This document shows positions 1-64,000 of a stretch of 64,000 nucleotides of DNA, one piece after another. Where the stretch lies: positions 19,087 to 83,086 of the forward strand of contig JAEYVZ010000009.1 in the NCBI GenBank assembly GCA_023431405.1, written 5' to 3'. The stretch's first letter is position 1, and every line of letters starts with the position of its first letter. Position numbers and translations under genes: made by a program. This DNA is from Actinomycetes bacterium (GTDB taxonomy: Bacteria > Actinomycetota > Actinomycetes > Actinomycetales > Microbacteriaceae). Under the pieces are notes generated by a model. The model saw only the letters and a list, made by a program, of their open reading frames with translations, searched no databases and was not told where the DNA came from.

Positions 1-1
1 C

Positions 2-688
2 GAGTTCGCCGCCCAGGCGAGCACCGCGATCGCCGTCGCCTGGGCCCGCCGGGACCGTCAGCGGCTGGACGTGGCCGAAGACCGAGCCCGGATCGCACGC
101 GACCTCCACGACCACGTCATCCAGCGCCTGTTCGGCGCCGGCCTGAGCCTGCAGGCGCTCGCCGCCGGCGACCCCGCTCATGCGACGCTCATCGAGGAGC
201 AGGTGTCGGAGCTCGACTCCGCGATCGCCGAGATCCGCACCGCGATCTTCACGCTGCGCACGCGACCCGACTCGCGTCTGGCAGGTGTGCGTCATCGGGT
301 GCTCGATGTCGTCACGGAGCTGACGCCCGGCCTGCAGACGGCGCCCCGGCTCGCTTTCCGGGGGCCGGTCGACCTCACGGTGCGCGGCGAACTCGCCGAC
401 GATGTGATCGCGGCCGTGCGTGAGTCGCTGTCGAACGTGGTGCGCCACGCGAACGCGACGAGCGTGGCGGTCACCGTCACCGCACGTGACGGCGCCGTCG
501 AGGTGGTCGTCGACGACGACGGGGATGGGGTCGATCCTGGGGCGCGCCTGAGCGGGGGAACGGCGAATCTTTCCGAACGCGCCTCACGCCGCCGTGGCGT
601 GTTCGTTCTGGAGCACCGTGTCGACAGGGGCAGTCGTGCCCGGTGGTGGGTGCCGCTCGAAGAACCGGTGGACGAGACGACCGGCTGA
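2..688 (+). CDS. Sensor histidine kinase, C-terminal HisKA_3 + HATPase_c part (DevS/DosT-like), 5' end cut by the window edge
   Basis: The reading frame is open from base 2. It carries the H-box RIARDLHDHVIQRLF and an ATPase region (SNVVRHANA ... DDDGDG ... GG..NL). Confidence 0.8.
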   Translation, partial: EFAAQASTAIAVAWARRDRQRLDVAEDRARIARDLHDHVIQRLFGAGLSLQALAAGDPAHATLIEEQVSELDSAIAEIRTAIFTLRTRPDSRLAGVRHRVLDVVTELTPGLQTAPRLAFRGPVDLTVRGELADDVIAAVRESLSNVVRHANATSVAVTVTARDGAVEVVVDDDGDGVDPGARLSGGTANLSERASRRRGVFVLEHRVDRGSRARWWVPLEEPVDETTG

Positions 689-706
689 CCTCGGCGGCAG
701 CCGCGG

Positions 707-720
707 GGGACCTTCGTCCT
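707..720. promoter_or_regulatory. DosR/DevR-box-like palindrome GGGACCTTCGTCCT, about 90 nt upstream of ppsA
   Basis: It has the GGGAC-N4-GTCC(T) architecture. By hand alignment it matches about 14 of 20 positions of the mycobacterial consensus TTSGGGACTWWAGTCCCSAA. Confidence 0.4.
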
Positions 721-810
721 GACGTGTGCGGCGCTCAGCGCCCATGCTCGAAGGAGACGGTCGCCGGCAGGAACGGACCTGCGTGCCCGCGGATACGGAG
801 GTTTCGGACG

Positions 811-3189
811 ATGGAACGCATCGTGAGGCTCGGCGAGGTGTCGATGGCCGACGTGGCGAGGGTGGGCGGCAAGAACGCGTCGCTCGGTGAGATGCTCGCA
901 ACCCTGTCGCGCGTGGGGGTGCGTGTTCCCGACGGGTACGCGACGACGGCAGACGCGTTCCGCGAGTTCCTCCGGCGCGACGGGCTCGACGCGCACATCG
1001 AGCAGCTGCTGGCGCAGCTCGACCTGTCCGACCTGGACGAGCTGTCGCGCGTCTCGGCGCAGATCCGTCGCAGCATCCTGTCCCAGCCGTTCCCGGCGGA
1101 GTTCGTCGAGGAGCTGCGGTCGGCGCACCGCTCCGTGTCCGGCGGAGAAGGGGCGCCGGGGCTCTCGTGGGCGGTGCGGTCGTCAGCCACGGCCGAGGAC
1201 CTGCCGGATGCCTCGTTCGCCGGCCAGCAGGAGACCTATCTGCACATTCAGGGCATCGACGCCGTGCTGGATGCGGTGCGGCACGTCTACGCGTCGCTCT
1301 ACACAGCCCGGGCGATCGTGTATCGCCGCGACCACGGCTACGGGGCGGATGCCGTGGCGATCTCCGCGGGCATCCAGCGCATGGTGCGCTCTGACATCGG
1401 CGCATCGGGCGTGATCTTCACCGTCGACACCGAATCGGGTTTCGACGGGGTCGTCGTGGTGACGAGCGCGTATGGACTCGGCGAGACCGTCGTTCAGGGG
1501 ACGGTCAACCCCGACGAGTTCTGCGTGTACAAAGCGGGTCTGCGTGCCGGCAACCCGGCGGTGCTCTCGCGCACGTGCGGGGAGAAGGCGATCGCGATGC
1601 GGTTCACGTCGGAGACGGGCGTCGGGCGCAGCACCGTCGTCGTGGAGGTGCCGCCGGAAGACCGTCGACGCTTCAGCATCTCCGACCCGCAGGTGGAGGA
1701 ACTGGCCCGTACGGCGCTCGTGATCGAGGCGCACTACGAGCGGCCGATGGACATCGAGTGGGCCCTCGACGGGGAGGACGGACTGCTCTACATCGTGCAG
1801 GCGCGGCCCGAGACGACTGTCGCACGGCACTCCGGTGCCGTGATCTCGCGCCACTTCCTCGACGAACCCGGGGAGGTGGTCGCCCGCGGTCGTGCCGTCG
1901 GCGCGAAGATCGGCAGCGGACGAGCCCGGGTACTGCATGAGCTGCCGGAGATGCACACTTTCCGCGAAGGCGATGTGCTGGTGGCGGAGCGCACCGACCC
2001 CGATTGGGAGCCGATCATGCGACTGGCCTCCGCGATCGTCACCGACCACGGCGGGCGCACGTGCCATGCGGCGATCGTCGCGCGGGAGCTCGGCCTGCCG
2101 GCGGTGGTGGGGGCGGGTGACGCGACCACGTCGATCGCCGATGCGGACGACGTGACCGTCTCGTGCGCGGAGGGCGACGAGGGCGTCGTCTACCGAGGAG
2201 CGCTCGCTCATCACGAGGAGACCACGGACGTGGGCGAGATGCCGGAGCTCCCGGTGGAGATCATGCTCAACGTGGCCGTTCCCGACCAGGCGTTCGATCT
2301 CGCACGGCTTCCGCAGCGAGGGGTCGGCCTCGCACGGCTGGAGTTCATCGTCGGATCGATGGTGGGGATCCACCCGCGAGCGCTGCTCGAGACCGACGCC
2401 CTCCCGGCGTCGCTGCGCGACGAGGTGCGGCTGCGGACTGCGGCGTACGGCTCTCCCCGCGAGTTCTTCGTGCGACGCATCGCCGAAGGCGTGTCGACGA
2501 TCGCCGCGGCCTTCGCTCCGCACCCGGTCATCGTGCGCCTGAGCGACTTCAAGACGAACGAGTACGCGGGCCTTCTGGGCGGGGAGCTGTTCGAGCCGGC
2601 GGAGGAGAATCCGATGCTCGGCTGGCGCGGTGCATCGCGCTACGCGTCGGCCGCGTTCGAACCCTGCTTCGCCATGGAATGCGAAGCCCTCTCGTATGTC
2701 AGGGAGCGGATGGGGCTGACGAATCTCCAGGTGATGGTGCCGTTCGTCCGGACGCCTGAGGAAGGTCGCGAGGCGGTGGCGGCGATGGAGCGGCACGGGC
2801 TTCGCCGTGGTGATGGCCTGCAGATCATGATGATGTGCGAGATCCCCTCGAATGCTCTGCGCCCCGACGACTTCCTCGACATCTTCGACGGGTTCTCGAT
2901 CGGGTCCAACGATCTGACGCAGCTCACCCTCGGAGTCGACCGCGACTCCGAGATCGTGGCGGGCGCGTTCGACGAGCGCGACCCCGCGGTGCTGAGTCTG
3001 CTGGAGTCGGCCATCGCCGCATGCCGGCGTCGCGGCGCGTACGTCGGCATCTGCGGCCAAGGGCCATCCGACCACCCCGACTTCGCGCGGTGGCTGGTGG
3101 ATCACGGCATCCGCTCGATGTCGCTGAACCCCGACGCCGTGATCTCCACGTGGAGGAGCGTCGCTGCGGACGCCCCTGTCAGATCGTGA
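811..3189 (+). CDS. ppsA: Phosphoenolpyruvate synthase (pyruvate, water dikinase)
   Basis: It carries VGGKNASLGEM, the swivel-domain TDHGGRTCHAAIVARELG, and a C-terminal PEP-utilising domain. I moved the start to the ATG at 811 (MERIVRLGE). Confidence 0.9.
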   Translation: MERIVRLGEVSMADVARVGGKNASLGEMLATLSRVGVRVPDGYATTADAFREFLRRDGLDAHIEQLLAQLDLSDLDELSRVSAQIRRSILSQPFPAEFVEELRSAHRSVSGGEGAPGLSWAVRSSATAEDLPDASFAGQQETYLHIQGIDAVLDAVRHVYASLYTARAIVYRRDHGYGADAVAISAGIQRMVRSDIGASGVIFTVDTESGFDGVVVVTSAYGLGETVVQGTVNPDEFCVYKAGLRAGNPAVLSRTCGEKAIAMRFTSETGVGRSTVVVEVPPEDRRRFSISDPQVEELARTALVIEAHYERPMDIEWALDGEDGLLYIVQARPETTVARHSGAVISRHFLDEPGEVVARGRAVGAKIGSGRARVLHELPEMHTFREGDVLVAERTDPDWEPIMRLASAIVTDHGGRTCHAAIVARELGLPAVVGAGDATTSIADADDVTVSCAEGDEGVVYRGALAHHEETTDVGEMPELPVEIMLNVAVPDQAFDLARLPQRGVGLARLEFIVGSMVGIHPRALLETDALPASLRDEVRLRTAAYGSPREFFVRRIAEGVSTIAAAFAPHPVIVRLSDFKTNEYAGLLGGELFEPAEENPMLGWRGASRYASAAFEPCFAMECEALSYVRERMGLTNLQVMVPFVRTPEEGREAVAAMERHGLRRGDGLQIMMMCEIPSNALRPDDFLDIFDGFSIGSNDLTQLTLGVDRDSEIVAGAFDERDPAVLSLLESAIAACRRRGAYVGICGQGPSDHPDFARWLVDHGIRSMSLNPDAVISTWRSVAADAPVRS

Positions 3190-4567
3190 CGGCTTCCAGA
3201 TGCTCGGGAACGCGGGCGGGCCAGCCGAGCTCCCGGCGGATGCGTCCGCGCAGCGTGTCGGCGGCCGACGGCTCGCCGTGGGTGACGTAGACGGCTCGCG
3301 GCCGGGGAGCCGCACGCATCCACGCCAGCAGCTGGTCGGCGTCGGCGTGGGCGGACATGGACTCGATGTGGTGCACCTGTGCGCGGATGGGCACGTCGAC
3401 GCCGAAGATCCGCAGACTGCGCGCCCCGCCCAGCAGCGCCGCACCCCGCGTTCCGCCTGCCTGGAAGCCGGTGATCACGATCGCGTTGGCCGGGTCGGGT
3501 CCGTACGCCGACAAGTGGTGGAGGATGCGGCCCCCCGTGAGCATTCCGCTGGCCGAGATGATCACCATCGGTCCGCCGCGCAGGTTCAGCAGCTTCGAAT
3601 CGTCGACGGAGGAGACGAGGGTGGCGAGCCGGTACATCCGCTCCACCTCGTCGAGGTCGAGACGGTGCTCCGCCGGGTGACGCCGGTAGGCGTCGATGGC
3701 GCTCACGGCCATCGGACTGTTCACGTAGATCGGGATGTCGGGGATCGCATCGCGATCCCGCAGGCGTGACAGGTGCAGCAGCACGGTCTCGGTGCGCCCG
3801 ATGGCGAACGCGGGGATGAGAACGACCCCGCCTCGCGCGGCTGTGTGCCGGATCACCTCGCCGAGCACGTCCGCCGGATCGGTCTCGTCGTGTCGGCGGT
3901 CGCCGTACGTGCTTTCGGTGACGAGGATGTCGCTGTCCTCCAGCGGTGCGGGAGGGCGCATGAGCGGGTCGTCGGGCCGGCCGAGGTCGCCGGTGAAGCG
4001 CACATGCGCATCCGGGATCCGCACGGAGGCGCCCGCGGCGCCGAGGATGTGCCCGGCAGGCGGGAGCGCCACCTCGATGCCGTCGCCGACGGAGAAGGGA
4101 GTGTCGAAAGGCACCGGTCGGAGGTGACGGAGTGCGCGCTCGGCATCCTGAGTCGTGTACAGCGGCGAGGGATGGTCGTGCGCAGACCAGCCGCCGCGCG
4201 CCGCGTGACGTGCCTCCTCCTCCAGGAGGTGGGCGCTGTCGGGCAGCAGGATGCGGCACAGCTCGGCGGTGCCCTCGGTCATGTAGACGGGGCCGTCGTA
4301 ACCATCGCGAATGAGCGCCGGGAGGTAGCCGGAGTGGTCGAGGTGGGCATGAGTGACGATCACCGCATCGATGGATGCCGGTGACACCGGGAAAGGGGAG
4401 CGGTTGCGCTGGCGGAGCACCTTGTAACCCTGGAACAGGCCGCAGTCGATGAGCACGTTCGAGGTGCCGTGGCGCAGGAGATATCGCGACCCCGTCACCG
4501 CGTCGGCCGCTCCGAGGAAACGAAGCGTGGACGCGGTGCGCTCACCGGCGCGCAACAGACACCTCAT
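3179..4567 (-). CDS. MBL-fold metallo-hydrolase with beta-CASP / RNA-specificity domain
   Basis: It has the HxHxDH motif (THAHLDHSG), an N-terminal LRFLGAADAVTGS, and a C-terminal SAHADADQLL. The start is uncertain; 4609, 4567 and 4555 are all possible. Confidence 0.8.
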   Translation of the reverse strand: MRCLLRAGERTASTLRFLGAADAVTGSRYLLRHGTSNVLIDCGLFQGYKVLRQRNRSPFPVSPASIDAVIVTHAHLDHSGYLPALIRDGYDGPVYMTEGTAELCRILLPDSAHLLEEEARHAARGGWSAHDHPSPLYTTQDAERALRHLRPVPFDTPFSVGDGIEVALPPAGHILGAAGASVRIPDAHVRFTGDLGRPDDPLMRPPAPLEDSDILVTESTYGDRRHDETDPADVLGEVIRHTAARGGVVLIPAFAIGRTETVLLHLSRLRDRDAIPDIPIYVNSPMAVSAIDAYRRHPAEHRLDLDEVERMYRLATLVSSVDDSKLLNLRGGPMVIISASGMLTGGRILHHLSAYGPDPANAIVITGFQAGGTRGAALLGGARSLRIFGVDVPIRAQVHHIESMSAHADADQLLAWMRAAPRPRAVYVTHGEPSAADTLRGRIRRELGWPARVPEHLEAVTI

Positions 4568-5132
4568 CCGCGATATGGGGCGCCAGCGCTGACGCCCACG
4601 ACCGGGCACGCTCCTCCTCGCCGGCCAGGAGCCGGCTCGATTTGTCGACGAGGAAGCTCTCCGGCTCTGCCAGGGCGTCGGAACCCAGTTTCGTCAGCCG
4701 CCGGTCGATCCCCGCGGCCGCCGACCCGGTGAAGATCCGCGGCATGTCCGCGCGCGTGTCGAACGCCACGTGTCGCCTCACCCACCGGGGCTCGGATGCG
4801 AGCCACTCGCGCACACCGTCATCGGTGTTCGGCTCCAGCGTCAGATGCTCGCGGTCGTGCATCGCCCATCGTGCGGCTTCGAGTCGCGACTCCGGTCTGC
4901 TGAGACCGTGGCCGTGGGTCGGGGCGCCCACGATGACCGCGCGGATCTCGTCGCCGATGGTGCCGACCTCCGAGATCGGCACGAGAACGCAGGAGACCGC
5001 CGGGGTGAGACCGGCGACGATCGCTTCGGCGATCCGCCGCGTCGCGCCGAACATGGATTCGTAGATGACGGCCACCTGTGCGCCGTTGTGCTGGGCGGCG
5101 CTTCGCTGTGCCTTCTCGTCTCGTGCCGACAT
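4542..5132 (-). CDS. Flavodoxin-like fold protein
   Basis: It carries VAVIYESMFGATRRIAEAI and VGAPTHG. It lies upstream of the MBL gene and overlaps it, so the two are probably an operon. Confidence 0.7.
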   Translation of the reverse strand: MSARDEKAQRSAAQHNGAQVAVIYESMFGATRRIAEAIVAGLTPAVSCVLVPISEVGTIGDEIRAVIVGAPTHGHGLSRPESRLEAARWAMHDREHLTLEPNTDDGVREWLASEPRWVRRHVAFDTRADMPRIFTGSAAAGIDRRLTKLGSDALAEPESFLVDKSSRLLAGEEERARSWASALAPHIADEVSVARR

Positions 5133-5213
5133 GATGCCCCTCCCGGATGCCGCCGGTTCCGTCGCCCTGCGCGGCGGATGCTCTCATCCGATCGTGAGAG
5201 CGCGGCCGCGCGG

Positions 5214-5259
5214 AGGCCGAAGGTCCCGTGGGGAGGGCGGCCCGAGGGACCTTCGGCCC
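5214..5259. promoter_or_regulatory. Two inverted copies of GGGACCTTCGGCC (DosR-box-like) in the flavodoxin/USP divergent promoter region
   Basis: ggccgaaggtccc at 5215-5227 and gggaccttcggcc at 5246-5258 are perfect reverse complements. Their centres are about 32 bp apart. Confidence 0.45.
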
Positions 5260-5321
5260 CAGGAGGGTCCGGTGGCACTGGTGTGCTTCGCATGAGGGCA
5301 TCGAGCGGAACGGAGTGAGTC

Positions 5322-6146
5322 GTGGAGCGGATCGTGCTCGGCTACGACGGGACGCCCGCCGCCGTGGCCGCTCTGCGTTGGGTCGCCGACCGGGCCGCGC
5401 GCCAGGTGGCTGTCGTCCACGTCGTGACCGTGCTGTCGAGGTTCGCGCGAGATCGCGCCGCCGCGCTCTCCCGTCTCGGCGACGCAGAGGCGTACCTCCG
5501 CGAGCGCGCACCCGGGGTCGGGGTGGAACTGCACCGACTGGAATCGCCGACGCAGGAGGCGCTCGCCGCGGCCGCAGGCACAGGGATGCTGGTGGTCGGC
5601 GCCTCGGCGGGGCGCCCCCTCGGCCCGGTCATGGCCGGCGCCCTCGCCCGCCGCCGCGGTGCCACGGAGCCGGGCCCGCTCATCCTCGTGCCGCCAGGGT
5701 GGGTTGACGCGGCGATGCCGGTCTCGGTCGGCATCGCCGCAGACGGGTCGTCTGAGGCGGCGCTCACCTTCGCTGCAGAGGAGGCAGACCGTGGGGGAGT
5801 CGCGGTGCGTCTGGTGCACGCGCGACCGGGACGGTCCGCCGGGAGATCCACCGAAGACGGTGACCGAGCGCTCGCTGAGGGGCGACGGATCCTGCAGGCG
5901 GCCGCCGGTCGGCTCCGTGAGCAGCGACTGGTCGCCGACATCCGCCAGGAGCTGGTGCGGGAGACGCCGGTCTCCGCGGTGCTGAGATACGGTGCCCGGT
6001 CGTCGATGATCGTCGTCGGCTCGCATCTGCGCGGAATCGTCGGCGGCGTCTTCCTGGGCTCGGTATCGCAGGAGCTGGCACGGCGCACGCCGTGTCCGCT
6101 CGCCGTCGTCGCACCGCATCGCGAACGAAAGGAAGATCACTCGTGA
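5322..6146 (+). CDS. Universal stress protein, tandem USP domains
   Basis: It begins IVLGYDGTPAA..AL.WA and ends with MIVVGSHLRG..GGVFLGSVSQEL....PCPLAVV. Confidence 0.85.
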   Translation: MERIVLGYDGTPAAVAALRWVADRAARQVAVVHVVTVLSRFARDRAAALSRLGDAEAYLRERAPGVGVELHRLESPTQEALAAAAGTGMLVVGASAGRPLGPVMAGALARRRGATEPGPLILVPPGWVDAAMPVSVGIAADGSSEAALTFAAEEADRGGVAVRLVHARPGRSAGRSTEDGDRALAEGRRILQAAAGRLREQRLVADIRQELVRETPVSAVLRYGARSSMIVVGSHLRGIVGGVFLGSVSQELARRTPCPLAVVAPHRERKEDHS

Positions 6147-6604
6147 ACACCATCGTGCGCCCAGCGCTCATCGTCATGCACACCTTCGTCGCCGTCACAG
6201 CGATGGGAGGTGGCGTGGCGCTCGTGGCGGGAAGCGTGCTGCCCTCGTGGCGCTCGGTCGTGCTTCCCCCTGTGGCGTACCTCGAAGGTTCGCCGTTCGA
6301 CTCGTACATCGTGCCCGGCCTGATCCTCCTGATCGCGGTGGCCGGCACCCAGACGGTGGCTCTCGTCGTCACCACGCGTCGGCGCGCATCGGCTCCCGTG
6401 TTCTCTGCTGCGGCCGGCTATGTCTGCCTGGGCTGGATCTTCGTGCAGATGATCTTCATCCCGTTCAGCTTCCTGCAGGCGGCGTACTTCGCTGCGGGGT
6501 GCGTGGAGCTCGGGCTCGTGATGGTGCAGCTGGGCATCTTCGATCGCAGGGGTGCGGACGCGCCCGCCACCGCCGCTGTCTCCGAGGAGCGGCAGCGGGC
6601 GTGA
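6143..6604 (+). CDS. Small integral membrane protein (about 4 TM segments)
   Basis: It has hydrophobic segments and high GC3. Its GTG start overlaps the USP stop codon (GTGA). Confidence 0.55.
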   Translation: MNTIVRPALIVMHTFVAVTAMGGGVALVAGSVLPSWRSVVLPPVAYLEGSPFDSYIVPGLILLIAVAGTQTVALVVTTRRRASAPVFSAAAGYVCLGWIFVQMIFIPFSFLQAAYFAAGCVELGLVMVQLGIFDRRGADAPATAAVSEERQRA

Positions 6605-6605
6605 C

Positions 6606-7253
6606 CTAGGAGGTCGGATGTTCGAGTTGGAAGACGGCCGCCTGCGTGCGACGCTCCAGGCCGAGCTTGCGCAACAGCGAGGAGACGTAGTTCTTGACCG
6701 TCTTCTCGGCGAGCCCGAGCTCCTCACCGATCTGCCGATTCGTCAGTCCGTCGGCGATGAGCCGAAGGATCTGGCGTTCGCGCAGCCCCAGTGACCCCAT
6801 ACGCGGATCGTCGAGGTCGGCCCGTTGCCGCAACCCGGCGCTGGCGCGCGCCGCGACGGTCGCGTTGAGCACGGAGTGTCCCGACGCCACGGCGCGAACG
6901 GCATCCACCAGGCGTGCGCCGTTGATGTCCTTCAACACGTAGCCGGAAGCGCCCGCCAGCACCGCAGCGCTCGCCGCATCGTCGTCGTCGTACGCGGTCA
7001 GCATGAGACAGGCCACCGATGGCCACCGCGAGCGCACCTCACGACACAGGTCGATGCCGCTGCGGTCGGGAAGCCGCACATCGAGCACGGCGACGTCAGG
7101 AAGCGTGGCCTCCAGGCGTGGCGCCGCCTGTCGCGCGCTGCCCGCTTCGCCGACCACCTCCATATCGTGCTGCGCAGCCAGAAGGCCGATGAGCCCGCGC
7201 CGCACGATCTCGTGATCGTCGACCACGAAGACTCTGATCATGCGCGACTCCAT
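6606..7253 (-). CDS. devR: NarL/LuxR-family response regulator, DevR/DosR-like
   Basis: It resembles M. tuberculosis DevR, as I recall that sequence, along its full length: VDDHE.VRRGL, GEAGS, PDVAVLDVRLPD, AGASGY.KDI, GLTN.QI, LAEKTVKNYVS.LL.KLG.ERRTQAAVF. Confidence 0.88.
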   Translation of the reverse strand: MESRMIRVFVVDDHEIVRRGLIGLLAAQHDMEVVGEAGSARQAAPRLEATLPDVAVLDVRLPDRSGIDLCREVRSRWPSVACLMLTAYDDDDAASAAVLAGASGYVLKDINGARLVDAVRAVASGHSVLNATVAARASAGLRQRADLDDPRMGSLGLRERQILRLIADGLTNRQIGEELGLAEKTVKNYVSSLLRKLGLERRTQAAVFQLEHPTS

Positions 7254-7255
7254 GC

Positions 7256-8724
<1,469 letters not shown>

Positions 8725-8852
8725 CGCGCGGTCCGCAGCCTGACGAGAAGTTTTTTCCGCGACCTGCATCCAGCGGGTGCGTCCGACCGGAATACCTGTT
8801 AGGCGCCGGCGGCAGTCGTCGACGTGACTCTTCACATCGAAGGAGCTGGAAG

Positions 8853-9446
8853 ATGAACAGGAAACTCGCACTCGCCGTGGCGACCGTCGTGGTCGGGGCC
8901 CTCACCCTGACCGCGTCACCGGCCTCGGCTCACGGCGGTTCGAAGCCGTCGGGCACCATCGTCGACGTCGCCGTCGCCGCGTCCGGAGGCGGTACGCCCG
9001 ACTCCAACCCGTACGACTACGACCTGCTCGTGCAGGCGGTCCTCGCGACGGGTCTCGACGGGGCGCTGTCGGACACCAGCACGAAGTACACGGTGTTCGC
9101 GCCCAACGACCGCGCGTTCATCCGGCTGGTGACCGACCTCACCGGCAAGAAGCCGGCGTCTGAGGCCGAGGCGCTCACGACGATCACGACGGCCTTCACC
9201 GCCGACGAGATCTCGAACATCCTGCTGTACCACGTGGTCGCGGGAAAGAAGCTCGGACCCCTCAAGGTGCTGTTCGCGAAGTCGCTGACGATGGCCAATG
9301 GCGGAGTGGTCAAGCCCCGCGGAATCACGCTTCGTGATGAGACCCCGGCGCTGAAGGACCCGAAGCTCGTGCTCTGGGCGATCAACATCGGCGCGTCGAA
9401 CGGTGTCATCCACACGATCGACCGCGTGCTGGTGCCGGGATCCTGA
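8853..9446 (+). CDS. Secreted fasciclin (FAS1) domain protein
   Basis: It has a signal peptide MNRKLALAVATVVVGALTLTASPASA and the motifs YTVFAPNDRAF and VIHTIDRVLVP. An AAGGAG RBS lies upstream. Confidence 0.85.
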   Translation: MNRKLALAVATVVVGALTLTASPASAHGGSKPSGTIVDVAVAASGGGTPDSNPYDYDLLVQAVLATGLDGALSDTSTKYTVFAPNDRAFIRLVTDLTGKKPASEAEALTTITTAFTADEISNILLYHVVAGKKLGPLKVLFAKSLTMANGGVVKPRGITLRDETPALKDPKLVLWAINIGASNGVIHTIDRVLVPGS

Positions 9447-9471
9447 CACACCGCAGCGAGTCCTGACGCGC

Positions 9472-9509
9472 GCGAAACCGGGGCCGACCCCAGCCGGTCC
9501 CGGTTTCGC
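9472..9509. terminator. Bidirectional hairpin between the convergent fasciclin and VOC genes
   Basis: The 11-bp stem pairs gcgaaaccggg with cccggtttcgc. Confidence 0.5.
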
Positions 9510-9531
9510 CCGTGCTCAGGTTTCGCCGCGA

Positions 9532-10008
9532 TCAGGGGCGGCCGGCGTCGTCGGATGCGGCGACGTCGACGACCCACGTCACTCCGAAGCGGTCGGTCAG
9601 CATCCCGAAGCCAGGCGACCATGCGGATGCCGCGAGCGGCTCGATGACGAGCGCGCCGTCCTTCAGGTGAGTCCACGCGCGGTCCGCCTCGGCGAACGAC
9701 GACGTGCGCACCGACAGGAAGAACGGGCTGTCGGTGAGGGTCAGTCCCTGCTCGCGGCGCGTCGTATGCCGGGGCGTCCGCTCAGCTTCTGCTGCGGATC
9801 CCGGCACGTCGTACGCCATGACCCGGAAGCCGGTGGGCGACGCGAGCTGACCGAAGAGGAGCCCCTCGGATCCGGGGGCGTCGGCGGGCATGCCCGCCTC
9901 GGCGTAGGTCACGGCGGTGAGATCGCCCCCGAACACGGAGCGGTAGAACGCGAGAGCCTCGCGGGCGGTTCCCGGCAGGTTCAGGTGCGTGGTGGTGGTG
10001 AGGGTCAT
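9532..10008 (-). CDS. VOC (glyoxalase/bleomycin-resistance fold) family protein, PhnB-like
   Basis: It carries MTLTTTTHLNLPGTAREALAFYRSVFGG ... GMLTDRFGVTWVV. I moved the start to the internal ATG. Confidence 0.75.
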   Translation of the reverse strand: MTLTTTTHLNLPGTAREALAFYRSVFGGDLTAVTYAEAGMPADAPGSEGLLFGQLASPTGFRVMAYDVPGSAAEAERTPRHTTRREQGLTLTDSPFFLSVRTSSFAEADRAWTHLKDGALVIEPLAASAWSPGFGMLTDRFGVTWVVDVAASDDAGRP

Positions 10009-10030
10009 GAGGAATCCTTCCGTCGGTGAA

Positions 10031-10085
10031 TCGGCAGCTGCCGACGTCGTGAGTCTCACCGCCCAAGCGGACAGATCATGTCCGC
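10031..10085. promoter_or_regulatory. Two palindromes in the VOC / WYL-regulator divergent region (candidate operators)
   Basis: tcggcagctgccga at 10031-10044 is a perfect 14-bp palindrome. gcggaca-N5-tgtccgc lies at 10067-10085. Confidence 0.3.
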
Positions 10086-10106
10086 TGTCGGGGTCAGAAT
10101 GAGCGG

Positions 10107-11174
10107 ATGGCCGACCCTTCGTCTCGGATGCTGACGCTCCTCTCCCTTCTCCAGGTGCGGCGTGACTGGCCGGGCCCCACCCTGGCCGCCCGGCTGCAGG
10201 TCACGCCCCGCACCGTCCGCCGCGACATCGAACGTCTCCGGGCGATGGGTTACCGCATCCGCTCGGCGAAAGGAATCGATGGCGGCTACCGGCTCGAACC
10301 AGGGGAGGAGCTGCCTCCCCTGCTCTTCGACGATGAACAGGCCGTGGCGATCGCGGTGGCTCTGCAGAACGCGGCGACCAGCGGGGTGCGGATCGCCGAT
10401 GCGGCCGAGCGCGCCCTGGCGACGATCCGGCAGGTCATGCCCTCCCGGCTGCGCCACCGCCTCGACGGCATCCGCTTCGCCCCGGGCGGCGGGGAGGCGG
10501 CGACGACATCTGTCGACCCGGCGCTGATCGAGGTCGTGAGCGCCGCCGTCAACGGACAGCTGACGCTCCGTTTCGACTACCGCGGGGTGGTGGGCGGCGT
10601 GGGCGACGTGCCACCGCGACGCGTCGAACCGCACGGTCTGGTCGCTCGCCGAGGTCGCTGGTATCTCGTCGCCTGGTGTCTCGACCGTGCCGCGTGGCGC
10701 GTGTTCCGGCTGGACCGCATGTCGCCGCGGACGCCGCTCGGTCCGGCGTTTGTGCCGCGCGCTCTGCCGACGATCGATGCCGCGACCTTCGTCGAGGCTC
10801 GCACCAAGGGATCGGATGGCCCTGACGCGTGGCCCTGTGCAGGAACCTTCGAGGTGGCACTGCCGGCGCATGCTGTCGCGCCGTGGGTCGAAGACGGAGG
10901 GATAGAGCCTTCCGGGCCGCACTCGTGCACGGTCACGATGGGGTCGTGGTCGTGGACCGGTCTGGTCGCCGCCGCGCTGCGGTTCGATGCCCCCGTGCGC
11001 ATGATCTCTCCCGCGGCTCTCGTCGCGGAGGCGGCGCGCCTCTCCGTGCGGCTGGCGGATGCCTCTCAGGACGCGGCGAGCTCCGGTGGCCAGACGACGG
11101 CGAACTCCTCGAAGACGATGGGGTCCTCCTCCGACCATGTCGCCCCTCGCGCGGCGGCGGTGCGCTGCCAGTAG
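10107..11174 (+). CDS. YafY-type HTH + WYL domain transcriptional regulator
   Basis: The N-terminus reads RMLTLLSLLQ....W....LA..L.V..RTVRRDIE.L...G. The WYL-like core is GRWYLVAW. Confidence 0.85.
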   Translation: MADPSSRMLTLLSLLQVRRDWPGPTLAARLQVTPRTVRRDIERLRAMGYRIRSAKGIDGGYRLEPGEELPPLLFDDEQAVAIAVALQNAATSGVRIADAAERALATIRQVMPSRLRHRLDGIRFAPGGGEAATTSVDPALIEVVSAAVNGQLTLRFDYRGVVGGVGDVPPRRVEPHGLVARRGRWYLVAWCLDRAAWRVFRLDRMSPRTPLGPAFVPRALPTIDAATFVEARTKGSDGPDAWPCAGTFEVALPAHAVAPWVEDGGIEPSGPHSCTVTMGSWSWTGLVAAALRFDAPVRMISPAALVAEAARLSVRLADASQDAASSGGQTTANSSKTMGSSSDHVAPRAAAVRCQ

Positions 11175-11581
11175 CGGCGGTGCTCCCGACGCCAGCTCTC
11201 CAGCGTGCCGTCGTCTTCGCCCTCAGCGGCCGCGAAGGCGTCGTCGGCGCTCGTGAACGGGCCGATTCGCACCGCTGTCGTGCGGATGACGATGCGCGGC
11301 GTCCCGGTGCTGTCACACGCGATCCAGTGCGACCCCTCCTGCGGAATCTCTTCGGTACGGTCGTCGAACGCGGCGAGCACGTCGGCCGTCGCCCGTTTGC
11401 GGCCCGACATGACGAGATCGAGGAGCTCATCGCACAGGCGTGCGCTGTCGCCGAAATGGTCGACGGTGTACGCCGGGTCGGTCAGGGGAACGTCGGGGTG
11501 TGCCGCGCGGTAGTCGTTCCACATGGCGTCTGCAGCACGGACGTCGGGCGTGGCGACGGGGCGGGGGTGGTCGTCGGTCAT
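11066..11581 (-). CDS. ASCH domain protein
   Basis: The pattern YTVDHFGDSARLCDELLDLVMSGRKRATA ... EGEDDGTLESWRREHRRYW is typical of ASCH proteins. Its start overlaps the TetR stop (ATGA). Confidence 0.8.
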   Translation of the reverse strand: MTDDHPRPVATPDVRAADAMWNDYRAAHPDVPLTDPAYTVDHFGDSARLCDELLDLVMSGRKRATADVLAAFDDRTEEIPQEGSHWIACDSTGTPRIVIRTTAVRIGPFTSADDAFAAAEGEDDGTLESWRREHRRYWQRTAAARGATWSEEDPIVFEEFAVVWPPELAAS

Positions 11582-12102
11582 GTGTGCGCTGCTCCGTCGT
11601 GGCTCGGGGTCGGCTCGAAAAGGGCGACCGCGGCGTTCCACGCGGCGTCGAGGTCGGCGTCGGGGGGAAAGCGCTGCGAGAGCTCCAAGTCGATCATCCC
11701 GTGCGCGAGCGCCCAGAGGGCGCGGGCGCGATCGATGTCGCCTCCGACGGCGTCGACGACGGGTCGCGCGGCCGCATCCTCCACGCCCGCTCCGATCCTG
11801 TCGCGCTGCAGGGGGATCTGCGTGGCCACCCGGTACATCTGCGGCGAGGCACGCGCCCACGCGCGGTAGGCCCGTGCGAGGGGCCGGATGCCGGTACCGG
11901 CCGCGTCGAGCGCCTCGCGCATGCTGACCAGTGCCCGCTCCTGCAGCGCACCGAGCACCTCGTCCTTTCCGCGCACGTGCTTGTACAGCGAGGGTGCCTG
12001 GATGTCGAGCGTCTCTGCGAGACGGCGCATGGACAGGGCATCGATGCCCTCTTGTTCCACGAGGCGCTGGGCGGCGTCGACGATGTCGTCGCGGCGGCTC
12101 AC
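11578..12102 (-). CDS. TetR/AcrR family transcriptional regulator
   Basis: The HTH reads IVDAAQRLVEQEGIDALSMRRLAETLDIQAPSLYKHV. It uses a GTG start. Confidence 0.85.
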   Translation of the reverse strand: MSRRDDIVDAAQRLVEQEGIDALSMRRLAETLDIQAPSLYKHVRGKDEVLGALQERALVSMREALDAAGTGIRPLARAYRAWARASPQMYRVATQIPLQRDRIGAGVEDAAARPVVDAVGGDIDRARALWALAHGMIDLELSQRFPPDADLDAAWNAAVALFEPTPSHDGAAHT

Positions 12103-12548
12103 GCGGTGCGCTCCTGTGCGAGATGCTCCGACCGCGCCTTGAGGGCGTCGTTCATCAGGATGAAGCCGCGCTCGGTCCGTTCGAGGGTCGAGCCCATGAG
12201 GCCCACCAGTACTCCACGGAAGGTCTCGCTCTGAGTGAGGAGCGTGCCACCGTCCGGCGTCTCGTCGAGCACGAATGCGTGAGCCCCGTCGAAGATTCCC
12301 GGGATGCCGACCCTGCCGAGCCAGCGCAGTTCGCGCTCCGCCGCCACCGCCGTGACGGTCGGACGGAAGCGCATCGCAGAGGAGCCCGGAGGCTGGATCG
12401 TGACAGCGAGACGCTCGCCGCGTGACAGGTTTCCGGAGAAGGCGGTGATGAACGGGTTCCAGGCCGGGTAGGCGCGCTGGTCGGTGAGCACGTGCCACAC
12501 GGTGGCGACGGGGGCGTCGATGCGGATCGAGGTGGTGATGGTCTTCAT
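12099..12548 (-). CDS. SRPBCC (START/Bet v1-like) domain protein
   Basis: It carries MKTITTSIRIDAPVATVWHVLTDQRAYPAWNPF. It is the only credible part of the 1102-aa antisense ORF. Confidence 0.8.
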   Translation of the reverse strand: MKTITTSIRIDAPVATVWHVLTDQRAYPAWNPFITAFSGNLSRGERLAVTIQPPGSSAMRFRPTVTAVAAERELRWLGRVGIPGIFDGAHAFVLDETPDGGTLLTQSETFRGVLVGLMGSTLERTERGFILMNDALKARSEHLAQERTA

Positions 12549-12584
12549 GCGTGGGCGCTTCCCTCGTTTCGGATATGTCGTCAA

Positions 12585-12625
12585 GGCTAACACTGTTAGC
12601 CACGGGAGGGCTAACGTCGTTAGCC
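12585..12625. promoter_or_regulatory. Twin 17-bp palindromes GGCTAAC-N3-GTTAGCC (candidate TetR operators)
   Basis: ggctaacactgttagcc lies at 12585-12601 and ggctaacgtcgttagcc at 12609-12625. Both are in the divergent intergenic region beside the TetR operon. Confidence 0.55.
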
Positions 12626-12683
12626 GCGCAGCTGTTCCCGCGCTCCCGAAGGTTCTGGATGCGCCGGCGGGGATACTGGAGGG

Positions 12684-13307
12684 ATGAAGCTCATCGTGTT
12701 CGGCGCCACCGGCGGTGTCGGCCGCCAGGTTCTCACCCAGGCCCTCGCCGCCGGGCACGAGGTCACCGCCTTCGTCCGCTCTCCCGAAAAGCTCGGCAGG
12801 CTCCCCGGGGTGCGCGTCGTCGCGGGCGACGCCTTCGATGCCGAGGCGGTGTCGGCGGCCATCGCGGCCCATGACGCCGTCGTCTCCGCCCTCGGCTCCT
12901 CGCGAGGGCTCTCGCGCTCCGACGAGCTGCAGCGCATGACGCGCAGCATCGTCGACGGAATGGCTGCCCACGGCGTCCGCCGCATCGCGTACTGCGCCTC
13001 GGCGGGCATCGACGGGGAGCTTCCGGGAGTAAGCGGCACGGCGATCCAGTGGATGCTGCGGCACCCCCTGGCCGACCATCGCGCCGCGGTCGGACTCATC
13101 GACGCCGCCGGCCTCGACGCGACCATCGCGCGTCCCACCGGGCTCAACGACGATCCCCTCGTGACCGACTATCTCGAGGCTTTCGGCGGGCCTCCGCAGA
13201 CGGGCCGCTCGATCCCGCGCGCGTCGGTCGCGCACTTCCTCGTGAAGGCGCTGGGCGACCCCGAGACCTACGTCGGAGCGTCGGTGGGGCTTTCCACCGC
13301 CAAGTGA
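12684..13307 (+). CDS. NAD(P)H-binding NmrA/atypical-SDR-like oxidoreductase
   Basis: The Rossmann N-terminus reads MKLIVFGATGGVGRQV. Confidence 0.85.
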   Translation: MKLIVFGATGGVGRQVLTQALAAGHEVTAFVRSPEKLGRLPGVRVVAGDAFDAEAVSAAIAAHDAVVSALGSSRGLSRSDELQRMTRSIVDGMAAHGVRRIAYCASAGIDGELPGVSGTAIQWMLRHPLADHRAAVGLIDAAGLDATIARPTGLNDDPLVTDYLEAFGGPPQTGRSIPRASVAHFLVKALGDPETYVGASVGLSTAK

Positions 13308-13358
13308 CGGGCTGACGCCTGCCACCGTGCGGGCCGACAGACGCGTACGATCGCGCAC

Positions 13359-14426
13359 ATGGATGCCCAGCGCGGTCGGGTGATCACCGGGCTCATCCGC
13401 GTGGCCCCCCGGCGCGGCGACCACCGCGTCGCGATCCGCGCCGCGCTCGCGCTCGCGGTACCGCTTCTCGCGCTGTGGGCCACCGGACGCGTCGACCTCA
13501 GCATGTACGCCTGCTTCGGCGCCTTTGCGAGCCTGTACGGGCGGCTCGACGCGTATGCCGATCGGGTGCGGATGCAGGTCGCCGCGGGCGTCACGCTGAT
13601 CGTCGCGATGCTGATCGGCACATCGATGGCGCTCCTGGCGGCGCCGGCGGTGGTGTGCGTCGTCGTGGTGGCCACGCTCGCGGCGATCGGCTCGATCGTC
13701 GCGTACCGGTGGCACTGGCATCCGCCCGGGTCGCTGTTCGTCGTCTTCGCCGCCGGGGCGACGGCGAGCATCCCCGCGACGGCGGCATCCTTCGGTGACG
13801 TCCTCGTGGTGGGAGGCGCATCGGCTGCCTTCAGCGTGGCCCTCGCCGCGGCCATCGCCCTCGTGAGGAAGGGGCCGTCGGCGCTCCGGCGGCGGCCGCA
13901 TCGCACGCCGCATCGCACGCCGCAGGGCGCTCCTGCCGCCTCGATGGGGCTCGCCGTGGGGATCGGAGCTCTGCTCGCGGGCCTTGCGGGCCTCCTCCTC
14001 ATCGGTGACCACTGGTACTGGGCGATGGTCGCGGCGGTGGCGGCACTGGGTGGGGCCCAGCTGTCGGCCAGGGTCGTGCGGGGCCTCCAGAGGCTCATCG
14101 GCACGCTCGTGGGCGTCGTGATCGCCGCCGGCATCCTCGCCCTCGACCTGCCGCCGCTGGCGACCTTGGCGATGGCCGTGCTCCTGCGAGCGGGAGCCGA
14201 GCTCTACATCAACCGCAATTACGGGCTTGCGATGATCTTCGTCACGCCGTTGGCGCTCGTCATGGTCGAACTGGCCGATCCGGTCGATCCCGGCGTGCTG
14301 CTGCGCGACCGTGCGCTCGATACCGCGATCGGTGTCGCCGTGGGGACGGCGGTCGCCGTGGTCTCGGCGTGGTGGCGCGGGCGCGCCGAGCGGGTGGACC
14401 GACCCGATGTCGCCGCGCGTCCGTAG
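13359..14426 (+). CDS. FUSC-family (aromatic acid exporter-like) membrane protein
   Basis: It is a multi-TM protein ending in NRNYGLAMIFVTPLAL and LRDRALDTAIGVAVG. Confidence 0.7.
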   Translation: MDAQRGRVITGLIRVAPRRGDHRVAIRAALALAVPLLALWATGRVDLSMYACFGAFASLYGRLDAYADRVRMQVAAGVTLIVAMLIGTSMALLAAPAVVCVVVVATLAAIGSIVAYRWHWHPPGSLFVVFAAGATASIPATAASFGDVLVVGGASAAFSVALAAAIALVRKGPSALRRRPHRTPHRTPQGAPAASMGLAVGIGALLAGLAGLLLIGDHWYWAMVAAVAALGGAQLSARVVRGLQRLIGTLVGVVIAAGILALDLPPLATLAMAVLLRAGAELYINRNYGLAMIFVTPLALVMVELADPVDPGVLLRDRALDTAIGVAVGTAVAVVSAWWRGRAERVDRPDVAARP

Positions 14427-14435
14427 GCTGGGGGA

Positions 14436-15419
14436 ATGCAGCAGCGTCCTCTGGCATCCACCGGTCGATCCGTCTCGGCCATCGGCCTCGGCACCTGGCA
14501 GCTCGGCGCCGATTGGGGCGACGTCTCCGAAGACGACGCGCGGGCGGTGCTGGCGGCGTCCGCCGACGCGGGCGTGACGCTCTTCGACACGGCTGACGTC
14601 TACGGCGACGGGCGCAGCGAGACGATCATCGGGCGCTTCCTCGCAGAGCGCCCCGGGCACGAGATCACCGTGGCGACCAAGATGGGGCGCCGCATGGCGC
14701 AGCAACCGGCGAACTACACACCCGAGAACTTCCGCGCCTGGACCGACCGTTCGCGGCGCAACCTCGGTGTCGACACGCTCGATCTCGTTCAGCTGCACTG
14801 CCCGCCGTCGGAGGTCATCGACGCCGAAGAGACCTACGACGCGCTCGACGAGCTCGTCGCGTCGGGGGCGATCGCGGCCTACGGCGTGTCGGTCGAGACG
14901 GTCGCGCAGGCGCTCTCGGCCATCGCCCGGCCCCATGTCACGAACGTGCAGATCATCTTCAACCCGTTCCGGTTGAAGCCGCTCGACGAGGTGCTTCCTG
15001 CTGCGGAGCGGGCAGGAGTCGCGGTCTTCGCGCGCGTTCCGCTGGCATCGGGGCTGCTCAGCGGCAAATACTCGTCGGCGACGCGCTTCGCCGAGAACGA
15101 CCATCGCACCTACAACCGCCATGGCGAGGCGTTCGACAAGGGCGAGACCTTCTCGGGCGTCGATTTCGAGACCGGCCTGAAGGCCGTCGCCGACCTCGAG
15201 CGCGCGCTGCCCGAGGGACTCACCCTCCCGGCAGCGACCCTCGCGTGGATCGCCTCGCGCCCGGGCGTCACGAGTGTCATCCCTGGGGCGCGCAGCGTCG
15301 CGCAGGCGCGTGCCAACGCGGCGGCGGGGGAGTGGCAGGGTGATCTCTCCGAGTTCGACGCGGCGATCACCGAGGTCTACGACAGGCTCCTGAGGGCTGA
15401 GATCCACCCGCAGTGGTGA
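14436..15419 (+). CDS. Aldo/keto reductase
   Basis: It carries GLGTWQLGADWG, FDTADVYGDGRSE, LDLVQLH, and IPGARS..Q...N. Confidence 0.9.
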   Translation: MQQRPLASTGRSVSAIGLGTWQLGADWGDVSEDDARAVLAASADAGVTLFDTADVYGDGRSETIIGRFLAERPGHEITVATKMGRRMAQQPANYTPENFRAWTDRSRRNLGVDTLDLVQLHCPPSEVIDAEETYDALDELVASGAIAAYGVSVETVAQALSAIARPHVTNVQIIFNPFRLKPLDEVLPAAERAGVAVFARVPLASGLLSGKYSSATRFAENDHRTYNRHGEAFDKGETFSGVDFETGLKAVADLERALPEGLTLPAATLAWIASRPGVTSVIPGARSVAQARANAAAGEWQGDLSEFDAAITEVYDRLLRAEIHPQW

Positions 15420-15659
15420 CGCACGACCGTCTCACCCCGCGCGCGGCCGTCCGCCGATCCCGCCGGAAGGAGGCAGCCGAAAGTGGGTCGACTCTCCCGA
15501 AGTAAGAGATTTATCTTGGGAGATCCCGCGGGTCGCTACGGTGCGCGTCGCAACCCGGATGAGAACGAACCTCGGGGCCGGCGTCGTCGTCCGCTCGGCT
15601 CTGCGGTGGCTCATCGCAGGGCCGGTGGTGGTGTCTGTCGGCGCCGTTAGCCTGGTCTC

Positions 15660-15956
15660 GTGATCGTCGAATTCACCGCGTCCGTCTTCACCTGGGAGGC
15701 TCGCTCCGAGGCCTGGTACTTCGTCGCTCTCCCTCCCGAGATATCGGCCGATATCCGCGAGATTCCGCGGATTCCGCGCGGTTTCGGCGCGGTCAAGGTG
15801 GTCGTGCGCATCGGCGGATCGACGTGGAGCACATCGATCTTCCCTGACTCGTCGCGGGGTGTCTACGTGCTGCCGCTGAAGCGAGCGATGCGTGAGCGCG
15901 AGGGGATCACCGAGGGTGCGGATATCGCGGTGACCCTCGAGGTCCGCGACTCCTGA
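15660..15956 (+). CDS. DUF1905 domain protein
   Basis: It carries WYFVALP.E.S..I......RGFG.V.V...IG...W.TSIFP. Confidence 0.75.
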   Translation: MIVEFTASVFTWEARSEAWYFVALPPEISADIREIPRIPRGFGAVKVVVRIGGSTWSTSIFPDSSRGVYVLPLKRAMREREGITEGADIAVTLEVRDS

Positions 15957-16036
15957 GCGCGGCTGCGGTCACCTGCGTCCCACTCGTCACACTGGTCACA
16001 GGGCGCACTTTTTTCACATCTCGCTCAAAATTCTCA

Positions 16037-16065
16037 TTGACAACACCATGAGAGGTCTCTAATGA
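16037..16065 (+). promoter_or_regulatory. Sigma-70-like promoter of pilA inside the only AT-rich patch of the region
   Basis: TTGACA lies at 16037-16042, followed by a 17-nt spacer and TAATGA at 16060-16065. A T-run lies upstream and a leader of about 150 nt follows. Confidence 0.45.
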
Positions 16066-16224
16066 TGTGTGACGAAGAGGGAGACACGTCCTCGCGGCGG
16101 GCCTCTCGAATCAACCGGCACAGTCTCGGCCCACCCCCCGGAATCCGAGATACCCCCCCTTGTGCACAACCCCCGGAGTGCACGCGTGCCGGAGTCCTGT
16201 TCACCCCCTAGGAGAGGCACGCAC

Positions 16225-16638
16225 ATGCGCACCATCCGCAACTATGTCCAGGCTGAGAAGGCCCGCCGCGAGGAGAACGGTGACGAGGGCTTCTCGCTCA
16301 TCGAACTGATCGTCGTCGTGGTCATCCTCGGCATCCTCGCTGCCATCGCGATCCCGGTGTTCATGAACATCCAGCAGACCGCGAAGGACAACTCGCTCGA
16401 CCAGGCCGCCTCCAACGGCGCAGTCGTCGTGGCCACCGCGATTTCGCAGGACACCACGACGATCGCCGGCATCGACACGGAGCTCAACAAGTCGGAGGAC
16501 GAGGGCTACACCCTCGCCCTCACGGCACCGGCCACGGGCACCGTGACGCTGCAGAACTACTGCGTCACGGCGACGGCTGTGGCGGGCAAGTCCCTCGACG
16601 GCGGTACCGCCGGCCCCGCCGGGCCCGGCTGCCCGTAA
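16225..16638 (+). CDS. pilA: Major type IV pilin (prepilin with N-methylation site)
   Basis: It has a 22-aa leader ending G|FSLIELIVVVVILGILAAIAIP. Two C-terminal Cys (NYC ... GPGCP) could form a disulfide loop. An AGGAGAGG RBS lies upstream. Confidence 0.85.
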   Translation: MRTIRNYVQAEKARREENGDEGFSLIELIVVVVILGILAAIAIPVFMNIQQTAKDNSLDQAASNGAVVVATAISQDTTTIAGIDTELNKSEDEGYTLALTAPATGTVTLQNYCVTATAVAGKSLDGGTAGPAGPGCP

Positions 16639-16646
16639 GCGAGCTC

Positions 16647-16686
16647 ACTGTGGGGCCGGCCCGACCCGACGGGACGGCCCCACAGT
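16647..16686 (+). terminator. Strong hairpin directly after pilA (terminator or attenuator)
   Basis: The 12-bp stem pairs actgtggggccg with cggccccacagt. No U-tract follows. Confidence 0.5.
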
Positions 16687-16738
16687 CGTCTCCCACAGCA
16701 CCACCCTTTTCTCGGAACACCACCTGGGGAGGTGACGA

Positions 16739-17182
16739 GTGTTTCAGCGTTCTGACGAAGGCTTCAGCCTCGTCGAGGTGGTCATGGCGATGTTCCTGCT
16801 CTCGCTGCTCGCCCTCGCCGTCCTCCCTCTCTTCATCAGCGCCACGCGCGTGAGCGTCGACAACCGCGACGCGGTCGAGGCGACCGCCCTCGCACAGGCC
16901 CATGTCGCCGCACTGCGATCGGAGTTCCCGGCCCAGCCCGTCACCGCGACGACCTGCGCGGGACTCACGTCGGCCGCTGCCCGCATCGCCGACACGAACC
17001 CCTCGACCCTCCCGAACATCACCCTTCCGGCCGGTCTGTCCCGCCAGGTGACAGTGGAGACCTGCCCGACCGGCGCCGCTGCCGGAAAGCCCGCCGCCGT
17101 GCTCGTGAGCGTCCGCATCTCGGATGCCACGGGCAAGATCCTCGTCACCCTCCGCACTCGCATCCCCGTGAGCGCCGCATGA
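16739..17182 (+). CDS. Minor pilin (prepilin-type N-terminal cleavage/methylation domain)
   Basis: The N-terminus reads MFQRSDEG|FSLVEVVMAMFLLSLLALAVLPL. Confidence 0.75.
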   Translation: MFQRSDEGFSLVEVVMAMFLLSLLALAVLPLFISATRVSVDNRDAVEATALAQAHVAALRSEFPAQPVTATTCAGLTSAAARIADTNPSTLPNITLPAGLSRQVTVETCPTGAAAGKPAAVLVSVRISDATGKILVTLRTRIPVSAA

Positions 17183-17772
17183 TCGCCCGGCTTCGCACCC
17201 TCCTCCTGCGCGACGACGCGGGCGTGACCCTCGTCGAGCTGATCGTCGGCATGGTCGTGGCGGGCATGTTCGCGGCGATGCTCACCCTCATGTTCATCAA
17301 CGGCTGGACCTCGCAGCAGAAGTCGATCGCCCGCGACGCGGCCACCGGTCAGGCCAACATCGTGCGCACCTCTCTTTCCGACTCGCTCCGCAACGCCACG
17401 GCGGTGCGAGTGAGCGGGGGAGGGACGCGTGTGGATGCGGTCGTCGGCCGCGTCGGCACCTCCCTCACGGGCTGGACCTGGGAGTGCCGGGCCTGGGTGC
17501 TCCACGACAGGTCGATCCGGTACAGCGCGGGCCCCACGGCACGCGGCACGGATGTCGCGTCGTGGGCGACGCTCGCCGGCAAGACGGCGCAGGCGCCGCT
17601 CGATGTCGTCACGGGCACGATCGGCGGCGTGCCGTTCGCGCTCGTGGGCGCCAAGAGCGTGCAGATCGGCATCGACATCCGCAGCGGCAAAGACCCGCAG
17701 ACGGTGTCGATCTCCGACGGCATGACGGCCCAGGCCGTCTCGACCGAGGCGGCGATCACATGCTGGACCTGA
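17179..17772 (+). CDS. Minor pilin (PilW-like, prepilin-type N-terminus)
   Basis: It carries RDDAG|VTLVELIVGMVVAGMFAAML. Its start overlaps the previous stop (ATGA). Confidence 0.75.
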   Translation: MIARLRTLLLRDDAGVTLVELIVGMVVAGMFAAMLTLMFINGWTSQQKSIARDAATGQANIVRTSLSDSLRNATAVRVSGGGTRVDAVVGRVGTSLTGWTWECRAWVLHDRSIRYSAGPTARGTDVASWATLAGKTAQAPLDVVTGTIGGVPFALVGAKSVQIGIDIRSGKDPQTVSISDGMTAQAVSTEAAITCWT

Positions 17773-19358
17773 CCCGCCACCGCCCGCGCACCGAACGGCT
17801 CCGCGGCGACGATTCCGGCTCGACGCTCATCGCGGTGCTGATCGTGATGCTCGTGCTCGGCATCGCCGGCCTCACCCTTGCCGCCGTCGTCGTCAACACG
17901 CAGTCGCTCGTCACCGACAGTCGCGCCCGTGCGGAGTCGCGGGCGACGTCCGACGCCGGGCTCGCGGCCACGGCAGCGAGCCTCAAGCGCGGCGAGATCA
18001 CCTGCCCCCTGTCGCCGGCGAAGCAGGTCGTGAACGATGTGCCCGTCTCGGCAGACCCGGGCTCGCTGAAGTACAGCTACGCCGTCTCGTGCACCGACGC
18101 CGTCGCGAAGGTGCGGGTGACCGCGAATGTGCGCGGTGCCACGAGCGCCGTGCAGGCCGACTACGCCTTCGCCACGTCGACATCCCAGGGCGGCGACATG
18201 GTGTTCTTCGGCACCAACACCATCACGTTCAACTCCAACGTCGAGGTGACCGATCCGGGGCGCAAGGTGAACATCGTGATCCCCCAGGCGACGTCGTTCA
18301 GCTGCAATGCGAAGATCCCCGGCACACTCACCGTCAAGGGCAACCTGAGCACGTCGTCGGGCTGCAACGTCGCCGGCGATGTGGCAGCGGGCGGCACGCT
18401 CAACATGTGCTGCGGCAGTGACACGTTCGGCGGCGACCTCACCCTGCGGGGTACGGGATCGAGCATCATCCGCGGCACGATCAACGGCAGCATCCGCGCC
18501 AACGGCAAGCTCGAGTTCGGATGGGAGAACAAGACCATCGGCGGCTCGGTGACGACCACGGGCGACGTGCAGCTGGGGAGCGTTCGCATCCAGGGCTCCC
18601 TCACTTTCCCCTCGGGTCGCACCTACACTCCGAACTCCGGAACCGTGGTGGGCGGAGTCATCCGCCCCGCGACCGTCGCCTCGGTGCCGCCGCTGACCCT
18701 TCCCACCTGGTTCGAGTACAAGTACAGCAACGCCGACTGGCCCGGGTACAACGTCGTGACCCTCGCCGGCTCCGGCAGCGGCGCGGGAACCTGCAGCTAC
18801 TTCAACGCCTACCCCGGGACGGGCTGGACCACCTGGCTCGGGAGCCTTGCCACCAACACGGTCGTCGACGCGCGTGCGTGCAGCAACCTGTCTTCGGAGA
18901 ACGGATCGATCCCCGTCGTGCAGCTGCGCTCGAACGTGGTGCTGCTCGCGAACGCGTTCGACCTCGGCTCGGTGACCTTCCGTGCGGCGGCCGCCGCCAG
19001 CGGCAAGCCGTCGCTGTACATCGTCACCGAAGATCGCACGCCTTCCGACGTCAACCCGACGTGCGGCACGGGGCAGGGCCAGATCAAGATCAACGGCACC
19101 GTCATCGACTCCTCCGTGCGGGCCATCGGCTACACGCCGTGCACGGTCGACGTCGGAAGCAAGGGCATCGACCAGTGGACGGGCACGCTGTACGGCGGAT
19201 CGTGGACCCCGGGCGGCAAGTTCACCTTCACCGCCGACCCGATCGGCCTGCCCGGCATGGGCGCAGAGCACGGCGTGAGCGTCGAGACGAAGTCGGTCGG
19301 TGCACTTCTCCGGCAGCGTGACGTGACTTATGGGACGTTGAGCACATGGGTACCCTGA
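17760..19358 (+). CDS. Large PilX-like pilus protein with a beta-helix-type repeat region
   Basis: It has a PilX_N-like N-terminus (GSTLIAVLIVMLVLGIAGLTLAAV). The central region shows G-x-hydrophobic periodic repeats (GTLTVKGNL ... GDVAAGGTL ... GGDLTLRGTG ... GTINGSIRANG ... GGSVTTTGDVQLGSVRIQGSLTF). Confidence 0.65.
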   Translation: MLDLTRHRPRTERLRGDDSGSTLIAVLIVMLVLGIAGLTLAAVVVNTQSLVTDSRARAESRATSDAGLAATAASLKRGEITCPLSPAKQVVNDVPVSADPGSLKYSYAVSCTDAVAKVRVTANVRGATSAVQADYAFATSTSQGGDMVFFGTNTITFNSNVEVTDPGRKVNIVIPQATSFSCNAKIPGTLTVKGNLSTSSGCNVAGDVAAGGTLNMCCGSDTFGGDLTLRGTGSSIIRGTINGSIRANGKLEFGWENKTIGGSVTTTGDVQLGSVRIQGSLTFPSGRTYTPNSGTVVGGVIRPATVASVPPLTLPTWFEYKYSNADWPGYNVVTLAGSGSGAGTCSYFNAYPGTGWTTWLGSLATNTVVDARACSNLSSENGSIPVVQLRSNVVLLANAFDLGSVTFRAAAAASGKPSLYIVTEDRTPSDVNPTCGTGQGQIKINGTVIDSSVRAIGYTPCTVDVGSKGIDQWTGTLYGGSWTPGGKFTFTADPIGLPGMGAEHGVSVETKSVGALLRQRDVTYGTLSTWVP

Positions 19359-20188
19359 CACCGGCCGCCATCGTCCTCCTCGTCGCCTTCGCGGGTCTGT
19401 TCGGACTCGTGATCGGCTCGTTCCTCAACGTCGTCGTCTACCGTGTTCCGGCGGGCGTCCCCCTCACCCGGGAGAGCCGGTGCCCCTCGTGTGAGGCGCC
19501 GGTGCGGCCCTGGCAGAACGTGCCGGTGGTGTCGTGGCTGCTGCTGGGCGCCAAGTGCGCGGGATGCCGCGCCCCCATCTCCGCCCGCTATCCGCTCGTC
19601 GAGCTCGCCACCGGGGCCGCCTTCGCGGTCGTGGCGTGGGTCGCTCTCGACCCGGCGCGCTCCTCCGCCTCCGACCAGGGGTGGGCGAGCGCCGTCGTCG
19701 TGGCGGCCTTCCTATACCTGGCAGCGATCAGCATCGCGCTCACACTCATCGACCTCGACGTCCGGCGGCTCCCGAACGCGATCGTCGTCCCCGCTTACGC
19801 CGTGCTGGGTGTGCTGTTCACCGTCGCCTGCCTTCTCGGAGCGCCGTGGGAGGCGCTGGTGCGCGCGGCCCTGGCCGCCGCGGCCCTCTTCGCGTTCTAC
19901 CTGCTCCTGCGCACCGTGCGCCCCGGGGGCATGGGCGGCGGAGACGTGAAGCTCGCCGGTGTCGTGGGCGCGGCCCTCGGCTGGATCGGGTGGGGCGCCC
20001 TGGTGGTAGGAGCGTTCGCGGCCTTCGTGCTGGGCGGCATCGTCGCCGTCGCGCTGATGCTCTCGGGGAAGGCCGGTCGCCGCAGCGCGATCCCTTTCGG
20101 GCCGTGGATCATCGCGGGGGCATGGGTCGGGATCTTCGCCGGTGAGCACATCGCCGGCTGGTACGTAGGGATGCTGGTCGCCGGCTGA
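19346..20188 (+). CDS. pilD: Prepilin peptidase / N-methyltransferase (A24 family)
   Basis: It carries GSFLNVVVYR, the Cys box CPSC ... CAGC, and GGGDVKL. Confidence 0.9.
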   Translation: MGTLTPAAIVLLVAFAGLFGLVIGSFLNVVVYRVPAGVPLTRESRCPSCEAPVRPWQNVPVVSWLLLGAKCAGCRAPISARYPLVELATGAAFAVVAWVALDPARSSASDQGWASAVVVAAFLYLAAISIALTLIDLDVRRLPNAIVVPAYAVLGVLFTVACLLGAPWEALVRAALAAAALFAFYLLLRTVRPGGMGGGDVKLAGVVGAALGWIGWGALVVGAFAAFVLGGIVAVALMLSGKAGRRSAIPFGPWIIAGAWVGIFAGEHIAGWYVGMLVAG

Positions 20189-20214
20189 GCCGGTGACCGA
20201 GAGAGGAGACGGCG

Positions 20215-21282
20215 GTGGCGAAGACGATCGTCGGGCTGGAGATCACCGAAGAGGGGGTGCGTGCTGCGGAAGTGACCGCGGGACGCTCGCCGCGCGTGGT
20301 CGCGTTCGGATCCGTGCCGCTTCCCCCGGGGGCGGCGAAGGACTCGGAGGTGTTCGACACGGATGCGGTCGTGATCGCGCTGCGGCAGCTGTGGTCGCGC
20401 GCGGGCATCAAGGGCCGGAACGTCGTGCTCGGCATCGGCAGCCGCCGCATCCTGGTGCGCGATTACACGACGCAGGCACTGCGTCCCGATCTGCTGGCCC
20501 AGGCGCTTCCGTTCCAGGTGCAGGACCTGCTGCCGGTGCCGGCGGAGCAGGCGGTGCTCGACTTCTACCCGACGGCCCAGGAGGGCGACCAGGTCTCCGG
20601 CCTGCTGGTGGCGGCCGTTGCCGAGACGGTGGACGAGCTCGTGACGGCGGTCGCGAAGGCGAAGCTGACGGTGGAGGTGGTAGACCTCGCCCCGTTCGCG
20701 CTCGTGCGTGCGGTGGGGCCTGCGCTGGCCGCCGGTGAGACGGTCGCTGCGCTGCATCTGGGCGATCACACGACGTATGTCGTGGTCGTGCGCGACGGCG
20801 TGCCGCAGTTCGTCCGGATCATCCCGATGGAGATCGCGACGGAGGCGGTACGGCTGCGAGCCGCGACCGCGGAGCCCGCCGAGTCGGGCGAGACCGCAGA
20901 GGCACCGCTTCCTGTCGCGGAGGAAGTGCTGGAGACCGTTCCGCCGGGGGAGCAGCCGATGCGGCGCCGGTCGGCGGCGCGCGGGGTGGCCCGCACCGTG
21001 ACGATGAGCGACGCCGATGTCGTCAACGTGGTGGCTCGCCTGGGGAGCACGCTGCGGTTCTACGCCGATCGCACCCCCGACACACCGATCACGCGGGTGC
21101 TGGTCAGCGGCGCGGGCGCGGCAGTCAGCGGGGTGGTCGACGCTCTGGCGGCGAGCCTGCCGATGCCGGTGCAGGTGGTCGGCGTGTCGAGCCTCGTCGA
21201 GGCCAAGACGACCGTTCCGCCCGGTGATGTCGACCTCAACCTCGTCACGACCGTCGGTCTCGCCCTGGGAGGTGCACGCTGA
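20215..21282 (+). CDS. pilM: Type IV pilus assembly protein PilM (actin-like ATPase fold)
   Basis: The N-terminus IVGLEITEEGVRAAEV is followed by LDFYP and VVDLAPFAL. The gene sits directly before pilN. Confidence 0.85.
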   Translation: MAKTIVGLEITEEGVRAAEVTAGRSPRVVAFGSVPLPPGAAKDSEVFDTDAVVIALRQLWSRAGIKGRNVVLGIGSRRILVRDYTTQALRPDLLAQALPFQVQDLLPVPAEQAVLDFYPTAQEGDQVSGLLVAAVAETVDELVTAVAKAKLTVEVVDLAPFALVRAVGPALAAGETVAALHLGDHTTYVVVVRDGVPQFVRIIPMEIATEAVRLRAATAEPAESGETAEAPLPVAEEVLETVPPGEQPMRRRSAARGVARTVTMSDADVVNVVARLGSTLRFYADRTPDTPITRVLVSGAGAAVSGVVDALAASLPMPVQVVGVSSLVEAKTTVPPGDVDLNLVTTVGLALGGAR

Positions 21283-21929
21283 TGGCCCGCTCATCGACGC
21301 CCGTCTTCGTACTGGGCGCCGCGCCCCGCGTCAATCTCATGCCACGCGTGGCCATCGAACGGCGCGAGCGCGCCGCCTTGCTGCGACGGTGGGGGTGGGC
21401 GCTGGCCCTGGCCCTGCTGGTGGTGGGACTCCTCAGCGGGGGAGCCTTCGCCCTGCAGGCGATGTCGGCGCAGCGGCTGGCGGCGGAGGAGGCGCGCACC
21501 GCCGACCTGATCAACCGAACGGCCGAGCTTGCGCCGGTGCAGCAGAAGCTGGATCTGCAGAGCGAGCTTGCGCTCTTCCGTCAGGAGGCGATGGGAACCG
21601 ATCTTTCCTGGTCGGACTTCCTCGCCTCCATACAGGCCGTCGTCCCGGATGGGCTCGGGTTCACCGGATTCAGCATCGCTCCGGCGGGCATCCCCGATGA
21701 CACCGTCGCGCCCGCGGAGGCTCCAGGGCTCCAGGGGCAGCTGGTTCTGGCAGGGACGTCGGGCAGCGAGTTCGCGTCGCTCATCCGCGCGGTCCGGGAC
21801 ATCCCGGGGGTGATGGATGCCGATGGTTGGGTGCAGGAATACGTCGACGGGCATTACGAGTACACCGTGCGTCTCGTGGTGGATCAGTCGGTGTACACCG
21901 GTGATTACGCGGCGGAGGTCGCACAGTGA
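21282..21929 (+). CDS. pilN: PilN-like pilus assembly protein
   Basis: It has a VNLMP motif (compare INLLP), a single TM segment and a coiled region. It is translationally coupled on both sides. Confidence 0.7.
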   Translation: MARSSTPVFVLGAAPRVNLMPRVAIERRERAALLRRWGWALALALLVVGLLSGGAFALQAMSAQRLAAEEARTADLINRTAELAPVQQKLDLQSELALFRQEAMGTDLSWSDFLASIQAVVPDGLGFTGFSIAPAGIPDDTVAPAEAPGLQGQLVLAGTSGSEFASLIRAVRDIPGVMDADGWVQEYVDGHYEYTVRLVVDQSVYTGDYAAEVAQ

Positions 21930-22708
21930 ACGCGAACAAGCAGCTCATCAATCTCGCCGGAATCCTCGTCGTGGTGGTCCTTATCGTGGCGGGGATCGCC
22001 CTCGTGGCGCTCCCGATGTACACGCAGTCGCAGACGATCGACGGCCAGGCCCGAACGGCGGCGCAGACGAACATGCTCTACGAACAGCAGATCGCCCAAC
22101 TCGCCGCCGCGGAGTCGCGCATCGACCAGATCGACGGCGAGCTCGCGGAGCTGCGGCGCGAGATCGCCTCGTCGCCCCAACTCGACGACCTGCACGTTCT
22201 CATCGACGCGGCCGCGAGATCGGCGGACGTCCGCGTGACCTCGGTCAACGCCAGCGACGGTGAGGCCTGGAGCGCGCGCGGTCGCGGATCCGACGACGGT
22301 GCGGCGACCACGGGCGCGGAGGAGCCCGCCCAGGCGGATGCTGCTGCCCCCTCGGAAGAGGGCGCGGCGTCCGACGCGGCGGAGGCCCCTGCGCCCTCCG
22401 CCGACGGGAACTCCACCCCCCAGCGTCAGGTGCTCACCACGATCGTGATCGAGGTCGGCGCCGGGTATGACGCGGGGTCCGGAGAGAGCGAGGGAGACGG
22501 GGAGACCGACGAGGGAGCAGGGGGCGAGGGAGACAGCGGTGACACGCTCCTCGCCGACGACGTCCTCGCCGAGCTCGCCGCCAAGGGCGTCGCGTTCGTG
22601 GACGCCCTCCGCAAGGGTCCGCGCCTCGTGACCCCGATCGACCTGAAGTACGAAGACGGCGAACTGACCGTCACGGTGCTCACCTATTACCGCACGCCCG
22701 CCGTCTGA
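21926..22708 (+). CDS. pilO: PilO-like pilus assembly protein with a long acidic low-complexity insert
   Basis: It has an N-terminal TM segment and a coiled coil (QQIAQLAAAESRIDQIDGELAELRREI). The call also rests on its position between pilN and pilT. Confidence 0.6.
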   Translation: MNANKQLINLAGILVVVVLIVAGIALVALPMYTQSQTIDGQARTAAQTNMLYEQQIAQLAAAESRIDQIDGELAELRREIASSPQLDDLHVLIDAAARSADVRVTSVNASDGEAWSARGRGSDDGAATTGAEEPAQADAAAPSEEGAASDAAEAPAPSADGNSTPQRQVLTTIVIEVGAGYDAGSGESEGDGETDEGAGGEGDSGDTLLADDVLAELAAKGVAFVDALRKGPRLVTPIDLKYEDGELTVTVLTYYRTPAV

Positions 22709-22722
22709 GCCGGAGAACAGCC

Positions 22723-23865
22723 ATGCACGATGTCTCACCCCTTCAGGGACTCCTCGCCGTCGCGGCGCGCTCGCGCGCCTCCGACGTGCACCTCACCGCG
22801 AACCACCCGCCGCAGATGCGCGTGGACGGCGACCTCGAGCTCATCCCGGGCTACGAGGAGCCGACCTCGACGAACTGGCTCGAATCGGCCATCGGCGGCA
22901 TCCTGTCGAACGATCAGGTCGCCGAGTTCCGCCAGTCCGGAGAGGTCGACCTCTCGATCACCGTGCCGGAGGTCGCCCGGTTCCGCGTGAACGTGTTCCG
23001 TCAGCTGGGGCAGGTCGCCGTCGCACTGCGTTTCATCGCCGACCGCATCAAGAGCTTCGATGAGCTGGGGGTGCCGCGGGTCGCTGCCGAGCTCGTCATG
23101 AAGCCGCGAGGGCTCGTGCTGGTGACAGGGCCCACAGGTTCGGGCAAGTCGACCACGCTCGCCTCGATGATCGACGTCGTGAACCGCTCCAAGCCCGCCC
23201 ACATCGTCACGGTCGAAGACCCGGTGGAGTTCCAGCACACGAGCAAGCGCTCGCTGATCCACCAGCGGGAGATCGGCAGCGACACGGCATCGTTCTCCGA
23301 GGCTCTGCGCCGCGTGCTCCGCCAAGACCCCGACATCATCCTCATCGGCGAGCTCCGCGACCCCGAGTCGATCTCCACGGCGCTCACAGCCGCCGAGACC
23401 GGCCACCTCGTGCTGTCGACGCTGCACACGCAGAGCGCCGCGAAGTCGATCAACCGCATCGTCGACGCGTTCCCGTCCGATCAGCAGAATCAGGTGCGCA
23501 CGCAGCTGGGCGACACGCTGCGGGGCATCATCACGCAGACCCTCCTTCCGCGGGCGCAGTCCGAGGGGCGCGTCATCGCGACCGAGGTGCTCGTCAACAC
23601 CCCGGCGATCGCCAACCTCATCCGAGAGGGTGAGATCAGCCAGATCTACTCCATGCTGCAGGCGGGCGGGTCGATCGGAATGCACACCCTCGACCAGGAT
23701 CTTCAGCGCCTCGTCGCCGACGGCTCGATCTCGCTGTCGCTGGCCAAGGAGATCGCCGAAGATCCCCGAGCGTTCGACGACACCCGCGTGCGCCCCGTCG
23801 ACTACGACGCCGAGGCGTGGACGATGCACTCGTCCGAGCGGGCCTCGCTCGGCTGGAGCAGCTGA
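22723..23865 (+). CDS. pilT: Twitching-motility (retraction) ATPase PilT
   Basis: It carries ASDVHL, Walker A GPTGSGKST, AHIVTVEDPVEF, and the GHLVLSTLHT His box. At about 380 aa it lacks the N-terminal T2SSE_N domain. Confidence 0.9.
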   Translation: MHDVSPLQGLLAVAARSRASDVHLTANHPPQMRVDGDLELIPGYEEPTSTNWLESAIGGILSNDQVAEFRQSGEVDLSITVPEVARFRVNVFRQLGQVAVALRFIADRIKSFDELGVPRVAAELVMKPRGLVLVTGPTGSGKSTTLASMIDVVNRSKPAHIVTVEDPVEFQHTSKRSLIHQREIGSDTASFSEALRRVLRQDPDIILIGELRDPESISTALTAAETGHLVLSTLHTQSAAKSINRIVDAFPSDQQNQVRTQLGDTLRGIITQTLLPRAQSEGRVIATEVLVNTPAIANLIREGEISQIYSMLQAGGSIGMHTLDQDLQRLVADGSISLSLAKEIAEDPRAFDDTRVRPVDYDAEAWTMHSSERASLGWSS

Positions 23866-25103
23866 TGTCCCTCGTCGAGGAGTACACCTACCGGGCCGTG
23901 GATGCCACGGGCGGCGGAGTCGTGAAGGGCACGATCGAGGCCTCCAGCGAGCACGCTGTCGCCTCGAAGCTCCGCGCTCAGGGGCTGACGCCGCTCGAGG
24001 TCGCGCTCACGTCCAAGACGGGCCTGCACCGGGAGATCACGATCCCGGGTTTCGCCAAGCGGGTGAAGGTGGGGACCCTCGCCGTGTTCGCCAAGCAGAT
24101 GGCGAGCCTCATCAACGCGGGTCTGCCGCTCATGCGGACCCTCGCGATCCTCACCGAACAGGCCGAGGACAAGAAGCTGCGCGACGCGCTCGTGAAGGTG
24201 CATGCGTCCGTCGAATCGGGGAGCGCCTTCTCGGCCGCCCTCGCTCAGCATCCCGATGTGTTCCCGCCGCTCATGGTCAGCATGGTGCGGGTCGGTGAAG
24301 CCGGCGGTTTCCTGGGCCAATCACTCACGACCGTGGCCGAGACGTACAAGAACGAGGCGGAGCTGCAGGACAAGATCAAGTCGGCGACGACCTACCCGTT
24401 GATCGTACTGAGCATCGCGATCATCGGTGTCATCGCGATGGTCACCTTCGTCGTCCCGGTCTTTGAGGGGATGTTCTCGGGGCTCGGTTCCGAGCTGCCC
24501 GTGCCGACGCAGATCCTCGTGGTCATCTCCAAGAACATGTTCTGGGTGCTGCCGCAGCTGATCGCCGGCGGCATCGCCTTCTGGCTGTGGTGGGTGCGCA
24601 GTCGCGACTCCGTGGCGGTGCGCCGCGTGGTCGATCCGATCAAGCTCAAGGTTCCGGTGTTCGGACCGCTTGCGACGAAGATCGCCGTCGCACGATTCAC
24701 ACGGGGCCTCGCGATGATGCTCAAGGCCGGTGTTCCGCTGGTGCAGGCGCTGTCGATCGTGGGGGCGGCATCCAACAACTACAAGGTCGAAGAGGCCGTG
24801 CGCGCGGTGCAGGAGTCGGTGAAGCAGGGCAAGTCGTTCTCGGCTCCCCTCGCGAAGGCGCAGATCTTCCCGCCGATGGTCGCGCAGATGGCCGCCGTCG
24901 GCGAGGAGTCGGGCACGCTCCCCGACATGCTGGCGAGCATCGCCGACTTCTACGAAGGCGAAGTGAAGACGGCCGCCGAGCAGCTCACCGCCTCGATCGA
25001 GCCGATCCTCATCGTCGGTATCGGCATCATCATCGGCGGCATGGTCGTCTCCCTGTATCTGCCGATCTTCTCGATCTATGGCGAGATCGGAGACGCGGGC
25101 TGA
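23865..25103 (+). CDS. pilC: Type IV pilus platform protein PilC (T2SS F family)
   Basis: It has duplicated T2SSF domains with the motifs F..QMA.L...G.PL, GE..G.L and ...L...A.FYE.E. Confidence 0.9.
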   Translation: MSLVEEYTYRAVDATGGGVVKGTIEASSEHAVASKLRAQGLTPLEVALTSKTGLHREITIPGFAKRVKVGTLAVFAKQMASLINAGLPLMRTLAILTEQAEDKKLRDALVKVHASVESGSAFSAALAQHPDVFPPLMVSMVRVGEAGGFLGQSLTTVAETYKNEAELQDKIKSATTYPLIVLSIAIIGVIAMVTFVVPVFEGMFSGLGSELPVPTQILVVISKNMFWVLPQLIAGGIAFWLWWVRSRDSVAVRRVVDPIKLKVPVFGPLATKIAVARFTRGLAMMLKAGVPLVQALSIVGAASNNYKVEEAVRAVQESVKQGKSFSAPLAKAQIFPPMVAQMAAVGEESGTLPDMLASIADFYEGEVKTAAEQLTASIEPILIVGIGIIIGGMVVSLYLPIFSIYGEIGDAG

Positions 25104-25215
25104 GCCCGGACGACAGCCCACCAGAACGGCGGGGCGTGCGCACCAGGGGAGGGAGCGCGCGCCCCGCTTCCTCTTGCGCGCGTCGGCCTCCCGTGCCCCT
25201 TCCCGAATCAAGCAC

Positions 25216-25228
25216 ATTGTGTAACAAT
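25216..25228. promoter_or_regulatory. GntR-type operator candidate ATTGT-gta-ACAAT
   Basis: It is an inverted repeat with a GT-N-AC core, 6 nt upstream of the EamA start codon. Confidence 0.4.
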
Positions 25229-25233
25229 CAACC

Positions 25234-26163
25234 GTGCGCGCAAGAGTGATGATCCTCATCGCCAGCGCGCTGTTCGGGAGCCTCGCCGCGGCGGTGCAGC
25301 TGTCGGGTGTCGAGGCCTCACCGGTCTCGGTGGGACTGGCCCGCATCCTCGTCGGGGGCGGGCTCCTCGGGCTCGCCGCCGTCTGGGCGGCCACGACAGC
25401 GCGTGCGTCATCGCCACACAACGCCGGCCCCCCTGCGGCACGTCGGCGCATGCCGACGTGGGTGGTCGTGGCCGTGGGTGCAGCGGGGGTGCTCGGCTAC
25501 CAGCCTCTGTACTTCGTCGGCACCGGCGTGAACGGCGTCGCCGTCGGCACGGTCGTCTCGCTCGGTTCGGCACCTGTCCTCGCCGGCGTCGCGGAGGCCG
25601 TCGTCCGCCGACGCCCGCCGGGCACCCGCTGGGCGATCGCCACAGCACTGTGCATCGTCGGGGTCGCGATGACCTCGGGCGTCATGGAGTCGGCAGGAGG
25701 CTCCGCGGGAGGCGGGGGAGCCGGCATCCTCTGGTCGGTCGCCGCAGGCGCCTGCTACGCCACGTATGCCCTCGCGGCGAAAGAGCTCATGGAACGCGGA
25801 TGGACCTCGAGCCGGGCGATGGGCGCCCTTTTCGGGACGGCCGCGGCCGCGAGCGTGCCCCTCCTGCTGGTCGTCGGCGCCGGCGAGATCCTCAGCCTCC
25901 GCGGACTCCTGCTCCTCGTGTGGCTCGGGGTCTTCGGCACCGCCATCGGCTACCTGCTCTTCGGGGCCGGGCTCGCCGCGCTTCCGGCGGCGACCGTCAC
26001 CACGCTCACCCTCGCCGAACCGCTCTGCGCGACACTCCTCGGCATCGGTCTGCTCCATGAGACACTCGGACCCGCCGCCGGTGTCGGGCTCGCGGTCCTT
26101 GCCGCAGGCCTCACCGTCATCACGATCCCGGGGAAGGAGCGCCATGTCACCGCGACGGCGTGA
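25234..26163 (+). CDS. EamA/DMT-family transporter
   Basis: It is a 10-TM-like hydrophobic protein with duplicated EamA-type halves. Confidence 0.8.
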   Translation: MRARVMILIASALFGSLAAAVQLSGVEASPVSVGLARILVGGGLLGLAAVWAATTARASSPHNAGPPAARRRMPTWVVVAVGAAGVLGYQPLYFVGTGVNGVAVGTVVSLGSAPVLAGVAEAVVRRRPPGTRWAIATALCIVGVAMTSGVMESAGGSAGGGGAGILWSVAAGACYATYALAAKELMERGWTSSRAMGALFGTAAAASVPLLLVVGAGEILSLRGLLLLVWLGVFGTAIGYLLFGAGLAALPAATVTTLTLAEPLCATLLGIGLLHETLGPAAGVGLAVLAAGLTVITIPGKERHVTATA

Positions 26164-26809
26164 CGGATCGCCCCGGCCCACCGCGTCTGCGGCGCTCACC
26201 GCCGACCTCCGCGACCGCATCCTCCGTGGCGCGCTCACCCCCGGGGAGCCTCTCCGTGAAGAGGCGCTGGCCGCGTCGTCCGGTCATTCGCGCCACACGG
26301 TGCGCACGGCACTTGCCGCCCTCGTCGCCGAGAGGCTCGCCGTGCAGGTCCCGTACGGCGGTATTCGCGTGCGCAGCCTCACCTCGGAAGACCTGACCGC
26401 GCTGCAGCAGCTTCGCTGCGCACTCGAATCGGAGGCGGTCCGGCTCCTGCGGGCGCGCCACGGCGCGCGGTGGCCGGCGGAGGTCACCGAGCCGATCGCT
26501 CACGCTGTCGACGAGCTCGAGTCCGCGGCGGCCGACGGCCCGGATGACTGGCCGTCGCTCGCGCGATCGCATGCGGTCGTTCACCGGCGGCTGGTCGAGG
26601 CGTGCCGGAGCCCGCGCATCGTGGAGGCCTACGCACTCTTGGATTCGGAGATGCTGCTGCACCTCGTCAACATGCGCCCCAGCTATTCGGCGGACGACCT
26701 CGTGGCCGAACATCGGGCGTACCTCGACGCGGTGCGCGAGACGGGCGAGGATGCCGTGCGCCGCCACATCGACGGAGGCACGCTCAACGCGGGTCTCGGG
26801 GAGCGCTGA
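26144..26809 (+). CDS. GntR-family regulator (FadR subfamily, FCD C-terminal domain)
   Basis: It carries L..G..L.E..LA...G.SR.TVR.AL..L and an FCD-like C-terminus. It overlaps the EamA gene by 20 nt. Confidence 0.85.
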   Translation: MSPRRRDGSPRPTASAALTADLRDRILRGALTPGEPLREEALAASSGHSRHTVRTALAALVAERLAVQVPYGGIRVRSLTSEDLTALQQLRCALESEAVRLLRARHGARWPAEVTEPIAHAVDELESAAADGPDDWPSLARSHAVVHRRLVEACRSPRIVEAYALLDSEMLLHLVNMRPSYSADDLVAEHRAYLDAVRETGEDAVRRHIDGGTLNAGLGER

Positions 26810-26824
26810 GCGAGGGGGACGCGA

Positions 26825-28492
26825 TCACACCGAGACGCGCATGACCTCTTCGATGGTCGTGATCCCCTCGGCGACCTTGCTGAAGCCGTCCTCCCGCAGC
26901 GAGATCATGCCCTCTTCCAGTGCCGTCGTGCGCAGCTCGGTTCCGGTCGCGCGCGACACGACGAGCTGCTCCAGACGCTCGGTGACCTCCATGACCTCAT
27001 GCAGCGCCACGCGGCCGCGGTACCCCGTGCCCGAGCACTCCTGGCATCCGACCGCCCGATACAGCACGGGTGGGTCGAGGGGGTTGTGAGGGAACCTCAC
27101 CGATGTCAGCACATCGCGGCTCTCCGTGTACGCCTCGCGACACTTCATGCACAGGCGTCGCGCGAGGCGCTGCGCGACGACCGCCGAGAGCGCCGTGCCG
27201 ACGAGATATGGCTCGCAGCCGATCTCGACCAGACGCGTGAGGGCGCTCGGCGCGTCGTTGGTGTGCAGAGTCGAGAGCACGAGGTGTCCCGTGAGAGCGG
27301 CCTCGATCGAGATGGTCGCCGTCTCCTCGTCGCGGATCTCGCCCACCAGCACGACGTCGGGATCGGAGCGGAGGATCGAGCGCAGCGCCGCCTGGAATGT
27401 CATCCCGGCGCGCTGGTTCACCTGCACCTGGTTGATGCCTGCCATGCGGTATTCGACCGGGTCTTCGACGGTGATGACGTTGATCCGCGGGTTGGCGACG
27501 GTGTTGAGGGCCGTGTAGAGCGTCGTCGACTTGCCCGAACCGGTCGGCCCGGTCACGAGCACCATCCCGTGGGGACGCGTGATCGACGAGCGGAACTTCT
27601 GCTCGTTGCGGATCGAGAAGCGAAGATCCGACATCGTCAGCGACTGCGCGGAGCTGTCGAGGATGCGCATGACGATCTTCTCGCCCCACACCGTGGGGAG
27701 GGTCGCCAGGCGCAGGTCGATCTGGCGCCCGTCATGGTGCACGGAGAGCCGGCCGTCCTGGGGCTTGCGGCGCTCGGCGATGTCGACGGCGGCCATGATC
27801 TTCAGCCGGGAGATGACGCCGTCCTGGATGGCCCGGTCGGCGCGCTGCATCTCGTGGAGCACGCCGTCGATGCGATACCGCACGGTGAGATTGCGCTCAC
27901 CGGGCTCGATGTGGATGTCGCTCGCGCGGTCGTTGATCGCCTGAGAGATGAGGAGATTCACGAAGCGGACGACGGGGGCGTCGTCGACCTGCTCGTCGAG
28001 CGTCTCGGTGGCCGCTCGTCCGTCGGCGGCCGCAATCTCGCCGATCTGCTCCGAGAGGTCGATGAGCTCCTCGTCAGAGCGGAGGAAGCGGGAGAACGCC
28101 GTGTCGAGCGCGTCGGCGGCCACCACGACCGGGCGGACATTCAACTCGGTCGCTGTGGCGATGTCGTCGATCGCGATGAGGTCGGTCGGATCGACCATCC
28201 CGAGCACGAGGCTGCGGCGGCCGCGCTCGAGCGGGATCACCTGGTAGCGGCGGCAGAGAGCCGGTGGCACGGAGGCGATGGCGTCGGGGGTGAGCTCTGC
28301 CTCGGGGAGGTCGACGAAGGGGAATCCGGTCTGGGTGGCGACGGCGCGTGCCAGCTCCGTATGCGAGACGAGGCCGCGCTCGATGAGACGGCGCCTGAGC
28401 TCAGCGCCCTCGCCGTACTCCGCGACGGCATCCCAGAGGATGTCTTGGTCGATGGCCCCATGCTGCACGAGGCTTTCCGCGAGTCCCTTCAC
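26825..28492 (-). CDS. pilB: Type IV pilus assembly (extension) ATPase PilB / GspE family
   Basis: It has a T2SSE_N-type N-terminus, Walker A GPTGSGKSTT, GHLVLSTLHTND, and a tetra-Cys cluster (CMKC ... CQECSGTGY). The ORF extends to 28519; I prefer the GTG at 28492 because of its RBS. Confidence 0.9.
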   Translation of the reverse strand: MKGLAESLVQHGAIDQDILWDAVAEYGEGAELRRRLIERGLVSHTELARAVATQTGFPFVDLPEAELTPDAIASVPPALCRRYQVIPLERGRRSLVLGMVDPTDLIAIDDIATATELNVRPVVVAADALDTAFSRFLRSDEELIDLSEQIGEIAAADGRAATETLDEQVDDAPVVRFVNLLISQAINDRASDIHIEPGERNLTVRYRIDGVLHEMQRADRAIQDGVISRLKIMAAVDIAERRKPQDGRLSVHHDGRQIDLRLATLPTVWGEKIVMRILDSSAQSLTMSDLRFSIRNEQKFRSSITRPHGMVLVTGPTGSGKSTTLYTALNTVANPRINVITVEDPVEYRMAGINQVQVNQRAGMTFQAALRSILRSDPDVVLVGEIRDEETATISIEAALTGHLVLSTLHTNDAPSALTRLVEIGCEPYLVGTALSAVVAQRLARRLCMKCREAYTESRDVLTSVRFPHNPLDPPVLYRAVGCQECSGTGYRGRVALHEVMEVTERLEQLVVSRATGTELRTTALEEGMISLREDGFSKVAEGITTIEEVMRVSV

Positions 28493-28631
28493 GGCCCTTC
28501 CTCTCCCCGCACGTATCATATGCGCTTCTGTTACTGATGGGGAAGAAGCAGTCTCATGATGCTGGTGGGATCTCCTGAGCGCTGAGACAGGCGGTCCGCT
28601 CGAGAGGGCGGGCTGTGGGGGACGGCGGAGC

Positions 28632-29714
28632 GTGTCAACCCCCGCTCCACGCCCACCCGGCGCGGCCTATCCTGAGCCGATGAACCTCGCGCGCATCATC
28701 GCCTGGGCGCTTGCCCGCACACCTGTCCGAGCGTTCCTGCGCTACTCGGAGCATCAGGGAGCCATGCTCGCCGACAGCGTCACCTACCGCGCCCTGTTCA
28801 GCATCTTCGCCGGCGTCCTCCTCGGCTTCTCGATCGCCGCCCTGTGGCTTGCCGGAGACCCTGCGGCATGGCAGGCGCTGATCGACGCGGTCGACCGGGC
28901 CATCCCCGGCCTCGTCGGAGAAGACGGCATCATCGACACCGAAGCGCTCCGGGCGCCGGTGGGACTGTCGATCGCGGGCATCGTGTCTCTCATCGGACTC
29001 GTGGGCGCAGCCATCGGGGCGATCGGGTCGCTGCGCACCGCGATGCACGACATCGCCGACCGACCCACCGACGATCTGGCGTTCTACTGGGTCATCCTCC
29101 GCAACCTCGCGATCGCGATCGGTGCGGGGGCCGCCCTGGCGGCCTCAGCGGTCATCACCGTCATGGGAACCGCCGGCCTCGGGATCATCGCCGACGTGCT
29201 CGGCCTGCCCGAAGACCACCCCGCCGTCGCGTTCGGCACGCGCGCTGTGGCGCTCCTTGTCACTCTGGCGCTCGACACGCTCGCGGTCGCGGCGCTGTTC
29301 CTCCTGCTGTCGGGGGAGCGGGCGCCTGCCAAGGCGCTGTGGGCGGGGGCGCTGCTCGGCGGCGTCGGGCTGACGGTGCTGCAGACTCTGTCGGGGCTCT
29401 TCGTCGGCGGCGCCGGAGCCAATCCGCTGCTCGCGTCGTTCGCGTCGCTCATCGCGCTGCTGCTGTGGGTGAACCTCTCGTCGCAGGTCATCCTCATCGC
29501 CTCCGCGTACATCGTCGAATCCGCGTATGAGAAGCGCGACCGTGTGCGCGCACGCTTCGGTGCCACGACCTTCACCGAGCGGCGCGTGCAGCGCGCCGAA
29601 GACATGGTGCGGATCGCCTCGGGGCAGCTGGAGACAGCGCGAGAGGCGCTGGCGCAGGAGCGTGCCGACGGTGACGGGCGCCACGGCGGGCCTACGCGCT
29701 ACACCTCCCCGTGA
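28632..29714 (+). CDS. YihY/BrkB-family membrane protein
   Basis: It carries A..V.YRALFSIFAG and a multi-TM profile. Confidence 0.8.
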   Translation: MSTPAPRPPGAAYPEPMNLARIIAWALARTPVRAFLRYSEHQGAMLADSVTYRALFSIFAGVLLGFSIAALWLAGDPAAWQALIDAVDRAIPGLVGEDGIIDTEALRAPVGLSIAGIVSLIGLVGAAIGAIGSLRTAMHDIADRPTDDLAFYWVILRNLAIAIGAGAALAASAVITVMGTAGLGIIADVLGLPEDHPAVAFGTRAVALLVTLALDTLAVAALFLLLSGERAPAKALWAGALLGGVGLTVLQTLSGLFVGGAGANPLLASFASLIALLLWVNLSSQVILIASAYIVESAYEKRDRVRARFGATTFTERRVQRAEDMVRIASGQLETAREALAQERADGDGRHGGPTRYTSP

Positions 29715-29792
29715 TCCGCCGCGCGCGCTGGCGAACAACTGTGTAAACACTGGCGACCGGACGGCTGGGATCGGTCACAGTTCCCAGGTGCG

Positions 29793-32348
29793 GTGTGTAC
29801 CGTTTATCTCGTGCCACTCAACGAGAATGTCGCCGCAGAGTCACCGCGCCCCGGAGGGGCCTCGCGTCCCGCAGAGGTGACGCATCCGCTCGCCCTCGCA
29901 CCCGTCACGGGCCCTGCCAGTTCGGTCGACGGGTTCGTCCGTCAGTTCCTTCGTAACCTGAACTACGAGCGAGGCGTCGCGCTGTCGGCGGCGACCCCGA
30001 ACGACCGCTATGTCGCGTTCGCCATGACGGTGCGCGACTATCTCGTGGCCCGCTGGCTCGAAGACCAGCGGCGACAGCTGCATCAGCAGGCGAAGAGCGT
30101 GTGCTATCTCTCCGCCGAATACCTGCTCGGCCGGCAGCTCGACAACAACCTCCTCGCGTCGGGCCTGACAGATATCGCGACCGAGGCGATGGCCGCCTGC
30201 GGCATCGACATCGACGAGCTTCGCGCGCTCGAGGTGGAGCCCGGGCTCGGCAACGGCGGCCTCGGACGCCTCGCGGCCTGCTTCATCGATTCGCTCGCCA
30301 CGCTCGGCGTGCCGAACATCGGCTACGGCATCCGCTACGAGTACGGCATCTTCCGCCAGACCTTCGTCGACGGCCAGCAGGTCGAGCAGCCCGACGCCTG
30401 GCTCTCCATGGGCTCGCCGTGGGAGTTCCCGCACCCGGAGGCGGCTCAGACGATCTCCTTCGGCGGACGCACGGAGAAGTACGTCGACGAAGACGGGGTC
30501 ACCCGCAGCCGGTGGGTGCCCGACTGGAACGTGCAGGCCGTCCCCTACAACTACATGGTCCCGGGCTTCCTCAACGGCCGGGTCAACACGCTGCGGCTGT
30601 GGAGCGCGAAGGCGACCAACTCGTTCGATCTGCGTGTGTTCAACTCGGGCGACTACGAAGAGGCGGTGCGCGCCCAGACCTTCGCCGAGAACATCTCGAA
30701 GGTGCTGTACCCCGAAGACTCCACGCCGCAGGGCAAGGAGCTGCGTCTGCAGCAGCAGTACTTCTTCGTCGCGGCATCCATCGCCGATTTCCTGCAGCAT
30801 CAGCTTCCCGACGACTTCGACCTGGCCAAGCTGCCCGAGCGCGTGATCTTCCAGCTCAACGACACCCACCCTGTCATCGGCGTTCCCGAGATGATGCGCG
30901 TGCTCGTCGACGAGCGGAAGCTCGACTGGGATGCCGCGTGGGCGATCACCCAGCAGTGCTTCGCCTACACGTGCCACACCCTCCTGCCGGAAGCCCTCGA
31001 GGTGTGGCCCGTCGACCTGCTCGGACGCCTTCTTCCCCGGCACCTCGAGATCATCTACCGCATCAACGACGACTTCCTCGCCGAGGTGCGGGAGCGCTTC
31101 GGCGACGATGAGATGCGCATCCGCAACATGTCGATCATCGCCGAGTTCCCGGTGCGCTCCGTGCGGATGGCCTACCTCGCGACGATCGCCGGCGCGAAGG
31201 TCAACGGTGTCGCCGAACTCCACTCGCAGCTGCTGCGCGACAAGGTGCTCCCCGACTTCAACGAGTTCTATCCCGGCAAGTTCACGAACGTCACGAACGG
31301 CGTCACGCCCCGCCGCTTCCTGCGGCTGGCCAACCCGGAGCTCTCGGAGCTCATCACCGAAGCCCTCGGCACGGGATGGATCACCGATCTCGAGCGACTG
31401 CGCGAGCTGGAATCGTACGCGGAGGACCCGCAGTTCCGCGAACGCTTCCGTGAGGTGAAGGCGGCCAACAAGCGGCGGCTGTCGGAGGTGCTGCGAGCCC
31501 GCGACGGGTTCGAGGTGAGCGACGGGCACATGCTCGACGTCATGGTCAAGCGTCTCCATGAGTACAAGCGGCAGATGCTGAAGCTCCTGCACATCGTGAC
31601 GACCTACGAGGGCATCGTGTCGGGGCGGCTCACGGCATCCGAGGTCCAGCCCCGCACGTTCATCTTCGGCGCGAAGGCGGCTCCGGGCTACGCCATGGCG
31701 AAGCAGATCATCCACCTCATCAACGCGGTGGGATCGGTCGTCAACGCCGATGCCCGCGTCGAGGGCCGTCTGCGGGTGCTGTTCCCGCCGAACTACAACG
31801 TCACTCTCGCGGAGCGCGTCATTCCCGCCGCCGACCTGTCTGAGCAGATCTCGCTCGCGGGGAAGGAGGCGTCGGGCACGGGCAACATGAAGTTCGCTCT
31901 CAACGGCGCCCTGACGATCGGCACCGACGATGGTGCGAACGTCGAGATCCGAGAGCTCGTCGGCGACGACAACTTCTTCCTCTTCGGCATGAGCGAGCCG
32001 GAGGTGGAGGCGCTGTGGGCCAAGGGCTACAAGCCCGCGGAGTTCTATCAGCAGAACGACGAGCTGCGTCGTGCGATCGACCTGATCGCGTCGGGTGCCT
32101 TCTCGGGCGGCGATGCGAGCACCTTCGAGCCGCTCGTCTCGAACCTCCTGTATGACGACCGCTTCATGGTGCTCGCCGACTTCGCCGACTACATCTCGGC
32201 CCAGGCGCGCGTGGATGCCGCCTATCGCGACCAGGAGGCCTGGACCCGTTCTGCCATCCTCAACGTGGCACGCTGCGGCTTCTTCTCCTCCGATCGCTCG
32301 ATGCGCGACTACATCGACCGCATCTGGCACACGCCGCCCGTCATCTGA
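29793..32348 (+). CDS. glgP: Glycogen/maltodextrin phosphorylase
   Basis: It carries EPGLGNGGLGRLAACF and the PLP site EASGTGNMKFALNGALTIGTDDGANVE. Confidence 0.92.
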   Translation: MCTVYLVPLNENVAAESPRPGGASRPAEVTHPLALAPVTGPASSVDGFVRQFLRNLNYERGVALSAATPNDRYVAFAMTVRDYLVARWLEDQRRQLHQQAKSVCYLSAEYLLGRQLDNNLLASGLTDIATEAMAACGIDIDELRALEVEPGLGNGGLGRLAACFIDSLATLGVPNIGYGIRYEYGIFRQTFVDGQQVEQPDAWLSMGSPWEFPHPEAAQTISFGGRTEKYVDEDGVTRSRWVPDWNVQAVPYNYMVPGFLNGRVNTLRLWSAKATNSFDLRVFNSGDYEEAVRAQTFAENISKVLYPEDSTPQGKELRLQQQYFFVAASIADFLQHQLPDDFDLAKLPERVIFQLNDTHPVIGVPEMMRVLVDERKLDWDAAWAITQQCFAYTCHTLLPEALEVWPVDLLGRLLPRHLEIIYRINDDFLAEVRERFGDDEMRIRNMSIIAEFPVRSVRMAYLATIAGAKVNGVAELHSQLLRDKVLPDFNEFYPGKFTNVTNGVTPRRFLRLANPELSELITEALGTGWITDLERLRELESYAEDPQFRERFREVKAANKRRLSEVLRARDGFEVSDGHMLDVMVKRLHEYKRQMLKLLHIVTTYEGIVSGRLTASEVQPRTFIFGAKAAPGYAMAKQIIHLINAVGSVVNADARVEGRLRVLFPPNYNVTLAERVIPAADLSEQISLAGKEASGTGNMKFALNGALTIGTDDGANVEIRELVGDDNFFLFGMSEPEVEALWAKGYKPAEFYQQNDELRRAIDLIASGAFSGGDASTFEPLVSNLLYDDRFMVLADFADYISAQARVDAAYRDQEAWTRSAILNVARCGFFSSDRSMRDYIDRIWHTPPVI

Positions 32349-32385
32349 GGGCGAGTGCGCGGCGCTCGCGGCCTGCGGTCCGTCT

Positions 32386-33117
32386 TCAGCGTGCGTAGCG
32401 TTCGACGAAGTTGCGGAGGATCAGTCCCGTGTGTGCGACGGGCGCACGCCTCACCGCGGCGAGGGTGAGGTCGATCTCGTCAGCAGCGAAGTAGCCGTGG
32501 TCGGCGTACGCGTGGATGCGGGTCGTGATGCCCGCGAGGTCGAGCTCCGGGTGGAACTGCGTGGCGTACACGTTCCTGCCGACGCGGAACATCTGCACGG
32601 GGCAGGCCTCGCCGCGCACGAGCAGGGTCGCCGTGTCGGGGAGGGTGGAGATCGCCTCCTTGTGGCCGACGAATCCGGTGAACCGGTGCGGCAGTCCTGC
32701 CAGCAGCGGATCGTCGGCCCCGTCGTCGGTGAGCGAGAGGTCGACGACGCTGATCGGCTCCCCGTGGGTACGGTCGATCGTCGCGCCCTGGTGGGCTCCG
32801 AGCGTTCCGATCCCGTAGCAGGCACCGAGGAACGGGTAGTCCTGCGCGACCACGTCATCGAGGAGCGCGGCGAACTCCGCCTCCACCCGGTGCTGGACGG
32901 CCGACTTCATCGCCGCAGGATCAGACGCGTTGAACGGCCCGCCGCCGACGAAGATCCCCGACCAGTCCTCGAGGCGCACCGGTCCGAGAGAGGCCGCCTC
33001 CATGCGCACCCGGACGAGTTCCGCTTCGCTCAGGCCGCTGTAGCGGAGGAAGAGGGCGTACTCCTCGTCGGCGGGCACGTCTTCGGCGCGTGTGGCCAGC
33101 AGCAGGAAGGGTTTCAT
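32386..33117 (-). CDS. Class I glutamine amidotransferase (GATase1, GuaA-like small protein)
   Basis: It carries the nucleophile elbow GACYG and ATQFHPE. Confidence 0.85.
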   Translation of the reverse strand: MKPFLLLATRAEDVPADEEYALFLRYSGLSEAELVRVRMEAASLGPVRLEDWSGIFVGGGPFNASDPAAMKSAVQHRVEAEFAALLDDVVAQDYPFLGACYGIGTLGAHQGATIDRTHGEPISVVDLSLTDDGADDPLLAGLPHRFTGFVGHKEAISTLPDTATLLVRGEACPVQMFRVGRNVYATQFHPELDLAGITTRIHAYADHGYFAADEIDLTLAAVRRAPVAHTGLILRNFVERYAR

Positions 33118-33128
33118 CGGCTGTGAGT

Positions 33129-34079
33129 CTATGCGCCGACCCGTCCGCCGGATCGGGCATCGCGCACGTACGTCACCAGAGCATCGAGGGTCTCGGCGAC
33201 GGCCGGGTTGCGCGGGCCCTCGTCGCGGGCGACCGCCCAGTAGGCGAGCGGATGCGACCACACTCCGTCCAGCACGCGCACGAGGCGAGGGTCGGCGTCG
33301 GCCGCGAAGTCGGGAAGGATGCCGATGCCCGCGCCCGCTGCGGTCGCCTCGATATGCGCGAACACGCTCGTGGAGCGCAGCGACGGGGGAGAGGCGGGGA
33401 GCTCTCTGAGCGCCCGGTCGAGCTCGTCGACCTGGAGCGATGACTCGACGTAGTAGACGAGTGGATGCCGGGCCAGTGCGGCGATGCTCTCCGGCGCACC
33501 GGCATCCTCCAGGTAGCCGCGTGTCGCGTAGAGGCGGAGCGAGTACGCGCACACCGGCGTCGAGAACGCGCGCAGCACCTCCGGACGGCCGACGACGATC
33601 TCCAGGTCGACGCCTGAGCGGTGCTGGCGGGCCCGTTGCGTCGCCGTGAGCAGCTCGACCAGCAGGCGCGGATGCCGACGACGCAATCGGGTCATCGCGG
33701 GGACGAGGAACCGCGCGGTGAACGCCTCCGGTGCCGCGATCCGGACCACGCCGCTGAGGGCGTCGCCCTCGTCGGCGATGAGCTCCCGCAGCGACCCTTC
33801 GATGGCTTCCGCCGTCGCAGCCGCGCGGCGCCCGGCCTCGGTCATCTCCCAGCCCGATGGCGTGCGCAGGAGCACTCGGCCGCCCATGGCACGCTCCAGC
33901 GCGCCGATGCGGCGTGACACGGTCGAGTGGTTCACCCCGAGCGCCTCGGCAGCGGCGGTATACCGCCCGTGGCGGACGACGGCGAGGAAGGTCATGAGCG
34001 CGTCGAGCGGGGGCTGATCTGCCAGGCCCGACGGCGATGCGGGCTCGCGTGCGGCCGAGGGCCGAGATGACGCTGTCAT
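33129..34079 (-). CDS. LysR-family transcriptional regulator
   Basis: The HTH reads L..F..V...G.YTAAAEALGVNHSTVSRRI..LE. The start is ambiguous, between 34079 and 34115. Confidence 0.85.
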   Translation of the reverse strand: MTASSRPSAAREPASPSGLADQPPLDALMTFLAVVRHGRYTAAAEALGVNHSTVSRRIGALERAMGGRVLLRTPSGWEMTEAGRRAAATAEAIEGSLRELIADEGDALSGVVRIAAPEAFTARFLVPAMTRLRRRHPRLLVELLTATQRARQHRSGVDLEIVVGRPEVLRAFSTPVCAYSLRLYATRGYLEDAGAPESIAALARHPLVYYVESSLQVDELDRALRELPASPPSLRSTSVFAHIEATAAGAGIGILPDFAADADPRLVRVLDGVWSHPLAYWAVARDEGPRNPAVAETLDALVTYVRDARSGGRVGA

Positions 34080-34235
34080 CCGCTGAGTGTGCATCAGCGC
34101 ACGCCCGTCGTGCAAGATTGCCGTGCTTCTGTGCGTTGAGCGGCATACGGGATCGATCTAGCGTTGCCGTCAACGGGAACCGTCGCAGGCGACGGTGCCT
34201 GCGGTACGACTACCGGCGCGACGAAAGGATCACGC

Positions 34236-35203
34236 ATGGCGACCATCGCGTGGATCGGCCTCGGACACATGGGCCTTCCGATGAGCGGCCATCTCGTCGC
34301 CGCTGGGCATACCGTGCGGGGCGTCGATCTGAATCCTCAGGCGACCGCGGCCGCCGCCGAGGCGGGTGTCGAGATCGTGGAGACTGTCGCGCAGGCGGTG
34401 AGCGGAGCCGATGCATGCTTCACGTCCCTCCCGCGGCCGGAGCATGTGCGCGCCGTGTACGGCGAGGTCTTCACGCATGCCTCGCCCGACGCTCTCCTCC
34501 TCGACACGTCCACCGTCGACATCGAGACGTCCCGGTGGTGCCATGAAGAGGCGCAGCGGCGCGGCCTGGCCTTCGTCGACTCCCCGATCTCCGGCGGGAC
34601 CGCGGGAGCGGCGGCGCACACGCTCACCTTCATGCTCGGCGGGAGACCGGAGCATGTTCGGCGCGCCGCGGAGCTCGTCGCCCCCATGGCGGGCGCGGTC
34701 GTCGCCTGTGGCGAGCCCGGAGCCGGGATCGCTGCGAAGCTCGTCAACAACATGATGCTGTTCATCAGCGTCATGGCGATGTCCGAGGGCTCGCAGCTCG
34801 CCGAGCGCCTCGGTCTCGATGCCCGCGTCTTCTGGGAGGTCGCGTCGGCGTCTTCGGGCTCGTCGTGGCCGGTGAAGACGTGGTACCCGGTGCCGGGTGT
34901 CGTCGACTCTGCTGCGGCCAACCGCAACTTCGATGCCACCTTCTCGGTCGACCTCGCGCAGAAGGACTGCCGCCTGGCCGTGCAGGCAGGGGAGATGACC
35001 GGGGTGCACCTTCCGGCGGCGCAGCTCGCGCTCCGCCAGCTCGACGCCCTCGTCGAGGAAGGGCTGGGCGGCAAGGACTGCACACTCGTGGCGCGCTTCG
35101 CGTCGCCCGACGGCACGCTGCGCGGCTACGACCCCACCCTCGACTCTTCCCCCCACCCTCCGTCCGCCTCCGCGCAGGCGCCCTCATCCACAGGAGTCCA
35201 CTG

Positions 35204-35204
<1 letters not shown>
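34236..35204 (+). CDS. mmsB: 3-hydroxyisobutyrate dehydrogenase
   Basis: It begins IAWIGLGHMGLPMSGHL and carries DSPISGG. It is coupled to mmsA by a TGATG overlap. Confidence 0.85.
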
Positions 35205-36733
<1,529 letters not shown>

Positions 36734-36795
36734 ACGCGCCCATCCGAAGCGACGCGGCCGCATCGAAGCGACTAACCTGAACGGAGGAGGACACC

Positions 36796-37023
36796 ATGGC
36801 GATTGCACGACTGCACGGAGGCCCGCTGGACGGGCAGATCATCCCCATCGACGACGCGACGGGAACCCAGCTCATCCTTCCGTACAGCGAGACCCAAGTG
36901 GTCTACGAACGCGACGGCGAGCTCACCAACACGGGCGACGACGACGGGCCGACCTCCGCGGACTTCCGCTTCGTCGAGGCGCAGGACGACATCGATCCCG
37001 ACCCCGACGGCCGGGACGAGTGA
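36796..37023 (+). CDS. Small acidic hypothetical protein (75 aa)
   Basis: It has a strong RBS (GGAGGAGG) and high GC3. It is translationally coupled (GTGA) to the CYTH gene. Confidence 0.6.
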   Translation: MAIARLHGGPLDGQIIPIDDATGTQLILPYSETQVVYERDGELTNTGDDDGPTSADFRFVEAQDDIDPDPDGRDE

Positions 37024-37664
37024 CCGACGACGCAGAGCGTTCGCTCGAGATCGAGCGCAAGTACGACGTCGACGACACGACCCCCGTGCCCGACTGGCGA
37101 GCGCTTCCCGGCGTGATCGCCGTCGGGGAGCCCGAGCCGCGCGAGCTCGACGCTCACTACTTCGACACCCGCGACGGCACGTTGGCTCGCGCCCTCACCG
37201 CACTCCGGCATCGCACGGGCGGACCGGATGCGGGCTGGCACATCAAACGGTCCACGCCGGAGGGCAAGCACGAGACGCGCTGGCCCCTCGGTGACGTGCC
37301 GACCGATGATGACGGCGCCGTGCCGACGGTGCCGGATGCCGTCATCGTCGCCCTCGCTGAGACGGCTGCCCCGCCGTTCGCGGTGGTCGCCCGCATCCGC
37401 AACGACCGCACGGCCTACGCACTGACCGACGGCGCGGGTGCGGTCGTCGCCGAGTTCGTCGACGACCGCGTAGCGGCCACCGACGTGCGCCGCGGCGTGA
37501 CCACGCGCTGGCGTGAGTGGGAACTCGAGCTCGGTCCCGCTGCGCCGACCGAAGCGCCCGCTCGTGCTGCGCTGTTCGCTGCGGCAGATGCTCTCGTCGT
37601 CGCCGCCGGCGGAAAGGTCTCGACCTCCGACTCGAAGCTCGGCCGGGCGCTGGGGGCACGCTGA
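37020..37664 (+). CDS. CYTH (triphosphate tunnel metalloenzyme) domain protein
   Basis: The N-terminal EIERKY signature is followed by HYFDT and WEWELE. Confidence 0.8.
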   Translation: MTDDAERSLEIERKYDVDDTTPVPDWRALPGVIAVGEPEPRELDAHYFDTRDGTLARALTALRHRTGGPDAGWHIKRSTPEGKHETRWPLGDVPTDDDGAVPTVPDAVIVALAETAAPPFAVVARIRNDRTAYALTDGAGAVVAEFVDDRVAATDVRRGVTTRWREWELELGPAAPTEAPARAALFAAADALVVAAGGKVSTSDSKLGRALGAR

Positions 37665-37696
37665 CGCCGCCCCCGGCTTCGGCGGGGCGGCGTCAG
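37661..37696 (+). terminator. Perfect 13-bp-stem hairpin after the CYTH gene
   Basis: The stem pairs ctgacgccgcccc with ggggcggcgtcag. Confidence 0.6.
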
Positions 37697-37813
37697 CGAT
37701 AGAGAACCAAGATATCGTGCCGTCCGGTTCGGCGGAATGGTCATCCCGCCGCACCGGCAGGCTGCGCGCCGGCCGGCATGATCGCGTGTGCGCTGCACCC
37801 CGCGACGCGTGAA

Positions 37814-37841
37814 GGCCGGCACCAAGGAAGCGGTGCCGGCC
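37814..37841 (-). terminator. Hairpin downstream of lpdA
   Basis: The 10-bp stem pairs ggccggcacc with ggtgccggcc. Confidence 0.5.
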
Positions 37842-37866
37842 CTCACACGTGCGCGATGTGCGCGGA

Positions 37867-39267
<1,401 letters not shown>

Positions 39268-39276
39268 GTCTCAAGC

Positions 39277-39834
39277 CTAGTCCTCGCGCGGGGGTCGTCT
39301 CCGCGCGAGGAGGAGTCCGATGAGGCCCCCGACGATGACGACGATCCCCACGGCGACCCACACAGCCGTGAGGTCGTCGGCCGCTGCCTGCGCAGGGGGG
39401 GCCGGAGCCGTCGGCGTCGGAGAGGTCGTGGCGGGCGTCGTCGACGCCGACTCGCCCACGGAGAAGACGAACTGACCGGAGATCGGGTGCCCGTCGCTGG
39501 AGACGACGCGCCACGCGACCTGCACCGCTCCGGAGGCATCGCCGGTGAGCGGCTGGGTGACCCTCACGCCGTCGACCACGGGGTCGCCCGCGGTGAGATC
39601 GGCCCCGGCGGCATCCGTCACCACGACCTCCGTGGCGCCGTCGCCGGTCAGCAGCACGCCGCTGAAGGTGAGGACCACCTCCGAGGGCAGTGCGGCGACG
39701 GTTGCGCCCGCTGCGGGGTCGGTGCCGAGCAGTTCGTCGTGCGCCGAGGCGGGGGAGGCGATGGAGATCAGCAGGGCGCCCACGAGCGCGCCGAGGGCGG
39801 CGATCCAGCGGGGACGAAGACCAGAGGATGTCAC
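39277..39834 (-). CDS. CopC-domain copper-resistance protein with a C-terminal membrane anchor
   Basis: A signal peptide is followed by AHDELLGTDPAAGA and SSDGHPISG. A Pro/Thr linker and a TM segment follow. Confidence 0.8.
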   Translation of the reverse strand: MTSSGLRPRWIAALGALVGALLISIASPASAHDELLGTDPAAGATVAALPSEVVLTFSGVLLTGDGATEVVVTDAAGADLTAGDPVVDGVRVTQPLTGDASGAVQVAWRVVSSDGHPISGQFVFSVGESASTTPATTSPTPTAPAPPAQAAADDLTAVWVAVGIVVIVGGLIGLLLARRRPPRED

Positions 39835-39950
39835 CCCATCGAGCCTACCCGTGCCCTGTTGCGCCGGGCCGTGGCGTCCTAGCATGGCGCCAGGTGAGCC
39901 CCTCGACCGGCTCGGGGGCACGGCGAGCCTCGAAGGGAGAGGAAAAAGCG

Positions 39951-40346
39951 ATGGACGCCATGATGATGGACGCGATGTCGAAGGACATGTCGTCGATGGA
40001 GGGGATGCCTGCCGACATGTCGGTGCTGCAGGCATGCCTCGACGCCTGCGCCGCCTGCGAGCAAGCCTGCACCGTGTGCTCGACGCAGATGCTCGACTGC
40101 GCGCCCGCGTGCATGAACTGTGCGGACATGTGCAACACCATGATGCGCACGATGCTGCGGATGCAGGGGATGACGCCCGCGTCGATGATGGCCATGCTCG
40201 ACGCCTGCATCGCGATGTGTCAGACGTGCATGGACGAGTGCATGATGCATGCCGAGATGAGCGCGGTGTGCCGCATGTGCGCCGACGCGTGCAGGGCCTG
40301 CATGGATGCGTGCGCCGCCATGCGCGACGCCATGGTGACGGCCTGA
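39951..40346 (+). CDS. Cys- and Met-rich four-helix-bundle copper storage protein (DUF326, Csp3/Ccsp-like)
   Basis: It has repeated C-x3-C and C-x2-C motifs (CLDACAACEQACTVC ...). By hand count it has about 18 Cys and about 29 Met in 131 aa. It has a strong RBS. Confidence 0.8.
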   Translation: MDAMMMDAMSKDMSSMEGMPADMSVLQACLDACAACEQACTVCSTQMLDCAPACMNCADMCNTMMRTMLRMQGMTPASMMAMLDACIAMCQTCMDECMMHAEMSAVCRMCADACRACMDACAAMRDAMVTA

Positions 40347-40361
40347 CCGGGCTCTGCGGTC

Positions 40362-40739
40362 TCAGCCGGCGGGGGAGGCCGCCGCCGGGGCGGAGAGCAC
40401 GAGCGTGTTGAACAGCCGGCCACCCACGCTCAACGCGTGGTAGCGGTCGTGGAGTGCCACCGGCTCGCCCTCGCGGACGAGGTCTGCGGCACCCGCGCCG
40501 TTCCACACCGTGATGATCGCGTCGTCGTGGAGCCGCGCCAGGGTGATCGTCCCGTCCGCGGCGGCCCCGATGACGATGGCGTCGGACCACTCCGCGGGAG
40601 TGGAGGCGACCAGCCGTGCCTGGATCAGGTGGACGGCGTGCCCCGCCTCGAACGAGGAGCACGCCCCTCCGCTCGCGCACATGCACGCCGCGTCCCGACG
40701 CACCGGGGCGGGCGTGAGGCGATCATGTGGCGTGAACAC
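40362..40739 (-). CDS. Hypothetical protein (125 aa) with an N-terminal CxC-x5-C motif
   Basis: An AAGGAG RBS lies 6 nt before the GTG start, and GC3 is high. I recognise no family. Confidence 0.5.
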   Translation of the reverse strand: MFTPHDRLTPAPVRRDAACMCASGGACSSFEAGHAVHLIQARLVASTPAEWSDAIVIGAAADGTITLARLHDDAIITVWNGAGAADLVREGEPVALHDRYHALSVGGRLFNTLVLSAPAAASPAG

Positions 40740-40974
40740 GGGAAACTCCTTGTCGTCTGAGTCGGTATCCGTCAGGCTAGGCGGTGACCCGTTGCCCACC
40801 GGTCGACGTCGACACAGGACGCAACAAAACCCCCGGGCGCCGTGCAGACAGCGTGCAGGACAACAGGGCGCAGCAAACCCGAAGACGGTCGTGCCCGCGA
40901 CCGTGCGCCGACCCTCGATCGCATTTCCGCTCCCCGCGCGATCGGTTAGGGTGAAGTGGGGAGGAGGAGGAAGC

Positions 40975-41478
40975 GTGGACGAGAACCGTCGCCCTGAGGA
41001 GATCCGGCGTGAAGCCGAGGAGATCCGGCGTGAAGCCGACTCGCCGCAGCGCTCGATGAACGACACGACGCAGACGTTCGGCCATGACTCCGACCTGTCG
41101 TTCATCCCCTTCGGAAGCGACCTCAGCGAGGTCGAGCTCGAGGCCATCGCCGCCCTTCCGTCGCGCTCCGCGATCCTCCTCGTGCGCTCCGGCCCCACCG
41201 CCGGCGCACGCTACCTGCTCGACACCGACGTGACCACTGTCGGCCGCCATCCCGAGGCCGACATCTTCTTCGATGACGTCACGGTCTCTCGCCGGCACGC
41301 CGAGATCACCCGGTCGGGCACGGTTTTCGAACTCGTCGACCAGCGGTCGCTCAACGGCAGCTACGTCAATGGTGAGCGCGTCGACCGCGCCGTGCTCACC
41401 GACGGCGCAGAGCTGCGCATCGGCAAGTTCCGCCTCAACTTCTTCGCGTCGCCCGCCGATCGCGAGACGGTCGGGTGA
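40975..41478 (+). CDS. garA: FHA-domain regulator GarA/OdhI-like
   Basis: The C-terminal FHA domain reads GR....DI..DD..VSRRHAEI.......L.D..SLNG.YVN. The N-terminal TTQTF phospho-motif resembles ETTSVF. MerR genes follow, as in the Rv1827-1830 region. Confidence 0.85.
   Translation: MDENRRPEEIRREAEEIRREADSPQRSMNDTTQTFGHDSDLSFIPFGSDLSEVELEAIAALPSRSAILLVRSGPTAGARYLLDTDVTTVGRHPEADIFFDDVTVSRRHAEITRSGTVFELVDQRSLNGSYVNGERVDRAVLTDGAELRIGKFRLNFFASPADRETVG
40996..41037 (+). repeat. Perfect 21-bp tandem duplication (2 copies) inside garA
   Basis: gaggagatccggcgtgaagcc occurs twice in tandem. It encodes EEIRREA-EEIRREA in frame. Confidence 0.9.
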
Positions 41479-42152
41479 CGCCGGCGGCAGCACCCCGAGG
41501 ACGCACGTCGCCTACGGGGCACCTCAGCATCGGCCAGGTGCTCGCACGCCTCAGCCCGGAATTCCCGGCGCTGAGTGCGAGCAAGCTGCGCTACCTCGAA
41601 GTGCAGGGCATCGTGTCGCCCGTGCGAACAGAATCGGGCTACCGCAAGTTCTCGGCCACGGACGTCGAACGACTGCGCACCACGTTGACGATGCAGCGCG
41701 ACTACGGCATCCCGCTCGCCCGCATACGCGAGTACCTCGACGACCCCGCCGGGGACAGCGCGTCGATGCCCGCCTCGATCGTGCAGACGGCGCGGCGCCA
41801 TCGCCGTGATGAGCTCATCGCCGCCGCCGGGGCATCGCCGGTGCTGCTGAGCGATGCCGTGACGGCGGGTCTCATTCCTGCCGGCGACACGTTCGACGAC
41901 CGTGCTCTGGCGATGCTTCGCGCGCTCGTGGCGCTGGAGGGGCACGGCATCCAGCCGCGTCACCTTCGATCGCTCCGCCAGGCGGCGGAGCGCGACGTGA
42001 CGCTCGTGGAGAGTGCGCTGGCACCCTTGCTGAGGAAGTCGGATGCCACGGCCCGCGCGAAGGCGCACGAGCTCGCCCCCGAGCTTCTGCGCCGCATCGA
42101 CGAACTGCGCGCCGGGCTCATCCAGACCGCGCTCGAGCGCATGACCCCCTGA
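41475..42152 (+). CDS. MerR-family regulator (Rv1828/FtsR-like)
   Basis: It carries LSIGQVL......FP.LS.SKLRYLE.QG...P.RT.SGYRKFS. It is coupled to garA by a GTGA overlap. Confidence 0.8.
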   Translation: MTPAAAPRGRTSPTGHLSIGQVLARLSPEFPALSASKLRYLEVQGIVSPVRTESGYRKFSATDVERLRTTLTMQRDYGIPLARIREYLDDPAGDSASMPASIVQTARRHRRDELIAAAGASPVLLSDAVTAGLIPAGDTFDDRALAMLRALVALEGHGIQPRHLRSLRQAAERDVTLVESALAPLLRKSDATARAKAHELAPELLRRIDELRAGLIQTALERMTP

Positions 42153-42250
42153 CCGGATCGCGACACGCCGAAGCGACACGGCCCGATGTCGTTGCCGGGT
42201 GGGCATCCCTCATCTAGCGTGGAACAAGACAACCCACTGTAGGAGGCGAA

Positions 42251-42796
42251 ATGACCGCGCACGACGCGATCGGCGAGCCGCAGTTCACGACCGAGCTGCT
42301 GTTCACCGACGGCCTCCCGCAGATGGACGACGAGGTCGGCTACCGCGGCGCGGTGGCAGCACGTGCGGCCGGCATCACGTACCGCCAGCTCGACTACTGG
42401 GCACGTACCGAGCTCGTCGAGCCCACGGTGCGCGGGGCGTCGGGCTCCGGGTCGCAGCGTCTCTACGGCTTCCGCGACATCCTCGTGCTGAAGCTCGTCA
42501 AGCGTCTGCTCGACACCGGCATCTCTCTGCAGCAGATCCGCACCGCCGTCGACCAGCTGCGTGCCGCCGGCATCCGCGATCTGGCAGGCACCACGTTGAT
42601 GAGCGACGGCGCCTCCGTGTACCTGTGCACCTCCAACGACGAGGTCATCGACCTCGTCAGCCGGGGCCAGGGCGTGTTCGGCATCGCGGTGGGCAAGGTG
42701 CTCCACGAAGTCGAGTCGACGCTCCTCGATTTCGATCCGCAGGCGCCCGACCCCGTCGACGAGCTCGCGGCTCGTCGCGCGGCACGCTCGGCCTGA
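42251..42796 (+). CDS. MerR-family regulator (Rv1830-like)
   Basis: It carries YRGAVAARAAGITYRQLDYWART.LV.P......GSGSQRLY.F.D. Confidence 0.85.
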   Translation: MTAHDAIGEPQFTTELLFTDGLPQMDDEVGYRGAVAARAAGITYRQLDYWARTELVEPTVRGASGSGSQRLYGFRDILVLKLVKRLLDTGISLQQIRTAVDQLRAAGIRDLAGTTLMSDGASVYLCTSNDEVIDLVSRGQGVFGIAVGKVLHEVESTLLDFDPQAPDPVDELAARRAARSA

Positions 42797-42873
42797 GCCT
42801 CCGTCACGCGCGCGTCGGCAGGGGAGCCATCAGAGGTCGATGACCTCCCACCCGCGCGGCACGCGGCGGGCTC

Positions 42874-43683
42874 TCAGGCGCGCTGTTCGCCCGCGACCGG
42901 GATGCGCCCCGTCCGCATGACGCGGTCGAGAAGGGCGTCGAAGTCGCTCGCCAGCTCCTGAGCGGAATCGCCCGGCCAGATGTGCAGCGGCTTCGCGGCG
43001 CCCTGGGCCTGCTGCAGCGACGTGCGCTCGGGCAGCTGCGGCGACAGCACCAGCGGACCGAACATGTCGCGCAGCTCCTTGATGCGGAACTGGTGCTCGA
43101 TCGACTGCGGGCGAACGCGGTTGACGACGATGCCCAGAGGCTGGAGGCGCGGTGAAAGGCCCCGTCGGATCTCCTCGATCGCGCGGAGCGCACGGTCGGC
43201 GGCGGCGACCGAGAACAGTCCCGGCTCGGTGACGACGATGACACGGTCGCTCGCAGCCCAGGCGGTGCGCGTGAGCGCGTTCAGCGACGGGGCGCAGTCC
43301 ACGAGAACGAGGTCGTAGTCGGCCTCGATCGTCGCGAGCGCCTCCTCGAGCTTCCACACATCACGCACGCTCGGGTGCGGACCGTCGAAGTTGATGGCCG
43401 ACGGGCTGCCGATCATGACGTCGATGGTGCCCGGATGCACCTTCGCCCAGCCGCTGGAGGTGATGGCCTGACGGACCACCTTCTCCTTCGGGTTGGCGAG
43501 GACGTCGGCGACGTTCAGGCGGCCGGCGACCTGGATGTCCATCCCCGTAGACACGTCGGACTGAGGGTCGAGGTCGACGACGAGGGTCCGAACCCCACGG
43601 GCGAACGCAGCGGAGGCGAGTCCGAGGGTCACGGTCGTCTTTCCGACCCCACCCTTGAGTGAGCTGACGGAGAGTACGTGCAC
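42874..43683 (-). CDS. ParA/Soj-family ATPase (orphan)
   Basis: It has the deviant Walker [11 protein letters not shown], followed by VVDLDPQ. Confidence 0.85.
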   Translation of the reverse strand: MHVLSVSSLKGGVGKTTVTLGLASAAFARGVRTLVVDLDPQSDVSTGMDIQVAGRLNVADVLANPKEKVVRQAITSSGWAKVHPGTIDVMIGSPSAINFDGPHPSVRDVWKLEEALATIEADYDLVLVDCAPSLNALTRTAWAASDRVIVVTEPGLFSVAAADRALRAIEEIRRGLSPRLQPLGIVVNRVRPQSIEHQFRIKELRDMFGPLVLSPQLPERTSLQQAQGAAKPLHIWPGDSAQELASDFDALLDRVMRTGRIPVAGEQRA

Positions 43684-43775
43684 GAGGCTCTACGTTACCG
43701 TCCCCTAGGCTGTGAGGACACACAGTGATTCCGGCGCCCGCTGCCGTGCGCCCCGGTCATCCCCGCGAGGTGAGC

Positions 43776-46700
43776 ATGTTCCGCAAGATCCTGGTCGCGA
43801 ACCGAGGCGAGATCGCGATCCGCGCCTTCCGAGCCGCGTACGAGCTCGGTGCGCGTACCGTCGCCGTCTACCCCTACGAAGACCGGTACTCCCTGCACCG
43901 CCTGAAGGCCGATGAGGCCTATGAGATCGGCGAGAAGGGCCACCCGGTCCGCGCCTATCTCGACGTGGCCGAGATCATCCGGGTCGCCCGGGAGAGCGGC
44001 GCCGACGCGATCTACCCCGGGTACGGCTTCCTCTCCGAGAACCCCGACCTCGCCGCCGAAGCCGCGAAGGCGGGGATCGCCTTCGTCGGACCGCCCGCTC
44101 GGGTGCTCGAGATGGCGGGCAACAAGGTCACCGCCAAGGAGCATGCGATCGCGGCCGGTGTTCCGGTGCTGCGATCGACGCAGGCCTCGGATGACGTCGA
44201 TGAACTGGCGGCGCAGGCCGCCGACATCGGCTTCCCGATCTTCGTCAAGGCGGTCGCCGGCGGAGGCGGCCGTGGCATGCGCCGCGTCGAGACGCGGGAA
44301 CAGCTGGAGCCCGCGCTGTCCGAGGCGATGCGCGAGGCCGGGAGCGCCTTCGGAGATCCGCGGGTCTTCCTCGAGCAGGCGGTGCAGCGACCCCGCCACG
44401 TGGAGGTGCAGATCCTCGCCGATGCCACGGGAGAGACCGTGCACCTGTTCGAGCGCGACTGCTCGGTGCAGCGGCGTCATCAGAAGGTGGTCGAGATCGC
44501 GCCCGCCCCCAACCTCGACGACGGCGTGCGCGCCGCACTCCACGCCCACGCGGTCGCCTTCGCGCGCTCGATCGGCTACGAGAACGCGGGGACGGTGGAG
44601 TTCCTGCTCGAGACGGCCGGACCGCGTGCCGGCGAAGTCGTCTTCATCGAGATGAACCCCCGCATCCAGGTCGAGCACACGGTCACCGAGGAAGTGACCG
44701 ACGTCGACCTCGTGCAGTCGCAGATGCGCATTGCGGCGGGGGAGTCGCTCGCAGACCTCGGTCTCACCCAGGACCGCATCCGTCTGCGCGGGGCTGCACT
44801 GCAGTGCCGCATCACCACCGAAGACCCGACGCAGGGCTTCCGGCCCGACACCGGCAAGATCACGACCTACCGCTCGCCCGGTGGCGCCGGCATCCGGCTC
44901 GACGGCGGCACGACGGCGGCGGGCTCCCAGATCAGTCCGCACTTCGATTCCATGCTGGCCAAGCTCACGTGCCGCGGACGCGACTTCGAGTCGGCTGTCC
45001 GGCGCTCGCGACGCGCCCTTGCCGAGTTCCGCATCCGTGGCGTCTCGACCAACATCCCGTTCCTGCAGCAGGTGCTCGACGATCCCGCCTTCGTCGCGGG
45101 CGACCTCAGCACGGCGTTCATCGACGAGCGCCCCGAGCTGCTGAAGGGACGTGAGTCGAAGGACCGCGGGTCGAAGATCATGTCGTGGCTGGCAGACGTC
45201 ACGGTCAACAAGCCCCACGGTGAGAACCCCATCACGGTGGTGCCCGCCTCGAAACTTCCGGCCCTGTCGCTGCAGGGCGAGCCGCCCGCCGGCTCCCGCC
45301 AGCGCCTCCAGGAGCTCGGTCCGGCCGGGTTCGCGGCGCACCTCCGACAGCAGACCGCCCTCGCGGTGACCGAGACGACGTTCCGCGACGCGCACCAGTC
45401 GCTGCTGGCGACACGGGTCCGCACGCGGGACCTCGTCACCGTCGCCCCCTACGTCGCCCGGCTCACCCCGCAGCTGCTCTCTGTGGAGGCCTGGGGCGGA
45501 GCGACCTACGACGTCGCGCTGCGCTTCCTCGGCGAAGACCCCTGGGAGCGCCTCGACGCGCTCCGGGAGGCCCTCCCGAACGTTGCGATCCAGATGCTGC
45601 TGCGCGGGCGCAACACCGTGGGGTACACCCCGTACCCCACACGCGTCACCGACGCCTTCGTGCGCGAGGCCGCGGCATCCGGGGTGGACATCTTCCGCAT
45701 CTTCGACGCCCTCAACGACGTGTCGCAGATGCGCCCGGCGATCGAGGCGGTGCTCGGCACCGACACCGCGGTGGCAGAGGTGGCCCTGTGCTACACGGGC
45801 GACCTCCTCGACCCCGCCGAAGATCTGTACACCCTCGACTACTATCTGCGCCTGGCCGAGCAGATCGTCGACGCGGGCGCCCACGTGCTGGCGATCAAGG
45901 ACATGGCGGGCCTTCTGCGCCCGGGAGCCGTCTCGAAGCTCGTGACCGCGCTGCGCGAGCGCTTCGACCTGCCCGTTCACGTCCACACCCACGACACGGC
46001 GGGCGGACAGCTCGCCACGCTGCTGGCTGCGAGCGCTGCCGGGGCGGATGCCGTGGACGCCGCGGCGGCGCCGATGGCGGGCACCACGAGCCAGCCGTCG
46101 CTGTCGGCGCTCGTCGCCGCGCTCGCGCACACCGAACGCGACACCGGCCTGAGCCTTCCGGCCGTGGCCGACCTGGAGCCCTACTGGGAGGCGATGCGCC
46201 ACCTCTACCGGCCCTTCGAGTCGGGCCTTCCGGGGCCCACCGGCCGTGTGTACACGCACGAGATCCCGGGCGGGCAGCTCTCCAACCTGCGCCAGCAGGC
46301 GATCGCCCTGGGTCTTGCCGACGACTTCGAGCTCATCGAGGACATGTACGCGGCGGCCAACGACATCCTCGGGCGCGTGCCGAAGGTGACCCCGTCATCG
46401 AAGGTCGTCGGCGATCTCGCCCTCCACCTGGCTGCGGTGAAGGCCGACCCGGCCGACTTCGCCGCCAACCCGGAGAAGTACGACGTCCCCGATTCGGTCG
46501 TCGGCTTCATGGCCGGTGAGCTCGGCGACCTGCCCGGCGGATGGCCGGAGCCGTTCCGCACGAAGGTGCTGCGCGGGCGCGAGGTGAAGGTCGGGGTCAC
46601 CGACATCACCGACGAGCAGGAGGCCGCTCTCGAAGCCGATTCCGCCACTCGTCGTCGCATGCTCAACGAGCTGCTCTTCCCGGCGCCCACGCGTGCTTTC

Positions 46701-47183
46701 CACGACGTGCGCAGCACGTACGGCGACCTGAGTGTGCTCGACACCGCGGACTACCTGTACGGGCTCGCCCCCGGTGCCGAGCATGTCGTCGAGATCGAGC
46801 GCGGCGTGCAGCTGTACGTCGGTCTCGAGGCGATCGGTGAAGCCGACGAGAAGGGCATGCGCACCGTCATGGCCACCCTCAACGGTCAGCTGCGTCCGGT
46901 CTTCGTGCGCGATCGGAGCATCACGGTCGAAGCGCGCCAGGCGGAGAAGGCCGACACCTCCAAGCCCGGCCAGGTCGCCGCCCCCTTCTCGGGCGTCGTG
47001 ACGCTCAAGGCGGCCGAAGGCGACTCCGTCAGCGCAGGTCAGCCGGTCGCCTCGATCGAGGCCATGAAGATGGAGGCGGCGATCACCTCACCCGTCGACG
47101 GCGTGGTCGAGCGCGCGGCGATCCCCACGACCGCGCAGGTGGAGGCCGGCGATCTTTTGCTGGTCGTCCGGCCCGCCGAGTAG
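43776..47183 (+). CDS. pyc: Pyruvate carboxylase
   Basis: The N-terminal biotin carboxylase domain begins KILVANRGEIAIR. A carboxyltransferase domain follows, and the C-terminal biotinylation motif is EAMKME. Confidence 0.92.
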   Translation: MFRKILVANRGEIAIRAFRAAYELGARTVAVYPYEDRYSLHRLKADEAYEIGEKGHPVRAYLDVAEIIRVARESGADAIYPGYGFLSENPDLAAEAAKAGIAFVGPPARVLEMAGNKVTAKEHAIAAGVPVLRSTQASDDVDELAAQAADIGFPIFVKAVAGGGGRGMRRVETREQLEPALSEAMREAGSAFGDPRVFLEQAVQRPRHVEVQILADATGETVHLFERDCSVQRRHQKVVEIAPAPNLDDGVRAALHAHAVAFARSIGYENAGTVEFLLETAGPRAGEVVFIEMNPRIQVEHTVTEEVTDVDLVQSQMRIAAGESLADLGLTQDRIRLRGAALQCRITTEDPTQGFRPDTGKITTYRSPGGAGIRLDGGTTAAGSQISPHFDSMLAKLTCRGRDFESAVRRSRRALAEFRIRGVSTNIPFLQQVLDDPAFVAGDLSTAFIDERPELLKGRESKDRGSKIMSWLADVTVNKPHGENPITVVPASKLPALSLQGEPPAGSRQRLQELGPAGFAAHLRQQTALAVTETTFRDAHQSLLATRVRTRDLVTVAPYVARLTPQLLSVEAWGGATYDVALRFLGEDPWERLDALREALPNVAIQMLLRGRNTVGYTPYPTRVTDAFVREAAASGVDIFRIFDALNDVSQMRPAIEAVLGTDTAVAEVALCYTGDLLDPAEDLYTLDYYLRLAEQIVDAGAHVLAIKDMAGLLRPGAVSKLVTALRERFDLPVHVHTHDTAGGQLATLLAASAAGADAVDAAAAPMAGTTSQPSLSALVAALAHTERDTGLSLPAVADLEPYWEAMRHLYRPFESGLPGPTGRVYTHEIPGGQLSNLRQQAIALGLADDFELIEDMYAAANDILGRVPKVTPSSKVVGDLALHLAAVKADPADFAANPEKYDVPDSVVGFMAGELGDLPGGWPEPFRTKVLRGREVKVGVTDITDEQEAALEADSATRRRMLNELLFPAPTRAFHDVRSTYGDLSVLDTADYLYGLAPGAEHVVEIERGVQLYVGLEAIGEADEKGMRTVMATLNGQLRPVFVRDRSITVEARQAEKADTSKPGQVAAPFSGVVTLKAAEGDSVSAGQPVASIEAMKMEAAITSPVDGVVERAAIPTTAQVEAGDLLLVVRPAE

Positions 47184-47255
47184 CCTAGATCTCTGGGCCT
47201 GCGGCTGGCATCGTTCTATCAGCCGCCGCCCTGAGACCACCTGGAGTGAGAAGCA

Positions 47256-48587
47256 GTGACGCCTGAGCGCAACGACAAGAGTCCCGACGACCTCGAAAAC
47301 GGGGTGCTCACGACCGGGAGCATCGACACGGCCGGCATCGGTCTGGCCGCCGGGCCGACCGCGCAGGTCGACGTCGACCTCCCCACCCTTGCCGACGAAG
47401 ACGACGACTACCTCGCCGACGACGACATCGACGGCGCGCACGCCGTGTTCGAGTCGACGAACACGGTCGAGGCGGAGATCATCGACGATTCCTCCACGGC
47501 ATCCCTCGCCGCGCAGCCCGCCACGCGACGCGAGGCGCATCACCTCGACGAGCACGACTCCCGTCATGCCGTGGAGCGCGTGCACACCCGCACGGCCGAC
47601 GTGCCGCTGCAGTCGCGTCGTCTCGGCGAGTTCGAAGCCGGGCGCGAGACGAGCGACCTGTTGACCGCGGATCGCCTTCTCGACCCCGCGCACGTCGTGC
47701 GCCCCGAGCCGGAGGGAGGCTGGCAGCGCTTCGTGTACTCGGTGACCGGTCACCGCGTGAACCTCGGCGACGGCAAACGCGCACGCGCCCGCAAGGAGCT
47801 CGACCGCCGCATCGCGGCGCCCCTGGGGGGAGGAGCGAAGTTCGTGCCGGTGATGTCGCGCAAGGGCGGTGTCGGCAAGACCACCGTCTCCACCCTCCTC
47901 GGAATGGCCCTCGCCGACGCCCGTGAGGACCGCATCATCGCGATCGACGCCAACCCCGACCGCGGTACGCTCGCCGACCGCATCGGGCACTCCAGCGGCA
48001 AGACCGTGCGCGATCTCGTGCGCGTACGCGGCGAGGTCGCAGGCTTCAACGACCTCTCCGCAATCGTCGCGCGAGACGAGACACGTCTCGACGTCCTCGC
48101 CTCGGACGCCGACCCCCGCGTGTCGGAAGCGTTCAACGACCGCGACTATCACGACGTCGCCACCGTCGCCGCCCATTACTACTCGATCGTGCTCACCGAC
48201 ACCGGAACCGGCATCGTCCACTCCGTGATGGAGGCGACGCTCGAACTGGCCGACGTGCTGGTGATCGTCGCGGGCCTCAGCGTGGAAGAGGCGCGACTGG
48301 CGTCCGAGACCCTCACCTGGCTGGAGACCAACGGGTTCGAAGACCAGGTGCGCAATGCCGTCGTCGTGCTGAACACCGCCCGGCCCGGAACGCCGCTCGT
48401 GCGGGCGTCGGAGCTGGAGGCCCACTTCGGCACACGGGTGCGTTCGGTCGTGCGGATGCCGTACGACCCGCACCTCGCGGCCGGCAGCGCCGTCTCGTTC
48501 CGCGACCTGCAGCCGGCGACGCGCCTGGCGGCGCGGGAGCTCGCCGCCACGGTCGTCGAAGGTCTCCGCATCCTGGCCGCCGCCTGA
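47256..48587 (+). CDS. MinD/ParA-like P-loop ATPase with a long acidic N-terminal extension
   Basis: It carries [12 protein letters not shown] and [11 protein letters not shown]. The N-terminal 150 aa or so are Asp/Glu-rich and of low complexity. Confidence 0.7.
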
Positions 48588-49078
48588 TGGCCGTCCGTCC
48601 GATCCGTCTCTTCGGCGACCCCGTTCTGCGCGCGGTCGCTGCGCCCGTCAGCGAGATCGACGACGGCGTGCGGGCGCTCGTGCAGGACCTGCTCGACACG
48701 GTCGAGCTCCCCGGTCGCGCGGGCGTCGCCGCCCCGCAGATCGGTGTGAGCGTGCGGGCATTCAGCTACAACATCGATGGCGACATCGGCTATGTCCTGA
48801 ATCCCGTGCTCGTGGAGGTGTCGGGAGAGCCCGAGCCGACCGGTGAGGGGTGCCTCTCGGTGCCGGGGCTCTGGCACGATGCGCTGCGCTACCCGCACGC
48901 GAAGGTGGTCGGCATCGATCTCGAGGGGAACGAGGTCGTGCTCGAAGGCGACGGGCTGCTGGCTCAGGCGCTGCAGCACGAGACCGACCACCTCGACGGA
49001 ATGCTCTACCTGCAGCGCCTCGATCCGCAGACGCGTCGCGTCGCCATGCGGGAGGTGCGCGAGTCCGACTGGTTCTGA
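48587..49078 (+). CDS. def: Peptide deformylase
   Basis: It carries all three deformylase motifs: [17 protein letters not shown] and QHETDHLDG. Confidence 0.92.
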
Positions 49079-49121
49079 CTCCGCTGGATGTCGTGTCGGC
49101 TCCGTTCGCCGGACACAGCAG

Positions 49122-49157
49122 AGGCCCGCCCGCTCACGCATCGTGAGGGGCGGGCCT
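49122..49157. terminator. Hairpin between the convergent def and fadD genes
   Basis: aggcccgccc(g)ctcac pairs with gtgaggggcgggcct. TTTCC follows. Confidence 0.55.
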
Positions 49158-49170
49158 TTCCGTTCCGACG

Positions 49171-51006
49171 TCAGCCGAGCGAGACGTTCGACGTCGAGAC
49201 CGGCACGGAGTACAGCTGCTCGATGTCGCCGGCGAAATCGTCGAGGATGACGTTTCGCTTGATGCTCATCTTGGGGGTCAGGTGCCCGCTCGCCTCGGTC
49301 CACTCCGTGTCGAGGATCTCGAACTTGCGGACCGACTCGGCGCGCGAGACGCGCTTGTTGGCGATGTCGATCGCGCGCTGCACCTCGGCGCGCACCTTCT
49401 CGTTGCGGATCGCCTCCGGCATGGGCATATCGGCGGGAAGGCCGTTGTTGCCGAGCCAGGTCGGCAGCATCTCGCGATCGAGGGTGATGAGGGCCGCGAT
49501 GAACGGCTTCTGGTCACCGACGACGACGACCTGGCCGACGATGGGGTTCGCGCGGATGGGGTCTTCGAGCGCGGCCGGCGCGACGTTCTTGCCGCCCGCC
49601 GTGACGATGATCTCCTTCTTCCGGCCGGTGATCGTGAGGTAGCCCTCGCCGTCGACCGACCCGATGTCGCCCGTCTTGAACCAGCCGTCGTCGAATGCCT
49701 CGGCCGTCGCCTCGGGGTTCTTCCAGTACTCCTTGAAGACGTTGACTCCCTTGACCTCGATCTCGCCGTCGTCGGCGAGGCGGATGCTGACGCCCGGGAG
49801 CGCCGGACCGACCGTGCCGATCTTGGACTTCGTGGTGAGGTTCACCGTGGCGGGCGCCGTCGTCTCGGTGAGACCGTAGCCCTCGAGGATGTGGACTCCG
49901 AGGCTGTGGAAGAAGTGTCCGAGACGGGGCCCGAGGGGAGCCGAGCCGGAGACCGCGTACTTCACGCGGCCTCCCATCGCCGTGCGCAGCTTCGAGTAGA
50001 CGAGCTTGTCGAAGAGGGCGAACTTGATCTTCATCCCCAGCGGGATCTTCTCGCCGTCCTGAAGGCGGCGCGAGTGCTCGACGGCGGTGGCGGCTGCGGC
50101 GCGGAAGATCTTGCCCTTGCCTCCCGCCTCCGCCTTCTGCTCGGCCGAGTTGTACACCTTCTCGAACACGCGTGGGACGGCGAGCAGGTAGGTGGGCCGG
50201 AACGATCCGAGTGCCGCGAGGAGCTTCGTCGTGTCGGGCTCGTGACCGGTCTTGACGCCCGCATGCACGTTGAGCGCCGCGATGAAGCGGGCGAAGACAT
50301 GGGCGAGGGGGAGGAAGAGGAGCGTCGATGCGCCGCCGGGCGTGTTGACGACGTCTTCCAGCGCCTTGGCGGAGTTGCGTGACAGCTCGACGAAGTTGCT
50401 GTGCGTCAGCACGCAGCCCTTGGGGCGACCGGTCGATCCCGACGTGTAGATGAGGGTGGCGATGTCGGAGCCGACAGCCAGGCGACGGCGACGCTGGATC
50501 TCCTCGTCGCTGATCTCGGAGCCCTTGGCGCGCACGGCATCGAGATCGCCGCCGGCCATCGACCACACATCGCGCACGAGCGGCACGTCGGCGCGGATCT
50601 CGTCGATGCGCGCGACGTGGTCGGCCGACTCCGCGATCACGGCCACAGCGCCGGAGTCGGAGAGGATCCAGTTGATCTGCGAGGGCGAGCTGGTCTCGTA
50701 GATGGGCACCATGACCGCGCCGGCGTAGAAGAGGGCGAAGTCGATCAGGCTCCACTGATAGGTCGTGCGGGCGATGAGTCCGACCTTGTCGCCGGGCTGG
50801 ATGCCGGATGCGGCGAGCCCCTTGGCGAGCGCGATCACCTCCCGCTCGAACTCGGCGGCGGTGACGTCGCGCCACCCCTCGCTGTCAGGCACGGCGAACA
50901 GAGCCAGCGACGGCGTCGCCTTGACCCGCTCGGCGAGCAGGTCGCTCACGTTGGCCTGCGGGTCTGCAGGCACGACAGCAGGGACTTCGAATTGGACGGC
51001 GCTCAT
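49171..51006 (-). CDS. fadD: Long-chain fatty-acid--CoA ligase (AMP-dependent synthetase)
   Basis: It has the AMP-binding motif IYTSGSTGRPKG, followed by GYGLTET and TGDIG. I placed the start at MSAVQFEV. Confidence 0.9.
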   Translation of the reverse strand: MSAVQFEVPAVVPADPQANVSDLLAERVKATPSLALFAVPDSEGWRDVTAAEFEREVIALAKGLAASGIQPGDKVGLIARTTYQWSLIDFALFYAGAVMVPIYETSSPSQINWILSDSGAVAVIAESADHVARIDEIRADVPLVRDVWSMAGGDLDAVRAKGSEISDEEIQRRRRLAVGSDIATLIYTSGSTGRPKGCVLTHSNFVELSRNSAKALEDVVNTPGGASTLLFLPLAHVFARFIAALNVHAGVKTGHEPDTTKLLAALGSFRPTYLLAVPRVFEKVYNSAEQKAEAGGKGKIFRAAAATAVEHSRRLQDGEKIPLGMKIKFALFDKLVYSKLRTAMGGRVKYAVSGSAPLGPRLGHFFHSLGVHILEGYGLTETTAPATVNLTTKSKIGTVGPALPGVSIRLADDGEIEVKGVNVFKEYWKNPEATAEAFDDGWFKTGDIGSVDGEGYLTITGRKKEIIVTAGGKNVAPAALEDPIRANPIVGQVVVVGDQKPFIAALITLDREMLPTWLGNNGLPADMPMPEAIRNEKVRAEVQRAIDIANKRVSRAESVRKFEILDTEWTEASGHLTPKMSIKRNVILDDFAGDIEQLYSVPVSTSNVSLG

Positions 51007-51165
51007 GGGCGGCAACTCCTTCGGTACCGGTACGGCGTCGGAAGTGACGGGTTGACATCGAGTGTAGTCGGGCGCGGTACCGGGTCCAGCTCTCGATATC
51101 GACGGTTTCTGCGGGACTAGACTTCTGCGGATGCCGGCGGTCTGCGCCGGCACGGGAGGAGAAGC

Positions 51166-52101
51166 GTGCACAGCGTCGGCATCGATATCGGCGGGACGAA
51201 GATCGCCGGAGGCGTGGTCGCCGAAGACGGCACGATCGTCGAGAAGCTGCGGGTCAGCACGCCCGAGAACGCCGACGCGCTCGCGGATGCCGTGGCCGAC
51301 ATGGTGCGTGACCTGGCATCCCGGCATGAGGTGCGCACGGTCGGCGTGGCTGCGGCCGGCTTCATCGACGCCTCGCGGTCGGTGATCGTCCACGCGCCGA
51401 ACATCGACTGGCATGACGAGCCGCTGCGCGCAGAGCTCGAATCCCGACTCGACCGCTCCGTCACCCTCGAGAACGACGCGAACGCGGCGGGATGGGGCGA
51501 ATACCGCTTCGGAGCCGGCCGAGGCTGCGCCAACCTCGTGATGCTGACCCTGGGCACGGGTGTCGGGGGCGCGGTCATCATCGACGGCCGACTGCTGGTG
51601 GGAGGCAACGGCAGCGGGGCAGAGCTCGGTCACGTGCGCTTCATCCGCGACGGCCGTGCGTGCGGCTGCGGGCAGAACGGCTGCCTCGAGCAGTACGCCT
51701 CCGGACGCGCCCTGCAAAGGGAGATCGCCGACATCGCGGAGGCGGGCGGTGCCGGTTCGTCGCTGGCGGCGGCGCGCGGTGAGGACGGCATCGTGCCGGG
51801 CGAGGAGCTGGCGCGACTCCTGTCCGACAACGACCCCGGCGCCCTGGAGGCCGTGCATCGTGTCGCGACCGCCCTCGGAGAATCGTGCGGCGGGTTCCAG
51901 GCGGTGCTCGATCCGGAGCTGTTCGTGATCGGGGGCGGTGTCGCCGACCTCGGCGAGCGGCTCCTCCAGCCGGTGCGCACCGCCTATCGTGCGTCGCTGT
52001 CGGGCCATGCCGATCGTCCGGTGGCCGACTTCGCCATCGCCACGCTCGGCAATGACGCGGGCCTCATCGGCGTCGCCGATCTCGCGAGGATGCGCGGCTG
52101 A
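51166..52101 (+). CDS. glk: ROK-family glucokinase
   Basis: It carries GIDIGGTKIAGG, the ROK signature, and the Zn Cys motif CGCGQNGC. Confidence 0.85.
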   Translation: MHSVGIDIGGTKIAGGVVAEDGTIVEKLRVSTPENADALADAVADMVRDLASRHEVRTVGVAAAGFIDASRSVIVHAPNIDWHDEPLRAELESRLDRSVTLENDANAAGWGEYRFGAGRGCANLVMLTLGTGVGGAVIIDGRLLVGGNGSGAELGHVRFIRDGRACGCGQNGCLEQYASGRALQREIADIAEAGGAGSSLAAARGEDGIVPGEELARLLSDNDPGALEAVHRVATALGESCGGFQAVLDPELFVIGGGVADLGERLLQPVRTAYRASLSGHADRPVADFAIATLGNDAGLIGVADLARMRG

Positions 52102-52103
52102 CG

Positions 52104-52790
52104 ATGTTCTACTGGTTCATGAAGTACGTCGTGATCGGTCCGGTCGTGAAGGCGATCTTCCGTCCGTGGATCGTCGGGCGCAAGAACGTTCCGGCCACCG
52201 GGGCGGCGATCCTGGCGAGCAATCACCTGTCGGTGAGCGACTCGATCTTCCTGCCGCTCATGATCGACCGGCCGATGTCGTTCCTCGCCAAGAGCGACTA
52301 CTTCACCGGGAAGGGCATCAAGGGCTGGGCGACCCGGATGTTCATGAAGGCGACGGGCCAGATCCCGATCGACCGCACCGGCGGTCGGGCTTCGGAGGAC
52401 TCCCTCAACACGGGTCTCCAGGTGCTCGGCCGAGGCGACCTCCTCGGGATCTATCCCGAGGGCACCCGAAGCCCCGACGGCAAGCTGTATCGCGGGCGCA
52501 CGGGGCTCGCGCGCATGGCGCTCGAAGCACGTGTGCCCGTCATCCCGGTCGTCATGGTCGACACGGGAGCGATCATGCCCATCGGGAAGACCGTGCCGCG
52601 CATCGGGCGCGTCGGGATGGTCATCGGGGAGCCCCTCGACTTCAGCCGCTTCCAGGGCATGGAGGGCGACCGCTACATCCTCCGTTCGGTCACCGACGAG
52701 ATCATGGTGGCGCTGCAGCGGCTGGGCGAACAGCAGTACGAGGACGTCTATGCGTCGACCGTGAAGCACCGTCGCCCCGAGGGTGTCTGA
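52104..52790 (+). CDS. plsC: 1-acyl-sn-glycerol-3-phosphate acyltransferase
   Basis: It has the HX4D-type motif NHLSVSD and the PEGTRS motif. Confidence 0.85.
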   Translation: MFYWFMKYVVIGPVVKAIFRPWIVGRKNVPATGAAILASNHLSVSDSIFLPLMIDRPMSFLAKSDYFTGKGIKGWATRMFMKATGQIPIDRTGGRASEDSLNTGLQVLGRGDLLGIYPEGTRSPDGKLYRGRTGLARMALEARVPVIPVVMVDTGAIMPIGKTVPRIGRVGMVIGEPLDFSRFQGMEGDRYILRSVTDEIMVALQRLGEQQYEDVYASTVKHRRPEGV

Positions 52791-52840
52791 ACGCTGTCAT
52801 ACGGTCGGGCCGGGCACCTGCGCGCCGGTAGACTGAGCGG

Positions 52841-54181
52841 ATGCCCGTCCCCACGCTTGACGCCCTCGACACCTGGCGCTCGCTTCCCATCAAGCAGCAG
52901 CCCACGTGGTCTGATCTCGACGCAGTGGCCGCCGTCTCTGCGGAGATCGCATCGCTGCCGCCCCTCGTCTTCGCCGGCGAGGTCGACAACCTCCGCGATC
53001 GGCTCGCACGGGCCGCCAGCGGCCAGGCCTTCCTCCTGCAGGGCGGCGATTGCGCCGAGACCTTCGCGGGGGCGACCGCCGAGCAGATCCGCAACCGCAT
53101 CAAGACGGTCCTCCAGATGGCCGTCGTGCTCACGTACGGCGCCTCGATGCCCGTCGTGAAGATGGGCCGCATGGCCGGCCAGTTCGCGAAGCCGCGCTCG
53201 AGCGACACCGAGACCCGGGGCGAGGTGACCCTTCCGGCCTACCGTGGCGACATCGTCAACGGCTACGACTTCACCGAGGCATCGCGCACGGCCGACCCGG
53301 CGCGCCTGCTGAAGGGCTACCACACCGCCGCCTCGACGCTCAACCTCATCCGCGCCTTCACCCAGGGCGGCTTCGCCGATCTGCGCGAAGTGCACAGCTG
53401 GAACCAGGGCTTCGCGAAGAACCCCGCCAACGTGCGCTACGAACGCCTCGCGACCGAGATCGACCGTGCGATCAAGTTCATGGAGGCCGCCGGCGCGAAC
53501 TTCGACGAACTGCGCGGGGTGGAGTTCTACACCGGTCACGAGGGTCTCCTCATGGACTACGAGCGACCGATGACCCGGATCGACTCGCGCACGGGTACGC
53601 CGTACAACACGTCGGCCCACTTCCTCTGGATCGGGGAGCGCACACGCGACCTCGACGGTGCGCACGTCGACTACTTCTCCAAGATCCGCAACCCGATCGG
53701 GGTGAAGCTCGGACCGACGACGTCGCCCGACACCGCCCTCGCCCTCATCGACAAGCTCGACCCCGAGCGCGAGCCGGGCCGCTTGACCTTCATCACCCGC
53801 ATGGGCGCGGGCAAGATCCGCGATGCGCTTCCGCCGCTCCTTGCAGCGGTCAAGGACGCCGGAGCAACTCCGCTGTGGGTCACCGACCCGATGCACGGCA
53901 ACGGCATCACCACTCCGACCGGGTACAAGACGCGTCGATTCGACGACGTCGTCGACGAGGTGCGCGGCTTCTTCGAGGCGCACCGGTCGGTCGGCACCTT
54001 CCCGGGCGGCATCCACGTCGAGCTCACGGGCGACGATGTCACCGAATGCCTCGGCGGGTCGGAGATGATCGACGAGGCGACGCTCGCCACCCGCTACGAG
54101 AGCCTGTGCGACCCGCGACTGAACCACATGCAGTCGCTGGAGCTCGCCTTCCTCGTCGCTGAGGAACTCGAGAAGCGCTGA
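52841..54181 (+). CDS. aroG: Class II 3-deoxy-7-phosphoheptulonate (DAHP) synthase
   Basis: It carries QQP.W and LLQGGDCAE.F, is about 446 aa long, and has a layout similar to Rv2178c. Confidence 0.92.
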   Translation: MPVPTLDALDTWRSLPIKQQPTWSDLDAVAAVSAEIASLPPLVFAGEVDNLRDRLARAASGQAFLLQGGDCAETFAGATAEQIRNRIKTVLQMAVVLTYGASMPVVKMGRMAGQFAKPRSSDTETRGEVTLPAYRGDIVNGYDFTEASRTADPARLLKGYHTAASTLNLIRAFTQGGFADLREVHSWNQGFAKNPANVRYERLATEIDRAIKFMEAAGANFDELRGVEFYTGHEGLLMDYERPMTRIDSRTGTPYNTSAHFLWIGERTRDLDGAHVDYFSKIRNPIGVKLGPTTSPDTALALIDKLDPEREPGRLTFITRMGAGKIRDALPPLLAAVKDAGATPLWVTDPMHGNGITTPTGYKTRRFDDVVDEVRGFFEAHRSVGTFPGGIHVELTGDDVTECLGGSEMIDEATLATRYESLCDPRLNHMQSLELAFLVAEELEKR

Positions 54182-54205
54182 CGAGCTGAGGAGCACTGAC
54201 GTGCC

Positions 54206-54232
54206 CGCCCCGGTCCTTCGCGGGCCGGGGCG
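54206..54232. terminator. Hairpin between the convergent DAHP synthase and kinase genes
   Basis: cgccccgg pairs with ccggggcg. An outer ctgac/gtcag extension is also present. Confidence 0.45.
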
Positions 54233-54235
54233 CTG

Positions 54236-56179
54236 TCAGTCGCGGATGTCGATGGAGATCGTCACCGTCGTGCCGCGCTGCTGACGGGAGCCACCGCCGG
54301 GGGTCTGAGAGACCACCTCGGTGAGGCTGTTGACGGCGATGTTCCAGGGGAAGACCACCCCGCTCACCTCGAAGCCGGCATCGGTCAGGCGCTGGACGGC
54401 CTCATCGCGCGTCATGCCCACGACGCTCGGCACCTCGAAGAGCTCCGGGCCCTTGGACACGACGAGCGTCACGGTCTCGCCCTTGCGCCACGACCCGCCG
54501 CCCTCACGGTCGAGCATGCGGATGACGCGGCCCTCGTCGACGGTGGAGCTGTACTCGTCACGCCGGTCGACCTTGAGCCCGGCCTTCTCGAGCGTCGCCT
54601 GAGCATCGCTGAAGCGATCGCCGACGACCTCGGGCACCGGTCCGAGCGACACCCGGAGTTCCGCCGTGGAACCTTCGAGCACCGTACAGCCGTCGGTGCA
54701 CTCGACGCGCTCCTCGGTGCCGTTCTGCATTACGAACACGCGCCGCACCTGACCCGCCGGGATGCTGGTGAAGTACTCCGGCTCGGCGGTCACCTCGATG
54801 CTGTGCGCCGCGAGGAGGTCTCGCACCTCCTCGACGGGCTTTCCGAGGAGGGTGGGCAGCTCCGCATCGGCGGGACCGAGCGAGAGGATGACGGTCACTT
54901 CCGCTTTGCGGTCGAGCGGCGTGCCGGCGGGTGGGTCGGTGCGGATGGCGAAACCCTCGTCCACGTCGAGACTGTGCTCGCCGCCGCGCACGGCGACCAG
55001 CTCGGCGTCGGCGAGCTGTGTCTCAGCCTCGGCGAAACTCAGGCCCTCGACCGGCGGCACGCTCACTCGTGAGCCAGGCCCGGAGCCGAACCACCAGCCG
55101 GCGCCCGCGCCGAGGGCTGCCAGCACGACGACGAGAAGCAGGAGCCAGGTGCCCTTGGTGGCGTTCCGGCGCGTGCGGGTGCGGAGCTTCGTCGCGTTGT
55201 CGACGTCTTCGCTCACCTGCGGGGCCGTGAAGCTGCCCGGCAGCACCTTCGTGAGTTCGCCCGAGTCGATCGTGCCGTCTCCCACGATCACGCCTGCGCC
55301 GACCGGAGCCTGGCGCACCACCTGCGGGTGGACACCCAGTTCCTTCTCGATCTCGCGCAGCCTTTCGAGCATCACCCGCGCATCGGTGGGTCGCTCGTCG
55401 GGCTGCCGCTCGGTCGCCCACAGCACGAGCTCATCGAGCGGCTCGGGGACGCCGGGGTTCTTGGCGCTCGGACGCGGCACGGAGTCGGTCGCGTGCTGGT
55501 ACGCGATCTGCATCGGCTGCTCGCCCTTGTACGGCTGCTCGCCCGTGAGCATCTCGTAGAGCATGATGCCGAGGGCGTAGATGTCGCTTCGGGCATCGGC
55601 GGTGCCACGGGTGACGAGCTCTGGCGCCAGATAGGCGATGGTTCCGAGCAGCATCTGGCCGGTGGCGGTGTTGGCGCTCGTGGCGCGCGCGAGGCCGAAG
55701 TCGCCGATCTTGATGCGCCCGTCTTCGGCAAGGAGCACATTCTCGGGCTTGACGTCGCGATGCACGATGCCCGCGCGGTGGGCCGCGGAGAGGCCGGAGA
55801 GCACGGCATCCATGATCGTGATCGTCTGCGGGATGGTGAGGCGGCGCTGCTCCCGCAGGAGCTCGCGCAGCGTGATGCCGGGGAGGTACTCCATGACGAG
55901 GTACGCCATCTCGCCGTCTTGACCCTGGTCGAACACGTTGACCACGTGCGGGTCGGCGAGCCTCGCCGCCGCCCGCGCCTCCTGGATGAAACGGCTCTGG
56001 AAGACGGTGTCGTCGGACAGGTGCCCGTGCATGACCTTCAGCGCGACGCGTCGTTCGAGGCGCAGGTCGGTGGCGACGTAGACGGTGGCCATGCCGCCGC
56101 GCGCGATGCGAGCACGAACGCGGTATCGGCCGTCGACCAGACGGCCGATCAGCGGGTCCGTCTGCTGACTCGTGCTCAC
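54236..56179 (-). CDS. pknL: Ser/Thr protein kinase with four extracellular PASTA domains (pknL position)
   Basis: It has Hanks kinase motifs (VALKV, HRDVKPEN, DFGLA, APE), one TM segment and four PASTA-like repeats. Its neighbours match the Rv2175c-Rv2178c region. Confidence 0.88.
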   Translation of the reverse strand: MSTSQQTDPLIGRLVDGRYRVRARIARGGMATVYVATDLRLERRVALKVMHGHLSDDTVFQSRFIQEARAAARLADPHVVNVFDQGQDGEMAYLVMEYLPGITLRELLREQRRLTIPQTITIMDAVLSGLSAAHRAGIVHRDVKPENVLLAEDGRIKIGDFGLARATSANTATGQMLLGTIAYLAPELVTRGTADARSDIYALGIMLYEMLTGEQPYKGEQPMQIAYQHATDSVPRPSAKNPGVPEPLDELVLWATERQPDERPTDARVMLERLREIEKELGVHPQVVRQAPVGAGVIVGDGTIDSGELTKVLPGSFTAPQVSEDVDNATKLRTRTRRNATKGTWLLLLVVVLAALGAGAGWWFGSGPGSRVSVPPVEGLSFAEAETQLADAELVAVRGGEHSLDVDEGFAIRTDPPAGTPLDRKAEVTVILSLGPADAELPTLLGKPVEEVRDLLAAHSIEVTAEPEYFTSIPAGQVRRVFVMQNGTEERVECTDGCTVLEGSTAELRVSLGPVPEVVGDRFSDAQATLEKAGLKVDRRDEYSSTVDEGRVIRMLDREGGGSWRKGETVTLVVSKGPELFEVPSVVGMTRDEAVQRLTDAGFEVSGVVFPWNIAVNSLTEVVSQTPGGGSRQQRGTTVTISIDIRD

Positions 56180-56267
56180 GCGTCGAGTCTACGGAGGGTG
56201 TGCCGTGAGCCGGGGGAGCGGCTCGCCCCCGATCGCTGTCCGTCACCGGGGGAGAGGCGCCGAAAGG

Positions 56268-57323
56268 TCATCCGTGCTTCTTCAGCCAGGCGTACGCCTG
56301 CTTCTCCCAGAGGGCGTAGCGGTCGGGGAAGGCGGAGATCTGCACGGCTTGAGCGGCGGCCCCGAACTCCATGTCCCGCCAGCCGGGGATGTCGAGGAGT
56401 CCGCGGGTCGCGGTGCCGTTCGGATCGCGAGGCCCGCCGAAGAAGGCGGCGGCGGAGCGACGCGCGTCGCGGACCTGGGCACGTGTGCCCCAGCCTGTCG
56501 AGGGGCGCTGCTGGAACATGCCGAGCGAGTCGTAGGTGCCGTGGTCGACGTTGCGGATGCCCGATTCGACCATTGCGGTGGCCAGAGCGATCGCGATGCC
56601 CTTGCGGGGGACGCCGCGCTCTCGCCCCACCGAGATGATGAGCTTGACGCCGGCGATCTGCTCTCGGTCGAGCGTCACGTGCGGCGCCGCGTGCGATCCC
56701 TTCTGCGATGTCTGCGCGCGTTTCGACGCCGAGGACGGCTTCTTCGTCGACGACGCCTTTTTCTGCGGGGCGGAGTCGCCGGTGCCGGGGATCCGGAGCT
56801 TCTCGCCGGGGTAGATGATCGCGCCCGCCGACAGGTCGTTGGCCCGCATGAGCGCGCTGACGCTCACGCCGTTGCTGCGGGCGATGGCCCAGAGCGTGTC
56901 GCCGCGGGAGACGACGTGCGTCGAGGCGGAGCGGGCCGACGCCGATGAGCCCGAAGCCGACGACGGCGCGGCCCGGCGGTCTCCCGAGCCGGGGGCCGAC
57001 AGGCGGATCACGTCGCCCGGGCGGATGATCGATTTCCAGCCGAGGTCGTTCCAGGCGAGGACGTCCGCGGTGCGAAGCCCGTGGCGGGCGGCGATCCCGC
57101 TCACCGTGTCGCCTCGGACGACCGTATGCGTGCGGGGACGCGTCGCGGCCTCCGCCTTCGCAGCCGTGGGGGCGACCCCGGTCGGAAGTGCGCGCATCAC
57201 GGGCTCACGGTCCGTGGTCACCGCCGCGTCGGCGTACGCCGGGGCGGCGGACAGAGACAAGGCGATCGTTCCGAGCACGGCGACCGGCGCGGTCGCGGTG
57301 GCGCGTTCAGTCCTGAGATTCAC
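56268..57323 (-). CDS. Secreted protein with two LysM domains and a conserved C-terminal domain
   Basis: The two LysM repeats are HTVVRGDTVSGIAARHG and HVVSRGDTLWAIARSNG. It has a signal-like N-terminus. I chose the GTG start at 57323. Confidence 0.8.
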   Translation of the reverse strand: MNLRTERATATAPVAVLGTIALSLSAAPAYADAAVTTDREPVMRALPTGVAPTAAKAEAATRPRTHTVVRGDTVSGIAARHGLRTADVLAWNDLGWKSIIRPGDVIRLSAPGSGDRRAAPSSASGSSASARSASTHVVSRGDTLWAIARSNGVSVSALMRANDLSAGAIIYPGEKLRIPGTGDSAPQKKASSTKKPSSASKRAQTSQKGSHAAPHVTLDREQIAGVKLIISVGRERGVPRKGIAIALATAMVESGIRNVDHGTYDSLGMFQQRPSTGWGTRAQVRDARRSAAAFFGGPRDPNGTATRGLLDIPGWRDMEFGAAAQAVQISAFPDRYALWEKQAYAWLKKHG

Positions 57324-57393
57324 GTCGGTTCCCCTCTCGGCGGCCGAAGCCACGCTGTCACGGATGGTGAAAGGTGTCAACCAGAGTGGCGGG

Positions 57394-57417
57394 TGTGACA
57401 TATGTGACGAATGTGAC
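57394..57417. repeat. Three direct TGTGAC repeats with 9-bp periodicity
   Basis: TGTGAC occurs at 57394, 57403 and 57412. The repeats lie in the divergent region between the LysM gene and the Rv2175c-like gene. Confidence 0.75.
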
Positions 57418-57464
57418 TCAGGTGGTGCACGACGGGTCCTCTCGCACGCGTCCGACGGGGGTGC

Positions 57465-57833
57465 GTGCGATGCGATAGTGGAAGGGTGACTGAGGAATCC
57501 GCCCCGAACGCCCGTGTCTGGCTGTCTCTCGCCGACCTGGTCGAGATCACCGGTGAACCGCTCGGAAGGGTGCGTCGCCTCCTCGATGAGAAACACCTCA
57601 TCGGCACGCGACGCGACGGCATGCTGCGCGTTCCGTCCGACTTCCTCGTCGACGGGCACCCCATCGGCTCGCTCCGCGGCACCATCATCGTGCTGCAGGA
57701 TGCCGGGTTCAGCGACGACGAGGCCATCGACTGGCTGCTGGAGCCCGAGGAGTCGATCGGGATCGCTCCGATCGAGGCCCTGCGGGCGGGTCGCAAGAGC
57801 GAGGTGCGGCGGGTCGCGCAGGCGCTGGCCTGA
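57465..57833 (+). CDS. Rv2175c-like winged-helix DNA-binding protein
   Basis: It carries WLSLADLVEITGEPLGRVRRLLDEKHLIG.RRDG.L.VP and sits next to pknL, as in M. tuberculosis. Confidence 0.7.
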   Translation: MRCDSGRVTEESAPNARVWLSLADLVEITGEPLGRVRRLLDEKHLIGTRRDGMLRVPSDFLVDGHPIGSLRGTIIVLQDAGFSDDEAIDWLLEPEESIGIAPIEALRAGRKSEVRRVAQALA

Positions 57834-57878
57834 CGCCGAGGGCGCCCTTCGTCGCGAGGTCGAGCCGTCGCGCGCCGC

Positions 57879-59015
57879 TCAGGCGCTGCGCGTCACGGCA
57901 TCCCGCGCAAGATCGCGAAGGCTCGACACGGCGGCGTTGTCGAGGGCTGCCGCTCGCAGGGCCCGGTCGGCCTCGGCGGCGTAGTCGGCGATGAGGGCCT
58001 CGACGCGCTCGAGTGCGCCCGAGTCGACGATCGTCTCCTGCAGATGCGCGATCTGCCGGGCGTCGAGCCCGGGGTCGCCCAACAGCTCGTCGAGAGTGCG
58101 TCGCGCTCCCGCCGGCAGCGCTTCGCGGGCGTACGCGATGAGGAGAGTGCGCTTGCCCTCGCGCAGGTCGTCACCGGAGGGCTTGCCCGTCACGGCGCTG
58201 TCGCCGAAGACGCCGAGGACGTCGTCGCGCAGTTGGAACGCGAGCCCCAGGGGAAGGCCGAACGCGGCGAGCGCGTCGGCCTGCGCCTCATCGGCGCCGG
58301 CCAGCCGCGCACCGATGAGCAGCGGCTGCTGCACGCTGTAGCGCGCCGACTTGAAGGTGGCGACGCGCAGGGCTCGCTCGGCGTGCTCCTCGTCGGGCAG
58401 GGTCGCCGCGGCGGCCTCCTCGACGATGTCGAGGTACTGGCCGACGGTGACGTCGCGGCGCATGCGTGCGTACTCCTGGCGGGTCGCCGCCGCTCGTCGT
58501 GACGCGTCGTTCGTTCGCGCGTCGTCGGCGGCCGCCGAGTCGATGTCGGCCTGGAGCGACTCCTCGAACAGGTCGTCGCTCCAGGCGACCAGGAGGTCGC
58601 CGAGCAGGATCGCCGCCGAGCGTCCGAAGGCGGCTCCGTCTCCCCGCCAGGTGCCCGTGGCATGCACGGCCTCCAGCGCGCGGTGGGAGGACGGCCGGCC
58701 TCTGCGGGTGTCGGAGTTGTCGATGAGATCGTCGTGGACGAGGGCGGCGGCGTGGAAGTACTCCAGTGAAGCGGCGGTGCCGATGACGGCGTCGCCGGGG
58801 GCGGGCGCCGGCCGCGTGGCGGCGTGCGCCACGGCTTGCCATCCGGTGAGGCAGAAGCGGGCCCGCAGACGCTTGCCGCCGACGACGGTGGCGATGGCTG
58901 CTCGAGCGAAATCGCGGGCTTCGGGGCCGAGATGTTCGAGTTCGAAGAGGCGCTCGGAGGCGAACCTCTCCATCCGCTGGGAAACTGCGTCAAGAGCATC
59001 AGGAGAAGCGGTCAC
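57879..59015 (-). CDS. Polyprenyl (geranylgeranyl) diphosphate synthase
   Basis: It has the two Asp-rich motifs LVHDDLIDNSDTRRG and FQLRDDVLG. Confidence 0.88.
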   Translation of the reverse strand: MTASPDALDAVSQRMERFASERLFELEHLGPEARDFARAAIATVVGGKRLRARFCLTGWQAVAHAATRPAPAPGDAVIGTAASLEYFHAAALVHDDLIDNSDTRRGRPSSHRALEAVHATGTWRGDGAAFGRSAAILLGDLLVAWSDDLFEESLQADIDSAAADDARTNDASRRAAATRQEYARMRRDVTVGQYLDIVEEAAAATLPDEEHAERALRVATFKSARYSVQQPLLIGARLAGADEAQADALAAFGLPLGLAFQLRDDVLGVFGDSAVTGKPSGDDLREGKRTLLIAYAREALPAGARRTLDELLGDPGLDARQIAHLQETIVDSGALERVEALIADYAAEADRALRAAALDNAAVSSLRDLARDAVTRSA

Positions 59016-59081
59016 GGGCCTAGCCTAGTTCTCATGCTCCCGCGTAGAATCGGAGCACACGGTACGACCAAAGGGGGATGC

Positions 59082-59447
59082 ATGCCACTGTCAGAGCAGG
59101 AGCAGCGTCTGCTGGACGAGATGGAACGCCATCTCATGCGCAATGACGCCGACGTCGTGAGTGCCCCCCGCGAAGGTCAGACCCTCAGCTACCGCAACAT
59201 CGTCTACGGCAGCATCCTCGTCCTTCTGGGCCTCGCAGGCCTCATCATCGGCGTCTCGACGTCTCTCATCGTCGTGGGCGTCATCGCGTTCGTCGCGATG
59301 GTCGGCGGAGTCGTGCTCGCCGTGACGCCCGCTCGCGGGGCCGTCACCCGTCCGCGCACCGAGGGCACGCGCAAACCGCGAGCAACCGGCGGCACCTTCA
59401 TGGACCGCATGAACGACCGCTGGGACCGTCGCCAAGACGGCCGCTGA
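59082..59447 (+). CDS. DUF3040 membrane protein
   Basis: The N-terminus reads MPLSEQEQRLLDEMERHL. Two TM segments follow. Confidence 0.75.
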   Translation: MPLSEQEQRLLDEMERHLMRNDADVVSAPREGQTLSYRNIVYGSILVLLGLAGLIIGVSTSLIVVGVIAFVAMVGGVVLAVTPARGAVTRPRTEGTRKPRATGGTFMDRMNDRWDRRQDGR

Positions 59448-59485
59448 TCCGCGGCCGGCGCGGCCGGCAACGTCACCACCACCTC

Positions 59486-59516
59486 AGCACCGACCTTCGG
59501 GTCGGTGCTTTTTTTG
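59486..59516 (+). terminator. Canonical rho-independent terminator
   Basis: agcaccgacc-ttcg-ggtcggtgct is followed by TTTTTTT. Confidence 0.8.
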
Positions 59517-59583
59517 TGCCTGCGCGCCGGTCGCGAGTCCTAGGGGAGCGAAGGGGGAGCGTGGTGCCGAGAAATTGATAGTT

Positions 59584-59611
59584 AAGTGGAGGAAAGTGGA
59601 GTAAAGTGGCG
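59584..59611 (+). promoter_or_regulatory. Three direct AAGTGG(A/C)G repeats at 10-bp spacing (MraZ-box-like)
   Basis: aagtggag lies at 59584 and 59594, and aagtggcg at 59604. The repeats are about 45 nt upstream of mraZ. Confidence 0.6.
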
Positions 59612-59651
59612 CGTACCTCAGGCGGCCGGGCAGAAAGGGGGTGGTGACGCG

Positions 59652-60083
59652 ATGCTGTTGGGCACGTACACCCCCAAGCTCGACGACAAGGGGCGAGTCA
59701 TCCTCCCGGCGAAGTTCCGCACCGACCTCGGCGATGGTGTGGTGGTCACGCGCGGGCAGGAGCGATGCCTGTACGTGTTCTCGACGAAAGAGTTCGAGCG
59801 CATCTACGAGCGCATCCGCGAGGCGCCCCTCACCAACAAGCAGGCCCGAGACTTCCAGCGCATGTTCCTGTCCGGCGCGAGCGACGAGAAGCCCGACAGC
59901 CAGAGCCGCATCACCCTCCCGCCGCACCTCCGCGCCTACGCCAACCTCGGCCGCGAGCTGGTCGTCACCGGCGTCGGTGCGCACGCGGAGATCTGGGATG
60001 CCGAGGCGTGGAACGCCTATGCCGAAGGAAACGAAGACAGCTACTCGGACATGGAGCAGGAGGTGATCCCCGGACTCTTCTGA
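59652..60083 (+). CDS. mraZ: Transcriptional regulator MraZ
   Basis: It begins [23 protein letters not shown] and has the second motif DSQSRITLP. Confidence 0.92.
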
Positions 60084-60147
60084 TGCCGTGGCTCTGACTC
60101 CCAGCCGCACGCCCTGACGCCACTTCCCCGGTGGCAGGTCGGAGCGG

Positions 60148-61146
60148 ATGGGGATCAGGGCCCCGGACCCCGAGCCTCACACGATCATGGACCTCCGCGA
60201 CATCCACACCCCCGTCCTCCTCGAGCGCTGCGTCGAGCTGCTGGCCCCTGCCCTGCACCGTGACGACGCCGTGCTCGTCGACGCCACCGAAGGAATGGGC
60301 GGGCACTCCGAGGCGCTGCTGGAGCGCTTCCCCCACGTGCATCTCATCGGCCTCGACCGCGACACCGACGCACTGCGGATCGCCGGAGAGCGCCTCGCCC
60401 GTTTCGGTGATCGGGTGACCCTCGTGCACACCGTCTACGACGGGATCCGTGAAGCGGTCGCCTCGACGGGGCACCGGCGCGTCGACGGCATCCTCTTCGA
60501 CCTCGGCGTGTCCTCCCTCCAGCTCGACGAAGCGGAGCGCGGCTTCGCCTACGCGCAGGACGCGCCGCTCGACATGCGCATGGACCAGACCGCAGGCACG
60601 ACCGCCGCCGACATCGTGGCCTCCTACGGCGAAGGCGATCTGCGCCGCATCTTCGAGCGCTACGGCGAGGAGAAGCTGGCCGGCCGCTACGCGCGCGCCA
60701 TCATCGCCGCGCGCGCGGACCAGCCCATCACGCGGTCGCAGCAGCTCGTCGACATCCTGATCGCCGCGACTCCCGCCGCCGTCCAGCGTGATCGCTCCGG
60801 GCACCCCGCCAAGCGCGTGTTCCAGGCGCTGCGCATCGAAGTGAACAGCGAGCTGTCCGCGCTCGAGGCCGCGATCCCTGCCGCCATGGACCTCCTGCGC
60901 GTCGGAGGCCGGATCGTCGTCATGTCGTACCAGTCGCTGGAGGACCGCCTCGTCAAGCGCGCGTTCGCCGAGGCGACGGCGTCGACCGCCCCGGCCGGCC
61001 TGCCGTTCGAGCTGCCCGAGCACGCGCCCCGGTTCCGACTTCTCGTCAAGGGTGCCGAGGTCGCATCCGACGAGGAGAAGGCTCGCAATCCGCGGGCGAA
61101 GCCCGTGCGGCTTCGTGCTGCCGAGCGTGTGAGGGAGGCGTCATGA
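60148..61146 (+). CDS. rsmH: 16S rRNA (cytosine1402-N4)-methyltransferase
   Basis: It carries [26 protein letters not shown] and RGF. An alternative ATG start lies at 60187. Confidence 0.92.
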
Positions 61147-61748
61147 GCGCGAACACGGCCGCATCCTGGGACACCGACCTCATCGCGCCGCTCCCGGTAC
61201 GCCCCACCGAGGCTCGACCGCAGCCGCGACTGCGGCCCGTCGAGCACCTGACACCCGTGCCGACGCGCCGCCCGAGGCTCGTGTACGGGCTCATCGCCGT
61301 CGCCGGTGCCCTCGCGATCGCGGGCGCTCAGCTCGGCCTGTCGATCCTCACGACGCAGGGCACCTACGACCTCAAGGAGCTGACCGCCGAGAAGCGCGCC
61401 GTGACGTGGGAGGTGCAGATGCTGGAGGACAAGGTCGCCGGCCTCAGCTCCCCGCAGTATCTGGCGGCCAACGCCGCCGCGCTCGGGATGGTCATCGGCG
61501 ACACGCCCAGCTACATGAGGCTCAGCGACGGCAGGGTGACCGGCGCCGACAAGCCCGCCTCGTCGACATCGAACGTGCAGGCGCTGAAGAAGGCCGCAGT
61601 CGGCAACGCCCTCATCGGAGACGTTCCCCTCGTGACCGATCCCGACGCGAGTCTCGGCGCCGGCGCCGTCGCCGAGAACACGGTCGTGGTGAACCCGGCC
61701 GCTCCGCCCGCCGTCGCCGACGGCATCCCCACTCCCGAGACCCATTGA
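61143..61748 (+). CDS. ftsL: FtsL-like cell-division membrane protein
   Basis: It has a single TM segment and a coiled segment. The call also rests on its position between rsmH and ftsI. Confidence 0.6.
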
Positions 61749-61809
61749 CCGCCTGACCGAAGAACCCGGCTGAAGACACCGAACGCGACCAGACGCAGAG
61801 AACCGGACC

Positions 61810-63624
61810 ATGACCACACGAGCCACCCGCAGCCCCCGTCGTCGCACCGTCGTCGCGCTGGCCGTCGTGCTGGCCGTGATCTCGGCGTTCGTCGTGCGTC
61901 TCGTCGACATCCAGGTCGTGAACGCCAACGAGCACATCCGCACGTCGCAGGAGCTCGCCAGCGGCACGAAGGTCACGCTGGCCGGCGCCCGCGGTGACAT
62001 CGTGGATGCGAACGGCCGCGTGCTCGCCACGAGCACCCTCGTCTACGACGTGTCGATCGATCCGAAGCTCGCGGCGCTCGGCATCCGGCTGCGCGACGCC
62101 GACGGGAAGATCGTGCATGACGAGAACGGCGACCCCGAGATGGTGTCGTGGCCGGAACTGGCCGCGCAGATCGCCGAGATCACGGGGCAGTCCGCCGACG
62201 AGGTCACCCAGATCGTCGTCGACCGGCTGGCCGAGGATCCGGAGTCGCAATGGGCGTCGGTGAAGCGGTATGTCTCGACCGAGACGTACCGCGAGCTCGC
62301 GCAGCTGGGCCTGCCGTTCCTGACGTTCCGGGCGGTTCCCTCCCGGACATATCCCGACGGCGCCGTCGCCGGCAACGTGCTCGGCTTCGTCAACGCCGAC
62401 GGCGACCCCTTGGAGGGTGTCGAAGACCTGCAGAACTCGTGCCTGCAGGGCACCGACGGCTCCCTGCGGTACCAGCGCGGCGCTGACGGTGTGATCATCC
62501 CCGGCACCGAGGTCGAGCAGCCCGCCGTCGACGGCGGAACGGTCAAGCTCACCGTCGACAGCGACCTGCAGTGGTACATGCAGCAGCTCATCGCGGAGGA
62601 GAGCAAGCGCTACGGGGCGGAGTGGGGCGGGATCATCGTGATGGAGGTGGCGACGGGCAAGATCCGCGCCTTCGCCGAGACCCCCACGGTCGACCCCAAC
62701 GCGCCCGCCGCATCCGACCCCGCCGATCGCGGGTCGCGGCTCATGAGGTTCTCGTACGAGCCCGGTTCGACGTTCAAGCCCGTGACGGCCGCGACGGCCA
62801 TGGAGGCGGCGGGGCTCACCCACATGTCGTCCGTCGTGACGCCGTCGAAGATGCGGTTCGACAACGGAGCGGTCGTGAACGACTCCGAGCTCCACGCCAC
62901 CGAGACCCTCACGCTCACCGGCGGCCTCGTGCGCTCCTCCAACGTCGCCATGTCGCAGTTCGGCGCGAAGGTCGATCCGCAGACCCGCTACGAGTACCTG
63001 CGGAAGTTCGGTGTCGGCGATCCGACGGGACTGAACTGGTCGGGGGAGCCGAAGACAGGCTTCTCGCTGCTGCCGAAGGACTGGGACAACCAGACCTACT
63101 ACACGACCACCTTCGGTCAGGCTTTCACGGTGACGGCGACGCAGGTGGCGAGCGTGTACCAGACCATCGCGAACGGCGGAGTGCGGATGCCGGCGCAACT
63201 GGTCGAGTCGTGCACGAAGTCCGATGGCACGGTCATCACGCCCGACCTCGCCGAGCCCGTGCGCGTCATCAAGGAGAAGACGGCGAAGGAGCTCGGTCTC
63301 ATGCTCGAGAACGTGTTCGCGCAGGCGACGCTCGCCGACGACATCAAGATCGACGGCTACCGCATGGCGGGCAAGACCGGCACCGCCCAGATCAGCGACG
63401 GCAAGGGCGGGTACAAGAAGAACCTCTATTTCACGTCGCTCGTCGGTTACGCACCTGCGGAGGATCCGCAGTACGTTGTATTGACGGTCTTCGACGAGCC
63501 CAAGAAGGAGCGGATGTCGTCGGCCAACCGCTCGGTCTTCAAGAAGGCGATGACGCAGGTGCTGAAGCACTACCGCATCATGCCGTCCGATTCCGAGACG
63601 CCCCTGCTCCCGTTGCATCCGTGA
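61810..63624 (+). CDS. ftsI: Penicillin-binding protein (class B transpeptidase, FtsI-like)
   Basis: It has the PBP dimer domain and the transpeptidase motifs STFK, SSN and KTGT. Confidence 0.9.
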   Translation: MTTRATRSPRRRTVVALAVVLAVISAFVVRLVDIQVVNANEHIRTSQELASGTKVTLAGARGDIVDANGRVLATSTLVYDVSIDPKLAALGIRLRDADGKIVHDENGDPEMVSWPELAAQIAEITGQSADEVTQIVVDRLAEDPESQWASVKRYVSTETYRELAQLGLPFLTFRAVPSRTYPDGAVAGNVLGFVNADGDPLEGVEDLQNSCLQGTDGSLRYQRGADGVIIPGTEVEQPAVDGGTVKLTVDSDLQWYMQQLIAEESKRYGAEWGGIIVMEVATGKIRAFAETPTVDPNAPAASDPADRGSRLMRFSYEPGSTFKPVTAATAMEAAGLTHMSSVVTPSKMRFDNGAVVNDSELHATETLTLTGGLVRSSNVAMSQFGAKVDPQTRYEYLRKFGVGDPTGLNWSGEPKTGFSLLPKDWDNQTYYTTTFGQAFTVTATQVASVYQTIANGGVRMPAQLVESCTKSDGTVITPDLAEPVRVIKEKTAKELGLMLENVFAQATLADDIKIDGYRMAGKTGTAQISDGKGGYKKNLYFTSLVGYAPAEDPQYVVLTVFDEPKKERMSSANRSVFKKAMTQVLKHYRIMPSDSETPLLPLHP

Positions 63625-63652
63625 CGCGAGCGCGTTCGAGGAGCTCTGCACC

Positions 63653-64000
63653 ATGATTCCGATGACGCTCGCCGAGACGGCTCAGGCCGTTTCGGGAACT
63701 CTCCACCTCTTCGGCGACGACACCCCCGAGACGGTCGTGTCGGGCATCGTCGACACCGATTCGCGGCTCATGGCCCCCGGCACGGTCTTCGTCGCGAAAC
63801 CGGGCGAGGTCACCGACGGACACAACTTCGTCGGTGCCGCCGTCGAGGCGGGGGCATCTCTCGCGATCGTCGAGCGACGCGTCGATGCGCCGGTCTCGCA
63901 GATCGTCGTGCCGGATGCCGTTCAGGCCCTCGCCGATCTGGCTCGGGTCGTCGTGGCGCGCGTGCGTGCGGGCGGCGACCTTCAGGTCGTCGGCATCACC
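63653..64000 (+). CDS. murF: Mur ligase, N-terminus MurF-like (3' end cut by the window edge)
   Basis: MIPMTLAETAQAVSGTL ... DSRLMAPGTVFVAKPGEVTDGHNF ... VVGIT resembles the MurF N-termini of E. coli and M. tuberculosis as I recall them, and not MurE. Confidence 0.65.
   Translation, partial: MIPMTLAETAQAVSGTLHLFGDDTPETVVSGIVDTDSRLMAPGTVFVAKPGEVTDGHNFVGAAVEAGASLAIVERRVDAPVSQIVVPDAVQALADLARVVVARVRAGGDLQVVGIT

Follow-up and report, generated by a model that had tools for sequence, protein, structure and literature searches.

The chromosome of a Microbacterium carries a full set of genes for a retractable type IV pilus, and evolution has maintained this set, as seen in the identities of its genes, their completeness, the purifying selection acting on them and their distribution. 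The block occupies positions 16037-28519 of the window (the whole 64-kb stretch of DNA that was analyzed), with pilA to pilC on the plus strand and pilB on the minus strand. The genes are present at the places first given for them, the GC3 of all listed genes is of coding type (0.83–0.93), and all eleven pil ORFs are intact with their catalytic motifs preserved. We estimate a probability of approximately 85% that the product of the block is a working type IVa pilus (T4aP) machine, without a secretin, in this monoderm organism. Support for every assignment comes from family models (Pfam and NCBIfam, with their cutoffs), motifs in the sequences, homology chains and a pair of AlphaFold models. 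Together with comparative genomics, they support the preliminary description, in which the locus encodes a type IV pilus machine with PilT and without a secretin in a high-GC actinobacterium. The scanned ORFs of the block and of the wider window include no secretin, PilP, PilW or TsaP, and a fourth (FimU/GspH-type) minor pilin and PilY1 are absent from the gene set.

The major prepilin gene pilA (16225..16638, plus strand) follows the ribosome binding site AGGAGAGG and begins with an ATG at 16225; position 16037, which had been taken as a gene start, is instead the -35 box of a promoter-like site. PilA is 137 aa in length with a 22-aa leader (MRTIRNYVQAEKARREENGDEG/FSLIE, the slash marking the predicted cleavage site). 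It scores 30.4 bits with the N_methyl model (cutoff 21.2) and matches TIGR02532 as well. An alignment with the P. aeruginosa pilin 1OQW covers residues 23-135, further T4a pilins also match, and Cys113 and Cys136 form a T4a-type C-terminal disulphide pair. Two minor prepilins are encoded downstream on the same strand. The first (16739..17182; 147 aa, G/FSLVE, N_methyl 27.2 bits) belongs to the GspI/PilV class and shows weak matches to the ComGE, HpsB, XpsI and PilV models. The second (17179..17772; 197 aa, G/VTLVE, N_methyl 24.0 bits compared with a cutoff of 21.2) has a start codon that overlaps the upstream gene by ATGA. In each of these class III signal peptide prepilins the motif is followed by a transmembrane-like segment. 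The expectation that the pilin-like ORFs would match prepilin models thus held for these three, but not for a fourth protein of 532 aa, which has no Pfam family.

The searches suggested in the preliminary description returned Pfam matches for the prepilins, PilD, PilM, PilB and PilC, but not for PilN and PilO. The prepilin peptidase and N-methyltransferase PilD (19346..20188, plus strand; 280 aa) matches A24_N_bact (5e-31) and Peptidase_A24 (3e-14), and contains the CPSC/CAGC motifs and both catalytic aspartates (Asp136 and GGGD200). The actin-like cytoplasmic assembly protein PilM (20215..21282, plus strand) matches PilM_2 (3.5e-25) and the PilM chains 3JC8, 2YCH and 5EOX in the PDB. PilN and PilO were identified by motif, fold, transitive homology, topology and gene order, which support these predicted assignments. 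The bitopic membrane protein PilN (21282..21929, plus strand) is encoded between pilM and pilO. Its own sequence has no Pfam match and only weakly resembles the C-terminal part of GspL. It carries the N-terminal PilM-binding motif VNLMP at residues 17-21, followed by a single transmembrane segment, and the motif is retained in eight actinobacterial PilN orthologues. PilO (21926..22708, plus strand) has a transmembrane helix and a coiled coil, together with two alpha-beta-beta motifs that acidic disordered inserts interrupt. Its sequence falls below the Pfam threshold, an orthologue in M. aoyamense matches Pfam PilO weakly, and members of its profile family reach the PilO cutoff. The best PDB match found by Foldseek for its AF2 model (pLDDT 74.7) is P. 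aeruginosa PilO, 2RJZ (probability 1.0, with an E-value of only 0.023), followed by PulM and XcpY. The block therefore contains the PilM-PilN-PilO assembly subcomplex specific to T4aP (PMC6916266), with PilM assigned through Pfam and the other two through motif, fold and transitive evidence.

The retraction ATPase PilT (22723..23865, plus strand) scores 459 bits with TIGR01420 (pilT_fam; cutoff 319) and has the AIANLIRE motif, Walker A and B motifs and the His box. It is clearly separated from extension ATPases, matching PilT chains in the PDB at E-values near 1e-103 and PilB chains at 1e-32. The pilT stop and pilC start are joined as TGATG. The platform protein PilC (23865..25103, plus strand; 412 aa) contains two T2SSF domains (1.8e-65) and is matched along its full length by PilC models. 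The extension ATPase gene pilB (26825..28519, minus strand) is convergent with pilC and lies 1.7 kb beyond it on the other strand, as originally described. PilB matches T2SSE (1.7e-137), has an MshEN domain and contains the tetracysteine motif CMKC...CQEC; its best model is TIGR02538, at 623.6 bits just under the cutoff of 675.65. The NCBIfam model of the c-di-GMP motif gives 18.3 bits (cutoff 38). Judged by eye, the leading R-L-G of the MshEN motif is substituted in both copies.

Because the GspE, GspF and GspG-K models also give scores for PilB, PilC and the pilins, and minor prepilin 1 weakly matches the pseudopilins XpsI and HpsB, we considered a type II secretion-like pseudopilus, whose role would be protein export across the wall instead of the building of a long pilus. 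This is extremely doubtful, as T4aP models score best, PilT and PilM/N/O are T4aP hallmarks, PilA has the T4a-type disulphide pair, and GspC, GspD and a full GspL are missing from the block and the scanned ORFs of the window. Tad/Flp (type IVc) pili are those usually associated with Actinobacteria (PMC6916266), and are found in Micrococcus luteus, Bifidobacterium breve and Mycobacterium. They belong to the same superfamily and share the A24 prepilin peptidase. However, the Microbacterium locus lacks an Flp pilin, a TadB/TadC pair and TadZ, and instead has PilT and PilM/N/O. We rejected a Tad/Flp assignment: there is a single two-domain PilC, the pilins (137-532 aa) are not Flp-like, and the TadA-type scores lie far below those of PilB and PilT (51.6 bits compared with a cutoff of 373).

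The 532-aa protein (17760..19358, plus strand) is a large minor pilin of the PilX/GspK class, and its earlier label of PilX-like is appropriate given a prepilin-like N-terminus (G/STLIA) that lacks Glu5 and a beta-solenoid of the ComZ/PilX type. Its family comprises 48 clusters, and all of those with an organism name come from Microbacterium. In the AF2 model (pLDDT 85.9) a helix at residues 22-77 precedes a beta-rich region consisting of four strands at 89-141, the solenoid, and a final strand at 509-521. This order of elements is compatible with the insertion topology of ComZ and the beta-solenoid PilX tip pilins. The best PDB match is ComZ of Thermus thermophilus (6QVI; E-value 1e-4, probability 1.0) with a low global TM-score of 0.21, and ice-binding solenoids follow. 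Like ComZ and the cyanobacterial PilX proteins, the protein is large (about 500-550 aa for all of them), resembles pilins without having their canonical motifs, contains a beta-solenoid akin to ice-binding proteins, and is encoded next to other minor pilins (PMC6561018; 10.64898/2026.02.12.705559). It differs from ComZ in having no detectable sequence similarity and in belonging to a monoderm actinobacterium. Based on the structural model, we propose that it may be a ComZ-like tip subunit.

We infer from these components how the Microbacterium pilus may be assembled, retracted, tipped and regulated. PilD would cleave the prepilins after Gly and then methylate them. The three minor pilins (the GspI/PilV-like protein, the second minor pilin and the Glu5-less PilX/ComZ-like protein) would assemble into a priming complex, which would come to lie at the tip of the filament. 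PilB would then drive the PilC platform, held within a PilM-PilN-PilO ring, to polymerize PilA through the cell wall, and replacement of PilB by PilT would lead to retraction. The beta-solenoid protein at the tip would be the likely ligand-binding element, with a surface, a polysaccharide or DNA as its possible ligand. Adhesion, twitching and DNA uptake are all candidate functions predicted from the gene content.

The last of these candidates could be the main one, in which case the locus would encode a Com-type competence pseudopilus, or a pilus dedicated to DNA uptake rather than to adhesion or motility. A ComZ-like tip pilin would bind DNA and retraction by PilT would pull it through the wall. 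In its structural model, the 532-aa protein most closely matches a DNA-binding competence pilin (PMC6561018), and many species take up DNA by T4aP retraction (PMC6916266). Cyanobacteria have two priming complexes of minor pilins, both with a beta-solenoid PilX, and one of them builds the natural-competence pili (10.64898/2026.02.12.705559). However, the similarity to ComZ is only at the level of the fold, beta-solenoid PilX proteins have also been proposed to be tip plugs or EPS adhesins (10.64898/2026.02.12.705559), and no comEA, comEC or dprA is present among the scanned ORFs of the window. We therefore regard a dedicated uptake function as possible but unlikely. The preliminary description had allowed that the block might prove to be a widely characterized Com system. 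A ComG system was rejected, as the models for ComGA (269.7 compared with a cutoff of 300, on PilB), ComGB (132 compared with 240) and ComGC (22.6 compared with 75) reach neither their own cutoffs nor the scores of the PilB and PilC models; in addition, the block contains PilM/N/O and PilT.

The only promoter-like site between 15400 and 29000 is a sigma-70-like promoter on the plus strand (16037..16066), which can be read as TTGACA-N18-AATGAT or with N17-TAATGA. This promoter is conserved upstream of pilA in the related loci L004-L006. A palindrome (GAGA..TCTC within CATGAGA..TCTCATG) overlaps it at approximately 16047-16064, and is a perfect 16-mer in L006; it may be an operator. Directly 3' of pilA is a strong GC-rich hairpin (16647..16686, plus strand). 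The segment 16636-16700 folds at -36.8 kcal/mol (z = -4.47), and none of 200 shuffled sequences folds equally well. In L004-L007, pilA is also followed by hairpins, which differ from this one but are just as strong. The hairpin is likely a terminator, an attenuator or an mRNA-stabilizing element, and probably sets the stoichiometry of major to minor pilins. Start and stop codons overlap at six of the nine plus-strand junctions (two each of -4, -1 and -13), and the other three are gaps (+100, +26 and +14), so the preliminary statement that nearly every junction overlaps was slightly overstated. The genes from pilA to pilC appear to form one translationally coupled transcript from the sigma-70-like promoter. 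Being on the opposite strand, pilB would be transcribed separately; the interval between it and pilC contains unrelated genes for an EamA transporter and a GntR/FCD regulator.

All of the pil genes are under purifying selection (dN/dS 0.04–0.40). For the motor genes the ratio is 0.04–0.09, as low as for glycogen phosphorylase, and the dS of the pil genes is similar to that of flanking housekeeping genes. In Microbacterium the block is found at one fixed chromosomal site, between DUF1905 and BrkB-GlgP. Among 11 named genomes sampled through BrkB, the block lies beside BrkB in five. Gene order and flanks are also conserved in four further species found with PilT. The six genomes that lack the block all keep a pilD orthologue at the site (N-terminally shortened in five of them), and this points to an ancestral locus that has been lost repeatedly. 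Since about half of the sampled species have discarded it, the machine is dispensable in Microbacterium. This loss, together with the unrelated genes inserted between pilC and pilB in several species, could suggest that the block has fallen silent or is decaying, and that pili are no longer made from it. That is very unlikely given the intact ORFs and catalytic motifs, the low dN/dS of the motor genes, and the conservation of the promoter and of a hairpin after pilA.

The rarity implied by the preliminary description is not supported, both because about half of the sampled Microbacterium genomes have the block and because T4aP with PilT are documented in monoderms and Actinobacteria. That monoderms can possess type IVa pili with PilM/N/O and PilT is established (PMC6916266; PMC3244431); their pili are built from exactly this component set, and PilT powers retraction (PMC6916266). 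A genomic survey reports such pili in Actinobacteria (PMC6668835), and actinobacterial type IV pili have been studied in Actinoplanes missouriensis zoospores and Rubrobacter (PMC8325347; PMC12871210). Because machines of this type are already known, the Microbacterium locus adds a new example to a known kind of system. It shares with the T4aP of Firmicutes (Streptococcus sanguinis, Clostridium perfringens and C. difficile) long-leader major and minor prepilins, PilD, PilB, PilC, PilM/N/O and PilT, as well as clustered genes and the lack of a secretin or other outer-membrane parts (PMC6916266). It differs from them in phylum and gene order, and counterparts of the S. sanguinis accessory proteins PilI/J/K were not identified in the block. 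The bulky pilin is a beta-solenoid protein in Microbacterium, whereas in S. sanguinis the modular pilin PilB is reported to carry a vWA module (10.1101/2021.01.27.428410).

Within the phylum, the Rubrobacter pil cluster and the genes for the zoospore pili of A. missouriensis (Kimura 2019, cited in PMC8325347) are likewise pil-type clusters. Those systems have WhiG/FliA-type promoters (TAAA...GCCGATAA) (PMC8325347; PMC12871210), whereas no such site precedes pilA or pilB in the Microbacterium locus, which has the sigma-70-like promoter with its palindrome. Loci in Demequina, Kineosporiaceae, Leifsonia and Naasia share pilB, pilT, pilC, pilA, pilD and pilM/N at 30–59% identity. The gene order in Microbacterium is pilA...pilO-pilT-pilC followed by pilB (inverted in most species), compared with pilB-pilT-pilC-pilA...pilD-pilM in other actinobacterial loci.

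The pil block of this Microbacterium window is predicted to encode a working retractile type IVa pilus (T4aP), a reading to which we assign a probability of about 85%. Gene identities in the block are based on Pfam and NCBIfam family scans. Three prepilins (16225–16638, 16739–17182 and 17179–17772, plus strand) exceed the Pfam N_methyl cutoff. The plus strand also carries pilD, encoding the prepilin peptidase (19346–20188; A24_N_bact 5e-31, Peptidase_A24 3e-14), pilM (20215–21282; PilM_2 3.5e-25), pilT, encoding a PilT/PilU-family ATPase (22723–23865; TIGR01420 459 bits, cutoff 319), and pilC (23865–25103), encoding a platform protein with two T2SSF domains for which the top models are PilC of Thermus and Myxococcus. 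The gene for the PilB-type ATPase is located on the minus strand (26825–28519; T2SSE 1.7e-137 plus MshEN), and its top model, TIGR02538, scores 623.6 bits, slightly below the cutoff of 675.65. G+C content is 66–72% across the entire window, and the candidate pil genes have GC3 values of 0.83–0.93, a coding signature that is missing from the ORFs overlapping them on the opposite strand. Family scans and coding-type GC3 thus agree that the genes exist where the preliminary description placed them, with pilB on the other strand beyond pilC, and the models it proposed for checking the prepilins, PilD, PilM, the ATPases and PilC (N_methyl, Peptidase_A24, PilM_2, T2SSE and T2SSF) all matched.

PilT contains Walker A, Walker B and His box motifs as well as the sequence AIANLIRE, which we take to be the PilT-specific AIRNLIRE motif. 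Compared with solved structures, it matches bona fide PilT proteins at approximately 1e-103 and PilB proteins at approximately 1e-32. This preference, together with the TIGR01420 score, bears out the earlier assignment of a PilT-type retraction ATPase. PilB carries the tetracysteine CMKC...CQEC, and PilD carries CPSC/CAGC and both catalytic Asp contexts. No secretin was found among the scanned ORFs of the window, consistent with the machine having been described as secretin-less.

PilN (21282–21929) and PilO (21926–22708) have no Pfam match, so this part of the proposed model check failed for the window's own proteins and succeeded only for distant relatives in the PilO profile family, which reach the Pfam PilO cutoff of 22 bits (P0339 at 28 bits, P0329 at 22). 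The family profile retrieves 827 representatives, and the M. aoyamense orthologue has a weak Pfam PilO match. Profile searches of the PilN, PilO and 532-aa protein families against PDB sequences returned no meaningful match, and structure prediction was needed. The AlphaFold model of PilO (28 homologues, pLDDT 74.7) consists of a transmembrane and coiled-coil helix followed by two alpha-beta-beta motifs that are broken by disordered acidic inserts. In the PDB the model comes closest to P. aeruginosa PilO (2RJZ; probability 1.0, E 0.023); PulM and XcpY rank next. PilN has an N-terminal VNLMP motif preceding a single transmembrane segment, and the motif is kept as [VI][ND]L[LMI]P in eight actinobacterial orthologues. 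It is the counterpart of the PilM-binding INLLP motif of PilN.

The monoderm T4aP set comprises long-leader prepilins, PilD, PilB, PilC, PilM/N/O and PilT and lacks outer-membrane parts (PMC6916266); the Microbacterium block matches it exactly. The preliminary description had named a competence (Com) system as the identity that would count against its proposal; by its family-model scores, the locus is neither a ComG system nor a Tad system nor a T2SS. The description's implication that such loci are rare among Actinobacteria is not supported. Gram-positive pil operons with pilT were reported already in 2011 (PMC3244431), a genomic survey found T4aP in Actinobacteria (PMC6668835), and actinobacterial type IV pili have been studied in Rubrobacter and in Actinoplanes, whose zoospores use them to adhere to hydrophobic surfaces (PMC8325347). 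Pil clusters under WhiG control have been predicted in Cellulomonadaceae, Jonesiaceae, Sanguibacteraceae and Cryptosporangiaceae (PMC12871210). No study of type IV pili in Microbacterium or the wider Microbacteriaceae came up in our literature searches. The locus leaves the current understanding of type IV pili unchanged, and provides a concrete, testable T4aP model for Microbacteriaceae. Its modestly interesting particulars are a ComZ-like tip pilin in a monoderm actinobacterium, a permuted order of the genes together with a promoter that is not of the WhiG type, and recurrent loss in which pilD is kept.

Position 16037, previously taken as the start of the block, is actually the -35 box of a promoter match, the only sigma-70-like match within 15400–29000. 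The pilA gene begins at the ATG at 16225, with the ribosome-binding site AGGAGAGG upstream. PilA has 137 aa, including a 22-aa leader cleaved at G|FSLIE; monoderm T4a pilins typically have such long leaders (PMC6916266). From residue 23 to residue 135 the protein can be aligned with the pilin 1OQW of P. aeruginosa, and there are two C-terminal cysteines. Nearly every plus-strand junction had been described as an overlap, which is true of six of the nine (ATGA, GTGA, two TGATG and two 13-nt overlaps); the other three are gaps of +100, +26 and +14 nt. The 100-nt gap following pilA holds a very stable hairpin (z = -4.47), and relatives carry different hairpins of equal strength at this position. 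The hairpin may act as an attenuator or stabiliser, setting how much major pilin is made relative to minor pilin. A riboswitch in the pilA leader of approximately 155 nt was considered and rejected. Rfam gave none there, either in the whole-window search or in a permissive scan of 15900–16800, and the predicted folding of the leader is no more stable than that of shuffled sequence (z = -0.62).

The pilA promoter region, TTGACA-N17/18-TAATGAT, is kept in three relatives. A palindrome at 16047–16064 overlaps the spacer and -10 element, and it is perfect in M. timonense (approximately 3503–3518 of that locus): CATGAGAATTCTCATG. The palindrome is a candidate operator, and the overlap with a conserved promoter suggests, from sequence, a housekeeping-type promoter under repressor control. 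An operator common to pilA and pilB was rejected, as the palindrome is absent upstream of pilB. In Actinoplanes and Rubrobacter a WhiG/FliA consensus drives pil genes, according to two reports (PMC8325347, PMC12871210). A promoter of this type was rejected for the window: the consensus is absent upstream of both pilA and pilB, and its sole match with at most two mismatches in the 64 kb is antisense and inside pilC. Words of the TCACA/TGTGA type, noted by eye only, lie upstream of the pilA promoter (GTCACA..GTCACA..TTCACA, 15980–16030) and upstream of pilB, in the pilB–BrkB intergenic region of four relatives' loci (L005, L084, L085 and L089). These could be a CRP/GlxR-like or response-regulator site. 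PilB has the MshEN domain but falls short of the cutoff of the c-di-GMP motif model.

The 532-aa protein (17760–19358) has a prepilin-like N-terminus, G|STLIA, without Glu5, as in minor pilins of the GspK/PilX class. Its model (pLDDT 85.9) begins with a long N-terminal helix, followed by a small beta-sheet and an extensive beta-solenoid. Among PDB structures it comes closest to Thermus thermophilus ComZ (6QVI; E 1e-4, probability 1.0) and next to ice-binding solenoid proteins, which the ComZ authors also named as relatives of the ComZ solenoid (PMC6561018). The global TM-score against ComZ is 0.21 and there is no sequence-level similarity, so the likeness is one of architecture, not demonstrated orthology. 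A 2026 preprint describes this combination of pilin fold and beta-solenoid for all cyanobacterial PilX proteins and suggests that the solenoid, as a tip plug or adhesin, takes the place of PilY1 (10.64898/2026.02.12.705559). The Microbacterium protein adds a monoderm actinobacterium to Thermus and cyanobacteria as hosts of this architecture. It is the fastest diverging pil product, with 27% identity to the copy in a relative where PilT is 88% identical (L005), and this fits an exposed ligand-binding or phage-exposed tip.

Two linked readings are in our view unlikely: that the T4aP, capped by this ComZ-like pilin, is a DNA-uptake organelle, and that the locus peptidase also matures other prepilins, for example those of Flp/Tad. 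We likewise doubt that the pilus serves primarily in DNA uptake as opposed to adhesion or twitching. If it did, part of Microbacterium would be naturally transformable; no case of natural transformation in the genus is known to us.

Proteins identical to those of the window occur on metagenome contigs and an NCBI contig. Among the PilT matches listed, the closest are from Microbacterium, namely an uncultured MAG (96%), a second MAG (88%), M. timonense (78%) and Microbacterium sp. Root180 (76%), with a Leucobacter MAG at 80%; the next tier, at 55–57%, includes Demequina, Kineosporiaceae, Leifsonia and Naasia. The PilT scan of genome contigs identified at least four Microbacterium species and one Leucobacter as close relatives. 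It under-reported the distribution, which was corrected by sampling BrkB orthologues in 11 named Microbacterium genomes. The presence/absence comparison proposed for the family was thus run within the genus: the block is present in M. telephonicum, sp. TNHR37B, M. aurum, M. invictum and M. aoyamense (5 of 11) and absent from M. oleivorans, M. lacticum, M. dextranolyticum, M. radiodurans, sp. No. 7 and sp. AG238 (6 of 11). Microbacterium offers natural pairs, with about as many species carrying the block as lacking it at a single fixed locus, for comparing what a retractile pilus contributes to surface colonisation, plant or host association, phage sensitivity or gene uptake.

The block is flanked by a DUF1905 gene on one side and by BrkB/YihY and glycogen phosphorylase genes on the other. 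Four Microbacterium loci from the PilT scan share the order and flanks of the window: DUF1905, pilA-minor-minor-532-pilD-pilM-N-O-pilT-pilC, zero to two unrelated genes, pilB (minus), BrkB. This order is permuted compared with other actinobacterial loci, which read pilB-pilT-pilC-pilA...pilD-pilM-N on one strand. EamA transporter and GntR/FCD regulator genes (25234–26809) lie between pilC and the convergent pilB, an insert that, among the loci compared, is common only to the window and its closest relative. In other species the gap is empty or holds other cargo (an MTES_1575-like gene in M. telephonicum, SulP and HNH/DUF222 in M. invictum), and it therefore behaves as an insertion hotspot. In M. 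aurum pilB directly follows pilC on the same strand (4261–5928 of that locus). Wherever else pilB was seen, in the window and in further Microbacterium and Leucobacter loci, it is inverted, so the inversion arose within the group.

All six genomes without the block keep a pilD orthologue at the DUF1905–BrkB site, with 44–64% identity over the aligned region. Five of the six are N-terminally shortened, having lost the A24_N_bact part and kept both catalytic Asp contexts; three shortened proteins are 156–175 aa long, and the M. lacticum copy is full-length. Most simply, the locus is ancestral and has been lost more than once, on either side of pilD. The gene may be kept for service to other substrates; the sharing of the peptidase with other prepilins, doubtful as we consider it, would explain its survival after loss of the machine, and its repeated retention hints that peptidases are shared between filament systems. 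Judging from their sequences, the shortened proteins are possibly evolving towards a TadV-like peptidase. Between the window and its closest relative, dN/dS is 0.04 for pilT, 0.08 for pilC, 0.09 for pilB, 0.11 for pilM, 0.18–0.25 for the pilins and pilD, and 0.32–0.40 for pilN and pilO. The dS of the pil genes is close to that of the flanking GlgP and BrkB. The low ratios and flank-like dS indicate that selection maintains the pil genes and that they are inherited together with the surrounding genes.

The remaining window is ordinary core chromosome, including genes for PEP synthase, pyruvate carboxylase, DAHP synthase and a PASTA kinase, and the dcw cluster. Two minus-strand ORFs, 12099–15407 (1102 aa) and 29841–32330 (829 aa), were rejected as genes. 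Both lie opposite real genes and have their highest GC at codon position 1, not 3, and are therefore high-GC artefacts. A gene for a 443-aa ParA/CbiA-like ATPase, abutting a 163-aa ORF, lies beside pyruvate carboxylase (47256–49078) and shows no link to pilus or Tad genes within the window. At the head of the division and cell-wall cluster, an mraW RNA (Rfam RF01746; 54.9 bits, cutoff 50) was identified at 60079–60177, followed by ORFs at 60148–61146 and 61143–61748 and then by a penicillin-binding transpeptidase gene at 61810–63624.
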